Positions 1 through 64,000 of a stretch of 64,000 bases of DNA are shown here, piece by piece. The stretch's first letter is position 1, and the number at the start of each line of letters is the position of its first letter. The stretch is from positions 4,384,001-4,448,000 of the forward strand of contig OZ242318.1 of NCBI GenBank assembly GCA_965208105.1, read 5' to 3'. A model generated the notes under the pieces. The model saw nothing but the letters and a program-made list of their open reading frames with translations. It was not told the DNA's origin and made no database searches. Source of the DNA: Candidatus Latescibacterota bacterium. GTDB lineage: Bacteria > Latescibacterota > UBA2968 > UBA8231. The translations under genes and the position numbers were made by a program.

Positions 1-5
1 CGGTT

Positions 6-188
6 TTATGGCCCCCGACCGTTTTTTTTCAACTCGACGCCTTCCCGTTCGCCGGCGGTCCTGGCCTGAACCAGCGACTCGAAGACGGCTTGGAAGTCGT
101 AGCGTATCCACCGCTGCGGAATCGTGTAGCTGCTGATGGTCGGGGATTCCATTTGCGGCTCATTTCCGTATCGCTTCGAAGGGAACAT
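6..188 (-). pseudogene. Truncated N-terminal gene fragment, possibly of a Fic-family protein
   Basis: SYTIPQRWIRYDFQAVFESLVQARTA recalls N-termini of some Fic proteins, then runs into unrelated sequence. No Fic HPFxxGNGR motif is present. Confidence 0.3.
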
Positions 189-347
189 ATAGTAACTTAT
201 TGTTTTTAATTGTCAAACAGCACTCAAAATATTTTTCGTTTCCGCTTCATTTCCGCTTCGTTTCGCGTTTTACCGTGCTTCGAACCCGTTCATCCACCAT
301 GCAATAGAACGCATCCAGATCTCGGGCCGAGCCGCCCGGCTACCGGA

Positions 348-495
348 GTTGGGGTCCGTCCGGGCGATCACGGCAGTGCAGGTTTCGGTCTCGCTGGGAT
401 TGTAGGGAAGGTGAGGGATGCCGACGGGGATGTAAATTAAGTCGCCGCTGTTGATGTCAACATGCTCTTCCAGCCGCTCGCCACACCACCTTCCA
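348..495 (-). pseudogene. Cupin-domain protein fragment
   Basis: GERLEEHVDINSGDLIYIPVGIPHLPYNPSETETCTAVIARTDPN contains cupin motif 2 (GDxxxIPxGxPH..N). Both ends are missing. Confidence 0.65.
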
Positions 496-497
496 AC

Positions 498-720
498 CTG
501 GCCGCCGGGCGCCTGCGGATCTACGATTCGCAGCGGCTTTCCTTCGCGCTCAAAACACCGTGGTCGGAGGGGACTAGCCATCTCCTGCTCTCTCCGATGG
601 AACTACTGGAGAGGCTGGCGGCTCTGGTCCCCCCGCCCGGTTTCATCTCCTGCGCTACCACGGGGTCCTGGCCCCCCGGGCCCGGGACCGCGGCCGCATC
701 GTGCCCGCCAAAACTGAAGA
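498..720 (+). mobile_element. IS91/ISCR-family (Y2) transposase remnant, frameshifted
   Basis: LSFALKTPWSEGTSHLLLSPMELLERLAALVPPP, then after a 1-nt loss in the C-rich run near 629-638, RFHLLRYHGVLAPRARDRGRIVP. This is the characteristic IS91 C-terminal block. Confidence 0.8.
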
Positions 721-756
721 GGATGGCCTGGCTGGCTTGGTCAATGGTCGTATATT

Positions 757-830
757 GAGACTATTGCCCGAATCGGGCACGATGGGTTCTAACGGGGGAG
801 GAGCCCGGGTGACTCGGCTCCTCTACCCAC
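757..830 (+). mobile_element. Group II intron 3' end remnant (domains V and VI)
   Basis: DV-like hairpin GAGACTAT-TGCCCG-AAT-CGGGCA-CG-ATGGGTTC. DVI-like hairpin GGG-GGAGGAGC...GCTCCTCT-A(bulge)-CCC ending in AC. Confidence 0.7.
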
Positions 831-844
831 TCGTCCGGGCGTGA

Positions 845-1368
845 GATTGAAGTTTTCCGGCGGATAGTACCTGATGCGCTACGTGGTGCATTACTGATGG
901 TCCCAATTTGTAACGTGCCCGCCTATGAATCCGCCCTCCGCAGCAGTCCAATTGATGGGTTGAATCTGGCACGTGTCTTCCCCGGCGATCTATACCGAAG
1001 CTGGCGGTGGCGGCTACGCCCACCCGTCCGATGTGAATTGCTTTACCACCGGTGTGATCAACGTGATGAAGCATCTTGATATGCTGGACGGTCAGCCCCA
1101 GATTCAACCTGTAGCCCATCACCTGTCCGGGGATGGAAATATGGACAGTGTCATTTCGACGCCGGCTGCTGGCTACTTCCGATCCGACGTTGCCCTGCTG
1201 GACGATGTAAGCGCCGGTCAACGCTTGGGCACCGTTCGCGGTCCCTTCGGTGAAGTCGTGGCAGAGATAACGACCAAATATGAGGGCATTGTTATCATGT
1301 TGCGACGTATTCATCGTGTGCAAATCGGCGATAATTTGGCTCATGTGACGGGACGTTTAAGCGATTAG
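845..1368 (+). pseudogene. Succinylglutamate desuccinylase/aspartoacylase (AstE/AspA) family pseudogene with internal deletion
   Basis: VPICNVPAYESALRSSPIDGLNLARVFPGD is joined out of frame to the PAIYTEAGG...biotinyl-like C-terminus. The N-terminal HGDE motif and the central part are missing. Confidence 0.75.
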
Positions 1369-1503
1369 TTACTGACTGGAGGCGTGGCGCAAGCACTGCA
1401 ATTACGAGCGGCTTCATCAGGGTTATCGAAATATGTACAAGCGACCAATTGACACGGTCACACAGTTCTCAAAACCTGTTCGGAAGAAGGCTTAAGAATC
1501 CAC

Positions 1504-2451
1504 ATGAATCAGCCTAAACTGCGCGGCAAGGTCGCGATCGTAACGGGCGGCGCCACCGGGATCGGCGCCGGCATCGCCCGCAAGCTGGCCGCCGACGGCT
1601 CGGCCGTCCTCATCGTCGACATCGACGAGGCGGGGGCGGCTGCCAGCGCCGAGCGGATCCGGCATGCGGGGGGACGGGCCTTCTCTATGCTCGGCGACGT
1701 GTCGAAGGAAGAGGTCGCCCAAAACATGGTGGCCCGCGCCGTCGAGGAGTACGGCCGCCTCGACATCCTCGTCCAGAACGCCTACGGGGTCATCGGTTTT
1801 TCCGACGGAAGCGCCCTGGAAGTCGAAGTCGAAGCCTGGCGCAAGGGGATGGACCTGCTGGTGATGGCCCATTTCCTCGGCGCCAAGTACGGGGTGCCGG
1901 CGATGACCGAATCGGGACCGCCGCAAGGGTTCGACCCGGGGCCGTGGGAGGGCCGCGGACTGCGCCACGGCTCGCCGCCAGCCATGGAGGTCGGCCGCAT
2001 CGTCAACATCTCCTCTGTGCACGGGCTGCTGCAGGCGGCCGGGACCATGGTGTACGAATCCGGCAAGGCGGCGGTTGTCGGCCTTACGCGCCAGATGGCC
2101 ATCGACTTCGGGCCGCTGGGGATCACGGTGAACGCCATCGCGCCGGGCCATATCGTCACGGAGGGCCTGGAAAAGCTGTGGTCTGACGTGGCCAACGAGG
2201 CCGGGTTCCGCCTGCACGAGCTGCAGTACCCGGTGCGGCGCACCGGGGTGCCGGAGGACATCGGCAACGCGGTTTCGTTTCTGTGCTCAGAAGAAGCCGC
2301 TTTCATCACCGGCGTGGTGCTGCCGGTCGACGGCGGCCTCAGCATTCAGCTTCAGGAAAACATCGTCCTGGAGTTGAAGAGCTACATTCAGGAGCACCCC
2401 GGCCTGAAGACGTTCTTCGACGGGGGCTACGGCGCCGGAGACCGCCGATAG
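1504..2451 (+). CDS. SDR family oxidoreductase
   Basis: TGGATGIG Rossmann motif, NISS, YESGK (YxxxK), VDGG. Confidence 0.93.
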   Translation: MNQPKLRGKVAIVTGGATGIGAGIARKLAADGSAVLIVDIDEAGAAASAERIRHAGGRAFSMLGDVSKEEVAQNMVARAVEEYGRLDILVQNAYGVIGFSDGSALEVEVEAWRKGMDLLVMAHFLGAKYGVPAMTESGPPQGFDPGPWEGRGLRHGSPPAMEVGRIVNISSVHGLLQAAGTMVYESGKAAVVGLTRQMAIDFGPLGITVNAIAPGHIVTEGLEKLWSDVANEAGFRLHELQYPVRRTGVPEDIGNAVSFLCSEEAAFITGVVLPVDGGLSIQLQENIVLELKSYIQEHPGLKTFFDGGYGAGDRR

Positions 2452-2481
2452 GCAGCCGCCGGGGAACCGTGGTAGTCCCAT

Positions 2482-3738
2482 TCAGTCGGCGAGGAACTGA
2501 ATGCCGGCGAACGGGAACAAGGCGACGCGGGCGTTGGCGGGCAGCTTTTCGGCCAGCTGTTCCAGCAAGGCGTCCCAATCGCGAAAGAGGATGTCCCGCG
2601 GGTGGCTCTGGTAGAAATCGGCGGCGGGATAATGCTCCGACCAGACCAGCGTCTGGTCGGGTTTGCCGGTCCGGGGCAGCGGGAATTTAGCGGCCGGCTG
2701 CGCCTTCTTTTTTTTGAGGAAGCGCTCGTAACTCATGCGGTCAGAGAGACCGTGGTAGTCGATGCCGTCACAGGCGGGGTTGATGGCGACGGTGTACGCC
2801 CGTTCGAAGTGCTGCCGCGGCCACAGCGCCTTGCCGGTCTGGATGGGGTCGGAATCGAGAGGATAGCAGTTGACGACGAGCAGGTCGGCTTGGCGCCGCA
2901 GTTCCCCGGGGATGCGGGTTCCGTACGCTTTCCTGGCGAAGGCCGCTGCTCGGCGGTGGGCGGCGACGAAATCCCCGACGAACAGTCCAGCCACTTGGCA
3001 CCGGTGATTGAGCACGGAGTTAACGATGACGTCGAGTCCGATCAGGCGGGCCACCTCTTCTGAGACGTCTCTGCCGTCGCGCTGTCCGCTTTCGTTTTCG
3101 ATGATACCATGACCGCGGCCTGGGTAAAAGGTGTGAAAGCAGAAAATCGTCGCGAACCCCGACACGCCGGGGAGAATGAGCTTGGAACCGCCGCCGAATC
3201 CGACCGCGCCGTGCGGATAGACGCCGCCGAGACAGATCTTGAAATCGGCATCGGCGACCACTGGATCGATGAAAACCGGCGTCCCGTCCTTCAGGTTGCC
3301 CATGCCGCGCAGCTCGCCGCTCATGAAGTTGTGGCAGGTCACCTGAAAGCCGCCGAGGATGTCGGCCCCGACCTTCAGGGCCATCTCCTCTGTGGTCAGC
3401 GGTCGGTGCGAGCCGGTACCAACGACAAAACGGATCTGGCTGGAGGGGACGCCGGCCGCGGACAGTTCCCGCAGCACGAAGGGGATCAATTCGCGGGCCG
3501 GCGTCGGCCTGCTGAGATCGTCGACGACGATGGCGGCGCTCTTCTTGGCGCACGCCATTTCGGCGATCCGCGGGGTGCCGATCGGCTGATCGAAGGCGGC
3601 TTGCCGTTGCGATTCGGCGAGCGCGGGCGTGGCCTCGGGGGCGAGCACAGTGACCTCCCATCCGGCGGGAAAGGAGAGGGTGATTTCCTCGTCGCCGTAG
3701 TTGGCGCGGGAGTAGACGGTTGCCCGATGGGTAGCCAC
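2482..3738 (-). CDS. LarA (lactate racemase)-superfamily nickel-pincer enzyme
   Basis: DDLSRPTP, GSHR and PHGAVGFGGGSKLILPG motifs. GTG start at 3738 follows an AGGAGA RBS; the upstream part of the track ORF belongs to other fragments. Confidence 0.85.
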   Translation of the reverse strand: MATHRATVYSRANYGDEEITLSFPAGWEVTVLAPEATPALAESQRQAAFDQPIGTPRIAEMACAKKSAAIVVDDLSRPTPARELIPFVLRELSAAGVPSSQIRFVVGTGSHRPLTTEEMALKVGADILGGFQVTCHNFMSGELRGMGNLKDGTPVFIDPVVADADFKICLGGVYPHGAVGFGGGSKLILPGVSGFATIFCFHTFYPGRGHGIIENESGQRDGRDVSEEVARLIGLDVIVNSVLNHRCQVAGLFVGDFVAAHRRAAAFARKAYGTRIPGELRRQADLLVVNCYPLDSDPIQTGKALWPRQHFERAYTVAINPACDGIDYHGLSDRMSYERFLKKKKAQPAAKFPLPRTGKPDQTLVWSEHYPAADFYQSHPRDILFRDWDALLEQLAEKLPANARVALFPFAGIQFLAD

Positions 3739-3780
3739 TGAATCTCTCCTGGAGCATAGGGGTTTGCAGAACGTAATAAT

Positions 3781-3876
3781 ATGGCACAGCCGCCAGTATC
3801 CTCCAAGGAGAAATGGGAATCCCGCTACCGCGCCGGCGATTTCGAGCCCAACCGCGAGGCGGTGCCGTTTCTCGTC
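3781..3876 (+). pseudogene. N-terminal fragment resembling a class I SAM methyltransferase (TehB-like)
   Basis: MAQPPVSSKEKWESRYRAGDFEPNREAVPFL (WxxRY start typical of this family), truncated. Confidence 0.35.
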
Positions 3877-4020
3877 GGCCCATTGGTTTTCGGTGTTGGC
3901 GAAGTACGCAGGTGTCGCCAGCCAGATGGCAAAGTAGGTGCTCCATCCGATGTGGGGCACCGTGCCCACAAGCCACAGCACGCAGAAGATTGTGAGCAGC
4001 TCACCCTGCCTCAGGTTTGT
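3871..4020 (-). pseudogene. Fragment of a membrane protein (DUF6785-like)
   Basis: LRQGELLTIFCVLWLVGTVPHIGWSTYFAIWLATPAYFANTENQWADE: hydrophobic segment with a YFAxxENxW motif, no intact ends. Confidence 0.4.
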
Positions 4021-4079
4021 TGTGTCCTTAAACAACGACCACTATATTATCTGCCTTGTTGAAGTGGGGGAAGAAAAAA

Positions 4080-4205
4080 ATGAACACGCGATCGACCGAA
4101 CAAGGTCCCCTGGCGAGTTTTTCGGACGGTACGGAATTCAAGATCTGGGAGGATGAGACAGATTACCAAAAGGAATACTGTGTGGACCAGCAGCACCCCG
4201 CCGAA
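4080..4205 (+). pseudogene. N-terminal fragment of a secreted/beta-helix-type enzyme
   Basis: FSDGTEFKIWEDETDYQKEYCVDQQHP resembles starts of right-handed beta-helix proteins, truncated. Confidence 0.3.
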
Positions 4206-4252
4206 GGTGAAGATCACCGATCAGTGACGGTATTTCGCGAGGAGGTGCGATC

Positions 4253-6448
4253 GTGAAACGAGTAGGGTCCACCGCGCAGAGGTTGAAACAACTGCCATAT
4301 GAGAAAAGGGTGTGCAGAACCGAGTACCACACACACGTCCTCAAACCGTACTCGGGTGAAGACGAGGTTGCCGGTCCCACCATAGAGGAAGAGATTGAGG
4401 GGTGGGTCGAAGCCGGCCTGGAGGTCTGGGTTGTCAGCGGCGAAGTCGATCGCGGCACACCCCTCTGGCCATCCAGGATCATGGAAACCCATCCCGACGC
4501 AGACCCCGACCGCATCTCCAGGTTCATAGACCTGTGTCACGAGCACGGCATCATCGTCCTGAGTTACTACCCTTTCACCTTCACCAAGAAGCTGGTCGAC
4601 ATCCACCCGGAGTGGATGATTCAGATGCTGGATGATGGCCTCCCCGGGATCTGGAACGAGGGGTGGTTCTGCGTCAACTCGCCGTACCGGGACTGGCTGC
4701 CAGAGTACCTCATCGAGATGTTCGACCACCTGGATTTCGACGGCATCTACTTCGATGACACCAACTGGGGCTCGCATTCAGGCACCCAACGTCCCACCGT
4801 AGGCTGTTGCTGCAAGTATTGTCAAGACCTCTATCTGGAAGCGACGGGATCGCAGTTGCCCAGCAAGGTGGACCTGGACTCCATGGAGTTCCGGCGGTTT
4901 GTGAATTGGCGCTACGACAAATGGCTCGAAGGAATCGAGCACGTCACCCAAAAGGTTCACGCAAAGTATCCGGACGCGATCATCGACTGGTACAACTATG
5001 GGGGGTGCGCGCGCCAGACCCCGGATATGTGCTGGACCATGGGCCATCCGCTGAATCCGGTAAACGGAAGCTCCTATTTCTTCTCCAGGCTGGCCTCCAT
5101 CGAGAATCCGACCTTTGCCGCCAAGCGGTTCAAAGCTGCCGCCCCCACCTTCGGTTTTTGGATGTGTCAGAGGCCGATGTTGCCCGAGTGCGAGACCCAC
5201 AGTGCGCCCTATCCAGCGCCGTACTCGCAATTGGTCTGCGGGCTGACTACCGTCGCCCACGGCGGGGCGGCCATCGCTCCCTTTCTCAGGGCGGGCGAGC
5301 ACACCGCGTTCGGGGACGCCGCGAAGTCTATCTTCACCGAGCTGAAAAAGCTGCGGCCGTACGTCGGCGATAAATCGTTCAGGTATCTCGCTCTTCATTT
5401 CTCCCAGCAAACCAAGGACTTCGGCTATTACAAGGAGGCCGACAACTTCTGGCGGCAGATGCGGGGCAGCTGCGAGATGCTCACGCGCTCGCAGATTTTG
5501 ACGGACATCGTTTTCGACCAGCAGCTGACTTACGACCACCTCTCGTCCTATCGGATGCTGATGCTCTCTGACAGCAGGTGTCTCGCGGACAAGGAGGTGG
5601 AGGAGATCACCCGGTATGTGTCGGAAGGAGGAACCCTCCTGGCGACCTATGAGACCTCCCTCTACGACGAGATGGGACAGCGGCGCGAGAATTTCGCACT
5701 GGCAGAACTGTTTGGCATGGACTACCGGAGTTCACCCGCCGTGCCCGACGAAGAGACGGGCGCCGTCGATCCTGCACAAGGCAACCTTTACGTGCCACAG
5801 GAGGAAAGTCTGCGCGAGCAGCTCGGCTACATTGTGGCCTTCGTCGCCAAACAGACGGAGGTTTCGGCCAGGCCAGACAGCCAGATCGAGGTCCCGTTCA
5901 CGAAAAGCAGCCTCGAGCATCGGGATGGCCGGCCTCCCCTGGATCACTTTTACGCCCGCGGTGACTACGATTCCGGCCTCCCGGCGGTCACTGTGAACAG
6001 CTTTGGCAAGGGCAAGGCAATCTATGTCTGCGGCGACGTTGGGGGTGGGTACGACCGCAATCCCCTGCCTCAGCTGAAGCGGATTCTCACCTGCCTGGCG
6101 AATATGGGAGCGCCGCCGATCGAGGTGGAGGCGCCTGGCGTCATCGAGGTGACCGCCACCTGGCGCAGTCCCAAAGAGGTATCCATTCACCTGCTCAACA
6201 ATCCGTGGCCGTTCATGCCATGGAGACCCGGACAGGAACACCAGGAAATCAGGCAGATGTTCGAGAGATGCCTGTTCATAAAAGAGGTGGTGCCGGTACC
6301 CGGCGTCGCCATCACCGTCAACGGCCTTGAGGTGAAGAGCGCTTCGTTGCCGCTGCAAGGCAAGGAGCTGCCAGTGGACGGGGAACCGCTGAGGATTGTT
6401 TTGCCCAACGTGGGGATTCAGGAGATCCTCCTGCTGCAACTGGCTTAG
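4253..6448 (+). CDS. Putative glycoside hydrolase (GHL6/GH42-like TIM barrel plus beta-galactosidase trimerisation domain)
   Basis: HPEW, CVNSPYR, FDGIYFDD, CCCKYC, GGTLLATYETSLYDE, FGKGKAIYV, IHLLN motifs. Confidence 0.85.
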   Translation: MKRVGSTAQRLKQLPYEKRVCRTEYHTHVLKPYSGEDEVAGPTIEEEIEGWVEAGLEVWVVSGEVDRGTPLWPSRIMETHPDADPDRISRFIDLCHEHGIIVLSYYPFTFTKKLVDIHPEWMIQMLDDGLPGIWNEGWFCVNSPYRDWLPEYLIEMFDHLDFDGIYFDDTNWGSHSGTQRPTVGCCCKYCQDLYLEATGSQLPSKVDLDSMEFRRFVNWRYDKWLEGIEHVTQKVHAKYPDAIIDWYNYGGCARQTPDMCWTMGHPLNPVNGSSYFFSRLASIENPTFAAKRFKAAAPTFGFWMCQRPMLPECETHSAPYPAPYSQLVCGLTTVAHGGAAIAPFLRAGEHTAFGDAAKSIFTELKKLRPYVGDKSFRYLALHFSQQTKDFGYYKEADNFWRQMRGSCEMLTRSQILTDIVFDQQLTYDHLSSYRMLMLSDSRCLADKEVEEITRYVSEGGTLLATYETSLYDEMGQRRENFALAELFGMDYRSSPAVPDEETGAVDPAQGNLYVPQEESLREQLGYIVAFVAKQTEVSARPDSQIEVPFTKSSLEHRDGRPPLDHFYARGDYDSGLPAVTVNSFGKGKAIYVCGDVGGGYDRNPLPQLKRILTCLANMGAPPIEVEAPGVIEVTATWRSPKEVSIHLLNNPWPFMPWRPGQEHQEIRQMFERCLFIKEVVPVPGVAITVNGLEVKSASLPLQGKELPVDGEPLRIVLPNVGIQEILLLQLA

Positions 6449-6465
6449 CCGGGACTACCGTGAAG

Positions 6466-6600
6466 ATGCGCTCACGTCTTCTGCCCCTGCTCGCTCTGTG
6501 GGGGGTTGCAGTCTACGGCGACGATCCGCCCCTGGACGAATTTTTTTCGGCACGACCGTTTCTGCGATGGAACCCTTCCCCGTACCATAACTTCGGCTGG
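6466..6600 (+). pseudogene. N-terminal fragment of a secreted protein
   Basis: Signal-peptide-like MRSRLLPLLALWGVAVYG followed by a short mature region, then loss of coding character. Confidence 0.35.
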
Positions 6601-6861
6601 CAGCATTCGCGCTCTGGTGGGATTCACCGAATTCGGACCACCGATCTAATCCAGCGAGGCTGCGCCTCAGACCGCCAAGGCATGTGAAAGTCGCCACATG
6701 AACCTCGATCCAACGGCATCAAAAACCGCGCCCAAAGGAGGCCGCCCCCTCGCCGTCCGCGCCCGGTAGCTCGCCTGATTCACCAAACTTGACTCAACTA
6801 CTAAAAAACTGCGTTCCAAAGCAGGCTAGTGCGGGTTGCTGCAAATGCCGGGAGAAACGGA

Positions 6862-7785
6862 ATGAAACAGGAAGATTACGAATTCTTCAAGGAGAACGGC
6901 TACCTATCGCTTGGGAAGATCCTGAGCGATGAGGAGGTGATCCATTTTGCGAACCTCTTCGACCGGAATCGACGGGACTTCGGTCGTTTCTGGAACGACA
7001 ATGGCACCTGGCAAACCCAGCACTGCGAGGTGCTCCTGACAGCGCCCGAGTTCGATGAACTCATTCGCCATCCCCGGGTCCTCGAACCTCTCCAGGCGCT
7101 AATGGGCGGCGAGGTCTGCTTCTGCGAGATCAGTCTCCGGCACATGGGTCCGTATGCGGGCGAATGGCTTCCCGGGATGACGTCGTGGGAAGGGTCCGTA
7201 GGGCGACGCTGGCATCGCGACAGTGGGCACCTGGTGTGGCGGAAACATCCGTTGCGTCTAACCTATGTTCAGCTGATGGTTTACCTGGCGGAGGTCAACG
7301 AGACGACCCACAGCTTCGCCATTTCACCCCAATCGGTCGATCAAGAGATGCTGGATACGGAAGCTCAGCTCGAGCGCGGCGGCATCCACGACCAGCACGG
7401 CGTTGCTGGTACGGCCTTGCTGTTCAATCTCTCCCGTCTGCATACAGTTACCGTGCGGCCGACCCGGTCCGCACGCAAGACCGCGCAGATCTACTACGGC
7501 CACCGGAATCACGAGTACCTCAGCGAGTCTACTTATATACCCACTCGACTTTGGAGGAATCATCCGGACACAGAAGTGCGTGGATTCTATAGCGTTCTCA
7601 ACGGAAAAACCCAGGAATACCTGGAGAGCACCACCACCCCGGAGCAGGGCCCGGTGAATCAGGTGCTGGAAACCTTGGCCGATATTCAGGAGAACGCAAA
7701 CCTGCCGAAGAAGTACGGACCCCGCTGGCGTTACACGGTGCACGGCACAAAGAGGAAACGAAGTCCGGCAAGGCATCGCCATTGA
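6862..7785 (+). CDS. Phytanoyl-CoA dioxygenase (PhyH) family Fe(II)/2-oxoglutarate dioxygenase
   Basis: FFKENGYL start, WHRD (HxD) motif, distal His in SRLHT. Confidence 0.88.
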   Translation: MKQEDYEFFKENGYLSLGKILSDEEVIHFANLFDRNRRDFGRFWNDNGTWQTQHCEVLLTAPEFDELIRHPRVLEPLQALMGGEVCFCEISLRHMGPYAGEWLPGMTSWEGSVGRRWHRDSGHLVWRKHPLRLTYVQLMVYLAEVNETTHSFAISPQSVDQEMLDTEAQLERGGIHDQHGVAGTALLFNLSRLHTVTVRPTRSARKTAQIYYGHRNHEYLSESTYIPTRLWRNHPDTEVRGFYSVLNGKTQEYLESTTTPEQGPVNQVLETLADIQENANLPKKYGPRWRYTVHGTKRKRSPARHRH

Positions 7786-7831
7786 CAGAACGTAACGGTT
7801 GACAATGTTGGTGAGTGATGCCACCTTGGCT

Positions 7832-7848
7832 CTGTCCTAGGAGGACAG
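7832..7848 (+). promoter_or_regulatory. Hairpin sequestering the Shine-Dalgarno of the PIG-L gene
   Basis: CTGTCCT-AGG-AGGACAG is a perfect 7-bp stem containing AGGAGG, directly before ATG 7849. Confidence 0.35.
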
Positions 7849-8583
7849 ATGATGTTTCTGGAAAAGAGAAGAGTCCTGGTTTTCAGCGCGCACGCCGCTG
7901 ATTTCTGTTCCCGTGCCGGCGGAACGATTGCCCGCTTCGTCGATGAGGGAGCAGTGGTCCACGTGCACGATCTGACCTACGGGGAGCGGTGCGAGGCGCC
8001 GGCGTTGTGGTCCCTCGACCCGCCTCCGTCCCTGAATGAAATCAAGGCGATCCGCAAAGAGGAGATCGAGGGAGCCGCCGGCATCCTCGGAGCGACGATC
8101 GATTGCTTCGACTTCGGCGACTGCCCGCTCCTGCTGGGCCCGGAGCGGCGGCTGCAGATCATGGATGCGATACGCGCCTTCCAACCCGACCTGGTTCTCT
8201 GCCATTGGATCGACGACCTCCTCCATCCCGATCACGTCGAGACAGCTCAGGCGGTACTGTGGGCGAGGTGCTACTGCGACGTGGCGGGCGTCGAAACCGA
8301 GCACCCGCCATGCAGGGTGCCCGAGTATGTATGCTACGAGGCCCAGCTTGCGACCTCACCGGTGACGAGGTTTTTACCCGAGTTCTACGTGAACATCGAC
8401 TCCACCATCGAGCGCAAAGTGGAGGCGATGAAGAAGCTGGCTGCGCAACCCGCGCTGCCAGAGCAGTACACCATCCTTGCGCAATACCGCGGCCTCGAGG
8501 CGCAGATCACCGCCGGAATGAAGGATTGCAAGCACGCCGAGGGGTTTCGTCGACTCGGTACCGGTGAAGCAGGTAGCCGGTAG
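7849..8583 (+). CDS. PIG-L/LmbE family protein, GalB (4-oxalomesaconate hydratase)-like
   Basis: SAHAADFCSRAGGTIA (GalB-type HxAD rather than HPDD), LTYGERCE, HPDH. Confidence 0.85.
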   Translation: MMFLEKRRVLVFSAHAADFCSRAGGTIARFVDEGAVVHVHDLTYGERCEAPALWSLDPPPSLNEIKAIRKEEIEGAAGILGATIDCFDFGDCPLLLGPERRLQIMDAIRAFQPDLVLCHWIDDLLHPDHVETAQAVLWARCYCDVAGVETEHPPCRVPEYVCYEAQLATSPVTRFLPEFYVNIDSTIERKVEAMKKLAAQPALPEQYTILAQYRGLEAQITAGMKDCKHAEGFRRLGTGEAGSR

Positions 8584-8637
8584 CTGACCTTACAGGGGAA
8601 GTCGGTATGCGAAAACAGAACAGGAACGGGAGGGATT

Positions 8638-9462
8638 ATGATCATTGACGCCCACCTTCACGTCTGGAGCGATGACTACGAGCGCTACCCCTTTGCCGAA
8701 GGAGTAGACAGGAAGGAGAGCGCACCGGTGGAGTTGTTGAATGAGACGATGGATAAGGCAGGCGTGGACAAGGCCGTCATCGTCCAGCCGGCCTACTACC
8801 TTTACGACAACCGCTACGTGGCGGAGTGCCTGCGGCGCTTCCCCGGAAAATTCGCCGCCATCGGGTTGCTGGACCGCCATGCCCCGGACACGCCCGACCA
8901 GCTCCAGCGTCTAGTTGAGGAGGACGGCTTCGCCGGTCTCCGCATTCACCTCTCGCGACCGGACGATCCCGCAGAATGGGCTGCCCCTGACCAGGATCCG
9001 ACCTGGCAGCGGGCGGAGAAGCTCGGAGCCACCTTCATCGTCTACGGGCCGGCGCCGCTGCTGCCGGCCATCGAGCCCATCATCGCCCGGTTTCCAGGGG
9101 TCAAGGTGGTTTTAGACCACATGGGCCGCGCTCCCACGGACGAGGATCCGCCCTATCCGGTATTGAGCATCGTGCTGAACCTGGCGAAGTATGCCAATGT
9201 CTACGTCAAGTTCACGCCTCAGTTGCCCACATCGACACGGCCCTATCCGCACGAGGACACTTTCCCCACCTACCAGCGCATCTACGATGCCTTCGGTCCC
9301 GAACGCCTGATGTGGGGGACCGACTTCCCCCACGTGCTCAAAGCCCCGGGCTACGGCCCGGCGCTGGAGATGTTTCGGACCCACATGGACTTCCTTACTG
9401 AAGAGGACAAGGCGTGGCTGTTCAGCAAGACGGCTCTCTCGGTGTGGTCGTTTGCAGATTAG
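8638..9462 (+). CDS. Amidohydrolase_2 family protein (lactonase-like)
   Basis: IDAHLHVW, LDHMG, RLMWGTDFP. Confidence 0.9.
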   Translation: MIIDAHLHVWSDDYERYPFAEGVDRKESAPVELLNETMDKAGVDKAVIVQPAYYLYDNRYVAECLRRFPGKFAAIGLLDRHAPDTPDQLQRLVEEDGFAGLRIHLSRPDDPAEWAAPDQDPTWQRAEKLGATFIVYGPAPLLPAIEPIIARFPGVKVVLDHMGRAPTDEDPPYPVLSIVLNLAKYANVYVKFTPQLPTSTRPYPHEDTFPTYQRIYDAFGPERLMWGTDFPHVLKAPGYGPALEMFRTHMDFLTEEDKAWLFSKTALSVWSFAD

Positions 9463-9570
9463 GGCGCCATCCGCTGCCCACACGAGCTCGTTTCGATCCG
9501 TTCGCGGTGGGCTCTTGACCAGTCTACGAGGAGGCTCCACATCTACAATCAGGCCGTCGAAATCCCAGGA

Positions 9571-11541
9571 ATGGTAACGATCCAAGCGACGAAGGTTGCG
9601 GCGCCCCCGGCCTGGGCGCTTTTGGAGCGCAACCTGATCGAGCTGATGGAGCAATCCGCCCGCCAGTTCGTCAAAAAGTACACCGAACGTGGCGGTGCGA
9701 CCCTGCTCGCCGAGGATCTCGACGACCTCTACGAGCAGTTCTACAACTACGGTCTCTTGTATGCCATTGGCGGCGCCGACGACCTTTTGGACCTCCATCT
9801 GCAGCAGTGGAACGCCGCCACCCGCATCAGCGACGAGAGTATTCAACACCGTCCCAACTTGCACGAAGACTTTATCAGGGTCTACCAGCCCTCCATCCAC
9901 AACGAGTTCTGGAACTTGGATGCGGCCGCGGAATGGCACCATCTCGGGGAAGGGGGTACGGCGTTCTATCACATGGGTTTGGGCGATCCGACCATCTCCG
10001 AAAACGTGCGTCGAGCCAGACGATTCGCGGCCATGTTCATCGGCGAAGACCCCGAAGCCCCCAACTGGGACCCCGACCACCGGATCCTGCGCTCCCCCTT
10101 CCATTCCAGCCAGGGCCCCAAGCTGGAAGGGGACGCGACGCTCGCCAACGTGATGCTCCTGGGTGGACGTCGGCTGGGAGACCCGGGTAACTATTACGGG
10201 GTCAGGGCGAGCCTCTACCCTCACGTCAAGCACCTCGAAGCCCGCTGGTTCGAGAAACCCAAGCGCCGACAGCAGATCCTCGACCTGTTCAACAATGTGG
10301 TCCTGCAATGCGACACCCCCAGCAGTCTGGCCGCCACGGCGCTGGTGACCAACGCCTACCTGTACACCGGGGACGAGCGCTACAAGCAATGGGTTCTGAA
10401 CTACGTCGAGGCCTGGATGGAGCGCGCCGAGCAGAACGGCGGCATCGTCCCTGACAACGTGGATGCGAACGGCGTCATCGGCGGGGGGAGAGAGGGTGTC
10501 TGGTGGGGAGGACAGTACGGCTGGACCTCCTTTAAGGGCTGCAACATCATGTTCAACGGGATCAACATCGGCGTCGAGTGCGCTCAACTGCTCACCGGAG
10601 ACAGCAGCTACCTTGGTTTTCTGCGCTCGCAGCTCAAGATCCGACTCGATCAGGGATTCCGGCGCGAAGACGGTCAGTTCGTCGTACCCTATCGGTATGG
10701 TCCCGATGGCTGGGAGATGGGAGAGCCGATCGAACCTTACGAAGACGACGGCATTCCGATGGGAGAATGGTCTTACGCGCCTCCCAGCCCGATGAATGCA
10801 CAGGAGATGATGCACCTCTACCACGCTTCCATGTCCCGGGAAGACTACGAGTTGATCACTCATGTCCGTGATGGCGAGGTGGAGCGGGACTGGAACGAGG
10901 TCGGATCCGCCCTGGGCGAGAAGAACGCAGGGGAGACCGAGTTCGCCCGGTTCCAGTACTACGATGGCAAGAACCCGGATTGGCCCGAGAAGATCCTCGG
11001 CGCCGAGTATCGGCACGCCCTGGAGATCTACGAGCAGATTCGGCGCGACGAGCGCACGCCTCACGAGATGGTCCTGACCAACGAGTTCCCGTACCAGCCG
11101 GTGGTGACCAAGGGGCTGACCCAGGTCACGATGGGCGCGCCGCAGACGATCTACTGCGGCGGAATCCTGCGCGCCACGGTGCGCTACTTCGACCAGGATC
11201 GGGCTCGGCCCGGATTGCCAGGGGAGGTGGCCGCTCTCGTGAATAAGCTGGGCCCCGAGGTCGTGGGCCTCCAACTCGTCAACACCAGTCGCAGCCAGAC
11301 GCGCAATCTCATCGTGCAGGCGGGGGCCTTCGGCGAACACCGGTTCACGCAAATCAGGTACCACGAGGAGGGTCGCGATGGCGAGACCGTCGCGCCTGTG
11401 AATGCGAACTATTTCGCCGTTGGACTTCCGCCGTCCACGTGCATTCGTCTCGAAGTTGGTCTGAACCGCTTCGTCAACGCGCCGAGCTACGCCTTTCCAT
11501 GGCACGGAGACAAGATTCCCGTACCGTACCAGACCCTTTAG
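9571..11541 (+). CDS. Conserved hypothetical protein (probable alpha/alpha-barrel enzyme)
   Basis: 656-aa ORF with normal codon bias. Motifs DDLYEQF, EWHHLGEG, PDNVDANG..GG...WWGGQYGW, RATVRYFD, QAGAFGEHRF. Confidence 0.8.
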   Translation: MVTIQATKVAAPPAWALLERNLIELMEQSARQFVKKYTERGGATLLAEDLDDLYEQFYNYGLLYAIGGADDLLDLHLQQWNAATRISDESIQHRPNLHEDFIRVYQPSIHNEFWNLDAAAEWHHLGEGGTAFYHMGLGDPTISENVRRARRFAAMFIGEDPEAPNWDPDHRILRSPFHSSQGPKLEGDATLANVMLLGGRRLGDPGNYYGVRASLYPHVKHLEARWFEKPKRRQQILDLFNNVVLQCDTPSSLAATALVTNAYLYTGDERYKQWVLNYVEAWMERAEQNGGIVPDNVDANGVIGGGREGVWWGGQYGWTSFKGCNIMFNGINIGVECAQLLTGDSSYLGFLRSQLKIRLDQGFRREDGQFVVPYRYGPDGWEMGEPIEPYEDDGIPMGEWSYAPPSPMNAQEMMHLYHASMSREDYELITHVRDGEVERDWNEVGSALGEKNAGETEFARFQYYDGKNPDWPEKILGAEYRHALEIYEQIRRDERTPHEMVLTNEFPYQPVVTKGLTQVTMGAPQTIYCGGILRATVRYFDQDRARPGLPGEVAALVNKLGPEVVGLQLVNTSRSQTRNLIVQAGAFGEHRFTQIRYHEEGRDGETVAPVNANYFAVGLPPSTCIRLEVGLNRFVNAPSYAFPWHGDKIPVPYQTL

Positions 11542-12059
11542 AACCTAAGGCAACTCTATTTGTGATCCTGTGTGCGCGGTCTTACTCCGAGGTCCCAACT
11601 GATGGTTAGCGCTCCGAAAACCAAAGCTCGCAATGTGATGGGCGGTTCAGTATTTTCAGGATGGTTCACAGGTGGCTTTCACACTTGCTCAGGAAAGCGA
11701 AACGTCAACAATTTCAAACATTGTTCGAGGCCGCACCGGGTGCGGAGGCCATCGTGCGCGGCTCCAGCCTTTTGATCAGCGAGTGGAGGCTCTCCCAGTC
11801 GCCGCGGCGGCGATCGATGAATGTCTGGGAAACCGAATCAACGGCCTGATTTTCGAACATGCGGGCAACGGCTTTCCGCGCTCCGGAACGGGGGGCGGTA
11901 ACCACCTGGGGAGGACACCATTGGATCACCGAAGAGAACACGGTGCGGCACATCAATTCGGTGGGCATCGAGATCGGCGCCTTCACCGACGAACGCGTCG
12001 ACAGCGGGGTTGACGACGAGCTCGAGGCATCGACTGCGAATCAACCGGGGGTAAAACAG

Positions 12060-13661
12060 GTGGCAGACAGAGAAGCAGCGCGCTGGCGTAAACGCAGAAT
12101 CATCTACAACAACGACGGCGACGACGTGGTCGTGGCCAAGACAGAGAATAATCTCAAGGCGGGATTGATGGCGCGCGGTGAGGGCGAACTGATCGAGGAC
12201 TTCTTGAATGCGCGCAGTGTGCCGTTGCTCGGGACCGGAGTGGACAGCATCTGGTATTCCACCTGCATGTCGGGACTGACCTTCACGCACCAGACGAATC
12301 TGGGAGGATTCCACGACAAGGGGATTCCGAAGGAGCTGGTTGACCGTTACGGCCGCGACAACCTCCAAATCCAGATCGACTTCGGTCACGAACATGACAT
12401 GGAGGTATTCTGGTCGCTGCGCATGAACGACACCCATGATGCCTGGCCGGGAGGCTCCCATCACCTGGTGGATGGGTTGGCTCCGTTCAAGCAGACACAT
12501 CCCGAGTTTCTCTTGAAAGAACCGGACGCCGCAAAGGAGCATCCTGGGGCGGGAGAGAGGAGCTGGTCGGCTGTCGATTTCAGTCATCACGAGGTTAGGG
12601 AGCACATATTCTCGCTCATTCAGGAGGTGTGCCAGGGGTACGACGTGGACGGGGTCGAGCTCGACTTTCTTCGAAGCTTTCCGTACTTCCCTGAAACGCG
12701 CGACTGGTGTGTGGTAGGGGAGCAGAACCTGGAGGCAATGACAGATCTGGTGCGCCGAGTCTGGCAGATGGCCCGGAAGGTGAGCCAGACACGAGGACGT
12801 CCACTGTTGGTGGCCGCACGCACGCCCTTCAGTGTTGCCGACGCTCGGTTCATTGGACTCGACCTGGAGAGGTGGCTCGGGGAGGGCTTGATCGACCTAT
12901 GGGTACCTGGCGGTCTCCAGGAGTCGATCATGACCGAATCGTTCGAGGAGATCGTAGAACTGGGGCACATACATGGAGTGCCGGTCTATCCCTGTATCGG
13001 ATGGGGGTTCTGGCAGCACTGGGCCTTTCTCGACGACGGAGCGAAAGAGTACCGGAGGCGCGAAGCGTGGATCGAAGCCCTTCGCAGTGAGAAGACGCCG
13101 TACTTCGTGGCGCTCAATTCGTGGGACGGGACAATGCCGTCATGGCGTGGTGCAGCAACGAATCTGTGGAACGCGAATCCGGATGGAATCTATGTCTTCA
13201 ACGGTTTCCACCGGGCCAGCATCCAGGCCTATGGAGAGATCGGCGACCTGGAAACGCTGGCAGATAAAGAGAAGATATTCGGCGTCGACCGGTTCGCCGG
13301 CGACTCCAGCTTCAAAGACCTGCGCGAGCTGGAACTGACGCCCGGAAATCCGGTCAGCGCCCGCTTTCAGATAGGGGAGGATTTGACAACTGGCAATTCT
13401 CATAAGCTGAGATTCCGCGTGCACCTCTGGGATGCCGGGAAAGGCGATCAGATAGAGGTAAAACTCAACGGCGAATCGCTCGATCTCAAGCCAGCCGGTG
13501 CTGTCCAGGCGGGGACGCGATGGCTGCAATGCTGGCTGGATCCGGATCGGGTGAAGAGGGGAGCAAACGACGTTGAGTTGCTGGCGAGCAGACGAGACGA
13601 ATCGATACAGACGCCTATCGTCTGGGATTCCGCCCAACTACACGTCAGCTCTACCCGCTAG
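12060..13661 (+). CDS. Putative glycoside hydrolase (GHL10-like TIM barrel)
   Basis: RRIIYNNDGDD, SLRMNDTHD, YDVDGVELDFLR, DGIYVFN. The start is placed at GTG 12060; upstream in-frame sequence looks like foreign fragments. Confidence 0.8.
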   Translation: MADREAARWRKRRIIYNNDGDDVVVAKTENNLKAGLMARGEGELIEDFLNARSVPLLGTGVDSIWYSTCMSGLTFTHQTNLGGFHDKGIPKELVDRYGRDNLQIQIDFGHEHDMEVFWSLRMNDTHDAWPGGSHHLVDGLAPFKQTHPEFLLKEPDAAKEHPGAGERSWSAVDFSHHEVREHIFSLIQEVCQGYDVDGVELDFLRSFPYFPETRDWCVVGEQNLEAMTDLVRRVWQMARKVSQTRGRPLLVAARTPFSVADARFIGLDLERWLGEGLIDLWVPGGLQESIMTESFEEIVELGHIHGVPVYPCIGWGFWQHWAFLDDGAKEYRRREAWIEALRSEKTPYFVALNSWDGTMPSWRGAATNLWNANPDGIYVFNGFHRASIQAYGEIGDLETLADKEKIFGVDRFAGDSSFKDLRELELTPGNPVSARFQIGEDLTTGNSHKLRFRVHLWDAGKGDQIEVKLNGESLDLKPAGAVQAGTRWLQCWLDPDRVKRGANDVELLASRRDESIQTPIVWDSAQLHVSSTR

Positions 13662-13791
13662 CGTCAGGATATAGGACGGCGACCTGGCCGCACGTGCAAC
13701 CGGGCTCCCAACGTCAAATACTTCGGGTTCATCGAGGCGCTGGAATAGATGGTCCGCGTTGCCACAGGGAAGCTCTCCCTGCACGCAGCTT

Positions 13792-15027
13792 CTATGTCTG
13801 CAGCCGGACATCCAGCACGGCACGCTTGATGCGCTGGGTGCGCAGGCCGTGCGTGCCCATCTCCCGCGTGAAGTCGGAGTGCGAATAAATCACATGCAAT
13901 TTGCCGTCCCGCTGCATGGTGGATGTGTAAGAGCATCCTGGACCGGTGTGGAAGGCAAAGGGACACTCCCAGCGCCGGCCCGTCCCGTCCAGGCTCAGCA
14001 TGGCGTGGGTGATCTGGGGATGTCCATAGGCACCGCGGCCCGCCGCGCAGGCCAGAAGGCCGTTGGGCAGGACCTGCAGCCGCGGCTTCACACCCTGCCA
14101 GCCGGTGCTGGCGGGCGTGGACCAGGTGCGGCCACCGTCGTTGGACCGGGACTGAAACATGGGGGAGTAGCTGCCGGTGCGCATGACGCACAGGATGTCG
14201 CCGTCGGGTAAGATGGCCAGGTCGGCCTCGACGAAGCCCTCGTCCACCGCCCGGTCGTCGGCGCCATAGACCGGCCCGATCTCTCGCGGGTCGAAGACGG
14301 TCTCGACGTACCAGGTGCGCCCGCGGTCGCGCGAACGCACGATGATTACGCAGAATTCAACCTTGTAGCGCCGCCGGCCGGCCGCGTCGGTCTCCGCCAG
14401 CCACTGTACAGGCCCCGGTTGCGCTTCGAGGGCCGCAATGAAGTCGCCGTTGGCCAGTTCCAGGATCGACGCGTAACACTGGTAGGAAGCGATCTCCCAT
14501 GGCAGGCCTTCAACCGCGAAGGTGAAGGCCTCTGTCTGCTCGCCGCTGCGTTCCCAGTGCCACCAGTAGAAGCGCGGCTCGGCCTCCTGGTTGCGGACGT
14601 GGAAGGGGTCGCTGGGGCGCTCCAAGCCGCGCTCCCGCTCCGCAGTGGCCACGGTGTTGTGGTCGATGCGGACGACGGTGCCGTCGCGCAGGTAGCCCAG
14701 CGAGCTGGAGCTGAAGTCCATGTCGATCAGACCGGTGAGCAGGGGGGAATCGGGCGGGACGCAGATCCATGTCTCGCCGGCGTCTTCCGATGACCAGAAG
14801 CCCAGCGGCTCACCGTCTGGATCGCCGTGGCGGGCGCGATGGGCGCTTAAGAACAGCCGGTCACCATTCAATTCGACCAGTCCGGGGAAGTTGAGGATGG
14901 TATCCTCCGCTTCGACCCAGGTGTCGATCCGTTCGATTGCGATGGTGGCGCGGCGCCCACAGTCGACGTAGGTGGCCTCCTCGATCATCTGGAACACCTC
15001 CCAGGCGTCAGCCCCTTCCATCTCCAA
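13792..15027 (-). CDS. Sialidase/BNR-repeat beta-propeller protein
   Basis: Asp-boxes SEDAGETW, SRDRGRTW, SNDGGRTW, SLDGTGRRW. The exact start is uncertain. Confidence 0.85.
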   Translation of the reverse strand: MEMEGADAWEVFQMIEEATYVDCGRRATIAIERIDTWVEAEDTILNFPGLVELNGDRLFLSAHRARHGDPDGEPLGFWSSEDAGETWICVPPDSPLLTGLIDMDFSSSSLGYLRDGTVVRIDHNTVATAERERGLERPSDPFHVRNQEAEPRFYWWHWERSGEQTEAFTFAVEGLPWEIASYQCYASILELANGDFIAALEAQPGPVQWLAETDAAGRRRYKVEFCVIIVRSRDRGRTWYVETVFDPREIGPVYGADDRAVDEGFVEADLAILPDGDILCVMRTGSYSPMFQSRSNDGGRTWSTPASTGWQGVKPRLQVLPNGLLACAAGRGAYGHPQITHAMLSLDGTGRRWECPFAFHTGPGCSYTSTMQRDGKLHVIYSHSDFTREMGTHGLRTQRIKRAVLDVRLQT

Positions 15028-15117
15028 ACTCTACTGAAGGTCCATCCCTCTGGCAAAATATACCATGCATCCTGCACACTTCGGACTATCGAAAATATCC
15101 CGGTTTTCAGGGGACTG

Positions 15118-16038
15118 CTAGAGCAGCCCGGCGTAGATCCGGATCACCTTGTCGAGCAGTTCGAGGGCCGAGCTGCGCTGGCGCTGGAAGGCATTGCGGC
15201 CGATGATGGAGCCGAAGCCGCCCCCGTCGCGGATGCCGCGGATCTCCTCGTAGATCTCCGCTTCGCCCCTGGCGGCGCCTCCTGAAAAGATCACCACGCG
15301 GCGGCCGTCGAAGGCCGACTGCACCACGTGGCCGACGCGGTCGGCCAGGGAATCCAGGGGGACCCGGCTGGCTTCGTAGGCCTTGCGGCTCTCTTCCTGC
15401 TCGACGTGGGCTCCGGGGGGCTTCACCTTGATGAGGTGGGCTCCTGCCTGGGCGGCGATCTGGGCGGCGTAGGCCGACACGTCCACCGCGGTCTCGCCTT
15501 CCTTGCTGATGTCCGAGCCCCGCGGGTATGACCACACGACCACCACCAGGCCGCAGCCCTTGGCTTCTTCGGCCAGTGCCTGCAGGGTTTCGTACATTTC
15601 GGTGCGCAGGGATGACCCGGGGTAGACGGTGAAGCCGATGCCGGCACAGCCCAGGCGCAGGGCCGCTTCAATGGAGCCCGTCAGGGCCTGGGTGGGATCT
15701 TTCTCGGCCCTCAGGTTCTCGCGGTTGTTCACCTTGAGGATCAGGGGCAACTCGCCGGCGTAGTCGCGGGCGCCTGCTTCGAGGAAGCCCAGGGGAGCGG
15801 CGTAGGCGCTGAGGCCGGCCTCGATGGCCAGCTCGAAGTGGTAGTGCGGGTGGTAGGCCGGCGGATTGGGTGCGAAGCTGCGCCCCGGACCATGCTCGAC
15901 CCCCTGGTCGACGGGAAGAATAACCAACTTTCCGGTGCCGCCCAGCTTGCCGTGATTGAGTATGCGCGCCAGGTTTGCAAGAGTGCCGGGATTGTCGCTG
16001 CCGTACCAACTCAGAATCTCGCGTATGCGCTTTTTCAT
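15118..16038 (-). CDS. fbaB: Class I fructose-bisphosphate aldolase (DhnA/FbaB type)
   Basis: ILPVDQGVEHGP, WSYPRG, IKVK Schiff-base Lys, GSIIGRNAFQR. Confidence 0.93.
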   Translation of the reverse strand: MKKRIREILSWYGSDNPGTLANLARILNHGKLGGTGKLVILPVDQGVEHGPGRSFAPNPPAYHPHYHFELAIEAGLSAYAAPLGFLEAGARDYAGELPLILKVNNRENLRAEKDPTQALTGSIEAALRLGCAGIGFTVYPGSSLRTEMYETLQALAEEAKGCGLVVVVWSYPRGSDISKEGETAVDVSAYAAQIAAQAGAHLIKVKPPGAHVEQEESRKAYEASRVPLDSLADRVGHVVQSAFDGRRVVIFSGGAARGEAEIYEEIRGIRDGGGFGSIIGRNAFQRQRSSALELLDKVIRIYAGLL

Positions 16039-16238
16039 GGAATCGCCTTCCTGTTGTCCATGCCTTCGTTTCTGAAAAAATGATCCAATCCGCCGCTTGG
16101 AGCAAGGACCTCCCATGGGTGCGGGAAGGCCTGGGAGGTGGAAGACCTTCGGACTCCGGGCCCTGACGGGATGGGAACTTTGGTCCGATATTGGAGTATT
16201 GAAAAGTAACGCCAACCTGAACCGGAGAGGGGTAACCA

Positions 16239-17498
16239 ATGGCTGCCACGGAAAAGGAAGTTAACCCGCTGGAGATGGCCCAGCAGCAGTTGGACGATGT
16301 CGCCGACCGCATCAACCTAAACGAGGGTGTGCGCCGCCGCCTGCGCCAGCCCCAGCGCGCCCTCACCGTCTCCATTCCCACCGAAATGGACGACGGCACC
16401 CTCCAGATATTCACCGGTTTCCGGGTGCAGCACAGCCTGCTGCGCGGTCCGACGAAGGGGGGAATCCGCTACCACCCGGAGGTCACCCTGGACGAGGTGA
16501 CGGCCCTGGCCATGTGGATGACCTGGAAGTGCGCCCTGGTGAATATTCCCTACGGCGGCGCCAAGGGAGGGGTGGTCTGCAATCCCAAGGAGATGAGCAT
16601 CAAGGAAGTCGAGCGCCTGACCCGTCGCTTTACGGTGGAATTGATGATCTTCCTGGGCCCCGACAAGGACATTCCGGCTCCCGACGTCAACACCAACGCC
16701 CAGATCATGGCCTGGATGCTGGACACCTACAGCATGAACGTGGGCCACTCGGTTCCCAGCGTGGTAACGGGCAAACCCCTGGTGGTCGGCGGTTCGCGCG
16801 GCCGCGAGGAAGCCACGAGCCGGGGCTGCGTCTGCACCGTGATGGAGGCCCTCAAGCACCTGGGGATGTCCGTCGAGGGAGTGCGGGTTGCGGTGCAGGG
16901 TTTCGGCAACGTGGGACGCACCGCGGCGCGGCTGCTTCAGGATGCGGGGGCCACGGTCGTGGCGGTCAGCGACTCCCGGGGAGGAATCCACCGGGACCGG
17001 GGCCTGGACATCAGGGGAGTTCAGGAGCACAAGCGCGAAGCGGGACAGGTGGGGGGATTCCCCGGGGCCGACCCGGTGAGCAACGAGGAGTTGCTGGAGC
17101 TGGGCTGCGACGTTCTGATTCCGGCGGCTCTCGGCAACCAGATCACCGAGGCCAACGCCGGCCGCATCAGGGCGAGGATCGTCGCCGAAGGTGCCAATGG
17201 GCCAACCACCCCCGGCGCCGACCGCATCCTTGGAGAGCGCGATATCTTTCTCCTTCCCGACATCCTGGCGAATGCGGGGGGCGTGACTGTCTCCTACTTC
17301 GAGTGGGTACAGGGCCTCATGCAGTTTTTCTGGAGCGAGGAGGAGGTCAACGAGCAGCTCTACCGGATCATGGGCCAGGCATTCCGGGACGTCCTCCAGG
17401 TGGCGCAGGCGGAGAACCTGTACATGCGCACCGCGGCTCAGATTCTGGCGGTGAAGCGGGTGGCGCAGGCGGAGGAGGTGAGGGGCAAGTATCCGTAG
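16239..17498 (+). CDS. gdhA: Glu/Leu/Phe/Val dehydrogenase (glutamate dehydrogenase)
   Basis: KGGIRYHP, MTWKCA, GGAKGG, DIPAPDVNT, QGFGNVG, NAGGVTVSYFEW. Confidence 0.95.
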   Translation: MAATEKEVNPLEMAQQQLDDVADRINLNEGVRRRLRQPQRALTVSIPTEMDDGTLQIFTGFRVQHSLLRGPTKGGIRYHPEVTLDEVTALAMWMTWKCALVNIPYGGAKGGVVCNPKEMSIKEVERLTRRFTVELMIFLGPDKDIPAPDVNTNAQIMAWMLDTYSMNVGHSVPSVVTGKPLVVGGSRGREEATSRGCVCTVMEALKHLGMSVEGVRVAVQGFGNVGRTAARLLQDAGATVVAVSDSRGGIHRDRGLDIRGVQEHKREAGQVGGFPGADPVSNEELLELGCDVLIPAALGNQITEANAGRIRARIVAEGANGPTTPGADRILGERDIFLLPDILANAGGVTVSYFEWVQGLMQFFWSEEEVNEQLYRIMGQAFRDVLQVAQAENLYMRTAAQILAVKRVAQAEEVRGKYP

Positions 17499-17629
17499 GG
17501 AGAGGCCTGGAACCCGCACCGGTAAGGCGGTCCGGGCCCCGGCTCCGCTGCGTCCTCCGGCTTTACTCAATCGGTGGATTGCTCCATATTTATACTGTCC
17601 ATGCCAACCGTCCCTCCGTCGAGCCCCAT

Positions 17630-18790
17630 ATGATCATCGGCGTTCCCAAAGAGTCTTATCCCGGCGAAAAACGCGTGGCCCTGGTCCCCGACACGCTGCC
17701 GTCCCTGATCTCGAAGGGGGCCTCCGTGCTGGTGGAGCGGGATGCGGGAAAGATGGCCGGTTTCCCCGACGATTCCTACCGGGAAAAGGGGGCTAAAATC
17801 GCCATCTCCCGCGCCGACGTTTTCGCCCGGTCCAATGCGGTCATCCAGGTGCGCAGCCTGGGAGCCAACCCGGAGAGAGGGGAGACCGACCTCGAGATGA
17901 TGCGCCCGGGCATGATCGTCGTCGGCCACTGCGATCCCCTGCGGGCCCTGGAACAGGTGAGTGAGCAGGCCCGGCGCGGCGTGACCCTTTTCGCCCTGGA
18001 GCTCATGCCCCGCATTCCGCGCGCGCAGAGCATGGACGTGCTCTCCTCCATGGCCACCATCGCCGGGTACAAGGCCGTGCTCATTGCCGCCGGCGAGCTG
18101 CCCAAGATGTTCCCTCTGCTCATGACCGCGGCGGGTACGGCGGCACCGGCGCGCCTGTTGGTCATCGGGGCCGGCGTCGCCGGACTGCAGGCCATTGCCA
18201 CCGCCCGCCGGCTCGGCGCGGTGGTGGAGGCCTACGACGTGCGGCCGGTTGCCCGGGAACAGGTGGAGAGTCTCGGCGCCAGGTTCGTGGAGCTGGGGAT
18301 GGAGAGCGAGGAAAGCGAGGACGCCGGAGGCTACGCGGTTGAGAAGGACGACAACTTCTACCGCCGCCAGCAGCAGGCCCTGGGCAAGGTGGTGGGGGAC
18401 AGCGACGTGGTGATCACCACCGCCGCCGTGCCCGGCGGCAGGGCTCCGGTGCTGGTGGGCAAAGAGATGATTGCGGGCATGGCGCCGGGTTCGGTGGTGG
18501 TGGACCTGGCAGCCGAATACGGCGGCAACTGCGAGCTCACCCGGCCGGGCGAAACCGTGGTGGAGTCCGGTGTGCGGATCCTCGGAGCCGTCAACCTGCC
18601 TGCCACCGTGCCCCACCACGCCAGCCAGATGTACGCCCACAATATGTCCACCTTCCTGGGGCACCTGCTCGAAGACGGCCGCCTGCGCATCGACATGGAG
18701 GACGAGATAACCGCCGGAACTCTGGTTGCCCGGGAAGGCAGGATCGTCCACCCGCAGGTGCGCGAGCGCATCGAATCAACGGAGGCGTGA
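17630..18790 (+). CDS. pntAA: NAD(P) transhydrogenase alpha subunit part 1
   Basis: MIIGVPKESYPGEKRVALVP, RAQSMDVLSS, GAGVAGLQAIATARRLGA. Confidence 0.95.
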   Translation: MIIGVPKESYPGEKRVALVPDTLPSLISKGASVLVERDAGKMAGFPDDSYREKGAKIAISRADVFARSNAVIQVRSLGANPERGETDLEMMRPGMIVVGHCDPLRALEQVSEQARRGVTLFALELMPRIPRAQSMDVLSSMATIAGYKAVLIAAGELPKMFPLLMTAAGTAAPARLLVIGAGVAGLQAIATARRLGAVVEAYDVRPVAREQVESLGARFVELGMESEESEDAGGYAVEKDDNFYRRQQQALGKVVGDSDVVITTAAVPGGRAPVLVGKEMIAGMAPGSVVVDLAAEYGGNCELTRPGETVVESGVRILGAVNLPATVPHHASQMYAHNMSTFLGHLLEDGRLRIDMEDEITAGTLVAREGRIVHPQVRERIESTEA

Positions 18791-19071
18791 TGGAAACACT
18801 TGTCGCCGGACTGACCATTTTCTTCCTCGCCGTGTTCGTGGGGTTCGAGATCATCACCAAAATCCCGCCCACGCTGCACACTCCCCTCATGTCGGGGTCC
18901 AACGCCATCTCGGGGGTCACCCTGATCGGCGCCCTGCTGGCGGCCGGGTCCCAGAACACCGAGCTCACTACCTGGCTGGGCATCGCCGCGGTGGTTCTGG
19001 CCACCATCAACGTAGTCGGTGGATTTCTGGTTACCCACCGCATGCTGGGGATGTTCAAGAGGCGGAACTGA
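18790..19071 (+). CDS. pntAB: NAD(P) transhydrogenase alpha subunit part 2
   Basis: LHTPLMSGSNAISG, INVVGGFLVTHRMLGMF. TGATG overlap with pntAA. Confidence 0.95.
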   Translation: METLVAGLTIFFLAVFVGFEIITKIPPTLHTPLMSGSNAISGVTLIGALLAAGSQNTELTTWLGIAAVVLATINVVGGFLVTHRMLGMFKRRN

Positions 19072-19076
19072 GACCT

Positions 19077-20477
19077 ATGAGCGCCGTCCTGATCAACGCA
19101 GCCTACCTGCTGGCTTCCGTCCTTTTCATCCTCGGGCTCAAGGGGCTCACCCACCCCCGCACGGCCGTGCGCGGGAACCTCCTTGGCGCCCTGGGGATGC
19201 TGGTCGCGGTGGTGGTCACCCTGCTCGACCGGCAAATCCTCAGCTTCGACATTATCCTCGCCGGGGCTGTGCTCGGCGCGGCCATCGGCGCCCTTCTCGC
19301 CCTGAAGATTCGCATGACCGGCATGCCTCAGCTCGTTGCCCTGTTCAACGGGTTCGGCGGCGGCGCCTCGGTCCTGGTGGCCGCGGCGGCCCTGTCCGAG
19401 AGCAAGGCGGGGGGAGGAAGTGACCCGGTGCAGTTCGCCGTGGCCGTTGCCGCCTCGGGGCTCATCGGCGCCGTCACCTTCTGGGGCAGCCTTCTCGCCT
19501 TCGTCAAACTGCAGGAATGGATGAAGCGCGGCGCATCTCTTCCGGGACTGAACTTCTTCAACGTCCTGCTGTTGCTGGCCTGCCTGGGGGCGGGCGGCTT
19601 GATGGTGTGGGAGGCCGCTCCTTTCGCCCTCCCCGTCGACCCCTTCTGGATCATGATAGTCCTGGCCTCGCTCCTCGGCATCTTGCTGGTGGCGCCCATC
19701 GGCGGGGCCGACATGCCGGTGATCATCGCCTTATTGAACTCCTGCTCGGGATTGGCGGCGTCGGCCACCGGGTTCGTGCTGGGAAACAACGTCCTCATTA
19801 TCGCAGGATCACTGGTGGGAGCTTCGGGCCTCATTCTCACCCGGATCATGTGCCGGGCAATGAACCGCTCTCTGGCCAATGTATTCTTCGGGGGTGTGGG
19901 AGCGGCAAAGCCGGAGGCCGCCGGCGGGGACGAGGTCTACTCCGGCAAGGTCAAGTCCACCTCAGCGGCGGAGCTTGCCTTGCTCTTCGAGGTGGCTCGC
20001 CGCGTGGTGATAGTCCCCGGTTACGGCATGGCGGTAGCCCAGGCCCAGCACGCGGTGCGCGATCTGTTCAGCCTGCTCGAGAGCCGCGGCATCGAGGTCG
20101 AGTTCGCCATACACCCGGTGGCCGGGCGCATGCCGGGGCACATGAACGTACTCCTCGCCGAGGCCGAGGTGCCATACGACAAGCTCAAGGAGATGGACCG
20201 CATTAACCCTTCCTTTGCCCAGAGCGACATGGCACTGGTCATCGGGGCCAACGACGTGGTAAATCCCCTGGCGCGCACCGAGTCCACCGGTCCCATCGCC
20301 GGAATGCCGATTCTGGACGTGGACAAGGCGCGCACGGTGGTGGTGATCAAACGCAGCCTGAGTCCGGGATTCGCGGGGATTGCCAACCCGCTCTTCGCAG
20401 CCGACAACACCCTGATGTATTTCGGCAGTGCCAAGGAAGCGGTCCTCGATCTGGTCAAGGCGTTGAAGGAAGGCTGA
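19077..20477 (+). CDS. pntB: NAD(P) transhydrogenase beta subunit
   Basis: IGGADMPV, PGYGMAVAQAQH, HPVAGRMPGHMNVLLAEA, GANDVVNP. Confidence 0.95.
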   Translation: MSAVLINAAYLLASVLFILGLKGLTHPRTAVRGNLLGALGMLVAVVVTLLDRQILSFDIILAGAVLGAAIGALLALKIRMTGMPQLVALFNGFGGGASVLVAAAALSESKAGGGSDPVQFAVAVAASGLIGAVTFWGSLLAFVKLQEWMKRGASLPGLNFFNVLLLLACLGAGGLMVWEAAPFALPVDPFWIMIVLASLLGILLVAPIGGADMPVIIALLNSCSGLAASATGFVLGNNVLIIAGSLVGASGLILTRIMCRAMNRSLANVFFGGVGAAKPEAAGGDEVYSGKVKSTSAAELALLFEVARRVVIVPGYGMAVAQAQHAVRDLFSLLESRGIEVEFAIHPVAGRMPGHMNVLLAEAEVPYDKLKEMDRINPSFAQSDMALVIGANDVVNPLARTESTGPIAGMPILDVDKARTVVVIKRSLSPGFAGIANPLFAADNTLMYFGSAKEAVLDLVKALKEG

Positions 20478-20485
20478 TCTTCCTT

Positions 20486-21505
20486 TCAGCCCTGCCGCTG
20501 CCCTTCCTGCCCGCGTGAGTCCACCACCGCTCGAAACGCCTCGATGTGCTCCGGTCCGGTGCCGCAGCACCCACCTACCAGATAGGCGCCTTCCTCCAGC
20601 AGGTCCACCACTCCGCAGCTCATTTCCCGGGGGTTCTGGTCGTAGTAGGTGCGCATGTTGCCGTCGAGGCGGGGGAGCCCCGCGTTGGGATAGGCCATTA
20701 TGGGCTTTGCCGGGATGTTCCTCTCGGCCATGGCCCGGCGCAGTTGCCGGGTGCCGTTCACGGCGTAGGGCATGCCGGTGTGCTCGACGCGCCTGGGTTC
20801 GGCGCCGCAGTTGGTGCCGAGGATGTGGACCCAATCGAGCAGGTCTTCACCCTTTGAAAATTCTCCGGAGCCGAGGATGTCGAGCAGATCCGCGGGCGAA
20901 TGCCCCCAATCGCTGCGGTATACGGTCTCGCCGCTCTTGCGGTCCCGGGTGTACTTGTAGGTCATGTTCACCGCGATGGGCAGTCCGAACCCTCGCAGAA
21001 CCTCGACTGCCAGGGCGGCCTCCTTGGCGGAGAACATGGTTTCCAGGCAAAGGAAGTCCACCCCGCACTCGGCCAGCTGATTCCCCAGCCTCTCGTGGGC
21101 GTCCCTGACGGCGGAGTTGGGAATCCCCATGTCCACGTCTCCGCTGTCCGCTTCGATGGCGCCCGGGGAAGGCCCGATGGACCCGGCGATGTAGGCGTCC
21201 CTTCCACTCCTTTCGACCGCTCTGCGGGCGTGCTCGACCCCGAGCCTGACGATGCGGTCCGCGTCATCTCCGTCCTTCCCGGCCATTTCGAGGTGAAGGG
21301 TGGAGGCCACGAAGGTATTGGTTCCGATGGCATCGGCCCCGGCGTCGAGATAGGCGGAGTGGATTCCGACCACCGCGTCCGGATTCGATTCGTTGGCCAG
21401 GGAGCTGTTGACCAGCTCCACCCCGTGGTGAAACAAGGTGGCGCCGAAGCCTCCGTCGTATATCATGGGAGTGGGATCCTGCAGTCGCTTCAGAAATGGA
21501 GTCAC
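20486..21505 (-). CDS. Homocysteine S-methyltransferase family protein (stand-alone MetH N-terminal-type domain)
   Basis: YDGGFGAT, GADAIGTNTF, GTNCG and GGCCGT Zn ligands, YPNAGLP. The start is uncertain (GTG 21505 or ATG 21559). Confidence 0.88.
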   Translation of the reverse strand: MTPFLKRLQDPTPMIYDGGFGATLFHHGVELVNSSLANESNPDAVVGIHSAYLDAGADAIGTNTFVASTLHLEMAGKDGDDADRIVRLGVEHARRAVERSGRDAYIAGSIGPSPGAIEADSGDVDMGIPNSAVRDAHERLGNQLAECGVDFLCLETMFSAKEAALAVEVLRGFGLPIAVNMTYKYTRDRKSGETVYRSDWGHSPADLLDILGSGEFSKGEDLLDWVHILGTNCGAEPRRVEHTGMPYAVNGTRQLRRAMAERNIPAKPIMAYPNAGLPRLDGNMRTYYDQNPREMSCGVVDLLEEGAYLVGGCCGTGPEHIEAFRAVVDSRGQEGQRQG

Positions 21506-21538
21506 GGGAATTTCTCGTCGCAAAAGGAGGGTGTCATC

Positions 21539-21580
21539 AAGATATCCCCGTGTTGACATGTGTCAATATATCCCTAGCTT
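21539..21580. promoter_or_regulatory. Palindromic back-to-back sigma70-like promoters between the HMT gene and ahcY
   Basis: TTGACA-TG-TGTCAA (21553-21566). TAGCTT lies 16 nt downstream on + and TATCTT 16 nt downstream on -. Confidence 0.5.
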
Positions 21581-21632
21581 TTCGATGCCCGATTCGAACC
21601 ACTTGAACCCATCGCGAAAGAGGACGTGAAAC

Positions 21633-22960
<1,328 letters not shown>

Positions 22961-22964
<4 letters not shown>

Positions 22965-23674
22965 TGCCTGCTTGCGCAATTCCGCGTGAATTCGGCCGCC
23001 ATTTTGGACCGGATCTCGGAGATCCAGCCGACCAGTTCCCTGACCTTGCGCGTCAGGGCCTCGAAGTCGCCGGAGGCCGCGATATCAGGCGTGATCAGGG
23101 TGGAGCCGATGCCGACGCAGGCGACGCCGGCCCCGAACCACTCCTCCATGCTCTCGCGGCTGGCGTCCACCCCTCCGGTGGGCATGATGCGGGTCCAGGG
23201 ACAGGGCCCCAGCACCGCCTTGACGAAGGACGGGCCGCCCACCTCCTTCCCTGGAAAAACCTTGACGATCTCCGCACCCAGTTCCTCGGCCCGGGAGATC
23301 TCGCTGACGCTTCCGCACCCCGGGGAGTAGGCGATCTTGCGGCGATTGCAGAGGCGCGCGACCTCGGGATTGAGCAGGGGGCCGACCACGAAGTTGGCGC
23401 CGTTGCCGATGTATAGGGCGGCGGTGGGAGCGTCGACCACGGAGCCGACGCCGAGAATGACGTCGACTTCGTTGGCGATGATATGCTGCATGGCGGCGGC
23501 AAAGACGTGGTGGGCGAGGTCGCCGCGGTTGGTGAACTCCACCACCCGGGCGCCTCCCCTGGCGCAGGCCTCCATGATGGAGATGGCGGTCTCGGCGTCT
23601 TTGTGGTAGAAGACCGGGACCACGCCGATTTCGAGGATGGCGTTGAGGACCGTCATCCTGTCGTACTGGGCCAT
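22961..23674 (-). CDS. eda: KDPG/KHG aldolase
   Basis: [28 protein letters not shown]. Confidence 0.9.
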
Positions 23675-23897
23675 GAAATACTCCTCGTTGGGCGACTTGA
23701 GCGTCCTTGTTCCGCACCCAGAATATAGCGGGGCGGGACCGCTCCTGCCAGCCGAGACCACTGCATCTGAAATTTCCGCGCCGGCACCTCGGCGGCCCTC
23801 AGCGGCCACGAGGCGCCTCCAACCTGCCCGGGCGGAATCGCAGCCGGTTGATTCCGCCGCGAAGTGGATATAACTTCATTGCACCGGAGGTGAGCAG

Positions 23898-25136
23898 ATG
23901 GGTGAATTACAGGTAAACGAGGGCTTGCTGGCAGACGTCGCCTACTTTGCCGACGAGAGGCGCCGGCGACGGATGATCGAGTTTTTCGGCTTCGAGCAGC
24001 GCCGCGTCATCTTTGGGGAAGGGGCGCTGCGCACCCTGGGGCAGGAGTGCGCCAGGCTGGGAGCCGGGCGCGTCCTCCTGGTGCGCGATCCAGGGATAGA
24101 AGCATTGGAGAAACCTGTGCGCGAAGCCCTGGGAGGGGTGGAGGTGGTGGGGGTGTACGACGACATCGTGCCCAACCCCACGGTGGCCAGCGTGGAACGC
24201 TTCGCGGCCAGGATGGGGACGGTGGAGTGCGATGCGGTGGTTGCGGTAGGCGGGGGCAGCACCCTGGACACGGTCAAGACCGGGCTGTGCGTGGCCAGCG
24301 CCGGCGTGCCGGTGGCGGATATCCTGGGCATCGATCTGGTGCCGGGGCCTACGCGCTGGCCCCTGGTCGCCGTGCCAACCACGGCCGGAACCGGAAGCGA
24401 GGTCAGCCGCGGAGCAGTGGTGGCGGACGAGGACGGCAAGAAGGGGCTCATCAGCGATTACATGTGGCCCAAGGTGGCCGTAGTGGACCCGCGAATGAGC
24501 GGCGGCATGCCTCCCGGCCTGACCGCCACCACGGGGCTCGACGCCCTCGGTCATGCCCTTGAATGCATGGCCTCCAAGCTGACCAACCCCATCGGCGACG
24601 CCGTCGCCCGCGAGGCGCTGCAGGCCGGTTGTCCCGCGATCATCCGGGCGATCGAGCAGGGTGCCGCGGATCCCGAGGCGCGCCGCCGGATGGCGCGCTG
24701 CAGCCTGCTGGGCGGTCTGCTCCTCAGTCACATCAATACGGGTGCCGCCCACGCCCTGGGCTACGGCATCGAGAAGTTGTCGGCAGCCGCCGGCCGGCCC
24801 GTGCCCCACGGCACGGCCGTGGCCCTGATGCTTCCGGGGGTGATCCGCCACAATATGCCCGCGGTGGCGGACAAGTACTACTACGCGGCCGGGGTGGCGG
24901 GCCTGGACTTGGCGGGCAGGAGCCTCGAGGAGGGCGTGGGGATGGCGGCCCGCTGGGTAGACGACCTCAGGCGCGCTCACACTCCCTTCGGTTCCCTGCG
25001 GGATGCGGGCCTGGGGGAGGACCACATTCCACAAATGGTGGAAGTCGGGCTGTCGGTGCGCCGCCTCATGGACCAGAACCCGGTGGAAGTGAGCGCCGAG
25101 GATGCGGCGGCCATCTACCGCGGGGTGCTGCGCTGA
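23898..25136 (+). CDS. Iron-containing alcohol dehydrogenase
   Basis: VGGGSTLD, PTTAGTGSEV, DALGHALE, AAHAL...PHG. Confidence 0.9.
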   Translation: MGELQVNEGLLADVAYFADERRRRRMIEFFGFEQRRVIFGEGALRTLGQECARLGAGRVLLVRDPGIEALEKPVREALGGVEVVGVYDDIVPNPTVASVERFAARMGTVECDAVVAVGGGSTLDTVKTGLCVASAGVPVADILGIDLVPGPTRWPLVAVPTTAGTGSEVSRGAVVADEDGKKGLISDYMWPKVAVVDPRMSGGMPPGLTATTGLDALGHALECMASKLTNPIGDAVAREALQAGCPAIIRAIEQGAADPEARRRMARCSLLGGLLLSHINTGAAHALGYGIEKLSAAAGRPVPHGTAVALMLPGVIRHNMPAVADKYYYAAGVAGLDLAGRSLEEGVGMAARWVDDLRRAHTPFGSLRDAGLGEDHIPQMVEVGLSVRRLMDQNPVEVSAEDAAAIYRGVLR

Positions 25137-25195
25137 AGAGCGGCGGGCCCCGAGACCAGCCTGCCAAACGAATCGCATACCGAAAGGAGTCGACC

Positions 25196-26533
<1,338 letters not shown>

Positions 26534-26600
26534 CAGCCCGGATGGACTTTTTCAACGGGCTGCTGGACCGGGAATGGCCGCAGGAAAGGGAGAGGTGGAA

Positions 26601-27005
26601 ATGGGGGACAAGGTAGTCAAAAGCGAGGAGGAGTGGCGCCGGCAACTCACCCAGGAGCAGTACGAGGTTGCGCGGCGGAAGGGGACCGAACGGGCCTTTT
26701 CCGGCAAGTACTTCAACTTCAAAGGGAACGGCATCTACAAGTGCGTCTGCTGCGGCAGCGAGTTGTTCAGCTCCCGGACCAAGTACGATTCGGGAACGGG
26801 CTGGCCCAGTTTCTGGGAGCCGATTGCCGCCGAAAGGGTGCGGGAAGAGGAAGACAGGAGCTACGGGATGGTGCGGGTGGAGGTGGTGTGCAGCCGATGC
26901 GACGCGCACCTGGGGCACGTCTTTCCCGACGGACCCCAGCCCACGGGGCAGCGCTATTGCATGAACTCGGCGGCTCTGAGCTTCGATTCCGGTGAAGGAA
27001 GCTGA
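26601..27005 (+). CDS. msrB: Peptide methionine sulfoxide reductase MsrB
   Basis: [30 protein letters not shown]. Confidence 0.95.
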
Positions 27006-27206
27006 ATCCCGGTTCCGGGAGGCCGGAACTCCCGGACCACAACTCATATAGGAGCCTTCCCCATTCCGGTCTCTTCTCATTCCACCTTCACATGGATGGT
27101 CTGATCGCGACGGTGGAGCCATCCGGGACCGCCGCGAACACGGCGGCGTGCTCGCTTAAATCCCTGAGGGCAGCCATCGTCCCCTCGATACCCGGGCTTT
27201 CCCGGC

Positions 27207-28340
27207 TCAGGCGCGTTTCAGCGCATCTCCCAGGGCATCCAGGAGATTTTCGACGTCGTCCATGGTATTGTAGCCGTGGATCGCCACCCGCAGCCGGCCT
27301 GCATGGCTCATGATGTGGACGTTGCGCTGGTGCAGGATGCGGTTGATGTGTTCGGCCTTCGGGTGGCGGAAGGAGACGATCCCGGCCAGCTCGCCCCCTT
27401 CGTCGGGGGTGATCAGCTCCACCGGCAGCTTCTCGAGGCCCTCCAGGCACGCCCGCACCAGGGGATCGGCGTGGCCGGCGATGGCCTCCACTCCCACCGA
27501 GTCGATATAGCCCAGTGCGGCATTCACCGCGTAGACCGCGGAGTAGTTGGGCATTCCCACGCTGAAGCTGTCGGCGCCCGGCTTGCTTACGGCGCGCTCG
27601 AAGCGGTCTTCGCGCAGGAAGGGTTCCTCCAGGTTGAACCAGCCTCCCGCGGGCACGGTCCACTCCGCCGTTCGCCTCCGGGGCACCCCGACGAGGCCGC
27701 CGCCGTGGGTGGCGAGAATCCACTTGTGGGTGGAGCTGACGATCAGGTCGGCCCCCTCCAGGTTCAGCGGAACCCTTCCCAGGGCCTGGGTCACGTCCAC
27801 GGCGACCAGGGCAGGAGAGTGGCGCCTTGTCGCTTCCACCACGGCCTCCAGCGGCACCTTGAAGCCGTTGAAGAAGCTGACCAGGGAAACGGCGAGGAGG
27901 CGGGTCCTGGGGCTCAGCAACGGCTGCAGGTCGTCGACCCGCAAGGCCCCCTGTCGGGCTCGCCACACCTTGACCGCGGCCGCGCAGCTGGGTTGCAGCC
28001 ACGGGGTGGCGCCGGCGGGAAAGTCCAGATCGGTGATGATCACCTCGTCTCCAGGGCGCAGCTGGAGGGCGAGGGCGGCCAGGTTGTAGGCTTCGGAGGA
28101 GCACGAGCAGAGACCGATTTCCTCCGGCTTCAGGCCCAGGGCGCGCCCCGCCCGCATGCGCAGGGAGCGGCGCCGGGCATCGTGCAGCGGGCGCCCGTCC
28201 ATGCCGAGCAATTTGTCCTTGCCGTACTGGGCAAGGGCATCCAGGACCACCTGGGGCGGAATGCCTTCGGCGGCGGTATTCAGGTAGGCCTGGCTCTCCA
28301 GGGACGGAAAGTCCCTCCTCCTCGATGCCTGGTCCAGCAC
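27207..28340 (-). CDS. Class V aminotransferase (cysteine desulfurase/selenocysteine lyase-like)
   Basis: YLNTAAEG, VDVTQALG, SSTHKWIL, LRVAIHGYNT. Confidence 0.88.
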   Translation of the reverse strand: MLDQASRRRDFPSLESQAYLNTAAEGIPPQVVLDALAQYGKDKLLGMDGRPLHDARRRSLRMRAGRALGLKPEEIGLCSCSSEAYNLAALALQLRPGDEVIITDLDFPAGATPWLQPSCAAAVKVWRARQGALRVDDLQPLLSPRTRLLAVSLVSFFNGFKVPLEAVVEATRRHSPALVAVDVTQALGRVPLNLEGADLIVSSTHKWILATHGGGLVGVPRRRTAEWTVPAGGWFNLEEPFLREDRFERAVSKPGADSFSVGMPNYSAVYAVNAALGYIDSVGVEAIAGHADPLVRACLEGLEKLPVELITPDEGGELAGIVSFRHPKAEHINRILHQRNVHIMSHAGRLRVAIHGYNTMDDVENLLDALGDALKRA

Positions 28341-28356
28341 AGTCCGTTCCTTTCCT

Positions 28357-31300
28357 TCAGTTGGCCCGCCGCGGGTCCGGCCGCCTGCCGGAACCTCCCT
28401 GCCGGGAAGGCCCTGGTTTTCTCCGTTCCACCAGTTGCCCCAGGTCCCAGCGCACCGGTATGCGCATGCGCCCCTCGTCCTTGCGGTCGAAGAGGAGGTA
28501 GCCCCGCTCCAGGCCGTGGCGAAAGAGATCGCGGGTGATCTCCACGTCCTTGCGGCAGTATTTTTCGATAAGGTCCATGCGCCCTTCCTTGTACCAGCGC
28601 AGGGCCTGCAGCCCGTCCGCCGATTTCGGCGTGTTCAAGGTGGCCTTGGCCAGGGCGTCCAGGCTGACCCTGTAGCTGAGGCGGGCGTACACCTCGCGCA
28701 GGATGTCCAGGGTGTTCAACTGGCGGAAGTCGAACCTGGTGTAGCCCCTGAGGACGCTGTAGTCGAAGCCGGCGATATTGAAGCCTATGACCAGGTCCGC
28801 GCTGCGCAGGTGCTCGACCAGGGCTTCCACTTCGTTTTCGAAATAAGGCGAAAAGCCGTCGAGATGGCTGTCCCAGACGATTCCCACGGACATGCCCATG
28901 AGATAGGCCTTGTCCCAGCCGCCCACCTCGCTGGCGCTGCGCATGGTTTCCAGGTCGAAGACCGCCAGCCGCGGTCCCCGGTCCGCAATTTCCTCTTCCT
29001 CTCCACCTTCTTCCTCCTCTTCCCACGAGGCGAAGAGCGGCGGCTCGTCCCCGGCGCCGGGCAGGGGGTCCACTCCCAGAGACCGGCGCCCGCTGAGGAG
29101 GCGGAGCAGGTGAATGCAGCCGGCCTTGTCCAGGGGCGCGTTGCCGGCGCCGCAGGTGGGAAAGTGGATACAGGAAGGGCAGCCCTGCTCGCACTCGCAG
29201 GCTTCCACCAGCTCCAGGGTCATCTCCAGGAGGCGGTCGAGCACCACGAATCCCTTCTCGGCCAGGCCGATGCCGCCGGGGTAGTAGTCGTAGATGAAGA
29301 TCGCCCCCTTGCGAATCTGGGGATGGAGGGGATAGCAGATGCCGCCCACGTCGGTGCGGTTGCTCAGGGCGAGGAGGGGGAAGAGGGACTTCACGGCATG
29401 CTCGACCGCGTGAATCGAGCCCATGTAGTGGAATCCCCGGCGCCGCAGTTCCTTCTGGAAAGGGGGATCCAGCTCCAGCCAGAATCCGGTGGTTTCGAAG
29501 TGCTCCACCGGCGCCTCGAGCGGGTGGCGGCTGAGGACGAGCTGGTCGCCGACGCGGATCTTCTCGTAGCCCACCACCTGGGAGCTGACCTTGAGGCGGC
29601 CGTATTTGGCCAGATAGCCCGGCATGGGCCTGGACCGCAGCTCCTCGAGGACCTCGGTCTCCTTCTCGGTGAGGGCGCGGGTGTAGTAGGGTTCGTCCAC
29701 TTCGCGGGCGAAGATCCGCCGCCTGGCCGCATCTCTGCCGGAGATGAGAAACTGGCGCCCGCGGTGCAGGTAGACGGCGCCGTCGTAGCACTCGGAGTAG
29801 ACCTGGCTGCCGCTCACCGTGGCGATGACCTTCGTCGTATCCTGGCGGCAGATGGTCCAGGCCTCGCCGATGGCGCGCATGTTGACCAGGCGATGCGGCC
29901 GCCGCCGCGCCGCGTACCAGGCGTCGCCCTCCGCGCTCTGCAGCAGGACGCCCTCTTCCACCAGTTCCTCCAGGGCCTGGCGCCAGCCCGGGAGGTCGTA
30001 TTCGGCCTCGTGCAGGGCGAGGGGCAGCTCGCGCGCGGCGCAGGCCAGATGGCTTTTGAGGATGTAGGGGTTGGCAGGGTCGACCACGGCGTCCTCGAAG
30101 GAGCGCCCGAAGAATTGCCCCGGGTGCTTCATGAAGAACTGGTCCAAGGCGTCCTTGCTGGCGATGAGAATGATCAGGGACTCGCGGCTGGAGCGGCCCA
30201 CCCTCCCGGCGCGCTGCCAGGTGCTGACGATGGAGCCGGGATAGCCCACCAGGATGCACACGTCCAGGCTGCCCAGGTCGATCCCCAGCTCGAGGGCGGA
30301 GGTCGATACCACCCCGACCAGGTCGCCGCTGTTGAGCGCGGCTTCGATCTGGCGCCGCTCCTCGGGCAGGTAGCCGGCGCGATAGGAGCTGATGAGGGGG
30401 CGCAGGTCGGGGCGCTTGGCCGTGGCCCAGCGGTAGATGAGCTCGGTGATGACCCGGGCGCGGGTGAAGACGATGGTGCGGAAACTCCGTCCCACGCTCT
30501 GTTGCAGCAGCTGCGCCGCCAGGGTGTTGGGGCTCTCCCCGGGGTTGAGGAAGACGAAGTGGCGCGGGGCGCTGGGTGCGCCGTTATCCACTATGGGGTG
30601 GAAGGTCCGGTTCACCAGCCTGGAAGCCAGCTCCTCGGGGTTGCCGATGGTGGCCGAGCAGGCGATGTAGGTGGGGGCGCTGCCGTAGGAGGCGCAGACG
30701 CGGTTGAAGCGGCGGAAGAGATGGAGGACGTGGGAGCCGAAGACTCCGCTGTAGGTGTGGAGCTCGTCGATGACGACGTATTTGAGCGCGGCGAAGAAGG
30801 ATGCCCAGTGCTCGTGGAAGGCGAGCAGGGCGGCGTGCAGCATGTCCGGAGTGGTGATGAGCACGTGCGGCGGCGCGGCCTTGATTTTGGATCGGCGATG
30901 GGCGGTGGTGTCGCCGTCGTAGATGTCCACCCGCAGTCCCCGGTCGAGGCGCCCCAGCAGGGTCTTGAGCTCGTCGAACTGGTCCTGCTCCAGGGCCTTG
31001 AGCGGAAAGATGTAAAGCGCCCTGCCGCCCGGGTCCCGCAGGAGGGAGGCGATCACCGGCGCGTTGTAGACCAGGGTCTTGCCGCTTGACGTGGGTGTGG
31101 CCAGGGCCACGTGCTCGCCCTTCCAGGCTCTTTCGATGCCCTCGGCCTGGTGGCTGTACAGGGCCGGGACCCCGGCGGCGGCGACCACCCGGGCAATCTC
31201 TGCAGGCAGGTGGTCCATGCCGTCCGCCAGGTGCTCCGGGTGCGGCTGGATGGTCTCCTCGTGCACCAGGGAATGGGCGAGGACGCTGCGTTTGAGAGAG

Positions 31301-31362
31301 CCCAGAAAGGCGGATACGGGTTGGGGGGAAGGGCTGTCATCGGGGCTGGCCTGGCGTATCAC
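28357..31362 (-). CDS. DEAD/DEAH helicase with DUF1998 Zn domain (MrfA/YprA/Hrq1-like) fused to a C-terminal DEDD exonuclease (YprB/RNase_H_2-like)
   Basis: TPTSSGKT, DELH, SAT, QRAGRVGR; CECEQGCPSC...C; then FDLET, GFNIAGFD, YCRKDV. Confidence 0.92.
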   Translation of the reverse strand: MIRQASPDDSPSPQPVSAFLGSLKRSVLAHSLVHEETIQPHPEHLADGMDHLPAEIARVVAAAGVPALYSHQAEGIERAWKGEHVALATPTSSGKTLVYNAPVIASLLRDPGGRALYIFPLKALEQDQFDELKTLLGRLDRGLRVDIYDGDTTAHRRSKIKAAPPHVLITTPDMLHAALLAFHEHWASFFAALKYVVIDELHTYSGVFGSHVLHLFRRFNRVCASYGSAPTYIACSATIGNPEELASRLVNRTFHPIVDNGAPSAPRHFVFLNPGESPNTLAAQLLQQSVGRSFRTIVFTRARVITELIYRWATAKRPDLRPLISSYRAGYLPEERRQIEAALNSGDLVGVVSTSALELGIDLGSLDVCILVGYPGSIVSTWQRAGRVGRSSRESLIILIASKDALDQFFMKHPGQFFGRSFEDAVVDPANPYILKSHLACAARELPLALHEAEYDLPGWRQALEELVEEGVLLQSAEGDAWYAARRRPHRLVNMRAIGEAWTICRQDTTKVIATVSGSQVYSECYDGAVYLHRGRQFLISGRDAARRRIFAREVDEPYYTRALTEKETEVLEELRSRPMPGYLAKYGRLKVSSQVVGYEKIRVGDQLVLSRHPLEAPVEHFETTGFWLELDPPFQKELRRRGFHYMGSIHAVEHAVKSLFPLLALSNRTDVGGICYPLHPQIRKGAIFIYDYYPGGIGLAEKGFVVLDRLLEMTLELVEACECEQGCPSCIHFPTCGAGNAPLDKAGCIHLLRLLSGRRSLGVDPLPGAGDEPPLFASWEEEEEGGEEEEIADRGPRLAVFDLETMRSASEVGGWDKAYLMGMSVGIVWDSHLDGFSPYFENEVEALVEHLRSADLVIGFNIAGFDYSVLRGYTRFDFRQLNTLDILREVYARLSYRVSLDALAKATLNTPKSADGLQALRWYKEGRMDLIEKYCRKDVEITRDLFRHGLERGYLLFDRKDEGRMRIPVRWDLGQLVERRKPGPSRQGGSGRRPDPRRAN

Positions 31363-31596
31363 GATGCGGGGGTCCTCGGCTTTGCAAAGGGATGGTATGG
31401 TCTAGAATAGGAGGTTTCCTTCATGTTTTCAAGGCCGCCGTGGGAACCGGGAGGAATGAGGGGAATCCCGGTAAAATTTCAGCCATGGCCGACTTCCATC
31501 CGCAGCACAAATGGGAATGGATGGGCGATTGCTTATATTTCCTGTTGAGACCTTTGTTCGATTTCTCGGAAGAGGCTCTGCGGAGGAAGATCGTTC

Positions 31597-32607
31597 ATGC
31601 GAGTGCTGGTGACCGGCGGGGCCGGCTATATCGGCAGTCACACCTGCCTGGAGTTGCTGCGGGCTGGGTGCGAAGTCGTGGTGGTCGACAACCTCGCCAA
31701 CAGCAGGGAAGAATCCCTGCAGCGGGTGCAGAAGCTGAGCGGCAGAAGCCTGGAGTTCCACCAGGTGGACCTCCTCGACCGCAAGGCCCTGGAGACCGTG
31801 TTCCGCCGCTCTTCCATCGACGCGGTGGTTCATTTCGCCGCCCTCAAGGCCGTGGGCGAATCGGTGGCCAGGCCCCTGCACTACTACCACAACAACCTCA
31901 CCGGGACCCTGAACCTGGCCGCGGTGATGAACGAGTTCGAGGTCAGGAAGCTGATATTCAGCTCCTCCGCCACGGTCTACGGCAATCCCGGCGCCGTGCC
32001 CATCGAGGAGGATGCTCCGCTTGTTCCGGTCAATCCCTACGGCCGCTCGAAATGGATGAGCGAAGAGGTTCTGCGCGACCTCCATCGGGCCGATGAAAGT
32101 TGGGAGATCACTCTTCTGAGATACTTCAATCCCATAGGGGCCCATCCCAGCGGACAGATCGGAGAAGACCCCGCCGGCGTGCCCAACAACCTCCTACCCT
32201 ACATCGCCCAGGTGACCGCCGGCCGGCTTTCCGAGCTCGCCGTATTCGGCGCCGACTGGCCCACCCCCGACGGCACCGGCATCCGCGACTACATCCACGT
32301 GGTCGATCTCGCCCGCGGCCACCTGAAGGCCCTGGAGGCTCTCTCCTCCAATCCAGGAGTCCGCGCCTACAACCTGGGCACCGGACGCGGCTACAGTGTT
32401 CTGGAAGTGATATCAGCCTTCGAGAAGGCCAGCGGAAGGAAGGTGCCCTACCGGATCGTGGAGCGCCGACCGGGCGACATCGCCGTCAGCTATGCCGGGG
32501 TATCGCGGGCGAGGGAGGAGCTTGGCTGGGCGGCGTTGCACGACATGGACGCCATGTGCGCCGACACCTGGCGCTGGCAATCAGGGAATCCCCGCGGGTA
32601 CGATTAG
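31597..32607 (+). CDS. galE: UDP-glucose 4-epimerase
   Basis: TGGAGYIGSH, FSSSATVYG, YGRSK, LRYFNPIGAH. Confidence 0.96.
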   Translation: MRVLVTGGAGYIGSHTCLELLRAGCEVVVVDNLANSREESLQRVQKLSGRSLEFHQVDLLDRKALETVFRRSSIDAVVHFAALKAVGESVARPLHYYHNNLTGTLNLAAVMNEFEVRKLIFSSSATVYGNPGAVPIEEDAPLVPVNPYGRSKWMSEEVLRDLHRADESWEITLLRYFNPIGAHPSGQIGEDPAGVPNNLLPYIAQVTAGRLSELAVFGADWPTPDGTGIRDYIHVVDLARGHLKALEALSSNPGVRAYNLGTGRGYSVLEVISAFEKASGRKVPYRIVERRPGDIAVSYAGVSRAREELGWAALHDMDAMCADTWRWQSGNPRGYD

Positions 32608-32628
32608 GCCTCAGACATCCACCCAGCT

Positions 32629-33048
32629 TCAGGATTGTTCCAGCTCCACCCCGGGCCACTGGTCTGTGCTGGAGGTGACGTCGACGGTGATGCCGTCGGG
32701 GTCCTCCACCTTGAATGCGCCCTGGCGGAGATTGTCGGGATCGAGGGGGGACTTGCCGCTCAGGCCGTCGGAGAAGATTTCGAAGCCCATGTCGCGCAGG
32801 CGCCGGGCGGCCTCCTCCAGGTCGGCTACGCGGACGCCGATGTGGAGGTAGTCCAGCATGCCGCTGACGTGACCTGGCCGCTCCGGGCCGCTGTGCTGGA
32901 AGACGCGGAAGTTGTGGAGGCCGTCGGTGAGATCGAAGCAGGTCCCCTGCCTGGCGGCCACCTGCAGTCCCAGGCCGTCGCGCCAGAAGCGAATGGTCTT
33001 GTCCAGGTCGGTGGCCCGGACGCCGATGTGAACCAGGGTGCTGGACAT
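32629..33048 (-). CDS. VOC/glyoxalase family protein
   Basis: Paired HIGVR repeats, DPDGITVDV. Confidence 0.85.
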   Translation of the reverse strand: MSSTLVHIGVRATDLDKTIRFWRDGLGLQVAARQGTCFDLTDGLHNFRVFQHSGPERPGHVSGMLDYLHIGVRVADLEEAARRLRDMGFEIFSDGLSGKSPLDPDNLRQGAFKVEDPDGITVDVTSSTDQWPGVELEQS

Positions 33049-33165
33049 GTCGATTATCTCCCGTGAGTGCCAATAGGAAGTGCGGTGCGGTGATGGTTTT
33101 CTGCGCCACCCGGGTGCGGCGGCTCGAATTCCGGGGCCTGAAAGTAGGGCCGCCGCGGCCGCATG

Positions 33166-36100
33166 TCAATCGCGGCAGAAGGCCTGGGCGTTCTGGAACA
33201 GCCGCAGCCAGGGGCTGTCCTCCCCGCTCCAATCTTCGGGCTTCCAGGAGAGCTGGACGTTGCGGAAGACGCGCTCGGGATGGGGCATCATGATGGTGGC
33301 GCGGCCGTCGCTGCTGGTCAGGGAGGTGATGCCCCGCGGCGAGCCGTTGGGGTTGCAAGGGTAGCGCTCGGTGGGCGCGCCGTGGTTGTCCACGAAGCGC
33401 ATGCAGACCTGTCCCTCCGCCATGGCGCGGGACATGGCTTGCGAATCGGCGAAGGCGGCGCGGCCCTCGCCGTGGGCGCAGGCGATCCCCAGGCGCGAGC
33501 CGGCCATCCCGCGGAAGAGGATGGAGCGGCTTTCGAGAATTTCCACCGTGGCCAGGCGCGCTTCGAACTGCTCCGAGCGGTTGTGCAGGAAGGATGGCCA
33601 GAGCTCTGCGCCGGGTATCAGCTCGCGGAGGTGGGAGAGCATCTGGCAGCCGTTGCACACTCCCAGGGTGAAGGTATCGGGGCGCGCGAAGAAGGCGGCG
33701 AAGCTGGAGCGCATGTCCTGGTTGAAGAGGATGGAGCGGGCCCAGCCGGCGCCGGCGCCGAGGACGTCGCCGTAGCTGAATCCGCCGCAGGCCACCAGTC
33801 CCTGGAAGTCGTCGAGGCGGGCACGGCCAGCCTGCAGGTCGGTCATGGTTACGTCCACCGCGCCGAAGCCGGCCGCGTCGAAGGCGGCGGCCATTTCCAC
33901 CTGGCCGTTGATGCCCTGCTCGCGCAGGATGGCCACCCGCGGCCGCGGACCGCCGTTGCGGGCGGGGAGGACGCCCCCCGTGGCTCTGAACTGCAGGCCG
34001 GGGTCGGCGCCGTCGGCGATGGCCTCGTACTCCTCCCGGGCGCAGTCCGGGTTGTCACGGTGGGCCTGCATGAGGAAGGTGAGCTCGGACCAGGCCTGCT
34101 GCAGGGCGGCGACGGAGTCTCTGTAAATGCAATTATTTCCCTGATGGATCTGCAGCTGGCCCGAGTCGTCGGGCTGACCAAGAGGATGGAAGATTTCCAG
34201 AAGGGAATACTCGCCCAATACTTCTCTGACCTCCGTCTCCCGTTCCTCATCGTACTGGATCACCGCCCCGGCCTCCTCGGAGAACAGGACCGCCAGCGGA
34301 TCGCCGCCGAGAGAAGTGATGTCGAGAGCGAGGCCGCTGCGGCTGGCGAAGGCCATCTCCGCCACGGTGACGAAGAGGCCGCCGTCGGAGCGGTCGTGGT
34401 AGGCCAGCAGCAGGCCGCTTCCGATCATCTCCTGGACGGCGTGGTAGAAGCGCCCCAGGTCGCCGGGGTCGATGTCAGGGGCGGCGTCGCCCAGCTTGCC
34501 GTATACCTGCGCCAGGGCCGATGCGCCCAGGCGGTTGCGGCCGCCGCCCAGGTCGATGAGCGCCAGCCTGGCGCCCGGGGTTTTCTTGAGCTCCGGCGTC
34601 AAGGTGCGGCGGATGTCCAGCACCGGGGCGAAAGCCGAGATCACCAGGCTGAGGGGGGCGGTCACCTTGCGGGACTCGCCGCCGCGGCCGCGCCACAGGG
34701 TGCGCATGGAGAGACTGTCCTTGCCCACGGGTATGGCCACCCCCAGGGCGGGGCAGAACTCCATTCCCAGGGCGCGCACCGTGTCGAAGAGCCGGGCGTC
34801 CTCGCCCTCCTCGCCGCAGGCGCACATCCAGTTGGCCGCCAGCTTTACGCGGCCTATGGGGCCGATGGACGCCGCGGCGATGTTGGCGATGGCCTCGGCC
34901 ACCGCCATGCGCCCGGCGGCGGGGGAGTCGATCAGGGCCAGCGGGGCGCGCTCGCCCATGGCCATGGCCGATCCCCGGTAGCCCTTGAAGGAGGCTGCGG
35001 TGACGGCGGCGTCGGCGACGGGCACCTGGTAGGGGCCGACCATCTGGTCGCGGGCGACGAGGCCGGTGACGCTGCGGTCGGCGATGGTGACCAGGAAGGT
35101 CTTGGCGGCCACCGCGGGAAAGCGCAGCACGCGGGCGGCAGCCTCCGGAATGGAAACGCCGGAAAGGTCGAGGGGCGCCAGCTTCTCGCCGCCGCGGCGG
35201 ACGTCGCGCTCCATTCTGGGAGGCTTGCCCAGAATGATCTCCAGGTCGAGGCCGTCGATGGGCACCTCGGCGCCGAGCGGGTCGCGCAGGGTGAGCTTGC
35301 CGTCGCCGCTGATCTCGCCGATCACCGCGAACAGGCAGCGCTCGCGCTCCGCCAGGGCGGCGAAGCGCCGGAGGTCGGCGCGGCCGATTACCAGGACGTA
35401 GCGCTCCTGGGCTTCGTTGCTCCAGATCTGCATGGGGCTCATGCCGGGATCGTCGTTGTGGACGGCGCGCAGGTCGAAGCAGGCGCCGCTCTTCTCCACC
35501 AGCTCGGGGCAGGCGTTGGAGAGCCCTCCGGCGCCGACGTCGTGGATGCTGCGGATGGGGTTGTCGCGTCCCAGGGAGATGCAGCGGTCGATCAGGTCCT
35601 GGCAGCGGCGCTGCATCTCCGGGTTGTCGCGCTGCACCGAGGCGAAGTCCAGGTCCTCCGCGTTGCTGCCGCTGTCCATGCTGGAGGCGGCTCCCCCTCC
35701 CAGGCCGATGAGCATGGCCGGCCCCCCCAACTGGATCACGTAGTCCCCCTGGCGCAGCTCCTTCTTTTCCACGTGCCCGGCGTCGATGAGGCCGACCCCG
35801 CCGGCCACCATGATGGGCTTGTGATATCCGCGGTGGCGCCCGTCCACCACCCCCTCGAAGGTGCGGAAGAGGCCGCAGATGTTGGGACGCCCGAACTCGT
35901 TGCCGAAGGCCGCCGCGCCGATGGGCGCCTCGGTCATGATCTCCAGGGGAGTGGCCAGTCGGGAGGGAAACTCGCTGCGCTCCTCTTCCCACGGCTGGAT
36001 GCAGCCGGGGATGTGGAGGTGGGAGGTGAAGTAGGCGCAGAGGCCGGCCTGGGATCGTGCGCCGGTTCCGGTGGATCCCTCGTCGCGGATCTCGCCGCCG

Positions 36101-37026
36101 ACCCCGGTGGAGGCTCCGGGGTAAGGCGAGATGGCGGTGGGGTGGTTGTGGGTTTCGACCTTGAGCACGATGTGGGAGAGTTTGTCGCTGAAGCGGTAGC
36201 GATGGTCCTCCGCCTCGAGCGGCTGAAAGCGGGCCACCCTGAAGCCCTCGATTACACCGGCGTTGTCGGCATAGGCCTTGACGCAGCCTCCGGGATTGCG
36301 CGCGTGGGTATTGCGGATCATCTCGAAGAGGGAGCGTTCCTGGCGGCGGCCGTCGATGCGCCAGGCGGCGTTGAAGATCTTGTGGCGGCAGTGCTCGGAG
36401 TTGACCACCGCGAACATCATCAGCTCCACGTCGGTCGGGTCGCGCCCGAGCCTCCGGAAGACCTGGTGGAAATAGTCCATTTCCTCCGGAGAAAGGGCCA
36501 GGCCCATGGCGGCATCGGCCGCTTCCAGGGCCCCGCGCCCGCGCTCGAGCAGGGCGATGCGCTCCAGTGGCCGGGGCGCCACGTCGCGGAAGAGAACCTC
36601 GGGGTCCTCCACCACCGCTTCGGTCATGCGGTCGTGGACCAGGGGCAACAGGGGCTCGAGGTCGTGCATGGAGAGGCTTCCTGCGGTCTCGAAGCGGTAG
36701 GCGGTGCCGCGCTCGATGCGCACCACCGCGTCCATGCCGCAGTGGTGCAGAATGTTGGTGGCCTTGCTGGACCAGGGCGAGATGGTCCCGGGGCGCGGAC
36801 AGACCAGCACCGCGGCGCTCCCGTCAGCCGGTGCGGCGCTGCGCGCCTGGAGAATCTGTTCCAGGCGTGCATGCCCACCCGGGTCAAGCGCCCGTTTCAG
36901 ATGGACGAGATACAGGTGGATGGCGCTGAGGCCGGAGAGCCGGGGCAGGACGCCGCGGCAGCGCTGGAGCAGGGCGGCGCGGCGAAAGTCGGAAAGGGCG
37001 GGGGGGCCTTCGAAGATGAGCAGCAT
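33166..37026 (-). CDS. purL: Phosphoribosylformylglycinamidine synthase (large PurL)
   Basis: NSEHCRHKIFN, KVETHNHPT, HDVGAGG, GVCNGCQ, MMPHPER. Confidence 0.97.
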   Translation of the reverse strand: MLLIFEGPPALSDFRRAALLQRCRGVLPRLSGLSAIHLYLVHLKRALDPGGHARLEQILQARSAAPADGSAAVLVCPRPGTISPWSSKATNILHHCGMDAVVRIERGTAYRFETAGSLSMHDLEPLLPLVHDRMTEAVVEDPEVLFRDVAPRPLERIALLERGRGALEAADAAMGLALSPEEMDYFHQVFRRLGRDPTDVELMMFAVVNSEHCRHKIFNAAWRIDGRRQERSLFEMIRNTHARNPGGCVKAYADNAGVIEGFRVARFQPLEAEDHRYRFSDKLSHIVLKVETHNHPTAISPYPGASTGVGGEIRDEGSTGTGARSQAGLCAYFTSHLHIPGCIQPWEEERSEFPSRLATPLEIMTEAPIGAAAFGNEFGRPNICGLFRTFEGVVDGRHRGYHKPIMVAGGVGLIDAGHVEKKELRQGDYVIQLGGPAMLIGLGGGAASSMDSGSNAEDLDFASVQRDNPEMQRRCQDLIDRCISLGRDNPIRSIHDVGAGGLSNACPELVEKSGACFDLRAVHNDDPGMSPMQIWSNEAQERYVLVIGRADLRRFAALAERERCLFAVIGEISGDGKLTLRDPLGAEVPIDGLDLEIILGKPPRMERDVRRGGEKLAPLDLSGVSIPEAAARVLRFPAVAAKTFLVTIADRSVTGLVARDQMVGPYQVPVADAAVTAASFKGYRGSAMAMGERAPLALIDSPAAGRMAVAEAIANIAAASIGPIGRVKLAANWMCACGEEGEDARLFDTVRALGMEFCPALGVAIPVGKDSLSMRTLWRGRGGESRKVTAPLSLVISAFAPVLDIRRTLTPELKKTPGARLALIDLGGGRNRLGASALAQVYGKLGDAAPDIDPGDLGRFYHAVQEMIGSGLLLAYHDRSDGGLFVTVAEMAFASRSGLALDITSLGGDPLAVLFSEEAGAVIQYDEERETEVREVLGEYSLLEIFHPLGQPDDSGQLQIHQGNNCIYRDSVAALQQAWSELTFLMQAHRDNPDCAREEYEAIADGADPGLQFRATGGVLPARNGGPRPRVAILREQGINGQVEMAAAFDAAGFGAVDVTMTDLQAGRARLDDFQGLVACGGFSYGDVLGAGAGWARSILFNQDMRSSFAAFFARPDTFTLGVCNGCQMLSHLRELIPGAELWPSFLHNRSEQFEARLATVEILESRSILFRGMAGSRLGIACAHGEGRAAFADSQAMSRAMAEGQVCMRFVDNHGAPTERYPCNPNGSPRGITSLTSSDGRATIMMPHPERVFRNVQLSWKPEDWSGEDSPWLRLFQNAQAFCRD

Positions 37027-37537
37027 GTGTCCGCGATCGCAGGAAAAGGAGGAGATTCAAAACTATCAGATTGGAGATCGGCTCTCAAGCTTTTGGGGAT
37101 TTAATAAATCAATGCTGTGGATTAGCCCAGACAATGAATGCCCCGCCTGCCTCGACGAGGGGAAGGAAATTCGGGGTTGGTTACTTACGTACATAAATCA
37201 AATCATCAATTACTTAAATCCGTTTCAGGGGAGGTGTCCTCTCAAGGCTCGATAAAGAAAAACCGATGAGGAGGGATCCGCTGATGAACGGATATTTCTG
37301 CGCTATAGCGGGTGGGCTCATTGCAGTGAGTATTCCTTTGACGGCAACAGGAGCCATGGCCGCAGCCAGCCCAATGTTCCCTGCTCCAGATCAACATCGC
37401 AGTATATCCCCTTTCGTGCCACAGATGGTTGGCAATTTTTGGCAATTCCGGGAGGAATGAAGTCTCAAGCTTTTACCTGAGTCCCAGGCCACTAAGTCCT
37501 GCATAAACTGAACATAGAAAAACTGTGGAGGATCCAC

Positions 37538-38041
37538 ATGAATTCCATCGTCTTCCCTATTCGCTTTTTTATTTCGCTCGGTCTATTGCTTTCTCTCCAT
37601 GCGGTTGGATACGCATCTCCCTCGCCTGTTGATAGCACCCGCTTCTGCCATCCGCTCCAATTAGAGGAGGGGGAGCGCGTCCGCAAGGCCGCCAAGCCGG
37701 TGACGGATTTAAGCGTGGGCGAGCCGCGCACGGTGCGAATGATCTATTTCGCGCCCAACGACAGGCCGTTCCGTGTCGAGGTCGACGAGAGGATGAAGAG
37801 GATCATCCGACGGGTTCAGGCTTTTTATTCCCAGCAGATGCAGGCTCACGGAAATGAGGACATGACCTTCCGCTTTGAAACCGATGCCGATGGCCAGCCA
37901 ATCGTCCACCGCCTGCAAGGCCTACATCCCGACAACCACTATCTCAACGATCCACATTCGACAGTGTTTGGCGAGATCGAACAAGTGTATGATACCTTTG
38001 CCAATATTTACGTCGCCTACATGACATCAGTCGCGCTGTGA
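37538..38041 (+). CDS. Segment 1 of the frameshifted surface protein (signal peptide plus N-terminal part of the protease domain)
   Basis: Signal peptide; EPRTVRMIYFAPNDRP...TFRFETD. Confidence 0.6.
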   Translation: MNSIVFPIRFFISLGLLLSLHAVGYASPSPVDSTRFCHPLQLEEGERVRKAAKPVTDLSVGEPRTVRMIYFAPNDRPFRVEVDERMKRIIRRVQAFYSQQMQAHGNEDMTFRFETDADGQPIVHRLQGLHPDNHYLNDPHSTVFGEIEQVYDTFANIYVAYMTSVAL

Positions 38042-39702
38042 TCCCACAAGGAGGTAGTTTGGGCAAAACTGGAGGGCAAGCATCGGATGGAGGGGATTTT
38101 ACCTGGGATACGGTTGCCCATGAACTCGGACACGCCTTCGGTCTGGCGCACGACTTTCGCGACAATGCCTACATCATGTCGTATGGGTCGCCTGGTAATA
38201 CCCTGTCGGCGTGCGCTGCCGAATTTCTGTCCGTGCACCCTTATTTCAATCCCCAGGTCTCAACTGAGGTTGGGCAAGGACCAACCGTCGAGTTTCTTTC
38301 AACACCTGAGTATCCGGCTGGCGCTACGAGCTTCTCAGTCCAGTTCAAGGTCAGTGATCCAGACGGCCTGCACCAAATTCTGGTGTTCACTACCACCCAT
38401 GACCTTCACCTTGCAGCCGGGTTTTCCGAATTGAAAGCGTGTCGTGGATTGGAGGGACAGAAGGAGGCGATCGTCGATCTCGATTTTGAGGACGATGCGG
38501 CCACTTTTTTCTTCTCCTACGTCTTTCGTCCGATTCAAGTGGAGGTCATCGATACGGACGGAAACGTCAGGCGCGCTTCCTTTGACCTTGTGGAGATCCC
38601 GCAGAACCAGGTCGCCAAGCTCGAGGGGCATGTGAACGAGGTTGGGTCCATGTCGTTTTCCCGCGATGGAACATCTCTTGCCACCGGGTCGCTTGACGGT
38701 ACGGTCAAGTTGTGGGATGTCGAGACGGGAACAGATACTGCCACCTTTTCGGGGGCCCATCCTGTTGCGCTATCTTCCGATGGAACGACTCTTGCTTCCG
38801 TCAGCTCAGGATCGGATGTAACGCTGTGGGACGTTGGCAGGCGGCAGTCCATCGCCACACTGGCGGGGCATTCTGGGGTGGTCACCTCGCTCTCCTTTTC
38901 TCCCGACGGCAGAACCCTCGCTTCCGGGTCAGAGGATAATTCGATAAGGCTTTGGGACGTTGGCAGGCGACAGTCCATCGCCACGCTGGAAGGGCATACA
39001 GGATTGGTCACTTCCCTCTCCTTTTCCCCTGACGGCGGAACCCTGGCCTCCGGGTCGTATGATCGGACCGTCAAACTCTGGGATGTAGCCGCCCGCCGGA
39101 CTATCGCCACGCTCGAGGGTCATAGGGATTGGGTCAGCTCGGTATCGTTTTCTCCGGATGGAAGAACTCTCGCCTCCGGTTCATTGGATAGGTCGGTCAA
39201 GCTGTGGGACGTGGCCACCCGGCAACCGAGCTCCTCCTTCGAAGGTCATGCGGATGTAGTCACCGCGCTGGCGATTTCCCCCGACGGGTCTTCCGTCGCA
39301 TCCGGGTCAGGCGATAGAACGGCCAAAATTTGGGACATTCATACGAAGGAGATTCACGTCGAATTCGGCCATACGGCTCCGGTTTCGTCGCTGGCGTTTT
39401 CAGGCGATGGCACGACCCTGGCATCGGGAACCAGGGGAGGAATCGTCAGGGTTTGGAACGTCTCCGAGTGGACGGGCCCCCGTCCCCAAATGATAGTGAA
39501 AATCTCGGGAGACAATCAGCAGGGCACACCCGGTGAACCGTTGGATAATCCCTTCGTCGTTGAAGTGAGAGATCAGAACGGCAATCCGCTAAATGGTGCC
39601 GAGGTTACATTCAGGGTCACCGCGGGTGACGGGCTGATCGGTGCCAGGTTTGCCGTGGAGAAGGCTACGACAGATGCCGATGAAGCATTGAAAGAATCCT
39701 AA
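38038..39702 (+). CDS. Segment 2: metzincin Zn motif, 7 WD40 repeats, Ig domain
   Basis: HELGHAFGLAH, IMSY Met-turn, GH...FSPDG...WD repeats, KISGDNQQG. Confidence 0.7.
   Translation: MIPQGGSLGKTGGQASDGGDFTWDTVAHELGHAFGLAHDFRDNAYIMSYGSPGNTLSACAAEFLSVHPYFNPQVSTEVGQGPTVEFLSTPEYPAGATSFSVQFKVSDPDGLHQILVFTTTHDLHLAAGFSELKACRGLEGQKEAIVDLDFEDDAATFFFSYVFRPIQVEVIDTDGNVRRASFDLVEIPQNQVAKLEGHVNEVGSMSFSRDGTSLATGSLDGTVKLWDVETGTDTATFSGAHPVALSSDGTTLASVSSGSDVTLWDVGRRQSIATLAGHSGVVTSLSFSPDGRTLASGSEDNSIRLWDVGRRQSIATLEGHTGLVTSLSFSPDGGTLASGSYDRTVKLWDVAARRTIATLEGHRDWVSSVSFSPDGRTLASGSLDRSVKLWDVATRQPSSSFEGHADVVTALAISPDGSSVASGSGDRTAKIWDIHTKEIHVEFGHTAPVSSLAFSGDGTTLASGTRGGIVRVWNVSEWTGPRPQMIVKISGDNQQGTPGEPLDNPFVVEVRDQNGNPLNGAEVTFRVTAGDGLIGARFAVEKATTDADEALKES
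38827..39063 (+). repeat. Near-identical 126-bp tandem WD40 coding units
   Basis: TGGGACGTTGGCAGGCG(G/A)CAGTCCATCGCCAC starts at both 38827 and 38953. Confidence 0.75.
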
Positions 39703-39776
39703 CTCTTAGCTCCATCCCGGGACCAAACACGGTTGAGGTATCCGTCGCAGGGCTGGAGCATCTGGTTTTCAACTCT

Positions 39777-41207
39777 GTGGGGGTTGGGACCCCTTCCGTG
39801 TCGGTCCCGGAGGGGAACTATCCCACATGGCATCTGCCCGAGGCCGCCATCATCCGGCTGGCAAGAGGAAGAGTCGGCCACAGCCACAGGGCGGTTGCCT
39901 ACTCACCTGACGGGAAAATCTTCGCCGTGGCGAGTGGTGTCGGCCTGTGGCTGTACGATGCGGTGACATTGGATGAACTCTCGCTGCTGCCAATGGAATT
40001 GGTCAATTCGGTGTCCTTTTCTCCAGACGGCACAACTCTGGCCTTGGGGTCGGGTGGCGGGAGTGGTGGTGGTGGGCTCACCCTGTGGGACTTGGCGACA
40101 GGTAGCCTCAAAGCCACCCTTGGGGCAAGAGCCAGAGTAAAATACGTGTCCATTTCCCCCGATGGGAAGATTCTTGCCTCTGGCACCAGTATCTCGCGGA
40201 TCGAATTGTGGGATGTGGGAACCGAGACGCACATCACCACCCTAAGGGGACAGACATCCCCGGGGACGTCGGTGTCCTTTTCTCCCGATGGGAGAACCCT
40301 TGCCTCAGGGGAAGAGGACGGCACGGTCAGGCTGTGGGACATTGAGACGCACGCCAATATTGCCACCCTTGAAGGTCATAGCAGGAATGTTGAATCAGTG
40401 TCTTTTTCTCCCGACGGGACCACCGTTGCCTCCGCGTCCTCTGATGGCACGATCAGGCTGTGGGACCTTGAGACGCGCACCACCATCGCGATTCTTGATC
40501 ATGGGCATTCGGTTATTGCGTTATCCTTTTCTCCGGATGGCAGGGTTCTCGCTTCCGGGGATGCGGATGGATATGTCAATCTTTGGCAAGTGGAGACAAG
40601 AGAAAAAATCGCAACGCTTACAGGCCACAGGCGGGCTGTCAGCGCGGTGTTGTTTTCTCCCGATGGGGAATCCATCGCTTCCGGGTCTTATGCCGGAGGT
40701 GTCAGGGTCTGGGACGTGGCGACCGGCAACACCACCGCTATGTTTGAAGGCCATAAGTACCCAATTTCCTCCCTATCGTTTTCCCCGGACGGGGCTACCC
40801 TGATTTCCGGGACCGGGCAGCCCGGGGATTACCAGATAAAAAAGTGGGACCTGGACACAGGTACCGAGATTGGCACTCTTGAGGGAGATATCATCGAGGC
40901 CCTTTCCTTTTCACCCGACGGAACCATGTTCGCCACCGGTTCTCAGGATAATAAGGTCAGGTTGGTGGACCTAGCGACCGGGGCCAATTTAGCCATCTTG
41001 AAAGGGCATGGGCACTTCATCAGCGAGGTGTTGTTTTCGCCCGATGGTTCCCTTCTTGCCTCCGCGTCGCATGATGGCTCCATCCTGCTTTGGGATATGC
41101 GGCTCGCTCTCCCCCATCCGCGGACCCTGACGAAGATCGCGGGCGACAATCAGCAAGGACCAGCGGGAAGCCAATTGACCAGTCCTATAGTGGTCTCCGG
41201 TGCTTGA
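39777..41207 (+). CDS. Segment 3: about 10 WD40 repeats
   Basis: Repeated SFSPDG..LASG..D..(I/V)RLWD. Confidence 0.7.
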   Translation: MGVGTPSVSVPEGNYPTWHLPEAAIIRLARGRVGHSHRAVAYSPDGKIFAVASGVGLWLYDAVTLDELSLLPMELVNSVSFSPDGTTLALGSGGGSGGGGLTLWDLATGSLKATLGARARVKYVSISPDGKILASGTSISRIELWDVGTETHITTLRGQTSPGTSVSFSPDGRTLASGEEDGTVRLWDIETHANIATLEGHSRNVESVSFSPDGTTVASASSDGTIRLWDLETRTTIAILDHGHSVIALSFSPDGRVLASGDADGYVNLWQVETREKIATLTGHRRAVSAVLFSPDGESIASGSYAGGVRVWDVATGNTTAMFEGHKYPISSLSFSPDGATLISGTGQPGDYQIKKWDLDTGTEIGTLEGDIIEALSFSPDGTMFATGSQDNKVRLVDLATGANLAILKGHGHFISEVLFSPDGSLLASASHDGSILLWDMRLALPHPRTLTKIAGDNQQGPAGSQLTSPIVVSGA

Positions 41208-42192
41208 CCAGAATGGCTCTCCATTTGATGGGGCGGAGGTCACCTTCGCCGTAACTGCAGGCGATGGGAGCCTGTCCGTAGGGACGGCTTTGTCGGCCTG
41301 GCGCGGCCGCGCCTCCACCACCCTGACTTTGGGACGCACGCCGGGGATCAACACAGTAACTGCAACGGTTGGTGATCTCGATCCGGTGACTTTCACCGCT
41401 GTAGGGATAGCCATTCCCCAGGCATTTACAAAGTTTTCCGGCGAGGGGCAGCAGGGCCCAGCAGGAGTTTCGTTGACCGAGCCCTTCGTGGTCGAGGTCA
41501 GGGATCAGAACGGGAACCCCCTGGCGAGTGCCCAGGTCACCTTCGCCGTCGCCTCGGGAGGTGGGACTCTTTCCACAACCACCGCCACCACCGATTCCAG
41601 CGGGCGCGCCTCAAGCACTCTGACCCTTGGGCGCGGTTCGGGGACCAATACCGTCGAAGTAACAGTGGCCGAGCTGGAGCCGGTTATCTTCAGTGCCCTC
41701 GCAGAAACTTCTACCGATTTCGACGGGGACGGGGTGACCAATTTCGCCGACTTCTTCCTCTTCGCCGACGCCTTCGGCGGCACCGACCCGCGCTTCGACC
41801 TGGACGGCAGCGGGGTGGTGGACTTCGGCGACTTCTTCATTTTCGCCGACGCCTTCGGCCAGCCGGCGCGGGCCAAGCTGCTGGCCCTGGCGGCGAAGCT
41901 GATCGGGCTTCCCGAAGGCCCGCAGCTTCAGCAGAACGCACCCAATCCCTTCAACAGCCAGACGGTGATCCCCTACTTCCTTCTTGCCCCCGGCCATGCG
42001 CGGCTGGAGGTGTATGCCCTGACCGGCCAGCGCGTGGCGGTATTGCATCAGGGCCCCCAGCCTGCGGGTCTGCACCGCATCCACTGGGACGGCCGCGGCG
42101 CGGAGGGGCGTCCCCTGGCCAGCGGCATCTACTTCTACCGGCTGGTGACGGCCGAGGAGGCTCTGACCCGCAAGCTCGTGCTGCTGCGCTAG
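41200..42192 (+). CDS. Segment 4: Big_1 Ig domains, EF-hand/dockerin pair, FlgD-Ig C-terminal domain
   Basis: DFDGDGVTNFADF, DLDGSGVVDFGDF, QNAPNPFNSQT, WDGR...ASGIYFYRL. Confidence 0.7.
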   Translation: MLDQNGSPFDGAEVTFAVTAGDGSLSVGTALSAWRGRASTTLTLGRTPGINTVTATVGDLDPVTFTAVGIAIPQAFTKFSGEGQQGPAGVSLTEPFVVEVRDQNGNPLASAQVTFAVASGGGTLSTTTATTDSSGRASSTLTLGRGSGTNTVEVTVAELEPVIFSALAETSTDFDGDGVTNFADFFLFADAFGGTDPRFDLDGSGVVDFGDFFIFADAFGQPARAKLLALAAKLIGLPEGPQLQQNAPNPFNSQTVIPYFLLAPGHARLEVYALTGQRVAVLHQGPQPAGLHRIHWDGRGAEGRPLASGIYFYRLVTAEEALTRKLVLLR

Positions 42193-42356
42193 TGTCCCGT
42201 CGCAGAGATATGTCGCCATTATTCCGCCGATCCATCCCGGCTCACGGCGTTGCCTTCACTCGCCGTACACCACTGGTACGACTCGCTCAGGCGCCTTGTG
42301 AGCCGGGCGCCTCGGCGGCCCAATTGCGTCAACCTATCTCTGCGACGGGACCCTAG
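42189..42356. mobile_element. MITE-like element with 18-bp terminal inverted repeats flanked by CTAG
   Basis: CTAG-TGTCCCGTCGCAGAGATA ... TATCTCTGCGACGGGACC-CTAG (17/18 match), no ORF inside. Confidence 0.75.
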
Positions 42357-42571
42357 GAGGTTCGTCAATCCCCATTGAGAGGGGAAACAGGCCGCCGTAG
42401 GGCCGCCTGGACTGCCGGACCGCCGAGTTGTAACCTATTAGGATTCTGGCTGGCACCCTTCCTGCCCCGAACCCCTCGCCGCATCCTGGAGGTCCTGGGG
42501 CAGAATCCGATCAGGCCGTGCGGGCCACTGTTCCAGCGAATCCGGGGTGGCGACACAGAGGGAGGAAATCG

Positions 42572-43003
42572 ATGAGCGCAAAGGATAGGTCCCAGGCGGG
42601 GAGCCGGGAGGTGGAGGAAGGAGGCAGGCTGCTGCTGGACTTCGACAAGCTCGGAAAGGTCGCCCGCTGCGGCGAAGACCTGGTGCCGGTGGCGGTGCAG
42701 GACGAGGTTAGCAAAGAGGTCCTTCTCGTGGCCTATGCCAACCAGGCCGCCCTGGAGCATACCCTTGAGCACAAGGTGGCTACCTTCTGGAGCACCTCGC
42801 GCAACGAACTCTGGGTCAAGGGCGCGACCTCCGGGGAATTCCTGGACCTGGTGGAAGTGCGGGTCAACTGCGAGCAGAATTCCCTCCTCTACCTGGTGAG
42901 GCTGCGCGGAGCCGGTGCCTGCCACACCAGGGGAGGGGACGGGAAGGCGAGGTTGGGCTGCTTCTACCGGAGGCTGGAGGGGGACGAACTGAAGCCATTG
43001 TAG
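42572..43003 (+). CDS. hisI: Phosphoribosyl-AMP cyclohydrolase
   Basis: FWSTSRNELWVKGATSG, NCEQNSL, ACHT, CFYR. Confidence 0.92.
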   Translation: MSAKDRSQAGSREVEEGGRLLLDFDKLGKVARCGEDLVPVAVQDEVSKEVLLVAYANQAALEHTLEHKVATFWSTSRNELWVKGATSGEFLDLVEVRVNCEQNSLLYLVRLRGAGACHTRGGDGKARLGCFYRRLEGDELKPL

Positions 43004-43135
43004 GGCGCGGTCCGACAGCAAAGGTTCCGGTCCCTCGCCGATACGTCCTGCTCCGTGAGGATGCGCCAGCCTTCCGATATTCGCCGAACGGCCGCGCGGT
43101 CCTCGCCCTCGCCGGCCGGGGGAGCCGATGCCCGG

Positions 43136-43951
43136 TCAGGTACCCAGCAGCGGCCGCAGCTCGATGGCGTGCTGGGCGAGCACCGCGTCGGCGTCGTGGC
43201 TGCTTCCCGGCTCGTGAATCACCTCGACCGAGCAGTAGCCGTCGAATCCCTCGGCGGCGAGCAGGCGCAGCGGGGTCCGGTAGTCGAAGGTCCCGGCGCC
43301 CAGAGCGGCGCTGACCTCAACCTGGCCGTCGACGATGCGGCCGTCGTGAACGTGGGCATGGAGGGTGTACTTGCCCAGCACCTGGAAGCTCTCCTCCACC
43401 TCCTCCATAACCCGCTGCGGGTGCATGAAGTCCCACAGAATCCGCAGGTGGGAACTTCCCGCCCGCTCCACCACTGCGCGCACCGGGGCCGAGGCGCACC
43501 ATTCGTCGTGGGTCTCCAGGAGCAGGGTCACACCGCGGCTTTCGGCGGCGGGCAGCACCTGGGCAAATCCCTCCACCACGTAGTCGACCACCGCCATCAA
43601 CTCGAGGCGCCGGTCCCGTTCCCCCCCGAAGACCCTCACCAGGCTGCAGCCCAGGTCGGCCGCGAGGTCGATGTATTTCTTGACCTCCTCAATTTGACCG
43701 GCGCGCTCGGCAGGGTCGGATGCGGCCATCCGCGCGCCGCTGGCGATACAGCAGACCTCCAGCCCTTCGGCCTCCATTCGAGACCGGATCCGCTCCCGCT
43801 CCCGGCCGCTGAGGGTGGCCTCGATGCCGCATGCGTGGCCCCATTCCACCCGCGGCTCGAGCCCCTGGTAGCCGTGGCGGTGCATTCCCTCCACTACCTG
43901 GTCCAGGGTCCAGTCTGGACATACGCTGCTCATGGCCGCCAGTCTGATCAT
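43136..43951 (-). CDS. Sugar phosphate isomerase/epimerase (xylose isomerase-like TIM barrel)
   Basis: LLETHD, WDFMH, HVHD, SVE metal ligands. Confidence 0.88.
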   Translation of the reverse strand: MIRLAAMSSVCPDWTLDQVVEGMHRHGYQGLEPRVEWGHACGIEATLSGRERERIRSRMEAEGLEVCCIASGARMAASDPAERAGQIEEVKKYIDLAADLGCSLVRVFGGERDRRLELMAVVDYVVEGFAQVLPAAESRGVTLLLETHDEWCASAPVRAVVERAGSSHLRILWDFMHPQRVMEEVEESFQVLGKYTLHAHVHDGRIVDGQVEVSAALGAGTFDYRTPLRLLAAEGFDGYCSVEVIHEPGSSHDADAVLAQHAIELRPLLGT

Positions 43952-44047
43952 GTTTCCGTCCTCTCCACGGTGCACCCGGCGAGGGAAGCGGCCGGGTCCG
44001 GCCGTTCCGGTCTGTGTCGGGAGAATTTCAGGTCCAGCCCTCCGCCT

Positions 44048-45520
44048 TCAGCTCATCCAGTCCTTGCGGTACTGGTCCGACCACTTGGTGGTGATTTTTT
44101 TCGACTTGGACCAGAAGTCGATGGCGCCGGGACCGGTTATGTCGCCTCCGAAGCTGCTCTGGTTCCAGCCCCCGAAGGCGAAAGGTTCCCGCGGCACCGG
44201 CACACCGATGTTGATTCCGATCATGCCGGAGCTGGCGCGTTCGCTGAAATGCTGGGCGACTGCGCCGGAGTTGGTGTAGATGGCCGCGGCGTTGCCGTAC
44301 GGATTGGCGTTCTCGATCTCCAGGGCCTCGTCCAGGTCCCTGCAGCGAATGACGGTAAGGGTCGGACCGAAGATCTCGTCGCAGGCGGCCTCGTGATCCG
44401 GGGCGGCGTGGTCAATGAGCGAGGGGCCGACATAATGGCCTTCGGGATGCGCCTCCGCGGAGATGGATCGGCGCCCGTCCACCGCCGCTTCGGCGCCGTC
44501 GGCCTCGGCCCGGTCGATATATCCTTCGATGCGCCGAAGCGCCTTGTCGCTGATCACCGCGCCAATGTCCCTGCCGGCCTCCATGCCGGCCATCTTCTCC
44601 CGCACCTTGTCGACGATGTGATCGGTGGCTCCCACGGCCAGAAGCACGCTCGCGGCCATGCAGCGCTGGCCGGCGCAGTCGGTGGAGGATGCGATGATGT
44701 TGGCGGCGGTGGTCTCCGGATCGGCGTCGGGCATCACCACCAGGTGGTTCTTGGCCCCGCCCATGGCGCGCACCCGCTTTCCGGCCGCGCAGCCGCGGTC
44801 ATATACCTTGCGGGCAACCGGGGTCGAGCCTACGAAGCCGAGGGCGGCGATGCCGGGATGGTCGCAGAGGGCTTCGACAATTTCGGCATCTCCATGGACT
44901 ACCGAAAATATGCCTGCCGGCAACCCGGCTTCGGCGAAGAGCCTGGCCACCTCCACGCCTCCCAGGGGCGTCTGCTCGGATGGCTTGAGGATGAAGGCGT
45001 TGCCCAGGCCGATGGCCATGGGGGCCATCCACAGCGGCACCATGGCGGGAAAGTTGAACGGGGTGATCCCGGCGACCACCCCCAGGGGATAGCGCAGGGT
45101 CTTGCACTCGATGCCGCGGCTTACCTCGAGCACGTTCCCGGCGGCGATCTGCGGCAGGCTGGTGGCGAACTCGATGCACTCGATGCCGCGCCCGACGCTG
45201 GCCGTAGCTTCTTCCTCGGTCTTGCCGTTCTCGAGGCTTATCAGCTCCGCCAGGCTCTCCGTTCGTTCCTCGAAGATGGCCTTTGCCCTGTACATAACCT
45301 GTACCCGCTCCTTGGTGGTCTGGGCTCCCCACTCCTCCTGGGCGGCGGCCGCACTCTCCACCACCGCGTCGAGCTCCGCCGCGGTGGTCACCGGGACCTC
45401 GGCGATGGCGCCGCCCGTGGCCGGGGCCCGCAGGGGCAGAATGCGCTCGGATATGCTCTCCACCTCCCGTCCGCCGACGATATTCGGCACTTTTGAGGCG
45501 GCAACTGTCTGGGTGCTCAT
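44048..45520 (-). CDS. mmsA: CoA-acylating methylmalonate-semialdehyde dehydrogenase (MmsA/IolA)
   Basis: ITPFNFPAMVPLW, KPSEQTP, GGAKNH, CAGQRCMA, GINIGVPVP. Confidence 0.92.
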   Translation of the reverse strand: MSTQTVAASKVPNIVGGREVESISERILPLRAPATGGAIAEVPVTTAAELDAVVESAAAAQEEWGAQTTKERVQVMYRAKAIFEERTESLAELISLENGKTEEEATASVGRGIECIEFATSLPQIAAGNVLEVSRGIECKTLRYPLGVVAGITPFNFPAMVPLWMAPMAIGLGNAFILKPSEQTPLGGVEVARLFAEAGLPAGIFSVVHGDAEIVEALCDHPGIAALGFVGSTPVARKVYDRGCAAGKRVRAMGGAKNHLVVMPDADPETTAANIIASSTDCAGQRCMAASVLLAVGATDHIVDKVREKMAGMEAGRDIGAVISDKALRRIEGYIDRAEADGAEAAVDGRRSISAEAHPEGHYVGPSLIDHAAPDHEAACDEIFGPTLTVIRCRDLDEALEIENANPYGNAAAIYTNSGAVAQHFSERASSGMIGINIGVPVPREPFAFGGWNQSSFGGDITGPGAIDFWSKSKKITTKWSDQYRKDWMS

Positions 45521-45548
45521 GGTGCAACTCCTCTCGTTTCGGTCTCGA

Positions 45549-46559
45549 TCAGGTGGGGCGAAGCTCCACCGGCCTGTTGGCGGCGCCGGAGCGGATGATC
45601 CCGTCGAGGACGCTCAGAACCTGCAGGTTGTTCCTGCCACTGGTTTCGGGTTCGGGACCGCCCCGCAGCCAGGCGGCGAAGCTGGAGGCCACCTGGCGGT
45701 CCAGGGGGGAGCGGTCGAGATTTTCGTCGATGGCCAGGGGCCGCAGGCCGGTCTGGCGATCCTCGCCATGGAACAGCTCCTCTTCGGGGCCGAATCCGCC
45801 CTGGCCGCGGTAGACCAGGGCAGCCCTGGCGCACTCCACCCGGAATTCGCACCAGTGGGTGCGCGCGTCCGAAGTGGATACCATGGCCATGCGGCAGCCG
45901 TTCTCGAATGTCAGCTCCGCGGTGACCGCCGCTTCGCGCCTCCACGTGGTCTCCGGAGGGCGGTAGGCGTGGCCATGGACCTCGACCACGGGCTGGTTCA
46001 TCATCGCAATCAGCGAGTCCACCTCGTGGACGGTCATCTGCCACAGTTGGGAATAGGGGGAGTCGGGGTACTCCGCGCCTCGCGCCTTGTAGGAGACCAT
46101 GTGTCCCGTCTGCGGGGTCCCGAAGGCGTTGGCGCCCAGCAGGCGGCGCACCGTGCGCTGTCCCGGCAGGTAGCGCCACTGCTGTGTGACCGCGATCTTG
46201 AGGCCGCGGGACTCGGCGGTGTCGAGCAGCCGCCGCGCCGATTCCAGCTCTACCGCGAAGGGCTTCTCGACCAGGACGTGCTTGCCCGCCAGCAGGGCCT
46301 TCTCGATCAGCTCTTCGTGGGTCCGGGCCCAAGTGGCGATCATCACACCGTCGCAGTCGGATTCCGCCAGCGCCTCGTCGAAGGAACGGTATCCCATTCC
46401 CGCAGGCAGGCTGAAATGCTCCAGCGCCTCGGCGAGCCGGCCGGGGTCCAGATCGACCAGCCCGGCCACCTCGAACTGAGCGGGGAGTTCAATGAAACTC
46501 CTCAGGTGGCTGCGGCCGCGGCCTGCCCCCGCCACGATCATGCGAATCGGTTCGGTCAT
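45549..46559 (-). CDS. Gfo/Idh/MocA family oxidoreductase
   Basis: GAGRGRSH, GKHVLVEKPF, VHEVD. Confidence 0.9.
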   Translation of the reverse strand: MTEPIRMIVAGAGRGRSHLRSFIELPAQFEVAGLVDLDPGRLAEALEHFSLPAGMGYRSFDEALAESDCDGVMIATWARTHEELIEKALLAGKHVLVEKPFAVELESARRLLDTAESRGLKIAVTQQWRYLPGQRTVRRLLGANAFGTPQTGHMVSYKARGAEYPDSPYSQLWQMTVHEVDSLIAMMNQPVVEVHGHAYRPPETTWRREAAVTAELTFENGCRMAMVSTSDARTHWCEFRVECARAALVYRGQGGFGPEEELFHGEDRQTGLRPLAIDENLDRSPLDRQVASSFAAWLRGGPEPETSGRNNLQVLSVLDGIIRSGAANRPVELRPT

Positions 46560-46587
46560 GGATATCTCCTTGGCAAAGTATTGCGGT

Positions 46588-48075
46588 TCAACCTTCTTCC
46601 CCCAACCTGTAGGAATAGAGGCTGGCGGCGTTGTCGGACTGGATGTGCAGGCGGATCCTGCGGCCGGCGAAGCGGGAAAGATCCCTGCCCTCCTCGCCCC
46701 AGGTAATCTCACAACTCACCTCGTCGCCGCATATCAGGCCGTTGCAGGCTTCGAAGGAAAATCCCGGCGCCTCCTCCATATCGTCGATCACCCGCACCAG
46801 CACCCTGGCAAAGGGGGCGGCGGCGTTGATGTAAAGCCTGGGAGCAGTGACCATGATGGGCTCGGTCATGACCTCTCCTCCACGGATGCCGCAGCGCAGG
46901 GCCACGAACCCGTCCTTGCGCAGGGTCGCCACACCGATGAAGCTCTCGAACATGCCCTGGGTCCCATGGGCCTGCGGTCGGCCCGAGTACCACATGTACA
47001 GGGTGTCGCCCCTGAGAACGGGAGGGTTGGCCGAGAAGGTCGCCCAGGCGCAGTCCCAGGAACCGGGAGACCCCACCGGAAGAAACTCCTCGCGCCTGCC
47101 GACCCGCTGCCAGTGGTCCAAGTCGCGGGCGGCCACCAGTTGGGTGGGTCCCAGCTCGGCCGCGGATTGGAGCACGCCCAGGAACCCCAGGTACTGGTTC
47201 CCGTAGACGAAGGGGGTCATCACGTAGAACTGGTCCATGGGGTGGTCGAAGTCGTCCGGCTTCAACACGGTCTTGAGCGCAGTCCAGTGGACGAAGTCGG
47301 GGCTGGTGGACATGGCGATGACGCGGCGGTACTTCTTCCACTCCACCACGAAGTGGTCCAGGATGGTGCCGTAGCGGCGCGAGGTGGCGATGTAGCGCCC
47401 CTGCATGGGATCGTGGACCAGGGTTCCTCCGTCGCCCCCCCGGGGAACGCAGATCTCCTCGCCCAGCTTCCAGTGGATGCCGTCGGCCGAGAAGAGGGAG
47501 TACATCCCGTGGTGGTCCTTTATTTTTTCCAGGAAAATCTTGCGCGCCTTGTTGCGTTCCTCGACGCTCATCCCGGTCTCGTCGAACCGGGGCGCGTCCT
47601 CGGTCATGCGCTGCTGGTAGATGCCCATCTTGTAGCGCCTGGAAGGGTCTTCCTCGTGAATGTCCTTGATGAAGCCCCAGGGGTCTCCGCCCAGATCCCC
47701 CATTTCCGCTGTGGGATAGACGATGTTGTTGGCTCGCGAGCCCTCGCAGGGAATGATGCCCAGCTCGGGTTTCTCCCACTCCACGCCGTCCCTGGAGGTG
47801 GCATAGCACATGAAATGACCGCTGCCGGTGCGAAGGTAGAGCTCCTCGTGAGCCGAGAGGTACCACATCTTGAACAAGCCCTCATCGTCGTCGAAGATCA
47901 CCGACCCCCACAACTGCACCGCCTTTCCCTCCCACGGTCTGTCGGGGCTCAGCACCGGCTCGGCCTGCAGGCGCCTGGGCTGCTGCACCTTGCGCACGAA
48001 TCCGGGATGGTCCTGGACCTCCGCGTCGTCGACGAAGAGATGCAGCCCAGGATCGTAGAGATTACCACCCTTCAT
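46588..48075 (-). CDS. GH32-like five-bladed beta-propeller protein
   Basis: LFVDD, ATSRDGVEWEKP, SADGIHW, SPDFVHW, LRKDGFVAL, LYSYR. Confidence 0.8.
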   Translation of the reverse strand: MKGGNLYDPGLHLFVDDAEVQDHPGFVRKVQQPRRLQAEPVLSPDRPWEGKAVQLWGSVIFDDDEGLFKMWYLSAHEELYLRTGSGHFMCYATSRDGVEWEKPELGIIPCEGSRANNIVYPTAEMGDLGGDPWGFIKDIHEEDPSRRYKMGIYQQRMTEDAPRFDETGMSVEERNKARKIFLEKIKDHHGMYSLFSADGIHWKLGEEICVPRGGDGGTLVHDPMQGRYIATSRRYGTILDHFVVEWKKYRRVIAMSTSPDFVHWTALKTVLKPDDFDHPMDQFYVMTPFVYGNQYLGFLGVLQSAAELGPTQLVAARDLDHWQRVGRREEFLPVGSPGSWDCAWATFSANPPVLRGDTLYMWYSGRPQAHGTQGMFESFIGVATLRKDGFVALRCGIRGGEVMTEPIMVTAPRLYINAAAPFARVLVRVIDDMEEAPGFSFEACNGLICGDEVSCEITWGEEGRDLSRFAGRRIRLHIQSDNAASLYSYRLGEEG

Positions 48076-48220
48076 ATTTCATCCTTGCCTGGGTAAGGCC
48101 GACCGGGATGGCGAGACCGGGGGCGCGGCAGGCGCGGCGCCGGGGCCGTCTCCGCGGAGGTTCCGTCTCCATGTGGCAACCTTCCGCATGGATTTGGGAG
48201 AGGGTTGCTCCATCCCCGGA

Positions 48221-49255
48221 TCAGCTCCCACCCGGGTACTCCTCTCGCCAGTCCTCGCCCTTGTCAGGTGCATAGTCCGGCGTTTCCAGCCCGGAGCGGG
48301 GGTAGTGGTAGGCGCGGGTGTCGGCTTCATCCTTGTAGACGTACCAGGTGCAGGGCGCGGCGGGGTTCAGGACGTGATCCAGGGGCCGGAAGGGACGGCC
48401 GTTGCGCCGTCCCGGAAGCCACTCCTTGGCGATGCAACAATGGGTGCAGTACCAGTGGACCCCGGTCTTCTGCCAGGTCCACGAGTGCGCTTTTTTGTTG
48501 GTGCCCCGCTCGCCCGCCGCATGAGGTCCGCGCCCGGTCTCCGGGTCGCCGCGGCGCAGAACGCCGCCGCTGCCGCAGAGCTCCATAACCATCTTGTAGC
48601 GGTCCCCCTCGTCCACCAGGGTCATGTCGCCGCGCCTCCGGTCACCGCTGAAGTGGCCGCCGCGCATGCCTTCCACGGTGAGGGCCAGCTTCTCGTGGGG
48701 CGTCATCTTGTTCCAGCTCTCGTAGCGCTCCCCCCAGATTCCGCGATGGGTTTCCAGGATCGACTCGAGGACGGTTTCTTCTCCCCAGGTCGCGGCGAGG
48801 TAGGTGAGCAGATCCTGGATCCAGGCCACCAGCACGTCGTGGGGGAATTTGAACTGGAGGCGCATGTGGTCGAGCAGTTCGACGGCCTCGACCGACCTGC
48901 CCGGGCCGCCGCTGCCCTGCCCGGCGATGGCCTCCTTACAGCGGTCGCGCAGGTCCACTCCGAAATCGTAGGTCTCCCAGGTCTGCAACAGGCTGGGGGC
49001 GAGGTTTCCCGCCTCCGCCGGATCGACTCCCTTGTGGGCCAGGATATAGCGCATGATATCCCGCAGCCAGGTTACGAGAATGTCGTGCATGATGCGCATC
49101 TCCTGGTGAAAATAGTCCACCAGGGCACAGGCCTCCTCCGATCGGCCGCGGGCGATGGCCTCCTCCGCCAGGGTCTGAGTAGAGACTCCAAGGGTTTCCA
49201 GATCGTCCATCCGCAGCAATCGGCCCAGGACGGCATTGTGTTCGAGCCTGATCAT
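48221..49255 (-). CDS. Uncharacterised Cys/His-rich protein with a duplicated helical N-terminus (possibly ATC-hydrolase/V4R-like metal-binding fold)
   Basis: ATGA overlap with the upstream gene. Motifs LCGSGG, WYCTHCC, PCTW; two HD(I/V)LV(T/A)W repeats. Confidence 0.8.
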   Translation of the reverse strand: MIRLEHNAVLGRLLRMDDLETLGVSTQTLAEEAIARGRSEEACALVDYFHQEMRIMHDILVTWLRDIMRYILAHKGVDPAEAGNLAPSLLQTWETYDFGVDLRDRCKEAIAGQGSGGPGRSVEAVELLDHMRLQFKFPHDVLVAWIQDLLTYLAATWGEETVLESILETHRGIWGERYESWNKMTPHEKLALTVEGMRGGHFSGDRRRGDMTLVDEGDRYKMVMELCGSGGVLRRGDPETGRGPHAAGERGTNKKAHSWTWQKTGVHWYCTHCCIAKEWLPGRRNGRPFRPLDHVLNPAAPCTWYVYKDEADTRAYHYPRSGLETPDYAPDKGEDWREEYPGGS

Positions 49256-50283
49256 TGGACCTCCTCCCGCACCTGCCGGGCCGCCTGCACCAGGACCTTC
49301 ATCTTCTCCAGCGCCAGCCAGCGCACGGTCTGGCTGAAGCCGCAGTCCGGCGCCACCCACAGCTTGTCCGCGGCGCAGTACTCCAGGGCGCTGCGGATTC
49401 GCCCCGCCACCACTTCCACCGGCTCCAGGTCGCGCCCCTTGACGTCTATGACGCCGGCGCAGAGGATCTTGTCACCGCCGTATTCCCGCCACAGTTCAAT
49501 CTCGTCCATGCCGCGGCTTGCGAACTCTATGTGGATTACGTCGGCTTCGAGGTCCTTGAAATGGGGGGCAAAGGCCGCAAAGCTGCGGTTCGAGGTGGCC
49601 GGCCGGCCGCGAAAATTGCCGAAGCATAGATGGAAGCCGATGGTGGCCTCGATCCCTTCGACGCAGGCGTTGAAGATTTCCACCATCTCCTGCGCTCCGC
49701 CGGGGACGATCCAGTAGGCGGGCTCGTCGAACTGCACGTGGCTGCAGCCGGCCGCAACCACGGCGCGCAGCTCCCTGTTGACGTAGGGCACCAGGGCCCA
49801 GGCTATCTCCCCTTTGTTGGCATAGATCTTTCCCGGGTCGATGCGGAAGGCCTGGGTGATCGGACTTTGCAGCGGGGCGATCAGCGGCAGTTCGGTGCGG
49901 CTGCGGGCGTACTTCCATTCCTCCACGATGCCATAGCCGCCGGGCACCTCCAGGGACTCCACGCAGCGGAAGGATTCCAGCCGGTCGGGGCCGGGATAGC
50001 CCCATTTGCGCGGGAATTCCAGCGGCTCGAGGCCGCGCACGAAGTGGTGGAAGTTCCAGGTGAAATCGGCGCGCTGCATCTCGCCGTCGGAAATGATGTC
50101 GAGGCCGGCCTCCTCCATGTCCATGATGGCGAGGTTGACGGCGTCCTTGAGCGCCTCGTCGATGTCGGCCGGCCCCATCTTGCCCTCCTCCACCGCCTCG
50201 CGCACCACCCACATCCAGCTCGGGATGCCGTGGCTGCCGATGGCCTGGGTGGGAATCAGGGGTAGATTCTCGTATGTCAGCAT
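49252..50283 (-). CDS. Cobalamin-independent methionine synthase II family (single-barrel MetE-like) protein
   Basis: GLDIISDGE, QFDEP, Zn ligands HLC...E...PDCGF. There is no N-terminal folate-binding barrel. Confidence 0.9.
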   Translation of the reverse strand: MLTYENLPLIPTQAIGSHGIPSWMWVVREAVEEGKMGPADIDEALKDAVNLAIMDMEEAGLDIISDGEMQRADFTWNFHHFVRGLEPLEFPRKWGYPGPDRLESFRCVESLEVPGGYGIVEEWKYARSRTELPLIAPLQSPITQAFRIDPGKIYANKGEIAWALVPYVNRELRAVVAAGCSHVQFDEPAYWIVPGGAQEMVEIFNACVEGIEATIGFHLCFGNFRGRPATSNRSFAAFAPHFKDLEADVIHIEFASRGMDEIELWREYGGDKILCAGVIDVKGRDLEPVEVVAGRIRSALEYCAADKLWVAPDCGFSQTVRWLALEKMKVLVQAARQVREEVQ

Positions 50284-50305
50284 TCAGGTTCACTCCGGTA
50301 TTGGG

Positions 50306-51178
50306 CTAGTCCATCTCGTATCCGCCGTCCACGTTCAAGGTCTGGCCGGTGATGTAGTCGGCGTCGGACGAGCACAGGAAGGCGATGGCGGCGGCAATGT
50401 CGCCTGGACTGGAAGCGCGTTGCAGGGGAATCGTGCGGATAAAGGCGGCCATGGCCTCCCCGGGCCGGGCGCCGAAGAGGGCGCCGCGGTCCTGGTCGAT
50501 GGCCTCCCACATGGGCGTCGGCACGACCCCGGGAGCAACGGCGTTGACGTTTATGTTGTAGGGAGCCAGCGCCAGGGCCGCCGACTGGGTGACGCTGATG
50601 ATGGCAGCCTTGCTGGCGGCGTAGTGGGTCGACAGCGGCCGTCCCCGCCGGCCCGAAATGGAGGCCAGATTGACGATCTTTCCGTAGCTTTCGCTGCGCC
50701 GCGGCGCCTGTTCGGATTCGCCCGCCTCCATGCTGAAGACGTCGGCAGGCGACTGGGACTTCTTCAGATCGTCGGGGGCCTGGTCGATCATCCGCCGCGC
50801 CACCGCCTGCAGGCAGAAGAAGGTGCCGCGCAGGTTTACGTCGATCACCCGGTCCCAGTCCTCCTCGGTCAGGTCCAGCATCGGCTTGGTCTGCACCACC
50901 CCGGCGTTGTTGACCAGAATGTCCACCTTGCCGAAGTGGGAGACGACCTCATCCACCATCCCGCGCACCGACTCCGCATCCGATATGTCCACGGGACAGG
51001 CCAGGGCGCGCCGTCCCGATTCCTCTATCTCGGCGGCGGTGGCCGCTGCCGTCTCCTCATTGTATTCCGCGACTGCTATGTTGGCGCCTTCCCCGGCGAG
51101 ATACAGCGCTATGCCCTTGCCTATGCCCTGTCCCGCGCCGGTGACGATCGCCGTCTTACCCGCCAGTCTCTGTCCCAT
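50306..51178 (-). CDS. SDR family oxidoreductase
   Basis: TGAGQGIG, NNAG, YAASK, NVDGG. Confidence 0.93.
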   Translation of the reverse strand: MGQRLAGKTAIVTGAGQGIGKGIALYLAGEGANIAVAEYNEETAAATAAEIEESGRRALACPVDISDAESVRGMVDEVVSHFGKVDILVNNAGVVQTKPMLDLTEEDWDRVIDVNLRGTFFCLQAVARRMIDQAPDDLKKSQSPADVFSMEAGESEQAPRRSESYGKIVNLASISGRRGRPLSTHYAASKAAIISVTQSAALALAPYNINVNAVAPGVVPTPMWEAIDQDRGALFGARPGEAMAAFIRTIPLQRASSPGDIAAAIAFLCSSDADYITGQTLNVDGGYEMD

Positions 51179-51203
51179 GGCTGCCGCTTCCCCACCCAAG
51201 ACA

Positions 51204-52859
51204 CTAGCGCCAGGCGTCTACCGAGACGCTTTTATGGTAGTTGGCGCCCATGATGCGCCAGTAGCCGTTGGTCTCTCCACCGACTACGACCAGATGGATT
51301 TTATCCTGGGGGAATACCGGAATCAACTCGTCGTCCGCCGCTGCGAGCATGGCAGCGTAGGGTTCGACCCCATTCAAGGCCCGAGGATGGAGATAGTTCT
51401 CAACGAGCTGGTAATCCCAGAACACGGCGGCGGGCATGGTGGCGTTGTCGTGCACCCAGCGAATCAGTTTCTCCTTGGTGTCGAATCCGCCCCGGTCCAC
51501 GAACTGGCGCGCCGTTATGGGGTCCAACACCAAGGTGGGCGACTCGAAGGGGTCCAGTCCCCGCAGCAGGTTGGTCACGTGCTCGCGCCAGAATTTTTGC
51601 CGCAATCCGAGGGAGAACGAGGTGGCGCGGCAGGATCCGAAAATGCTCGCCACGCTCTCGTCGGCGGCAAAGCCCTTCTCCACGTGGAATGGCTCCCATG
51701 GGCTTCTCTCCTCGTTTTCGGCATAGGTGAGGTTGTTGTAGGCGTAGTTGTTCCCCTGGGACCCCATATAGGTCTTTCCGGGCACCGACCCTCCCTGCAG
51801 GTTCTGCGACAGCAGGCCATAGGCGCGGCCGATGGTGGCGTTGGCGTGATTGTACGGACCCATGGCGCCGATTCCGCAATTCATCCCGATCTCGCGGCGG
51901 ATGGGGCCATTGACCACCACCATCGCCGCCGCCGAGCTGGTCGTGCTGCCGCGCGCGGTTACCCCGCTGGCGGCCAGGGCCAGGATCACCGGGAAGTACT
52001 CGGGCTCGGCCCCGGCCATCACCGCGTTGACCGCCACCTTCTCCACCGTGAAGCTCCAGGCTTCCCGCGTCGCCGTCGGTCTCAGTTCACCTACCGTCTC
52101 CTCCGGGCTGTGGCTGGTGGCCGCCAGCATCGCCTCTACCTTCTCCCGGGTGGGCAGGACGATGGGCAACCGATCAGTCCACTCTTTCTCCAAAAAGAGG
52201 CGGTGCAGGTTATCCTCGGTATCGGGCTCGACCCATCTCGGCGTCGAGCGTTCGAAGCCGCCGGGATTCTCGTCCTCCTCGCTCAGGGGCCGGGTGAGGA
52301 CCTCCACCACCTCCGCCATCACCGGCCGGCCGGTGACCGGGTCCCTGCCGTCGACGTAGGCTCTCAGCTCCTCGGGGGATTTGCCCATGACGGGCTGGGG
52401 CACGAAGACGAAGCGCTGGCGAGGCATGCCCCGGGCGTAGGCGACCTGGGTCACTACGTCCGCGAAGGACTCGGTCTGGATGGAAGCGGTGGGCACTCCG
52501 TACTCGTCTTCCAGGGTGATGCAATGCTCGGCGACCGCCGGCGCGCAGGTGCTTCAGTGGCCGACGCCGAGGATGGCCGCGTCTCCCCTGGCGCGGATCT
52601 CCTCGAAGAGCCCCGCGTCCCGTTCGGTGTAGACTCCGGACTTGCGCCGGGTCTCCGTCCTCACCCGGGGCATGTGCTCGGCGAACCAGTTCCCCATCTG
52701 CCTCATGAGGATGTCGCCGTCGTCGAAGCGGCAGTCCACGAGGTAGACGGTCCTGCCATCCAGGCCGGAGACCCTCGGGGCCATGCTCAGGGGCTCGATG
52801 GCGGGAGGGTGCCCCGTGGGGTTCATCACCGCAATTTTTCCGTTTCCTGTCTTTTCCAA
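51204..52859 (-). CDS. UGSC-family selenoprotein (in-frame TGA at 52556-52554, U-S-T-C motif) fused to its usual partner domain
   Basis: Track ORFs 52554..52859 and 51204..52496 are in frame: ...ILGVGH-TGA-STCAPAVAEHCITLEDEYGVPT. TTG start with GGAGGAG RBS (alternative ATG 52826). C-terminal part has WTDRLPIVLPT, AVNAVMAG, NHANATIGRA. Confidence 0.85.
52525..52553 (-). promoter_or_regulatory. Candidate bacterial SECIS element
   Basis: mRNA UGA-AGCACCUGCGC-GC-CGGC-GGUC-GCCG-A-GC-A. The apical loop starts with GG, 17 nt after UGA. Confidence 0.6.
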
Positions 52860-53758
52860 TGTGATTCTCCTCCGATTTTTCCGATATGGTCCCTCAGTAT
52901 GTCCAGAAATGCCTGCGCCGCCGGCGACCTCCGCCGCCCACGGTGCTCGATCAGACCGATGACCCGGGGTTCCAGGCCGCGCACCCGGACGGACCGCAGA
53001 AGACCTGACTCGGCCTCCTTCTCAACCGCCATCCGGGGCACCAGGGCGATCCCCATGCCAACTTCCACGAAGCGCTTGATGACCTCGATGCTGGCCAGGT
53101 TCATCGCCGGCTGAAGCTCAAGATTCGCCCTGATGAACGCCTCCTCCAGGAGCCGGCGGCTGGTGCTGCCGCGCTCCAGGGCAAGAAGCGGGAATTCGAC
53201 GATATCCTGCAGGCGCACCTGGTTCCTTCGCGCCAGCGGGTGGTCCGGCCGGCAGATCAGCACGTCGCTGCGCTCGAAAAGCTCCTCGCTGACCAGGTCG
53301 CGGTGCTTTGCCGGCAGCGTCGCCAGGCCGAAGTCCACCGCGTGGTCGAGCACCATTTGTCCTATTTCCGACGACATGCGGTTGCGGATATCCAGCTCTA
53401 CGCCGGCATACTGCTCCCTGAACTGCTGCAAAGGGCCGGGGAGTAGGTAGGTGCAGTTGGTGTCGCTGGTGCCGATCACCAGGCGCCCACGCAAGACCTG
53501 CTGCAGGGTGGCGATTTCCTCCCTGGCCACTTCGAGCCGATCGAACACTTCCTGGACGCGGCGGTAGAGGATCTCTCCAGCCGGGGTCAGGCGGATGTTC
53601 TTGCGCAGGCGCTCGAAGAGGATTTCTCCAAGCTCTTCCTCCAGGGCCTTGATCTGCAGGCTGATGGCCGGCTGGGTGAGGAAGAGCTTGTCCGCCGCGC
53701 GGGTGAAACTCCTCTCCCGGGCGATCTCGAAGAAGCCGCGGAGTTGATACAGGTCCAT
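52826..53758 (-). CDS. LysR family transcriptional regulator
   Basis: SFTRAADKLFLTQPAISLQIKALEEELG HTH, RERGSTSR-like ERGSTSR segment (CysL/CbbR-like). Confidence 0.95.
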   Translation of the reverse strand: MDLYQLRGFFEIARERSFTRAADKLFLTQPAISLQIKALEEELGEILFERLRKNIRLTPAGEILYRRVQEVFDRLEVAREEIATLQQVLRGRLVIGTSDTNCTYLLPGPLQQFREQYAGVELDIRNRMSSEIGQMVLDHAVDFGLATLPAKHRDLVSEELFERSDVLICRPDHPLARRNQVRLQDIVEFPLLALERGSTSRRLLEEAFIRANLELQPAMNLASIEVIKRFVEVGMGIALVPRMAVEKEAESGLLRSVRVRGLEPRVIGLIEHRGRRRSPAAQAFLDILRDHIGKIGGESHWKRQETEKLR

Positions 53759-53785
53759 AGAGGCGTTCGGTAGCATTTCGAGAAA

Positions 53786-53820
53786 TTATGGAAAGCATAA
53801 TATAAATAAATTTCACTTAT
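53786..53820. promoter_or_regulatory. LysR-type binding box(es) in the divergent LysR/purA intergenic region
   Basis: ATAA-N7-TTAT at 53806-53820 (T-N11-A) and TTAT-N7-ATAA at 53786-53800, in an AT-rich patch. Confidence 0.55.
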
Positions 53821-53877
53821 CCGTAAATCTAGTGTATTCTCGTCATCCCACCTATTGCCGGCAAAGGAGGAACCACC

Positions 53878-54900
53878 GTGTCAGCCATCATCGTCGTCGA
53901 CGCCTTCTGGGGTGATTCGGGAAAGGGAAAAATCGCCGCTTACCTGGCCGCGCGCCATTCCGCCGCCTTCTGCGTGCGCGCCGGCACCGGCACCAACGCC
54001 GGGCACAGCGTCTACTTTGAAGATAAACCGGGGATCCGCACCCATCAATTGCCCTGTGGCTTTCTGTGCCCGGAGACCCAGGTCCGGGTGGGCAGCGGCG
54101 TAGCCCTGGACCCGGAGCAGTTCTTCGCCGAACTCGAGCGCCTCGACCCCGAGCACAATCTCAGCGAGCGCACCCTGGTGGATTTCCGCTGCCCGCTCAT
54201 TCTGCCGGAGTACCGCCGCCGCGAAGCCGCCGACGTGCACCTTCGCCATACGGTCGGCTCGGTGGCCAGCGGCACTGGAGTCGCCCGCGCCGAATTCGTC
54301 CTGCGGCGGGCGAGGCAGGCTGGAAAATCCCCCCGGCTCCAAGGTTTTACCACGGACGTGGCCCGGGAACTCAACTCCGCCTGCGGCACCGGCTCCACCG
54401 TGGTCATCGAGGGCAGCCAGGGCACCCATCTCTCCCTGGCTCTGAGCGGCGACTATCCCTATTGCACCTCTGACAACTGCACCACCGCCGCATTTGTCGA
54501 CGACGTGGGCCTGAACTGGCAGCATATTTCCGACGCCGTGCTGGTGGTCAAAGCACTGCCCAGCCGCGTCGGTGCCGGGCCCCTTCCTCACCAGCTCGAC
54601 CAGCGCGAGGAAGAGGAGCGGGGCATCGTCGAGTACGGCGTCACCACCGGCCGCCGCCGCCGCAAGGCAGCCGCAATCTCCTGGCCGCACCTGGAGGAAG
54701 CCGTAATCCTCAATGGGCCGACCCAGATCGCCCTTACCTTCTGCGACCACCTCGACCCGGGGGTCCGGGGCGCCCGTTCCCGCGGCCGACTGACTCGCCC
54801 GGTGCGCCGGCTCATCGAGGAGATCGAGACCCGTTTCCAGGTTCCGGTTACCCTCTGCGACTGCGGCAGATATTTCGAGGATATAGTCGATCTGGCCTGA
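53878..54900 (+). CDS. purA: Adenylosuccinate synthetase, short archaeal-type
   Basis: WGDSGKGK, NAGH, EGSQG, YPYCTS, EYGVTTGRRRR; only 340 aa. Confidence 0.85.
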   Translation: MSAIIVVDAFWGDSGKGKIAAYLAARHSAAFCVRAGTGTNAGHSVYFEDKPGIRTHQLPCGFLCPETQVRVGSGVALDPEQFFAELERLDPEHNLSERTLVDFRCPLILPEYRRREAADVHLRHTVGSVASGTGVARAEFVLRRARQAGKSPRLQGFTTDVARELNSACGTGSTVVIEGSQGTHLSLALSGDYPYCTSDNCTTAAFVDDVGLNWQHISDAVLVVKALPSRVGAGPLPHQLDQREEEERGIVEYGVTTGRRRRKAAAISWPHLEEAVILNGPTQIALTFCDHLDPGVRGARSRGRLTRPVRRLIEEIETRFQVPVTLCDCGRYFEDIVDLA

Positions 54901-54972
54901 GGCCCTTCTTGCGGCCCTCGCGGTGGAGGCATATTATGTTGTAAGCCGTTAACCTGGTTTCATGCCTGCGAT

Positions 54973-55392
54973 ATGACCAAGGAAACCCATCTGGTACCCG
55001 TTCAGATTGTCGGCCTCCAGCCCTATACGGAAGCGGTCACGGTCTTCCTGAAAGGGGAAGGGCCCAAGGTCGTACCCATCGTGATCGGATTGTCCGAGGC
55101 CGAGGCTCTGCTGATGGCCATACAGAAGAACAAGCCTTCCCACCCCATCGCATACGACCTCCTGCAGAACCTCCTGGACCATGTGCAGGGAAGCATGCGT
55201 CACCTGGTGATCCACAGCATCAGGGAAAAGACCTTCTACGCCTACCTGGTCATTGACGGCAGGACCAAGCCCATAATCCTGGATTGCCGCCCCAGCGACG
55301 GGATGGTGCTGGCAAAGCGCCTGGACGCGCCTATCTATTTGACCCCGGAAGTCATCGATCAGACCGGAGTTGAATCCGAGGAGGAAAAGTAG
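54973..55392 (+). CDS. Bifunctional nuclease (DUF151/BFN) family protein
   Basis: PIVIGLSEAEA, TFYAYL, DCRPSDG. Confidence 0.88.
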   Translation: MTKETHLVPVQIVGLQPYTEAVTVFLKGEGPKVVPIVIGLSEAEALLMAIQKNKPSHPIAYDLLQNLLDHVQGSMRHLVIHSIREKTFYAYLVIDGRTKPIILDCRPSDGMVLAKRLDAPIYLTPEVIDQTGVESEEEK

Positions 55393-55444
55393 GAATCCTC
55401 CGTCCCCGTACTTCCCGTCCGGAAGCCGTGAGATCGCGGCTCTC

Positions 55445-56131
55445 TCAACCCCCGTTGACCAGCTCGGCCTTCTTCCAGTAGCGCCCCAGGTGAGACCTCA
55501 TCCACTCCAGTGAGCTGTAGCAGAGCGCGTTGAACCCGCCCCAGGTCCAGCGCAAAGGCCAGGACCGCGAACCGGTCAGGCGCTGAAAGAGACGCCTGCG
55601 GTCTGGCGCCGCCAACTCCACCTCCAGGCTGAGCCGGGTGAGTTCGCGCTCATAGGTGGAGGTGATAAGATTGTAGGCGTGGCGTTCCAGCTTTTCGGGC
55701 TCGGCAACAGTCACCCGCGGACATACCATGTGGCCCTCCCGCAGGACGAATCCGCGGATCCAGTCTTCGGGCAGGGTGCCGCGGCTGCGCCCGGCCGCCT
55801 CGGCGATGGTCTCGTGGTTCATCACGGCGTAGGTGCGGCAGATGAGCGGCCTTGCGGGATAGATGGTGCAGCTGTGGTCCTTGCTCAGAAACGGGCAGCG
55901 CCGTGGGCGTTCCTCGGTGAAGTCGAACAGCTGCCGCCGGCGCTCCTCGGAGAAGTTGGATTCTACGAACTCGACGATATTGCGGTATTCTGCGCTGTAG
56001 AGGGGGAACATGGTGGCGTAGTCGTTGTCGAACTCCTCCCCGGTGAGGACGCAACACTCACCCGAGTTGGCGCAGCGGGTCGACGGCACCTGGTCGTAGA
56101 GGGCCTGGAGCCTGGAGGAGAGATCACTCAT
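55445..56131 (-). CDS. YkgJ family cysteine-cluster protein
   Basis: CANSGECC, CPFL...CTIYPARPLICR. Confidence 0.85.
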   Translation of the reverse strand: MSDLSSRLQALYDQVPSTRCANSGECCVLTGEEFDNDYATMFPLYSAEYRNIVEFVESNFSEERRRQLFDFTEERPRRCPFLSKDHSCTIYPARPLICRTYAVMNHETIAEAAGRSRGTLPEDWIRGFVLREGHMVCPRVTVAEPEKLERHAYNLITSTYERELTRLSLEVELAAPDRRRLFQRLTGSRSWPLRWTWGGFNALCYSSLEWMRSHLGRYWKKAELVNGG

Positions 56132-56177
56132 TGTCGGCTTTCCATGAAATCATTCGGTTGTCGGTATCCCGGCCACA

Positions 56178-57503
56178 TCAGTTCCCCACCAGCCTGCCGA
56201 GCAGTTCCGCGGCCCTTTCCCGGATCAGCTCCTCGCTCTCCGGTGCAATCATCTGCACGCTCCCGTAGATCTTGAAGGCTTCCTCGATTTCGTAGCCGCC
56301 GCGCGGGTACTCGTCCGCCGTGGGCACGTAGCCGATGCAGCCATTGGCGTATCCGCAGAGGATGGTGGGCTGCAGCGGCGACCGCGCCTCCAGATCCAGC
56401 TGGTAGCGCGCGAAGATCTCCCCCTCCATGCCCAGGAGGGCCAGGGGCCCCAGGCGGAGTACCTGGATCTCGAAGGGCTGGCGCCGGTCCCCCGCTCCCG
56501 ACCGGGCCAGCTCCAGCATTTCCCGGGCCCATTCGAGGCGCGCCCGGGGGACCATCTGCTCCCAGGGATCCGACCCGCTCTGCCGCTTCAACCATGCCCT
56601 CAACTGCCAGAACAGCTTTTCCCCCTCGACGCGCATCCGGGGGGGAGGATTCACGAGGGGCAGTTGAATCTTCTCCAGGGCCCAGTCGATTTCGGCCGCC
56701 TTCAGCTCCTCCGCGGTCTCCAGTCCGGCCACCACGGCCTTTCCCAGCTCCTGCCCCGCTGCCGCGACATCGTCATAGTTCCCATGTCCCCGTTTCCTGA
56801 CTTTGGGGTTTATATCGCCGCAGGCGCCGTTGACAAAAAGGGCCGGCCGCCGGGTCCTGGCCTCGATCCAGCCCAGGGCCGCGCCGACGAAATCCGCACT
56901 GATGCGGTGATTGGCTCTGCCCAGGACGGTCGGGTGGCAGGCGTGGCTGCAGAGGGTCAGTGCCAGCCCGTCTTCTGCGTCGATGCGGACCAGGTGGGCA
57001 TAGTCCGCTACGGGTCCAGGCCCCGAGTCCCCGCGCGATGACATCCTCCGCCGATTGCAGCCCACCTGCACCGGAACCTTGCAGTGCGCCATCAGCACGG
57101 GCTTCAGATCCGAGCTGGCGAGTTCCACGATAGAGGCGACCTCCTCCTCGATCCTGCCCAGATATCCCGCATCCACCGCACCCATGCCGCGCAAGGGGAG
57201 GGTCAAGGGGCCGGAATGGGTATGGGAACAGCAGATCATCAGGGCCTGTGCTGGAATGCCGCTCCTTTCCTCGACCCGGGTCCGGATCCTTGCCACGGTC
57301 GAGGCATCGAGACCGATCAGATCGAGCGCAACCAGCGCGGCCCGGCGCTTTCCTTGAGACCAGACCACGGTTTTCGCCGCCAGTCTGTCGTGCACCCCCC
57401 GGGCTCCGGACCTCCTTCCCCAGTATCCCCCCATGCATATTCCGCGGCCGGGAGTGATGTCGCCAGCGGCGCAGCCTGCCAGCAACTCAGGGACCGGCAT
57501 CAC
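56178..57503 (-). CDS. Neutral/alkaline ceramidase-like protein
   Basis: DITP, SHTHSGP, HACHPT, GACGDINP, GYVPT...GGYE. Confidence 0.85.
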   Translation of the reverse strand: MMPVPELLAGCAAGDITPGRGICMGGYWGRRSGARGVHDRLAAKTVVWSQGKRRAALVALDLIGLDASTVARIRTRVEERSGIPAQALMICCSHTHSGPLTLPLRGMGAVDAGYLGRIEEEVASIVELASSDLKPVLMAHCKVPVQVGCNRRRMSSRGDSGPGPVADYAHLVRIDAEDGLALTLCSHACHPTVLGRANHRISADFVGAALGWIEARTRRPALFVNGACGDINPKVRKRGHGNYDDVAAAGQELGKAVVAGLETAEELKAAEIDWALEKIQLPLVNPPPRMRVEGEKLFWQLRAWLKRQSGSDPWEQMVPRARLEWAREMLELARSGAGDRRQPFEIQVLRLGPLALLGMEGEIFARYQLDLEARSPLQPTILCGYANGCIGYVPTADEYPRGGYEIEEAFKIYGSVQMIAPESEELIRERAAELLGRLVGN

Positions 57504-58056
57504 CGGAATCCTCGTCCCAGCCCCGCGGAAGAACCACCAGGGGCATGCCGGTTTCCGCCGTATTGTAAAATGCCATCAGGTCGCCCGCATCAATCTTGAG
57601 GGAAGGGGACCGGGGGGTGCGCCAGGCGGCTGCCGCGTATATCAGCAGCCCGCTGTCGAAGTAGAGGGCGCATTTCTCCGTTGCCTGCGTGGCCAGATTG
57701 CTTTCCCAGTCGAAGGGCCCGTGCTGCGGTCGAGACCAGGATGTGGCGGGCCGGTAGCGGCGAAGGTGGCGATGCAGAGCGGCATGCGTGGCCGGCCGCG
57801 GTCCGAGGGAGTCCACCAGCACAGGGGCGATGCGCAGAACCGCCTGGCCGTGCTGCAGGCGCACCTCGCCTGCGCTGCGATTCACCAGCAGATAGGGACG
57901 GTCGGCCTCGATGAGCCGCAGCCACTGCTGCAGGGCAAGGTTGATGCGGGCGATTTTCCCGGTGTCGGTATTCTCTCCTGCAGCTGCCGGAGCCGGGGGA
58001 AGCATGCACGCCGCGAGAATCACCGCCTTGCCCAGGTGCCGCATGGCGCTATCCAT
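57487..58056 (-). CDS. Secreted L,D-transpeptidase-like protein lacking catalytic residues
   Basis: Signal peptide; YLLVNRS...VLR...ALYF...LLIY...SLKI...DLMAFYN..G.PLVV parallels the YkuD protein two genes upstream. Confidence 0.6.
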   Translation of the reverse strand: MDSAMRHLGKAVILAACMLPPAPAAAGENTDTGKIARINLALQQWLRLIEADRPYLLVNRSAGEVRLQHGQAVLRIAPVLVDSLGPRPATHAALHRHLRRYRPATSWSRPQHGPFDWESNLATQATEKCALYFDSGLLIYAAAAWRTPRSPSLKIDAGDLMAFYNTAETGMPLVVLPRGWDEDSGDAGP

Positions 58057-58061
58057 GGAAT

Positions 58062-59024
58062 CTACTCCGAATCGGCAATGTCCAGGACAACCTTCAATTC
58101 TCCCGGTTCCCGAGCCCTGGCAAAGGCCTCCGGGCCTTCCCGCAGGGGGAAGCGCGACTGAATCAACCCTTCGATCTCCACCTGCCCTTCGGCCAGGAGG
58201 CGCAGGGCCGGAGGAAACGGGCCGCAGCGGGAACCGATCAGGCTAATCTCGTCCACTACCAGGTCAGAGGCATCGAGCGTAAGAACTCCGGCGTAGGTGC
58301 TCTTCAGCACCAGGGTTCCGCGCGGACGCAACCCCTTGCGGGCAAGTGCGAATCCCGCTGCATTGCCGGTGCACTCGACGGCGAGGTCAAAGCTGCCCTG
58401 GCGCACGGAATCGGCTCGGCCGGCGGCGATGCCCCGCGCGCGGAGGAGGTCGAGCTTGTTCTCGTGGCGTCCGACCACCAGCAGGTCACAGCCGGTCAGC
58501 CTCAGGGTCTGCCCGATCAGTTGCCCCAGCTTGCCGTCTCCTACGACCAGCACCCGATCGTCGGGCCTCACCTTCACCTGGCGCTGAATCTCGAGGGCTG
58601 CCGCGAGCGGCTCGACAAAGGTCGCCGCATCGGTGGAGACCTGAGGTGGAACCAGGTGCAGGTTATCCGCCGGCAGACTCAGGTATTGCGCGAAAGCTCC
58701 ATCCCGCCCGGCGATTCCCAGCACGGTCCTCCGGCTGCAATGCGATCTCCGCTCGCTCGTGCAATCCGTGCAGCGGCCGCAGACCGCGTTGATCTCGCCC
58801 ACCACCCGCTTTCCCTCAAGCTCCTTCGGACCTCGGTCCACAACTCCTGCGAATTCGTGGCCCGGCACGCCCGTGTACGGATAGTAGCCCCGAACCAGTT
58901 CAAGGTCGGTATTGCATATGCCCGCCCGCAGGACCCGCACCAGGGCCTCGCCCGGCGGCGTCGGGGGAAAGGGCATATCCTCGCGCACCCGCAGCTGCTG
59001 CTCCTCCAGCCAGAGGGCGATCAA
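58062..59024 (-). CDS. Zinc-binding (MDR) alcohol dehydrogenase
   Basis: GICNTD, GHEF, CGRCTDC...HC, GDGKLG. Confidence 0.9.
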   Translation of the reverse strand: MIALWLEEQQLRVREDMPFPPTPPGEALVRVLRAGICNTDLELVRGYYPYTGVPGHEFAGVVDRGPKELEGKRVVGEINAVCGRCTDCTSERRSHCSRRTVLGIAGRDGAFAQYLSLPADNLHLVPPQVSTDAATFVEPLAAALEIQRQVKVRPDDRVLVVGDGKLGQLIGQTLRLTGCDLLVVGRHENKLDLLRARGIAAGRADSVRQGSFDLAVECTGNAAGFALARKGLRPRGTLVLKSTYAGVLTLDASDLVVDEISLIGSRCGPFPPALRLLAEGQVEIEGLIQSRFPLREGPEAFARAREPGELKVVLDIADSE

Positions 59025-59031
59025 GACCACC

Positions 59032-59637
59032 TCAATAGATGTAGACCGGCCAACCTTTCTCCACCGTGTCGTAAAGGTAGCGCAGGTCATCTTCTCCCAC
59101 GCGCACGCATCCGTGGGTGATGCTCTTGCCCAGATTCACCTCGTAAAGAGCCCCGTGAATCATGTAGTCCCTGGCGAAATAGAGTGCAAAGCGTCCCAGC
59201 ACTCCGCGCTGGAAGCGGCGGCGGTCTTCGGCAAAAATGGGGATCTCTTCCCCGGCCTCGACGAACACCCACTCGGGCTTGATCCACAGGGGGTCCTGGA
59301 CCTTGCGCAGAACGTCAAAGCGTCCTTTGGGAGTGTTGAACACCCAGTTGTGCTTCCAGCGCTTCGGACCCTCCAGCCTGCGGCCGCTCCCGCTGGAGCA
59401 TACGGCCGAGCGCAAAACCCGGTCACCGTCCTTGAGGAGGAGCAGGTTTTCCTGGGTGTTGATGACAATGTAGGGAGTCGTCGGGCTGTGCTCTCGAATA
59501 CTTCGCAGCAACCGCTTGCGCTCGAGGAGAATTCCTGCTTCCTCCTCCCGCTCCATCTCCTTTGCCGCTGCACCACATATCCACAGCGCCCATCCGGAGA
59601 GGAGAAGGACACAAAATATCCTGTTCAGGTTCCTCAT
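59032..59637 (-). CDS. L,D-transpeptidase (YkuD domain)
   Basis: TPKGRF, YMIHG...SITHGCVRV; signal peptide. Confidence 0.9.
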   Translation of the reverse strand: MRNLNRIFCVLLLSGWALWICGAAAKEMEREEEAGILLERKRLLRSIREHSPTTPYIVINTQENLLLLKDGDRVLRSAVCSSGSGRRLEGPKRWKHNWVFNTPKGRFDVLRKVQDPLWIKPEWVFVEAGEEIPIFAEDRRRFQRGVLGRFALYFARDYMIHGALYEVNLGKSITHGCVRVGEDDLRYLYDTVEKGWPVYIY

Positions 59638-59710
59638 GATAAAAAACGGCCGGAGAGAATCTTCATTCATCTCCGGCCGTACGGTAACTCCCTGTATTCT
59701 CGCCCCAACC

Positions 59711-60340
59711 CTAGAACTTCTCGTACCAGGGCCGCATCTTCTCAACCAGCTCGTGGTAGCGCTCCACAGCCGCCTGTACTCCTGCCTCCACGGTTGCGGC
59801 CGTCTCCTCGGCGCTTTGTGCATTTGAGTTGGCCATCTCGAAATTTTCCTCGGAAACGGCTGCACTGGCCGCATTGAGATCGGCGTCGGCAGCGCCGAGG
59901 TCCGCGCGCAACTGCTCGATGTCCCCCTCGGTTCCTTTTCCGGCCGGCGCCGCCTCGAGACTGTCCCAGGCCCTCTGAAGCGCTGCCTTGGCCGCGTCAA
60001 TGGCCGCTTCTGCCTCCTGCCTGGCCGCCTCCTTGGCTGCCGTTGCCGCAGACTGGGCCTCCTGGGCTTTGGCCGAGGCATCGCTGATCATGATCTTGAC
60101 CTCGTCAAAGTTCTTGAAAAGTTTCTGATCTTCGGCCTCCATTGCCGTTTTGGCCTCGTCGTAGGCACTCTGGGCAGCCCCCAACTGGTTGGAGGCGAAT
60201 TTCTCGGCGCCGGCATTTCGCGCACCGTCCAGGGCCTGCATGGCCGCGTCCAACTCTTCGATGGGAGGGAGGCCGCCACAGCTCAGGATCAGGGAAGTGC
60301 TGGCAATCGCGAGAAGTAGGGGAAGGATCGAGATTTTCAT
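59711..60340 (-). CDS. Helical lipoprotein (DUF4398-like)
   Basis: Lipobox LILSC, AGAEKFA, Ala-rich coiled coils. Confidence 0.75.
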   Translation of the reverse strand: MKISILPLLLAIASTSLILSCGGLPPIEELDAAMQALDGARNAGAEKFASNQLGAAQSAYDEAKTAMEAEDQKLFKNFDEVKIMISDASAKAQEAQSAATAAKEAARQEAEAAIDAAKAALQRAWDSLEAAPAGKGTEGDIEQLRADLGAADADLNAASAAVSEENFEMANSNAQSAEETAATVEAGVQAAVERYHELVEKMRPWYEKF

Positions 60341-60524
60341 TCTTAGCCTCCGCGCTGGTAAAGGGCTTTGCAAACAACAGCCTGATTCTATTGGTTCGAC
60401 ACTGGAATCGGGTCGTGATTTCGAGTTATATTCGAGTTATAAGTTAAGTTAAAACAATCTAAAATACGAAAATAGACTTGTCAAGCGAAAACTCGATGAG
60501 CGGAGGACGAGGGCACGCCCGCGA

Positions 60525-60719
60525 TCAGTATTCCTCGGGGTCGCCGTAGTCGCTGTCTTCCTCGCCGGGATCTTCGTAGATCCAGCCGCATTCCCGGCAG
60601 AGAGGAGACTCGGGATCTCTGGCCGCGCTGCATTCTGGACACCGCTCTCCGCCCCGGCGCAGAAACCTCAGGATGACCACCACAATAATAAGGGCTGCAA
60701 AAATCAGCGACCAGACCAT
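60525..60719 (-). CDS. Small membrane-anchored zinc-ribbon protein
   Basis: N-terminal TM helix, CPEC...CRECG. Confidence 0.65.
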   Translation of the reverse strand: MVWSLIFAALIIVVVILRFLRRGGERCPECSAARDPESPLCRECGWIYEDPGEEDSDYGDPEEY

Positions 60720-60730
60720 TTAGCGATACT

Positions 60731-61567
60731 TCAGCCTTGCAGTTTGCGCAGTTGCCGGCGCCGACCCCAGCGGCTGCGGCTGCTGCGCCTCCGCCCAAGG
60801 GCGGGACGAATCTGCCCTTCCCGCTCGAGATCGCCGATAACCTGGTTAAGGAGGTCGGGATAGTTGGTTATGATTCCCTGAATGCCCATGAGCGCCAGAT
60901 CCCGCATGATGATCTCCTGGTCCACGGTCCATGCCCACACCGCGATGCCGCGCTTGCGCATCTCTTCGAGGAGAGGGGGAGTCAGGGTCGCGTGCCAGAT
61001 GGACAGGGCGTTGGCTCCCGCCAGGAGAACCTGTTTCACCAGTCTGCGGGCTCGTACCCGAGATGGGGTTGTGGGCAGCTTGCCGACCAGCAAGGCGGTG
61101 GGTATGCCCGGATCGAGCAGCCTGGTTCGCTGTACGTTCTGGGGGTTGAAGGACTGGATGATCACCTGGCTCGTCGCGCCCATGCTGTCGACGATGTGGA
61201 GAATGCGCTCGGCGATGAAATCCGCCTTGACCTCGATGAGCACCAGGGCCCGATGTCGCGCCAGTTCGAGCACCTCCTGCAAGGTGGGCACGCGCTCGCC
61301 TCTGAAATCATCGGCGAACCACGAACCTGCATCGACCCGGCGAATCTGGTCGAGCGACTGATCCCGCACCGACCCCCGGCCGTCGGTGGTGCGGTCCAGG
61401 GTCGAATCGTGCACCGCCACGATCTGCCCGTCCACGGTGGCGTGGACGTCGACCTCCAGGATGTCCACCCCGATCTCGATGGCCCGTTCGAAAGCGGCCA
61501 GGGTATTCTCGGGTGCCAGCCCAGCTCCGGATGCTCCGCGGTGTGCAATGCGTAGGGGAGGGATCAT
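60731..61567 (-). CDS. Glycerophosphodiester phosphodiesterase
   Basis: IAHRGAS, PENTLAAF, EVDVH, HDSTLDRTT, GIITNYP. Confidence 0.92.
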   Translation of the reverse strand: MIPPLRIAHRGASGAGLAPENTLAAFERAIEIGVDILEVDVHATVDGQIVAVHDSTLDRTTDGRGSVRDQSLDQIRRVDAGSWFADDFRGERVPTLQEVLELARHRALVLIEVKADFIAERILHIVDSMGATSQVIIQSFNPQNVQRTRLLDPGIPTALLVGKLPTTPSRVRARRLVKQVLLAGANALSIWHATLTPPLLEEMRKRGIAVWAWTVDQEIIMRDLALMGIQGIITNYPDLLNQVIGDLEREGQIRPALGRRRSSRSRWGRRRQLRKLQG

Positions 61568-61590
61568 ATGCTCGCTCCACGGTGTAGCTG

Positions 61591-62814
61591 TCAGGCGCCG
61601 AATTTGTCGAGCCGGCAGGCATGTGCAAGGGCCAGGGCCATCAGGGCCGTTGCCGGGATCGTTCCCAGGCTCCCTCCGCGGCAGCCGCGCTCGGAGAAAC
61701 GCGAGGCCGCATCCGCGATTACCCATGGACTGGAAAGCAGGCAGGGCACCGGATGCCAACTGTGCGCCCCCATGGTGGAGGGAGTGGAATGGTCTCCCGT
61801 GACTATCAGCACGTCCGCCTTCAGCTCCAGCAACCTGGGGATGAAGGCGTCTACTTCCTGGAGTAAATCCACCTTCTTGTCGAAGGCGCGGTCCTCGCCC
61901 GCACTGTCGGTTTTCTTGAAGTGCAGGTAAGCGAAATCGTAGGCGGGGAAGTGCTCTTTCAGAACCCGGCAGGCGGACTCCAGATCAGGTCCGGCATCCA
62001 CCGCGTCCATCCCCGCCGCCGCCGCAACGCCGCGGTACATGGGATACCCCGCCAGGGCCAGTGCCCTGAGACCGTAGACGTCGGCCATGCTGGGCACCTG
62101 CGGATAGCATCCGAATCCGCGGACCAGCACCATGTTCGCCGGCTTCTCGGGAGCCAGCAGGTCCCGGGCCTGGCGCAGAAACTCGCCGGCCACCTGGACC
62201 ATGCGCAGGGACCCTGGCCCGCGCGCTTCCAGCGGCCGCGGAGGAACCCCCGTTGCCTGCGGGTCCGAGTCCGTGACCCCATCCTCCAGCCCCTCTCCGC
62301 GAAAGATCGCGCAGGCCCTGTGCTCCTTCTCCGCCCGGACGCAGATTTCAATTCCCGGTATGCGGACCTGCTCCAGAATCGAGCAGAGTCGGCGGGATGT
62401 GCCGGTGGGTATGCGCCCCGCGCGGCGGTCGGCGATCCGGCCTTCGCGGTCCACGGTGCAGAAATTGAGGCGCGCCGCCACGTCCCCGGCCCGAAAGTCG
62501 AGGCCCAATCCCAGGGCGGAAAGGGCGCCCCGCCCGATCCTGTAGCGCCAGGGATCGTAGCCGAAAAGCGCCAGGTGCGCCGGACCGCTCCCGGGGGTGA
62601 TGCCCGGACCTGATGGAGATATCAAGCCACAATCGGCGCTGGAGGCCAGGGCGTCAAGGTTGGGCAGGACCGCGGTTTCCAGCTCGCTCTTGCCCGTCCT
62701 GGGATGGGGCAGTCCTCCCAGGCCATCGATGACGGCCAGCAGAATCTTGGTATCGCTGTCGGCGATGAAGAGATCCGGAGTATAGTCCGAGCTGATCACG
62801 GCCTGCTCTCTCAT
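61591..62814 (-). CDS. apgM: 2,3-bisphosphoglycerate-independent phosphoglycerate mutase (archaeal ApgM type)
   Basis: IDGLGG, TPGSGPAHLALFGY, KKTDSAGED, TGDHSTP, HSWHPVP. Confidence 0.9.
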   Translation of the reverse strand: MREQAVISSDYTPDLFIADSDTKILLAVIDGLGGLPHPRTGKSELETAVLPNLDALASSADCGLISPSGPGITPGSGPAHLALFGYDPWRYRIGRGALSALGLGLDFRAGDVAARLNFCTVDREGRIADRRAGRIPTGTSRRLCSILEQVRIPGIEICVRAEKEHRACAIFRGEGLEDGVTDSDPQATGVPPRPLEARGPGSLRMVQVAGEFLRQARDLLAPEKPANMVLVRGFGCYPQVPSMADVYGLRALALAGYPMYRGVAAAAGMDAVDAGPDLESACRVLKEHFPAYDFAYLHFKKTDSAGEDRAFDKKVDLLQEVDAFIPRLLELKADVLIVTGDHSTPSTMGAHSWHPVPCLLSSPWVIADAASRFSERGCRGGSLGTIPATALMALALAHACRLDKFGA

Positions 62815-64000
62815 GCCTGGTCGCGGATATCGCGCAACACCATCTGGACGGCATCGTTGCCGGCATAGGAATCTACCTGCAGTTCGAAGGCTGCGGTGAT
62901 TTGCTGTCCGGGGCGCACCTGCGCGGCTTCCTCACCCTGGTTCCACCACAGCGCGCTGCGGCTCTTGCCTCCCACCTTCAACTCCATTTTCAGATGGCTG
63001 CCCTGGCGGCCGATGCGGCTGCAGGAGACCACCTCGCAATCTCTGGCGCCGAAGACCGGAGCCTGGTGACCGCTGCCGAAGGGTTCGAGAGGGGACAGCG
63101 CTTCGAGGGTTTGGCGGCAAATGTCGTCGGGTCGGAGCATGAGGTCGATCTGCAGCCGAGGCTGCAGGTCAGGGTCGGAGATGTGAGCATTGGCGTGGTC
63201 TCTCAGGGCGACGCAAAAGGCTTCATACGACTCCGCCTGCATGGTGAATCCAGCCGCCTGCCTGTGCCCCCCGAAGACGGTCAGGTGCTCGGCGCAGGAG
63301 CTGATCCCGGCGCTGATGTCGTACGCCGGAATGCTGCGTGCGGACCCCGAATAGGTGCCGTCGCCGCGGGCTTCGGTGCATACGGCCACGGGTCGGCTGT
63401 AGGTGTCGGCCAGTTTGCCCGCCAGCAATCCGACGATCCCCAGATGCCAGGTTTCTCCCAGCAGGATGAGGATGCGGTCCTGCTCCAGGTCGTCCGGGGT
63501 GACCAGGGTGCGGGCGTCCTTAAGGGCTTCCCTCTGCAGCTGCTGGCGCTGGCTGTTGAGGGCGTTGAGCTCTTCGGCAAGGACGGCCGCCTCTCCCTCT
63601 TCGCCGGTCCGGAGAAGCTTCAGGGCAAGGTCGGGCGAAGCGAGGCGGCCGGCCACGTTGATTCTCGGACCCAGACGGAATCCCATGGCCTCCGTCGTGA
63701 TGGGCTTGCCCGCGCATCCCGAGATGGCCTTCAGCTGGCGCAGCCCGGGACGCCGGGTGCGCTCGAGGACCTCGATGCCGCGGCGGATGAAGACGCGGTT
63801 CTCTCCCAGCACGGGCACCATGTCGGCTACCGTGCCAAGGGCCACCAGGTCCAGCAGGTCGTTGAGGTAGCGCGTCCTTTCCTGGCCAGCGAGGAAAAGC
63901 CGGCTCAGGGCCTGCACGAGCTTGAAGGTCACACCCACTCCCGCCAGTCCTTTGAATGGGTAGGGGCAGTCGAGGCGGTTGGGATTGATGATACTGTGGG
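62811..64000 (-). CDS. recJ: Single-stranded DNA exonuclease RecJ (5' part outside the window)
   Basis: INPNR...YPFKGLAGVGV, LGTVADMVP..GENR, PRINVAGR, GSARS, GGHRQAAG. Confidence 0.95.
   Translation of the reverse strand, partial: HSIINPNRLDCPYPFKGLAGVGVTFKLVQALSRLFLAGQERTRYLNDLLDLVALGTVADMVPVLGENRVFIRRGIEVLERTRRPGLRQLKAISGCAGKPITTEAMGFRLGPRINVAGRLASPDLALKLLRTGEEGEAAVLAEELNALNSQRQQLQREALKDARTLVTPDDLEQDRILILLGETWHLGIVGLLAGKLADTYSRPVAVCTEARGDGTYSGSARSIPAYDISAGISSCAEHLTVFGGHRQAAGFTMQAESYEAFCVALRDHANAHISDPDLQPRLQIDLMLRPDDICRQTLEALSPLEPFGSGHQAPVFGARDCEVVSCSRIGRQGSHLKMELKVGGKSRSALWWNQGEEAAQVRPGQQITAAFELQVDSYAGNDAVQMVLRDIRDQA

Follow-up and report, generated by a model that had tools for sequence, protein, structure and literature searches.

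The five co-directional genes examined here, encoding a LysR regulator, a long-form UGSC-family selenoprotein (UGSC-long), an SDR dehydrogenase, a MetE-like zinc enzyme and an orphan Cys4/His protein, form the 5′ half of a nine-gene array and are very probably a recent mosaic with module structure. They lie in a window of 64,000 nucleotides (the whole stretch of DNA analysed) from a Candidatus Latescibacterota bacterium. Three parts, each independent elsewhere, would recently have come together in the array: part A, the LysR regulator and the 540-aa selenoprotein; part B (module B), the SDR, the core-MetE-like enzyme and the Cys4/His protein; and part C, a GH-like protein, a GFO/IDH/MocA oxidoreductase, a methylmalonate-semialdehyde dehydrogenase (MMSDH) and an AP_endonuc_2 protein, a set that would be typical of oxidise-then-eliminate sugar or cyclitol catabolism. 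Taken whole, as a recent nine-gene mosaic together with the mechanisms of its modules, the explanation has slightly better than even chances, a compromise between high confidence in the mosaic and its modules and low confidence in the mechanism of module B.

The distribution of the genes was followed in 80 genome loci with the selenoprotein family and 80 metagenome loci with the Cys/His gene. Among the 80 UGSC-long loci, only L013 (90% identical) repeats the order LysR, UGSC-long, SDR, MetE-like, Cys/His, GH-like, GFO, MMSDH. A Cys/His gene is nearby in none of the other 79, UGSC-long or LysR occurs in none of the 80 Cys/His metagenome loci, and the Cys/His family is wholly absent from four of five UGSC-long genomes. 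In two genomes of the same family as the window genome (G086 and G130), the MetE-like gene adjoins Cys/His and the Sec form of UGSC-long is located on a separate contig, with no LysR or SDR gene within 1.5 kb. The Cys/His family is found in 3 of 151 sampled genomes of the phylum, the window's own genome included. A five-gene unit conserved across genomes is not supported by these neighbourhoods, the full order being found only in L013. The array is intact in L013 and its two start/stop overlaps (TGATG and ATGA) speak for co-expression, so the selenoprotein and module B could conceivably have become functionally linked anew in this lineage; any part that the selenoprotein plays in the module B pathway is something we infer.

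Layout and transcription signals of the array

All five genes are carried by the minus strand (48221-53776), and their co-orientation and close packing were confirmed. The selenoprotein ATG overlaps the LysR stop codon (TGATG, 52828-52824) and the MetE-like stop codon overlaps the Cys/His ATG (ATGA, 49255-49252); gaps of 25 nt and 22 nt separate the selenoprotein from the SDR (51204 to 51178) and the SDR from the MetE-like gene (50306 to 50283). The array had been taken to end at 48221. It continues with four more genes and spans 43136-53776 on the minus strand, flanked by a strand switch at each end; besides the two overlaps it contains gaps of 22-28 nt, and a gap of 145 nt lies 3′ of the Cys/His gene. 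The additional genes, all on the minus strand, encode a 495-aa GH-like protein without a Pfam family and with weak likeness to GH130 phosphorylase (46588-48075), homologues of which flank UGSC-long genes in Caldilineaceae; a GFO/IDH/MocA oxidoreductase resembling inositol or glycoside dehydrogenases (45549-46559); the CoA-acylating MMSDH (44048-45520; TIGR01722, 499.9 bits, above the 448.5 cut-off); and, as the last gene, a xylose-isomerase-like TIM-barrel protein of the AP_endonuc_2 family (43136-43975).

Between 42800 and 54200 a consensus scan detected no terminator-like site on the minus strand, although such scans carry little weight in this phylum. A sigma-70-like promoter match 5′ of LysR (53827-53799, minus strand; 9 of 12 hexamer matches) is likewise weak evidence, with three promoter-like sites found in the whole scanned region against 1.4 expected. 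The match lies in the divergent intergenic region on the LysR side, which, read directly, comprises 101 nt, is AT-rich and contains an ATAA-N7-TTAT dyad. Short metatranscriptome contigs from two runs of two studies, 97-99% alike, map in the LysR, SDR, MetE-like, Cys/His, GH-like and GFO genes; pieces in UGSC-long come from X20 only and those in MMSDH from X19 only, and none of the listed RNA pieces falls in the AP_endonuc_2 gene. One contig crosses the SDR/MetE-like junction (50219-50365). These contigs are weak evidence of expression, because DNA carry-over is possible and contigs cannot prove a single transcript.

The regulator and the long-form UGSC selenoprotein

The LysR-family regulator (52826-53776, minus strand; 316 aa) has HTH_1 and LysR_substrate domains. 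Its best NCBIfam model is the selenium-metabolism-associated LysR, at 198.9 bits and hence below the cut-off of 250, and in the closest relative, L013, the protein is shortened to ∼211 aa.

The selenoprotein gene (51204-52826, minus strand; 540 aa) is a single frame whose sole interruption is a TGA at 52554-52556 (minus strand), in the context GVGH-U-STC. This TGA encodes selenocysteine (U91), as had been annotated. Among 81 homologues the codon at this site is TGA in 50 and TGC or TGT in 31, and the genome encodes selA, selB, selD and tRNA-Sec (selC). A SECIS-like hairpin (52520-52547, minus strand; core CCGGCGGUCGCCG, GGUC loop) begins 7 nt 3′ of the UGA; its core is found in 35 of 36 TGA forms and in 0 of 31 Cys forms, and the mean MFE is -15.1 kcal/mol in TGA forms versus -8.2 kcal/mol in Cys forms at equal G+C. 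The Sec redox protein of the earlier description is thus no small U-x-x-C protein; it has two domains, an N-terminal UGSC domain that carries USTC (U91-S-T-C94) in place of UGSC and a C-terminal one of ∼370 aa without a known family.

The N-domain scores 89.4 bits against Pfam PF24696 (cut-off 25), and the selenoprotein stays below the NCBIfam equivalog cut-off (NF041046; 71.8 versus 125). The U/C-x-x-C motif and the alternation of Sec and Cys are shared with the UGSC family; the present protein differs in its motif (USTC, not UGSC) and in its length, compared with models of 147-172 positions. Passages of reviews from 2022 and 2026 give the function of the UGSC family as unknown. A fusion of UGSC to a conserved domain, ‘Unknown_1’, is mentioned in a section of Zhang & Gladyshev 2008 (PMC2398784), and this domain may or may not be identical to the present C-terminal one. 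The same section guesses at a Trx-like fold, whereas the N-domain modelled here looks flavodoxin-like or Rossmann-like (best Z 10.5, with many matches tied). The selenoprotein would be a selenol/thiol (U-S-T-C) redox enzyme combining this flavodoxin-like alpha/beta domain with a catalytic or substrate domain.

The operon had been expected to give the UGSC family a functional context. Since this five-gene set is not conserved as a unit, no such context comes from the array neighbours; the commonest neighbour of UGSC-long elsewhere is a thioredoxin-reductase-like flavoprotein (313-aa Pyr_redox_2), adjacent in 21 of 80 loci, which most plausibly would recycle UGSC-long there. Selenoprotein B of glycine and proline reductases likewise has a U-x-x-C motif, and its selenide-sulfide is recycled via a thioredoxin-reductase-type flavoprotein encoded nearby. 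The present selenoprotein does not match GRDB sequences at E<=0.01, and no gene for a pyruvoyl subunit, as in glycine/proline reductase, was seen. Homologues of the array's GH-like protein (25-27% identity) directly adjoin UGSC-long in 7 Caldilineaceae loci, so the selenoprotein may belong with part C and not be a mere passenger. In a Binatia locus (L088), a Meth_synt_2 gene, 25% identical, lies 2.4 kb from UGSC-long.

The proteins of module B

The classical SDR dehydrogenase (50306-51178, minus strand; 290 aa) has an insertion of ∼40 aa and the motifs TGAGQGIG, NNAG and YAASK; its orthologues, with 53-81% identity, occur in 35 of the 80 Cys/His metagenome loci. The neighbouring zinc enzyme (49252-50283, minus strand; 343 aa) is a single-barrel (core) MetE-like protein with a Meth_synt_2 domain. 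Its zinc site, already recognized, is present as His/Cys/Glu/Cys, the ligands H218, C220, E253 and C314 being invariant in 22 of 22 sequences. S17 and E68 are equally invariant (22 of 22) and D186 is kept in at least 90%; judged by the residue roles given for MetE and MesD in the relevant parts of Price et al. 2021 (PMC7857596), the enzyme retains the set that contacts the amino-acid moiety of homocysteine. Its best solved relative is MesD (PDB 3RPD, 102.9 bits, versus ∼66 for C-terminal halves of MetE). A single clade (support 0.989) unites the 24 linked MetE-like proteins and leaves out seven paralogues from the same genome. This genome holds eight further Meth_synt_2 paralogues, and the seven examined all keep intact sites; a search of it gave no MetH or MetE of full length, the best MetH matches being split fragments. 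None of the curated methionine-synthase models reaches its cut-off for the MetE-like protein, and databases label its orthologues methionine synthase by homology.

The orphan Cys4/His protein (48221-49255, minus strand; 344 aa, 7 Cys and 15 His) is built of a tandem pair of helical repeats and, after them, a C-terminal half rich in Cys. It founds an unannotated superfamily (663 representatives at E<=1e-3) whose four Cys and two His are largely invariant; conservation in 106 sequences is 100 for C227, 89 for C270, 87 for C273 and 96 for C302, and 94, 90 and 83 for H272, H201 and H139. The half that was modelled with confidence folds as a helical bundle, the C-terminal half is of low confidence (pLDDT 30-46), and the fold search gave no match above helical-bundle background. 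Among 18 members, none matched DUF1852 (MesX) at E<=10.

Sugar clusters and a possible mechanism

The co-occurrence of SDR, MetE-like and Cys/His genes over many genomes is the part of the proposed operon that is upheld. The MetE-like gene precedes Cys/His on one strand in 45 of 80 loci (median gap 11 nt, and at most 20 nt in 32) and is directly upstream in 28 of 43 loci with room, and a class-III aminotransferase gene lies upstream in 10 of the 43; these and the following counts are not independent, many metagenome loci being short and several populations near-identical. Fourteen loci have 5 kb of sequence on either side; of these, 12 have an SDR gene, 12 an Amidohydro_2 gene, 10 a GFO gene and 10 a MetE-like gene. 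No MetE-like gene is among those annotated around the Cys/His paralogues of three genomes (G416, G195 and G452); Cys/His is therefore not a dedicated MetE partner. By Pfam and NCBIfam, the clusters contain a RhaM mutarotase, a fuconolactonase-like Amidohydro_2 protein, a rhamnulokinase-like FGGY kinase, L-fucose isomerase and a class II aldolase, together with a CUT1-type ABC transporter, a GntR/FCD regulator, the class-III aminotransferase and a Lyase_1 protein; most well-flanked loci have transporters and GntR/LacI regulators. Module B appears to be kept mainly on Chloroflexota-type contigs, inside such fucose/rhamnose-type sugar clusters.

Set beside the observed gene anatomy, selenocysteine decoding, co-occurring genes and residue conservation, a mechanism for module B can be outlined tentatively, as possible rather than probable. 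The cluster would degrade a substituted 6-deoxyhexose-like sugar, which the SDR, with GFO, would oxidise. The Cys4/His protein, which probably binds an Fe-S cluster or zinc, would perform a non-redox step or act as a group carrier. The zinc site of the MetE-like enzyme would bind homocysteine, which the enzyme would either charge with a methyl or alkyl substituent or free from a thioether.

Alternative explanations

The first-pass annotation had joined all five genes into one thiol/selenol pathway akin to the epoxyalkane:CoM pathway, the MetE-like enzyme making a thioether, the SDR oxidising it and the U-x-x-C protein splitting it reductively or recycling the thiol carrier. In the Xanthobacter pathway, the partners of XecA are two SDRs and 2-KPCC, a disulfide oxidoreductase. 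The array likewise has a MetE-superfamily enzyme with an intact zinc site beside an SDR and a redox dithiol/selenol-thiol protein, and its tight packing, its overlaps and the five-gene order kept in L013 favour a single pathway, as does the Lyase_1 protein of module B clusters in other genomes, which scores 494.7 bits against CoM-biosynthesis XcbD, below both the 600 cut-off and its own adenylosuccinate-lyase score. The analogy goes little further, and such a pathway is highly improbable: co-occurrence is limited to one close relative, G086 and G130 have the parts on separate contigs, the redox protein is not a conserved neighbour, there is one SDR instead of two, the array has no flavoprotein (pyridine-nucleotide) disulfide oxidoreductase and no ComA was found in the window's genome (single contig, 93.9% complete). 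Moreover, the retained homocysteine-type residues fit CoM poorly, which argues against a CoM/epoxide analogue. Hardly more credible is a row of unrelated neighbours sharing a strand without common regulation. The independence of the modules elsewhere, the 145-nt gap and the shortened LysR of L013 would suit it; the two overlaps, the 22-28 nt gaps, the order kept in L013, the lack of a terminator-like site on the coding strand and the junction-crossing contig do not.

The two remaining readings, both unlikely, concern module B. The MetE-like/Cys/His pair could be a new partner-dependent methionine synthase, placed among catabolic genes by chance. Like MesD as described in parts of PMC7857596, the MetE-like protein has one Meth_synt_2 barrel and lacks a folate domain, keeps the zinc H/C/E/C and homocysteine Ser/Glu/Asp residues and seems to depend on a partner of unknown biochemistry that is encoded next to it, as MesX is for MesD; MesD is its closest solved relative, no full-length MetH or MetE was found, and database names agree. 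However, it scores no more than 102.9 bits against 3RPD, its partner does not belong to DUF1852 (no MesX was found in the genome, in a search whose control also matched nothing), no curated model reaches its cut-off, eight further paralogues are available, Cys/His occurs without MetE-like, and the context is sugar catabolism with transporters and GntR/LacI regulators, not biosynthesis; the patchy distribution (3 of 151 genomes) argues against an essential biosynthetic step. Alternatively, Cys/His might itself be the core enzyme, for example an Fe-S-dependent sugar-acid dehydratase or lyase acting after the SDR and a lactonase, with MetE-like optional and using a non-thiol ligand. Its four Cys conserved across the superfamily, its occurrence without MetE-like and the SDR and Amidohydro_2 genes in 12 of 14 well-flanked loci accord with this, and a known sugar-acid dehydratase (MR_MLE) occurs only in the L140 locus type among the recurrent families and 34 annotated flanking genes. 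MR_MLE dehydratases nevertheless coexist with Cys/His homologues in L205, L207 and L140, the half modelled with confidence, a helical bundle, does not resemble known Fe-S dehydratases, and without an amino-acid thiol it is difficult to account for the full set of homocysteine residues in the MetE-like partner.

The preferred reading, a sugar-catabolic module B within a mosaic array, has parallels in the known oxidative (non-phosphorylative) and phosphorylative pathways of L-fucose and L-rhamnose. Module B clusters elsewhere share with these RhaM, SDR, Amidohydro_2, FGGY kinase, L-fucose isomerase, class II aldolase and a sugar ABC transporter, whereas the window's array is without RhaM, lactonase and transporter; to our knowledge, the MetE-like, Cys/His, class-III aminotransferase and Lyase_1 proteins have no place in them. 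The problem of methylated sugars that block carbohydrate catabolism is met in marine bacteria by a P450 that demethylates 6-O-methyl-D-galactose, according to parts of two reports (PMC6292453, PMC10033563); that system is an oxygen-dependent monooxygenase releasing formaldehyde, in contrast to the homocysteine-dependent transfer hypothesized here. In the Chloroflexota genome L205, a P450 gene has distant Cys/His paralogues and RhaM as neighbours. The window's Latescibacterota genome is also present in sponge metagenomes.

Organization of the gene array

The five genes are packed tightly on the minus strand, as the first-pass annotation had described them: the ORF coordinates include two overlaps (TGATG and ATGA) and gaps of 25 and 22 nt. 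The run opens with a LysR regulator (52826-53776), which has both hallmarks of its type, an N-terminal HTH_1 domain (76.8 bits) and a LysR substrate-binding domain (176.2 bits). Its stop codon overlaps, in the TGATG at 52828-52824, the ATG of the long-form UGSC-family selenoprotein (UGSC-long), whose frame consists of ORFs 52554-52859 and 51204-52496 split solely by the TGA at 52554-52556; readthrough of this codon gives GVGH-U-STCAPAV and a product of 540 aa with U91 and C94. The SDR gene (ATG at 51178, 25 nt after UGSC-long) encodes a classical SDR, with TGxxxGxG, NNAG and YxxxK motifs (TGAGQGIG, NNAG, YAASK) at positions 13, 90 and 186 and an adh_short match of 201.6 bits. The MetE-like gene (49252-50283) follows after 22 nt and overlaps, through the ATGA, the gene of the Cys/His protein (48221-49255). 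Beyond it, the minus strand carries the rest of the array: a GH-like gene (495 aa), a GFO/IDH/MocA oxidoreductase, a methylmalonate-semialdehyde dehydrogenase (MMSDH; TIGR01722, over cut-off) and a xylose-isomerase-like TIM-barrel gene (AP_endonuc_2), with which it ends at 43136.

Consensus scans, in themselves weak evidence, find no terminator-like site on the coding strand of the array and one promoter-like site 5′ of LysR. The LysR/PurA-like spacer (53777-53877), AT-rich within a window of 64% G+C, contains an ATAA-N7-TTAT dyad that fits the LysR T-N11-A type; as consensus matches in a spacer of such composition, neither the dyad nor the promoter-like site proves anything. Across the spacer and divergent from LysR lies a short (340 aa) archaeal-type adenylosuccinate-synthetase-like gene (53878-54900, plus strand). 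It is under every curated cut-off (best PRK04293, 311.5 versus 368), and the PurZ model is also matched; Lyase_1/adenylosuccinate-lyase-like genes recur in module-B clusters of other genomes. No Rfam family reaches its gathering score anywhere in the window, and no tRNA is found there. Two large WD40-repeat genes and a small ORF at 37538-41207 (plus strand) have a GC3 of 0.62-0.66 versus 0.77-0.90 in their neighbours and may be foreign DNA.

A probable mosaic of three modules

The array is probably a lineage-specific mosaic of three modules, namely LysR with UGSC-long (A), the SDR with the MetE-like and Cys/His genes (B), and the four genes from GH-like to AP_endonuc_2 (C). The five-gene neighbourhood is not conserved across genomes. 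Among 80 genome loci of UGSC-long, the order of the window through to the semialdehyde dehydrogenase is repeated only in L013, a locus from a 90%-identical Latescibacterota MAG, and the other 79 contain no Cys/His match; conversely, none of the 80 metagenome loci of the Cys/His gene contains a match to UGSC-long or LysR. A Meth_synt_2 gene near UGSC-long (25% identical, 2.4 kb away) occurs once among the 79, in L088, and generic SDR matches of 28-43% are scattered over the UGSC-long loci. Of the five UGSC-long genomes compared, four carry no Cys/His homologue at all. Two genomes from the same family as the window's carry the MetE-like/Cys/His pair and a Sec-form UGSC-long on separate contigs, with neither LysR nor SDR beside the latter. 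Genes in the fetched loci are our own ORF calls, ranked by length and GC3; many of these loci are short and some come from near-identical populations. In L013 itself (9217-9966 and 8592-9011), LysR stops at about residue 211, with its effector domain truncated; this locus lacks the PurA-like gene found divergent from LysR in the window, and a BFN-domain gene follows directly.

On this evidence, UGSC-long and the MetE-like enzyme are not made parts of one conserved thiol/selenol pathway. UGSC-long may have been recruited to a redox role in the window's lineage, a role kept possible by its placement here, by the GH-like neighbours of UGSC-long in Caldilineaceae and by the PhyH genes around both systems.

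The MetE-like zinc enzyme

The MetE-like protein is a single Meth_synt_2 barrel (PF01717, 96.1 bits) that scores under the cut-off of all eight curated methionine-synthase models (best PRK04326, 199.2 versus 406 bits). Its best solved relative, 3RPD (102.9 bits), is identified as a MesD by Price et al. (PMC7857596), and the residue roles listed in that source were mapped via alignment to 3RPD. The zinc site ascribed to this protein at the outset is confirmed and comprises H218, C220, E253 and C314 (His/Cys/Glu/Cys), invariant in 22 of 22 linked orthologues, i.e. those beside Cys/His genes. Among the residues that the same list assigns to homocysteine binding, S17 and E68 are likewise invariant in all 22, and D186 is kept in at least 90%. 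Conservation of this amino-acid-binding triad argues for a thiol that would be homocysteine or a close likeness, and against coenzyme M (CoM).

In a MAFFT and FastTree phylogeny, 24 linked orthologues form one clade (support 0.989), with seven same-genome paralogues outside and an eighth left out of the tree. The genome has nine Meth_synt_2 genes in all; the zinc site is kept in all seven paralogues examined and the homocysteine triad is exact in six. The eight further single-barrel genes (L209-L216) lie on G000:C1, the contig of the window's genome, for example at 235256-236230, 765129-766112, 1200126-1201037 and 2605841-2606842. The paralogues adjoin GH32, GH95, GHL6, acetyl-xylan-esterase (AXE1-like), GFO, AKR, lactonase and up to three PhyH genes, and the genome displays an unusual expansion of methionine-synthase-like enzymes amid glycan-catabolic genes. 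No full-length MetH or MetE was found in the genome, the best MetH matches being split fragments, one of which is a homocysteine S-methyltransferase gene inside the window. This S-methyl_trans gene (20486-21559, minus strand) adjoins an S-adenosylhomocysteine hydrolase gene (21633-22964, plus strand), and a methionine-sulfoxide reductase B gene (SelR domain; 26574-27005, plus strand) lies near it.

A conserved gene pair in sugar-catabolic clusters

The association of the MetE-like gene with the Cys/His gene recurs widely. In 45 of 80 loci the two follow each other in this order on the same strand, with a median gap of 11 nt, a gap of at most 20 nt in 32 and an overlap in 8. Upstream room is left in 43 metagenome loci: 28 have a MetE-like gene just before Cys/His, 10 a class-III aminotransferase gene and 5 another gene. 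Fourteen loci have 5 kb of sequence to each side, and these contain SDR (12), Amidohydro_2 (12), GFO/IDH/MocA (10), MetE-like (10), Lyase_1 (9), sugar-type binding protein (9) and aminotransferase (8) genes. By Pfam and NCBIfam assignment, the recurrent partners include a RhaM mutarotase, a fuconolactonase-like Amidohydro_2 protein and a rhamnulokinase-like FGGY kinase, as well as L-fucose isomerase, class II aldolase, GntR/FCD regulators, E1 components, cupin, glyoxalase and AP_endonuc_2 proteins. Such partners are the signature of fucose/rhamnose-like sugar catabolism acting on a sugar that bears some extra group. The literature search returned no paper joining cobalamin-independent methionine synthase with rhamnose mutarotase, and nothing relevant, among the papers listed, on MetE-like proteins with gene cluster, dehydrogenase or thioether.

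One marine locus type of the Cys/His cluster adds two sulfatases and a radical-SAM/SPASM protein. In its representatives L140 and L153 (around 3800-16100), the two sulfatases precede the MetE-like/Cys/His pair, which is followed by the radical-SAM/SPASM protein, an MR_MLE dehydratase and a PhyH dioxygenase; this arrangement hints at sulfated glycans as the substrate source. The Cys/His family is rare in the phylum of the window, where it occurs in 3 of 151 sampled genomes, its own included, and in the phylum of genome G151, where 4 of 301 sampled genomes have it and only one gives a full-length match. If the reading is correct, several hundred proteins labelled 'methionine synthase' by homology (926 at E ≤ 1e-30) sit in sugar-catabolic clusters, and their task there is probably other than housekeeping methionine synthesis.

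The Cys/His protein

The partner of the MetE-like enzyme has 411 close homologues, none with a Pfam domain, and a profile search extends the family to 663 representative clusters at E ≤ 1e-3. It thus founds a sizeable superfamily that lacks a Pfam family and carries an invariant Cys4 and two-His signature. Conserved across 106 diverse members are H139, R198, H201, C227 (CGxxG), Y269-C270-x-H272-C273, C302 and K308. Two helical repeats, at residues 23-77 and 99-159, stand in tandem (hhalign 96.9%). In the second of them, weak matches to B12-binding_2 (PF02607) appear in 8 of 18 members at E ≤ 10, and in one member, P0183, the match reaches 24.4 bits versus a cut-off of 23 over model positions 2-52 of 74 only (residues about 102-153); the Rossmann B12-binding domain (PF02310) was not found in Cys/His members. 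Among 18 of the 150 distant relatives listed, including all six of about 500 aa, Pfam gives no informative domain: one has a ROK domain and the others only weak TPR/CTLH noise.

The predicted structure of the Cys/His protein (pLDDT 69.5) is confident in its helical half and poor in the Cys-rich half, with residues 228-296 below 50. A PDB sequence search with the family profile gives nothing credible (best E 0.35), Foldseek against the PDB gives nothing at E ≤ 0.001, and a wide VIA search reaches Z 8.1 at best, against designed and other helical bundles, which is within the background for helical models. The ESM Atlas returns only unnamed clusters at 0.93; the leads B12-binding_2 (0.83) and ATC_hydrolase (0.81) stay under the 0.9 line there.

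Loci with distant paralogues of the Cys/His protein have two or three copies each, next to SDR, GFO, RhaM, MR_MLE, P450 and aminotransferase genes, and no MetE-like gene is found among the genes annotated around these paralogues. This makes the Cys/His protein an enzyme or carrier of its own, most likely one that binds a metal or an Fe-S cluster, and not a dedicated MetE subunit. In L205 (G416:C27:1-20000), three such paralogues lie within 16 kb, surrounded by P450, a double RhaM, MR_MLE, GFO, three SDRs, AKR, ADH and EamA transporters.

Comparison with known systems and proposed chemistry

The MetE-like enzyme shares with the core methionine synthases (the MetE barrel and MesA-D) the Meth_synt_2 barrel and the zinc and homocysteine residues. 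It differs from the MesD/MesX system in its partner, which is not DUF1852 (MesX), as PF08908 matches 0 of 18 Cys/His members at E ≤ 10; the genome gives no match to MesX either, though control genomes gave none. The epoxyalkane:CoM pathway, on which the first-pass annotation had modelled the operon, combines a transferase, SDR and reductase, whereas co-occurrence with the Sec protein is limited here to one close relative. As to coenzyme M biosynthesis (ComA/XcbB), ComA (PF02679) has no match in the genome, which is one contig and 93.9% complete, while a control matched in three genomes. With the homocysteine triad kept, ComA unmatched and the Sec protein linked in a single close relative, the analogy is weakened and improbable.

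A mechanism for module B can be proposed in its place. SDR and GFO enzymes would oxidize a substituted 6-deoxyhexose-type sugar, the MetE-like zinc enzyme would use homocysteine to accept or release an alkyl substituent, most simply methyl, and the Cys4/His protein would be a metal-dependent helper or the enzyme of an adjacent step. Taken as a whole, this scheme is tentative and stands well short of an even chance. Still less likely is a fuller reading in which the MetE-like/Cys4-His pair represents a fifth, partner-dependent core methionine synthase chemistry recruited for catabolism. The pair would strip a methyl or other alkyl/thioether substituent off a modified fucose/rhamnose-type sugar and pass it to homocysteine, or release homocysteine, with the Cys4/His protein as activating or carrier subunit. 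On that reading, the sponge-associated bacterium would have, in its nine intact Meth_synt_2 genes, a whole family of substituent-removing enzymes; in this lineage UGSC-long may serve the pair as a recruited redox helper. Marine bacteria are described as handling methylated sugars by P450 (PMC6292453, PMC10033563); homocysteine-dependent demethylation, if it occurs, would be a new and oxygen-independent alternative to this route. The gene pair offers a concrete handle for assays.

The UGSC-long selenoprotein

UGSC-long has the U/C-x-x-C redox motif with Sec/Cys alternation, in the letters U91-S-T-C94 (USTC) and not UGSC. Of the 81 sequences compared (80 genome loci and the window), 50 carry TGA at the U position and the other 31 a Cys codon (TGC/TGT). 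The strict motif search yielded 36 TGA forms and 31 Cys forms; a hairpin core, CCGGCGGUCGCCG, just 3′ of the U codon is present in 35 of the former and in none of the latter, a contrast that, with sequences so related, is no formal test. Mean folding energies are -15.1 kcal/mol for TGA forms versus -8.2 kcal/mol for Cys forms at equal G+C; folded as a single sequence, the 73 nt around the UGA show no stability beyond that of shuffles (z +2.04). In the genome, selA, selB and selD are each found over cut-off, together with a tRNA-Sec, so that the UGSC-long gene unites the features of a bacterial selenoprotein gene, a hairpin just 3′ of the UGA and selA/selB/selC/selD. The selD gene (G000:C1:3653826-3654752) itself carries one in-frame TGA, and SelD is thus presumably a selenoprotein too.

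More than 7,800 database proteins match full-length UGSC-long; the forms of 430-441 aa are gene-caller copies cut at the TGA, and those of 546-572 aa carry Cys. The N-terminal 160 residues match Pfam UGSC (PF24696, 89.4 bits versus a cut-off of 25), and the NCBIfam equivalog NF041046 scores 71.8 bits, under its cut-off of 125. The remaining 370 residues are highly conserved and receive no Pfam, PDB or fold assignment; the ESM Atlas returns for them only apparent Sec-truncated copies of the same family, and a PDB sequence search with the UGSC-long profile gives nothing credible (best E 0.32). In the structure model (pLDDT 72.8, pTM 0.52 overall), the N-domain is predicted as three-layer alpha/beta with pLDDT about 90. 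VIA, covering residues 31-199 only, aligns it with flavodoxin-, CheY- and B12-domain-like chains (Z 8-10.5, dozens tied); Foldseek gives generic alpha/beta domains (best E 2e-3). A 2008 survey describes UGSC proteins as abundant, of unknown function and in some cases fused to a conserved 'Unknown_1' domain (PMC2398784), and reviews of 2022 and 2026 still give the function as unknown.

The array had been expected to supply a first functional context for this family, which it does not do. The gene seen most often beside UGSC-long, in 21 of 80 loci, encodes a 313-aa Pyr_redox_2 flavoprotein. In Rhizobiales, malonyl-CoA decarboxylase/AMP-binding genes lie on one side of UGSC-long and the flavoprotein, and a GntR regulator with an ABC transporter on the other; this conserved run is a better start than the window for finding the function of the family. 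The order there is malonyl-CoA decarboxylase, AMP-binding enzyme, UGSC-long, thioredoxin-reductase-like flavoprotein, GntR/FCD, SBP_bac_6 and permease; in the Rhizobiales loci L053, L056, L062, L063, L067 and L091 (around position 10001), UGSC-long is a Cys form. Flanking UGSC-long in seven Caldilineaceae loci are PhyH dioxygenase genes and, at 25-27% identity, homologues of the window's GH-like gene. The family thereby loses a misleading gene context, and the thioredoxin-reductase-like partner and the GH-like neighbour in two phyla provide leads to its function.

Habitat and expression

Sponge and marine metagenome runs of several studies hold at least half of the sampled words of the stretch. 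Two metatranscriptome runs (X19 and X20), from two studies, contain short contigs 97-99% alike in LysR, SDR, MetE-like, Cys/His, GH-like and GFO. For UGSC-long there is cover from X20 alone and for MMSDH from X19 alone, and no piece among those listed falls in AP_endonuc_2; these are Logan assembled contigs from libraries that may contain DNA, in which uncovered parts and depth differences are not interpretable. One RNA-library contig spans the SDR/MetE-like junction (50219-50365), and the RNA contigs are compatible with expression and co-transcription of the array but are proof of neither.
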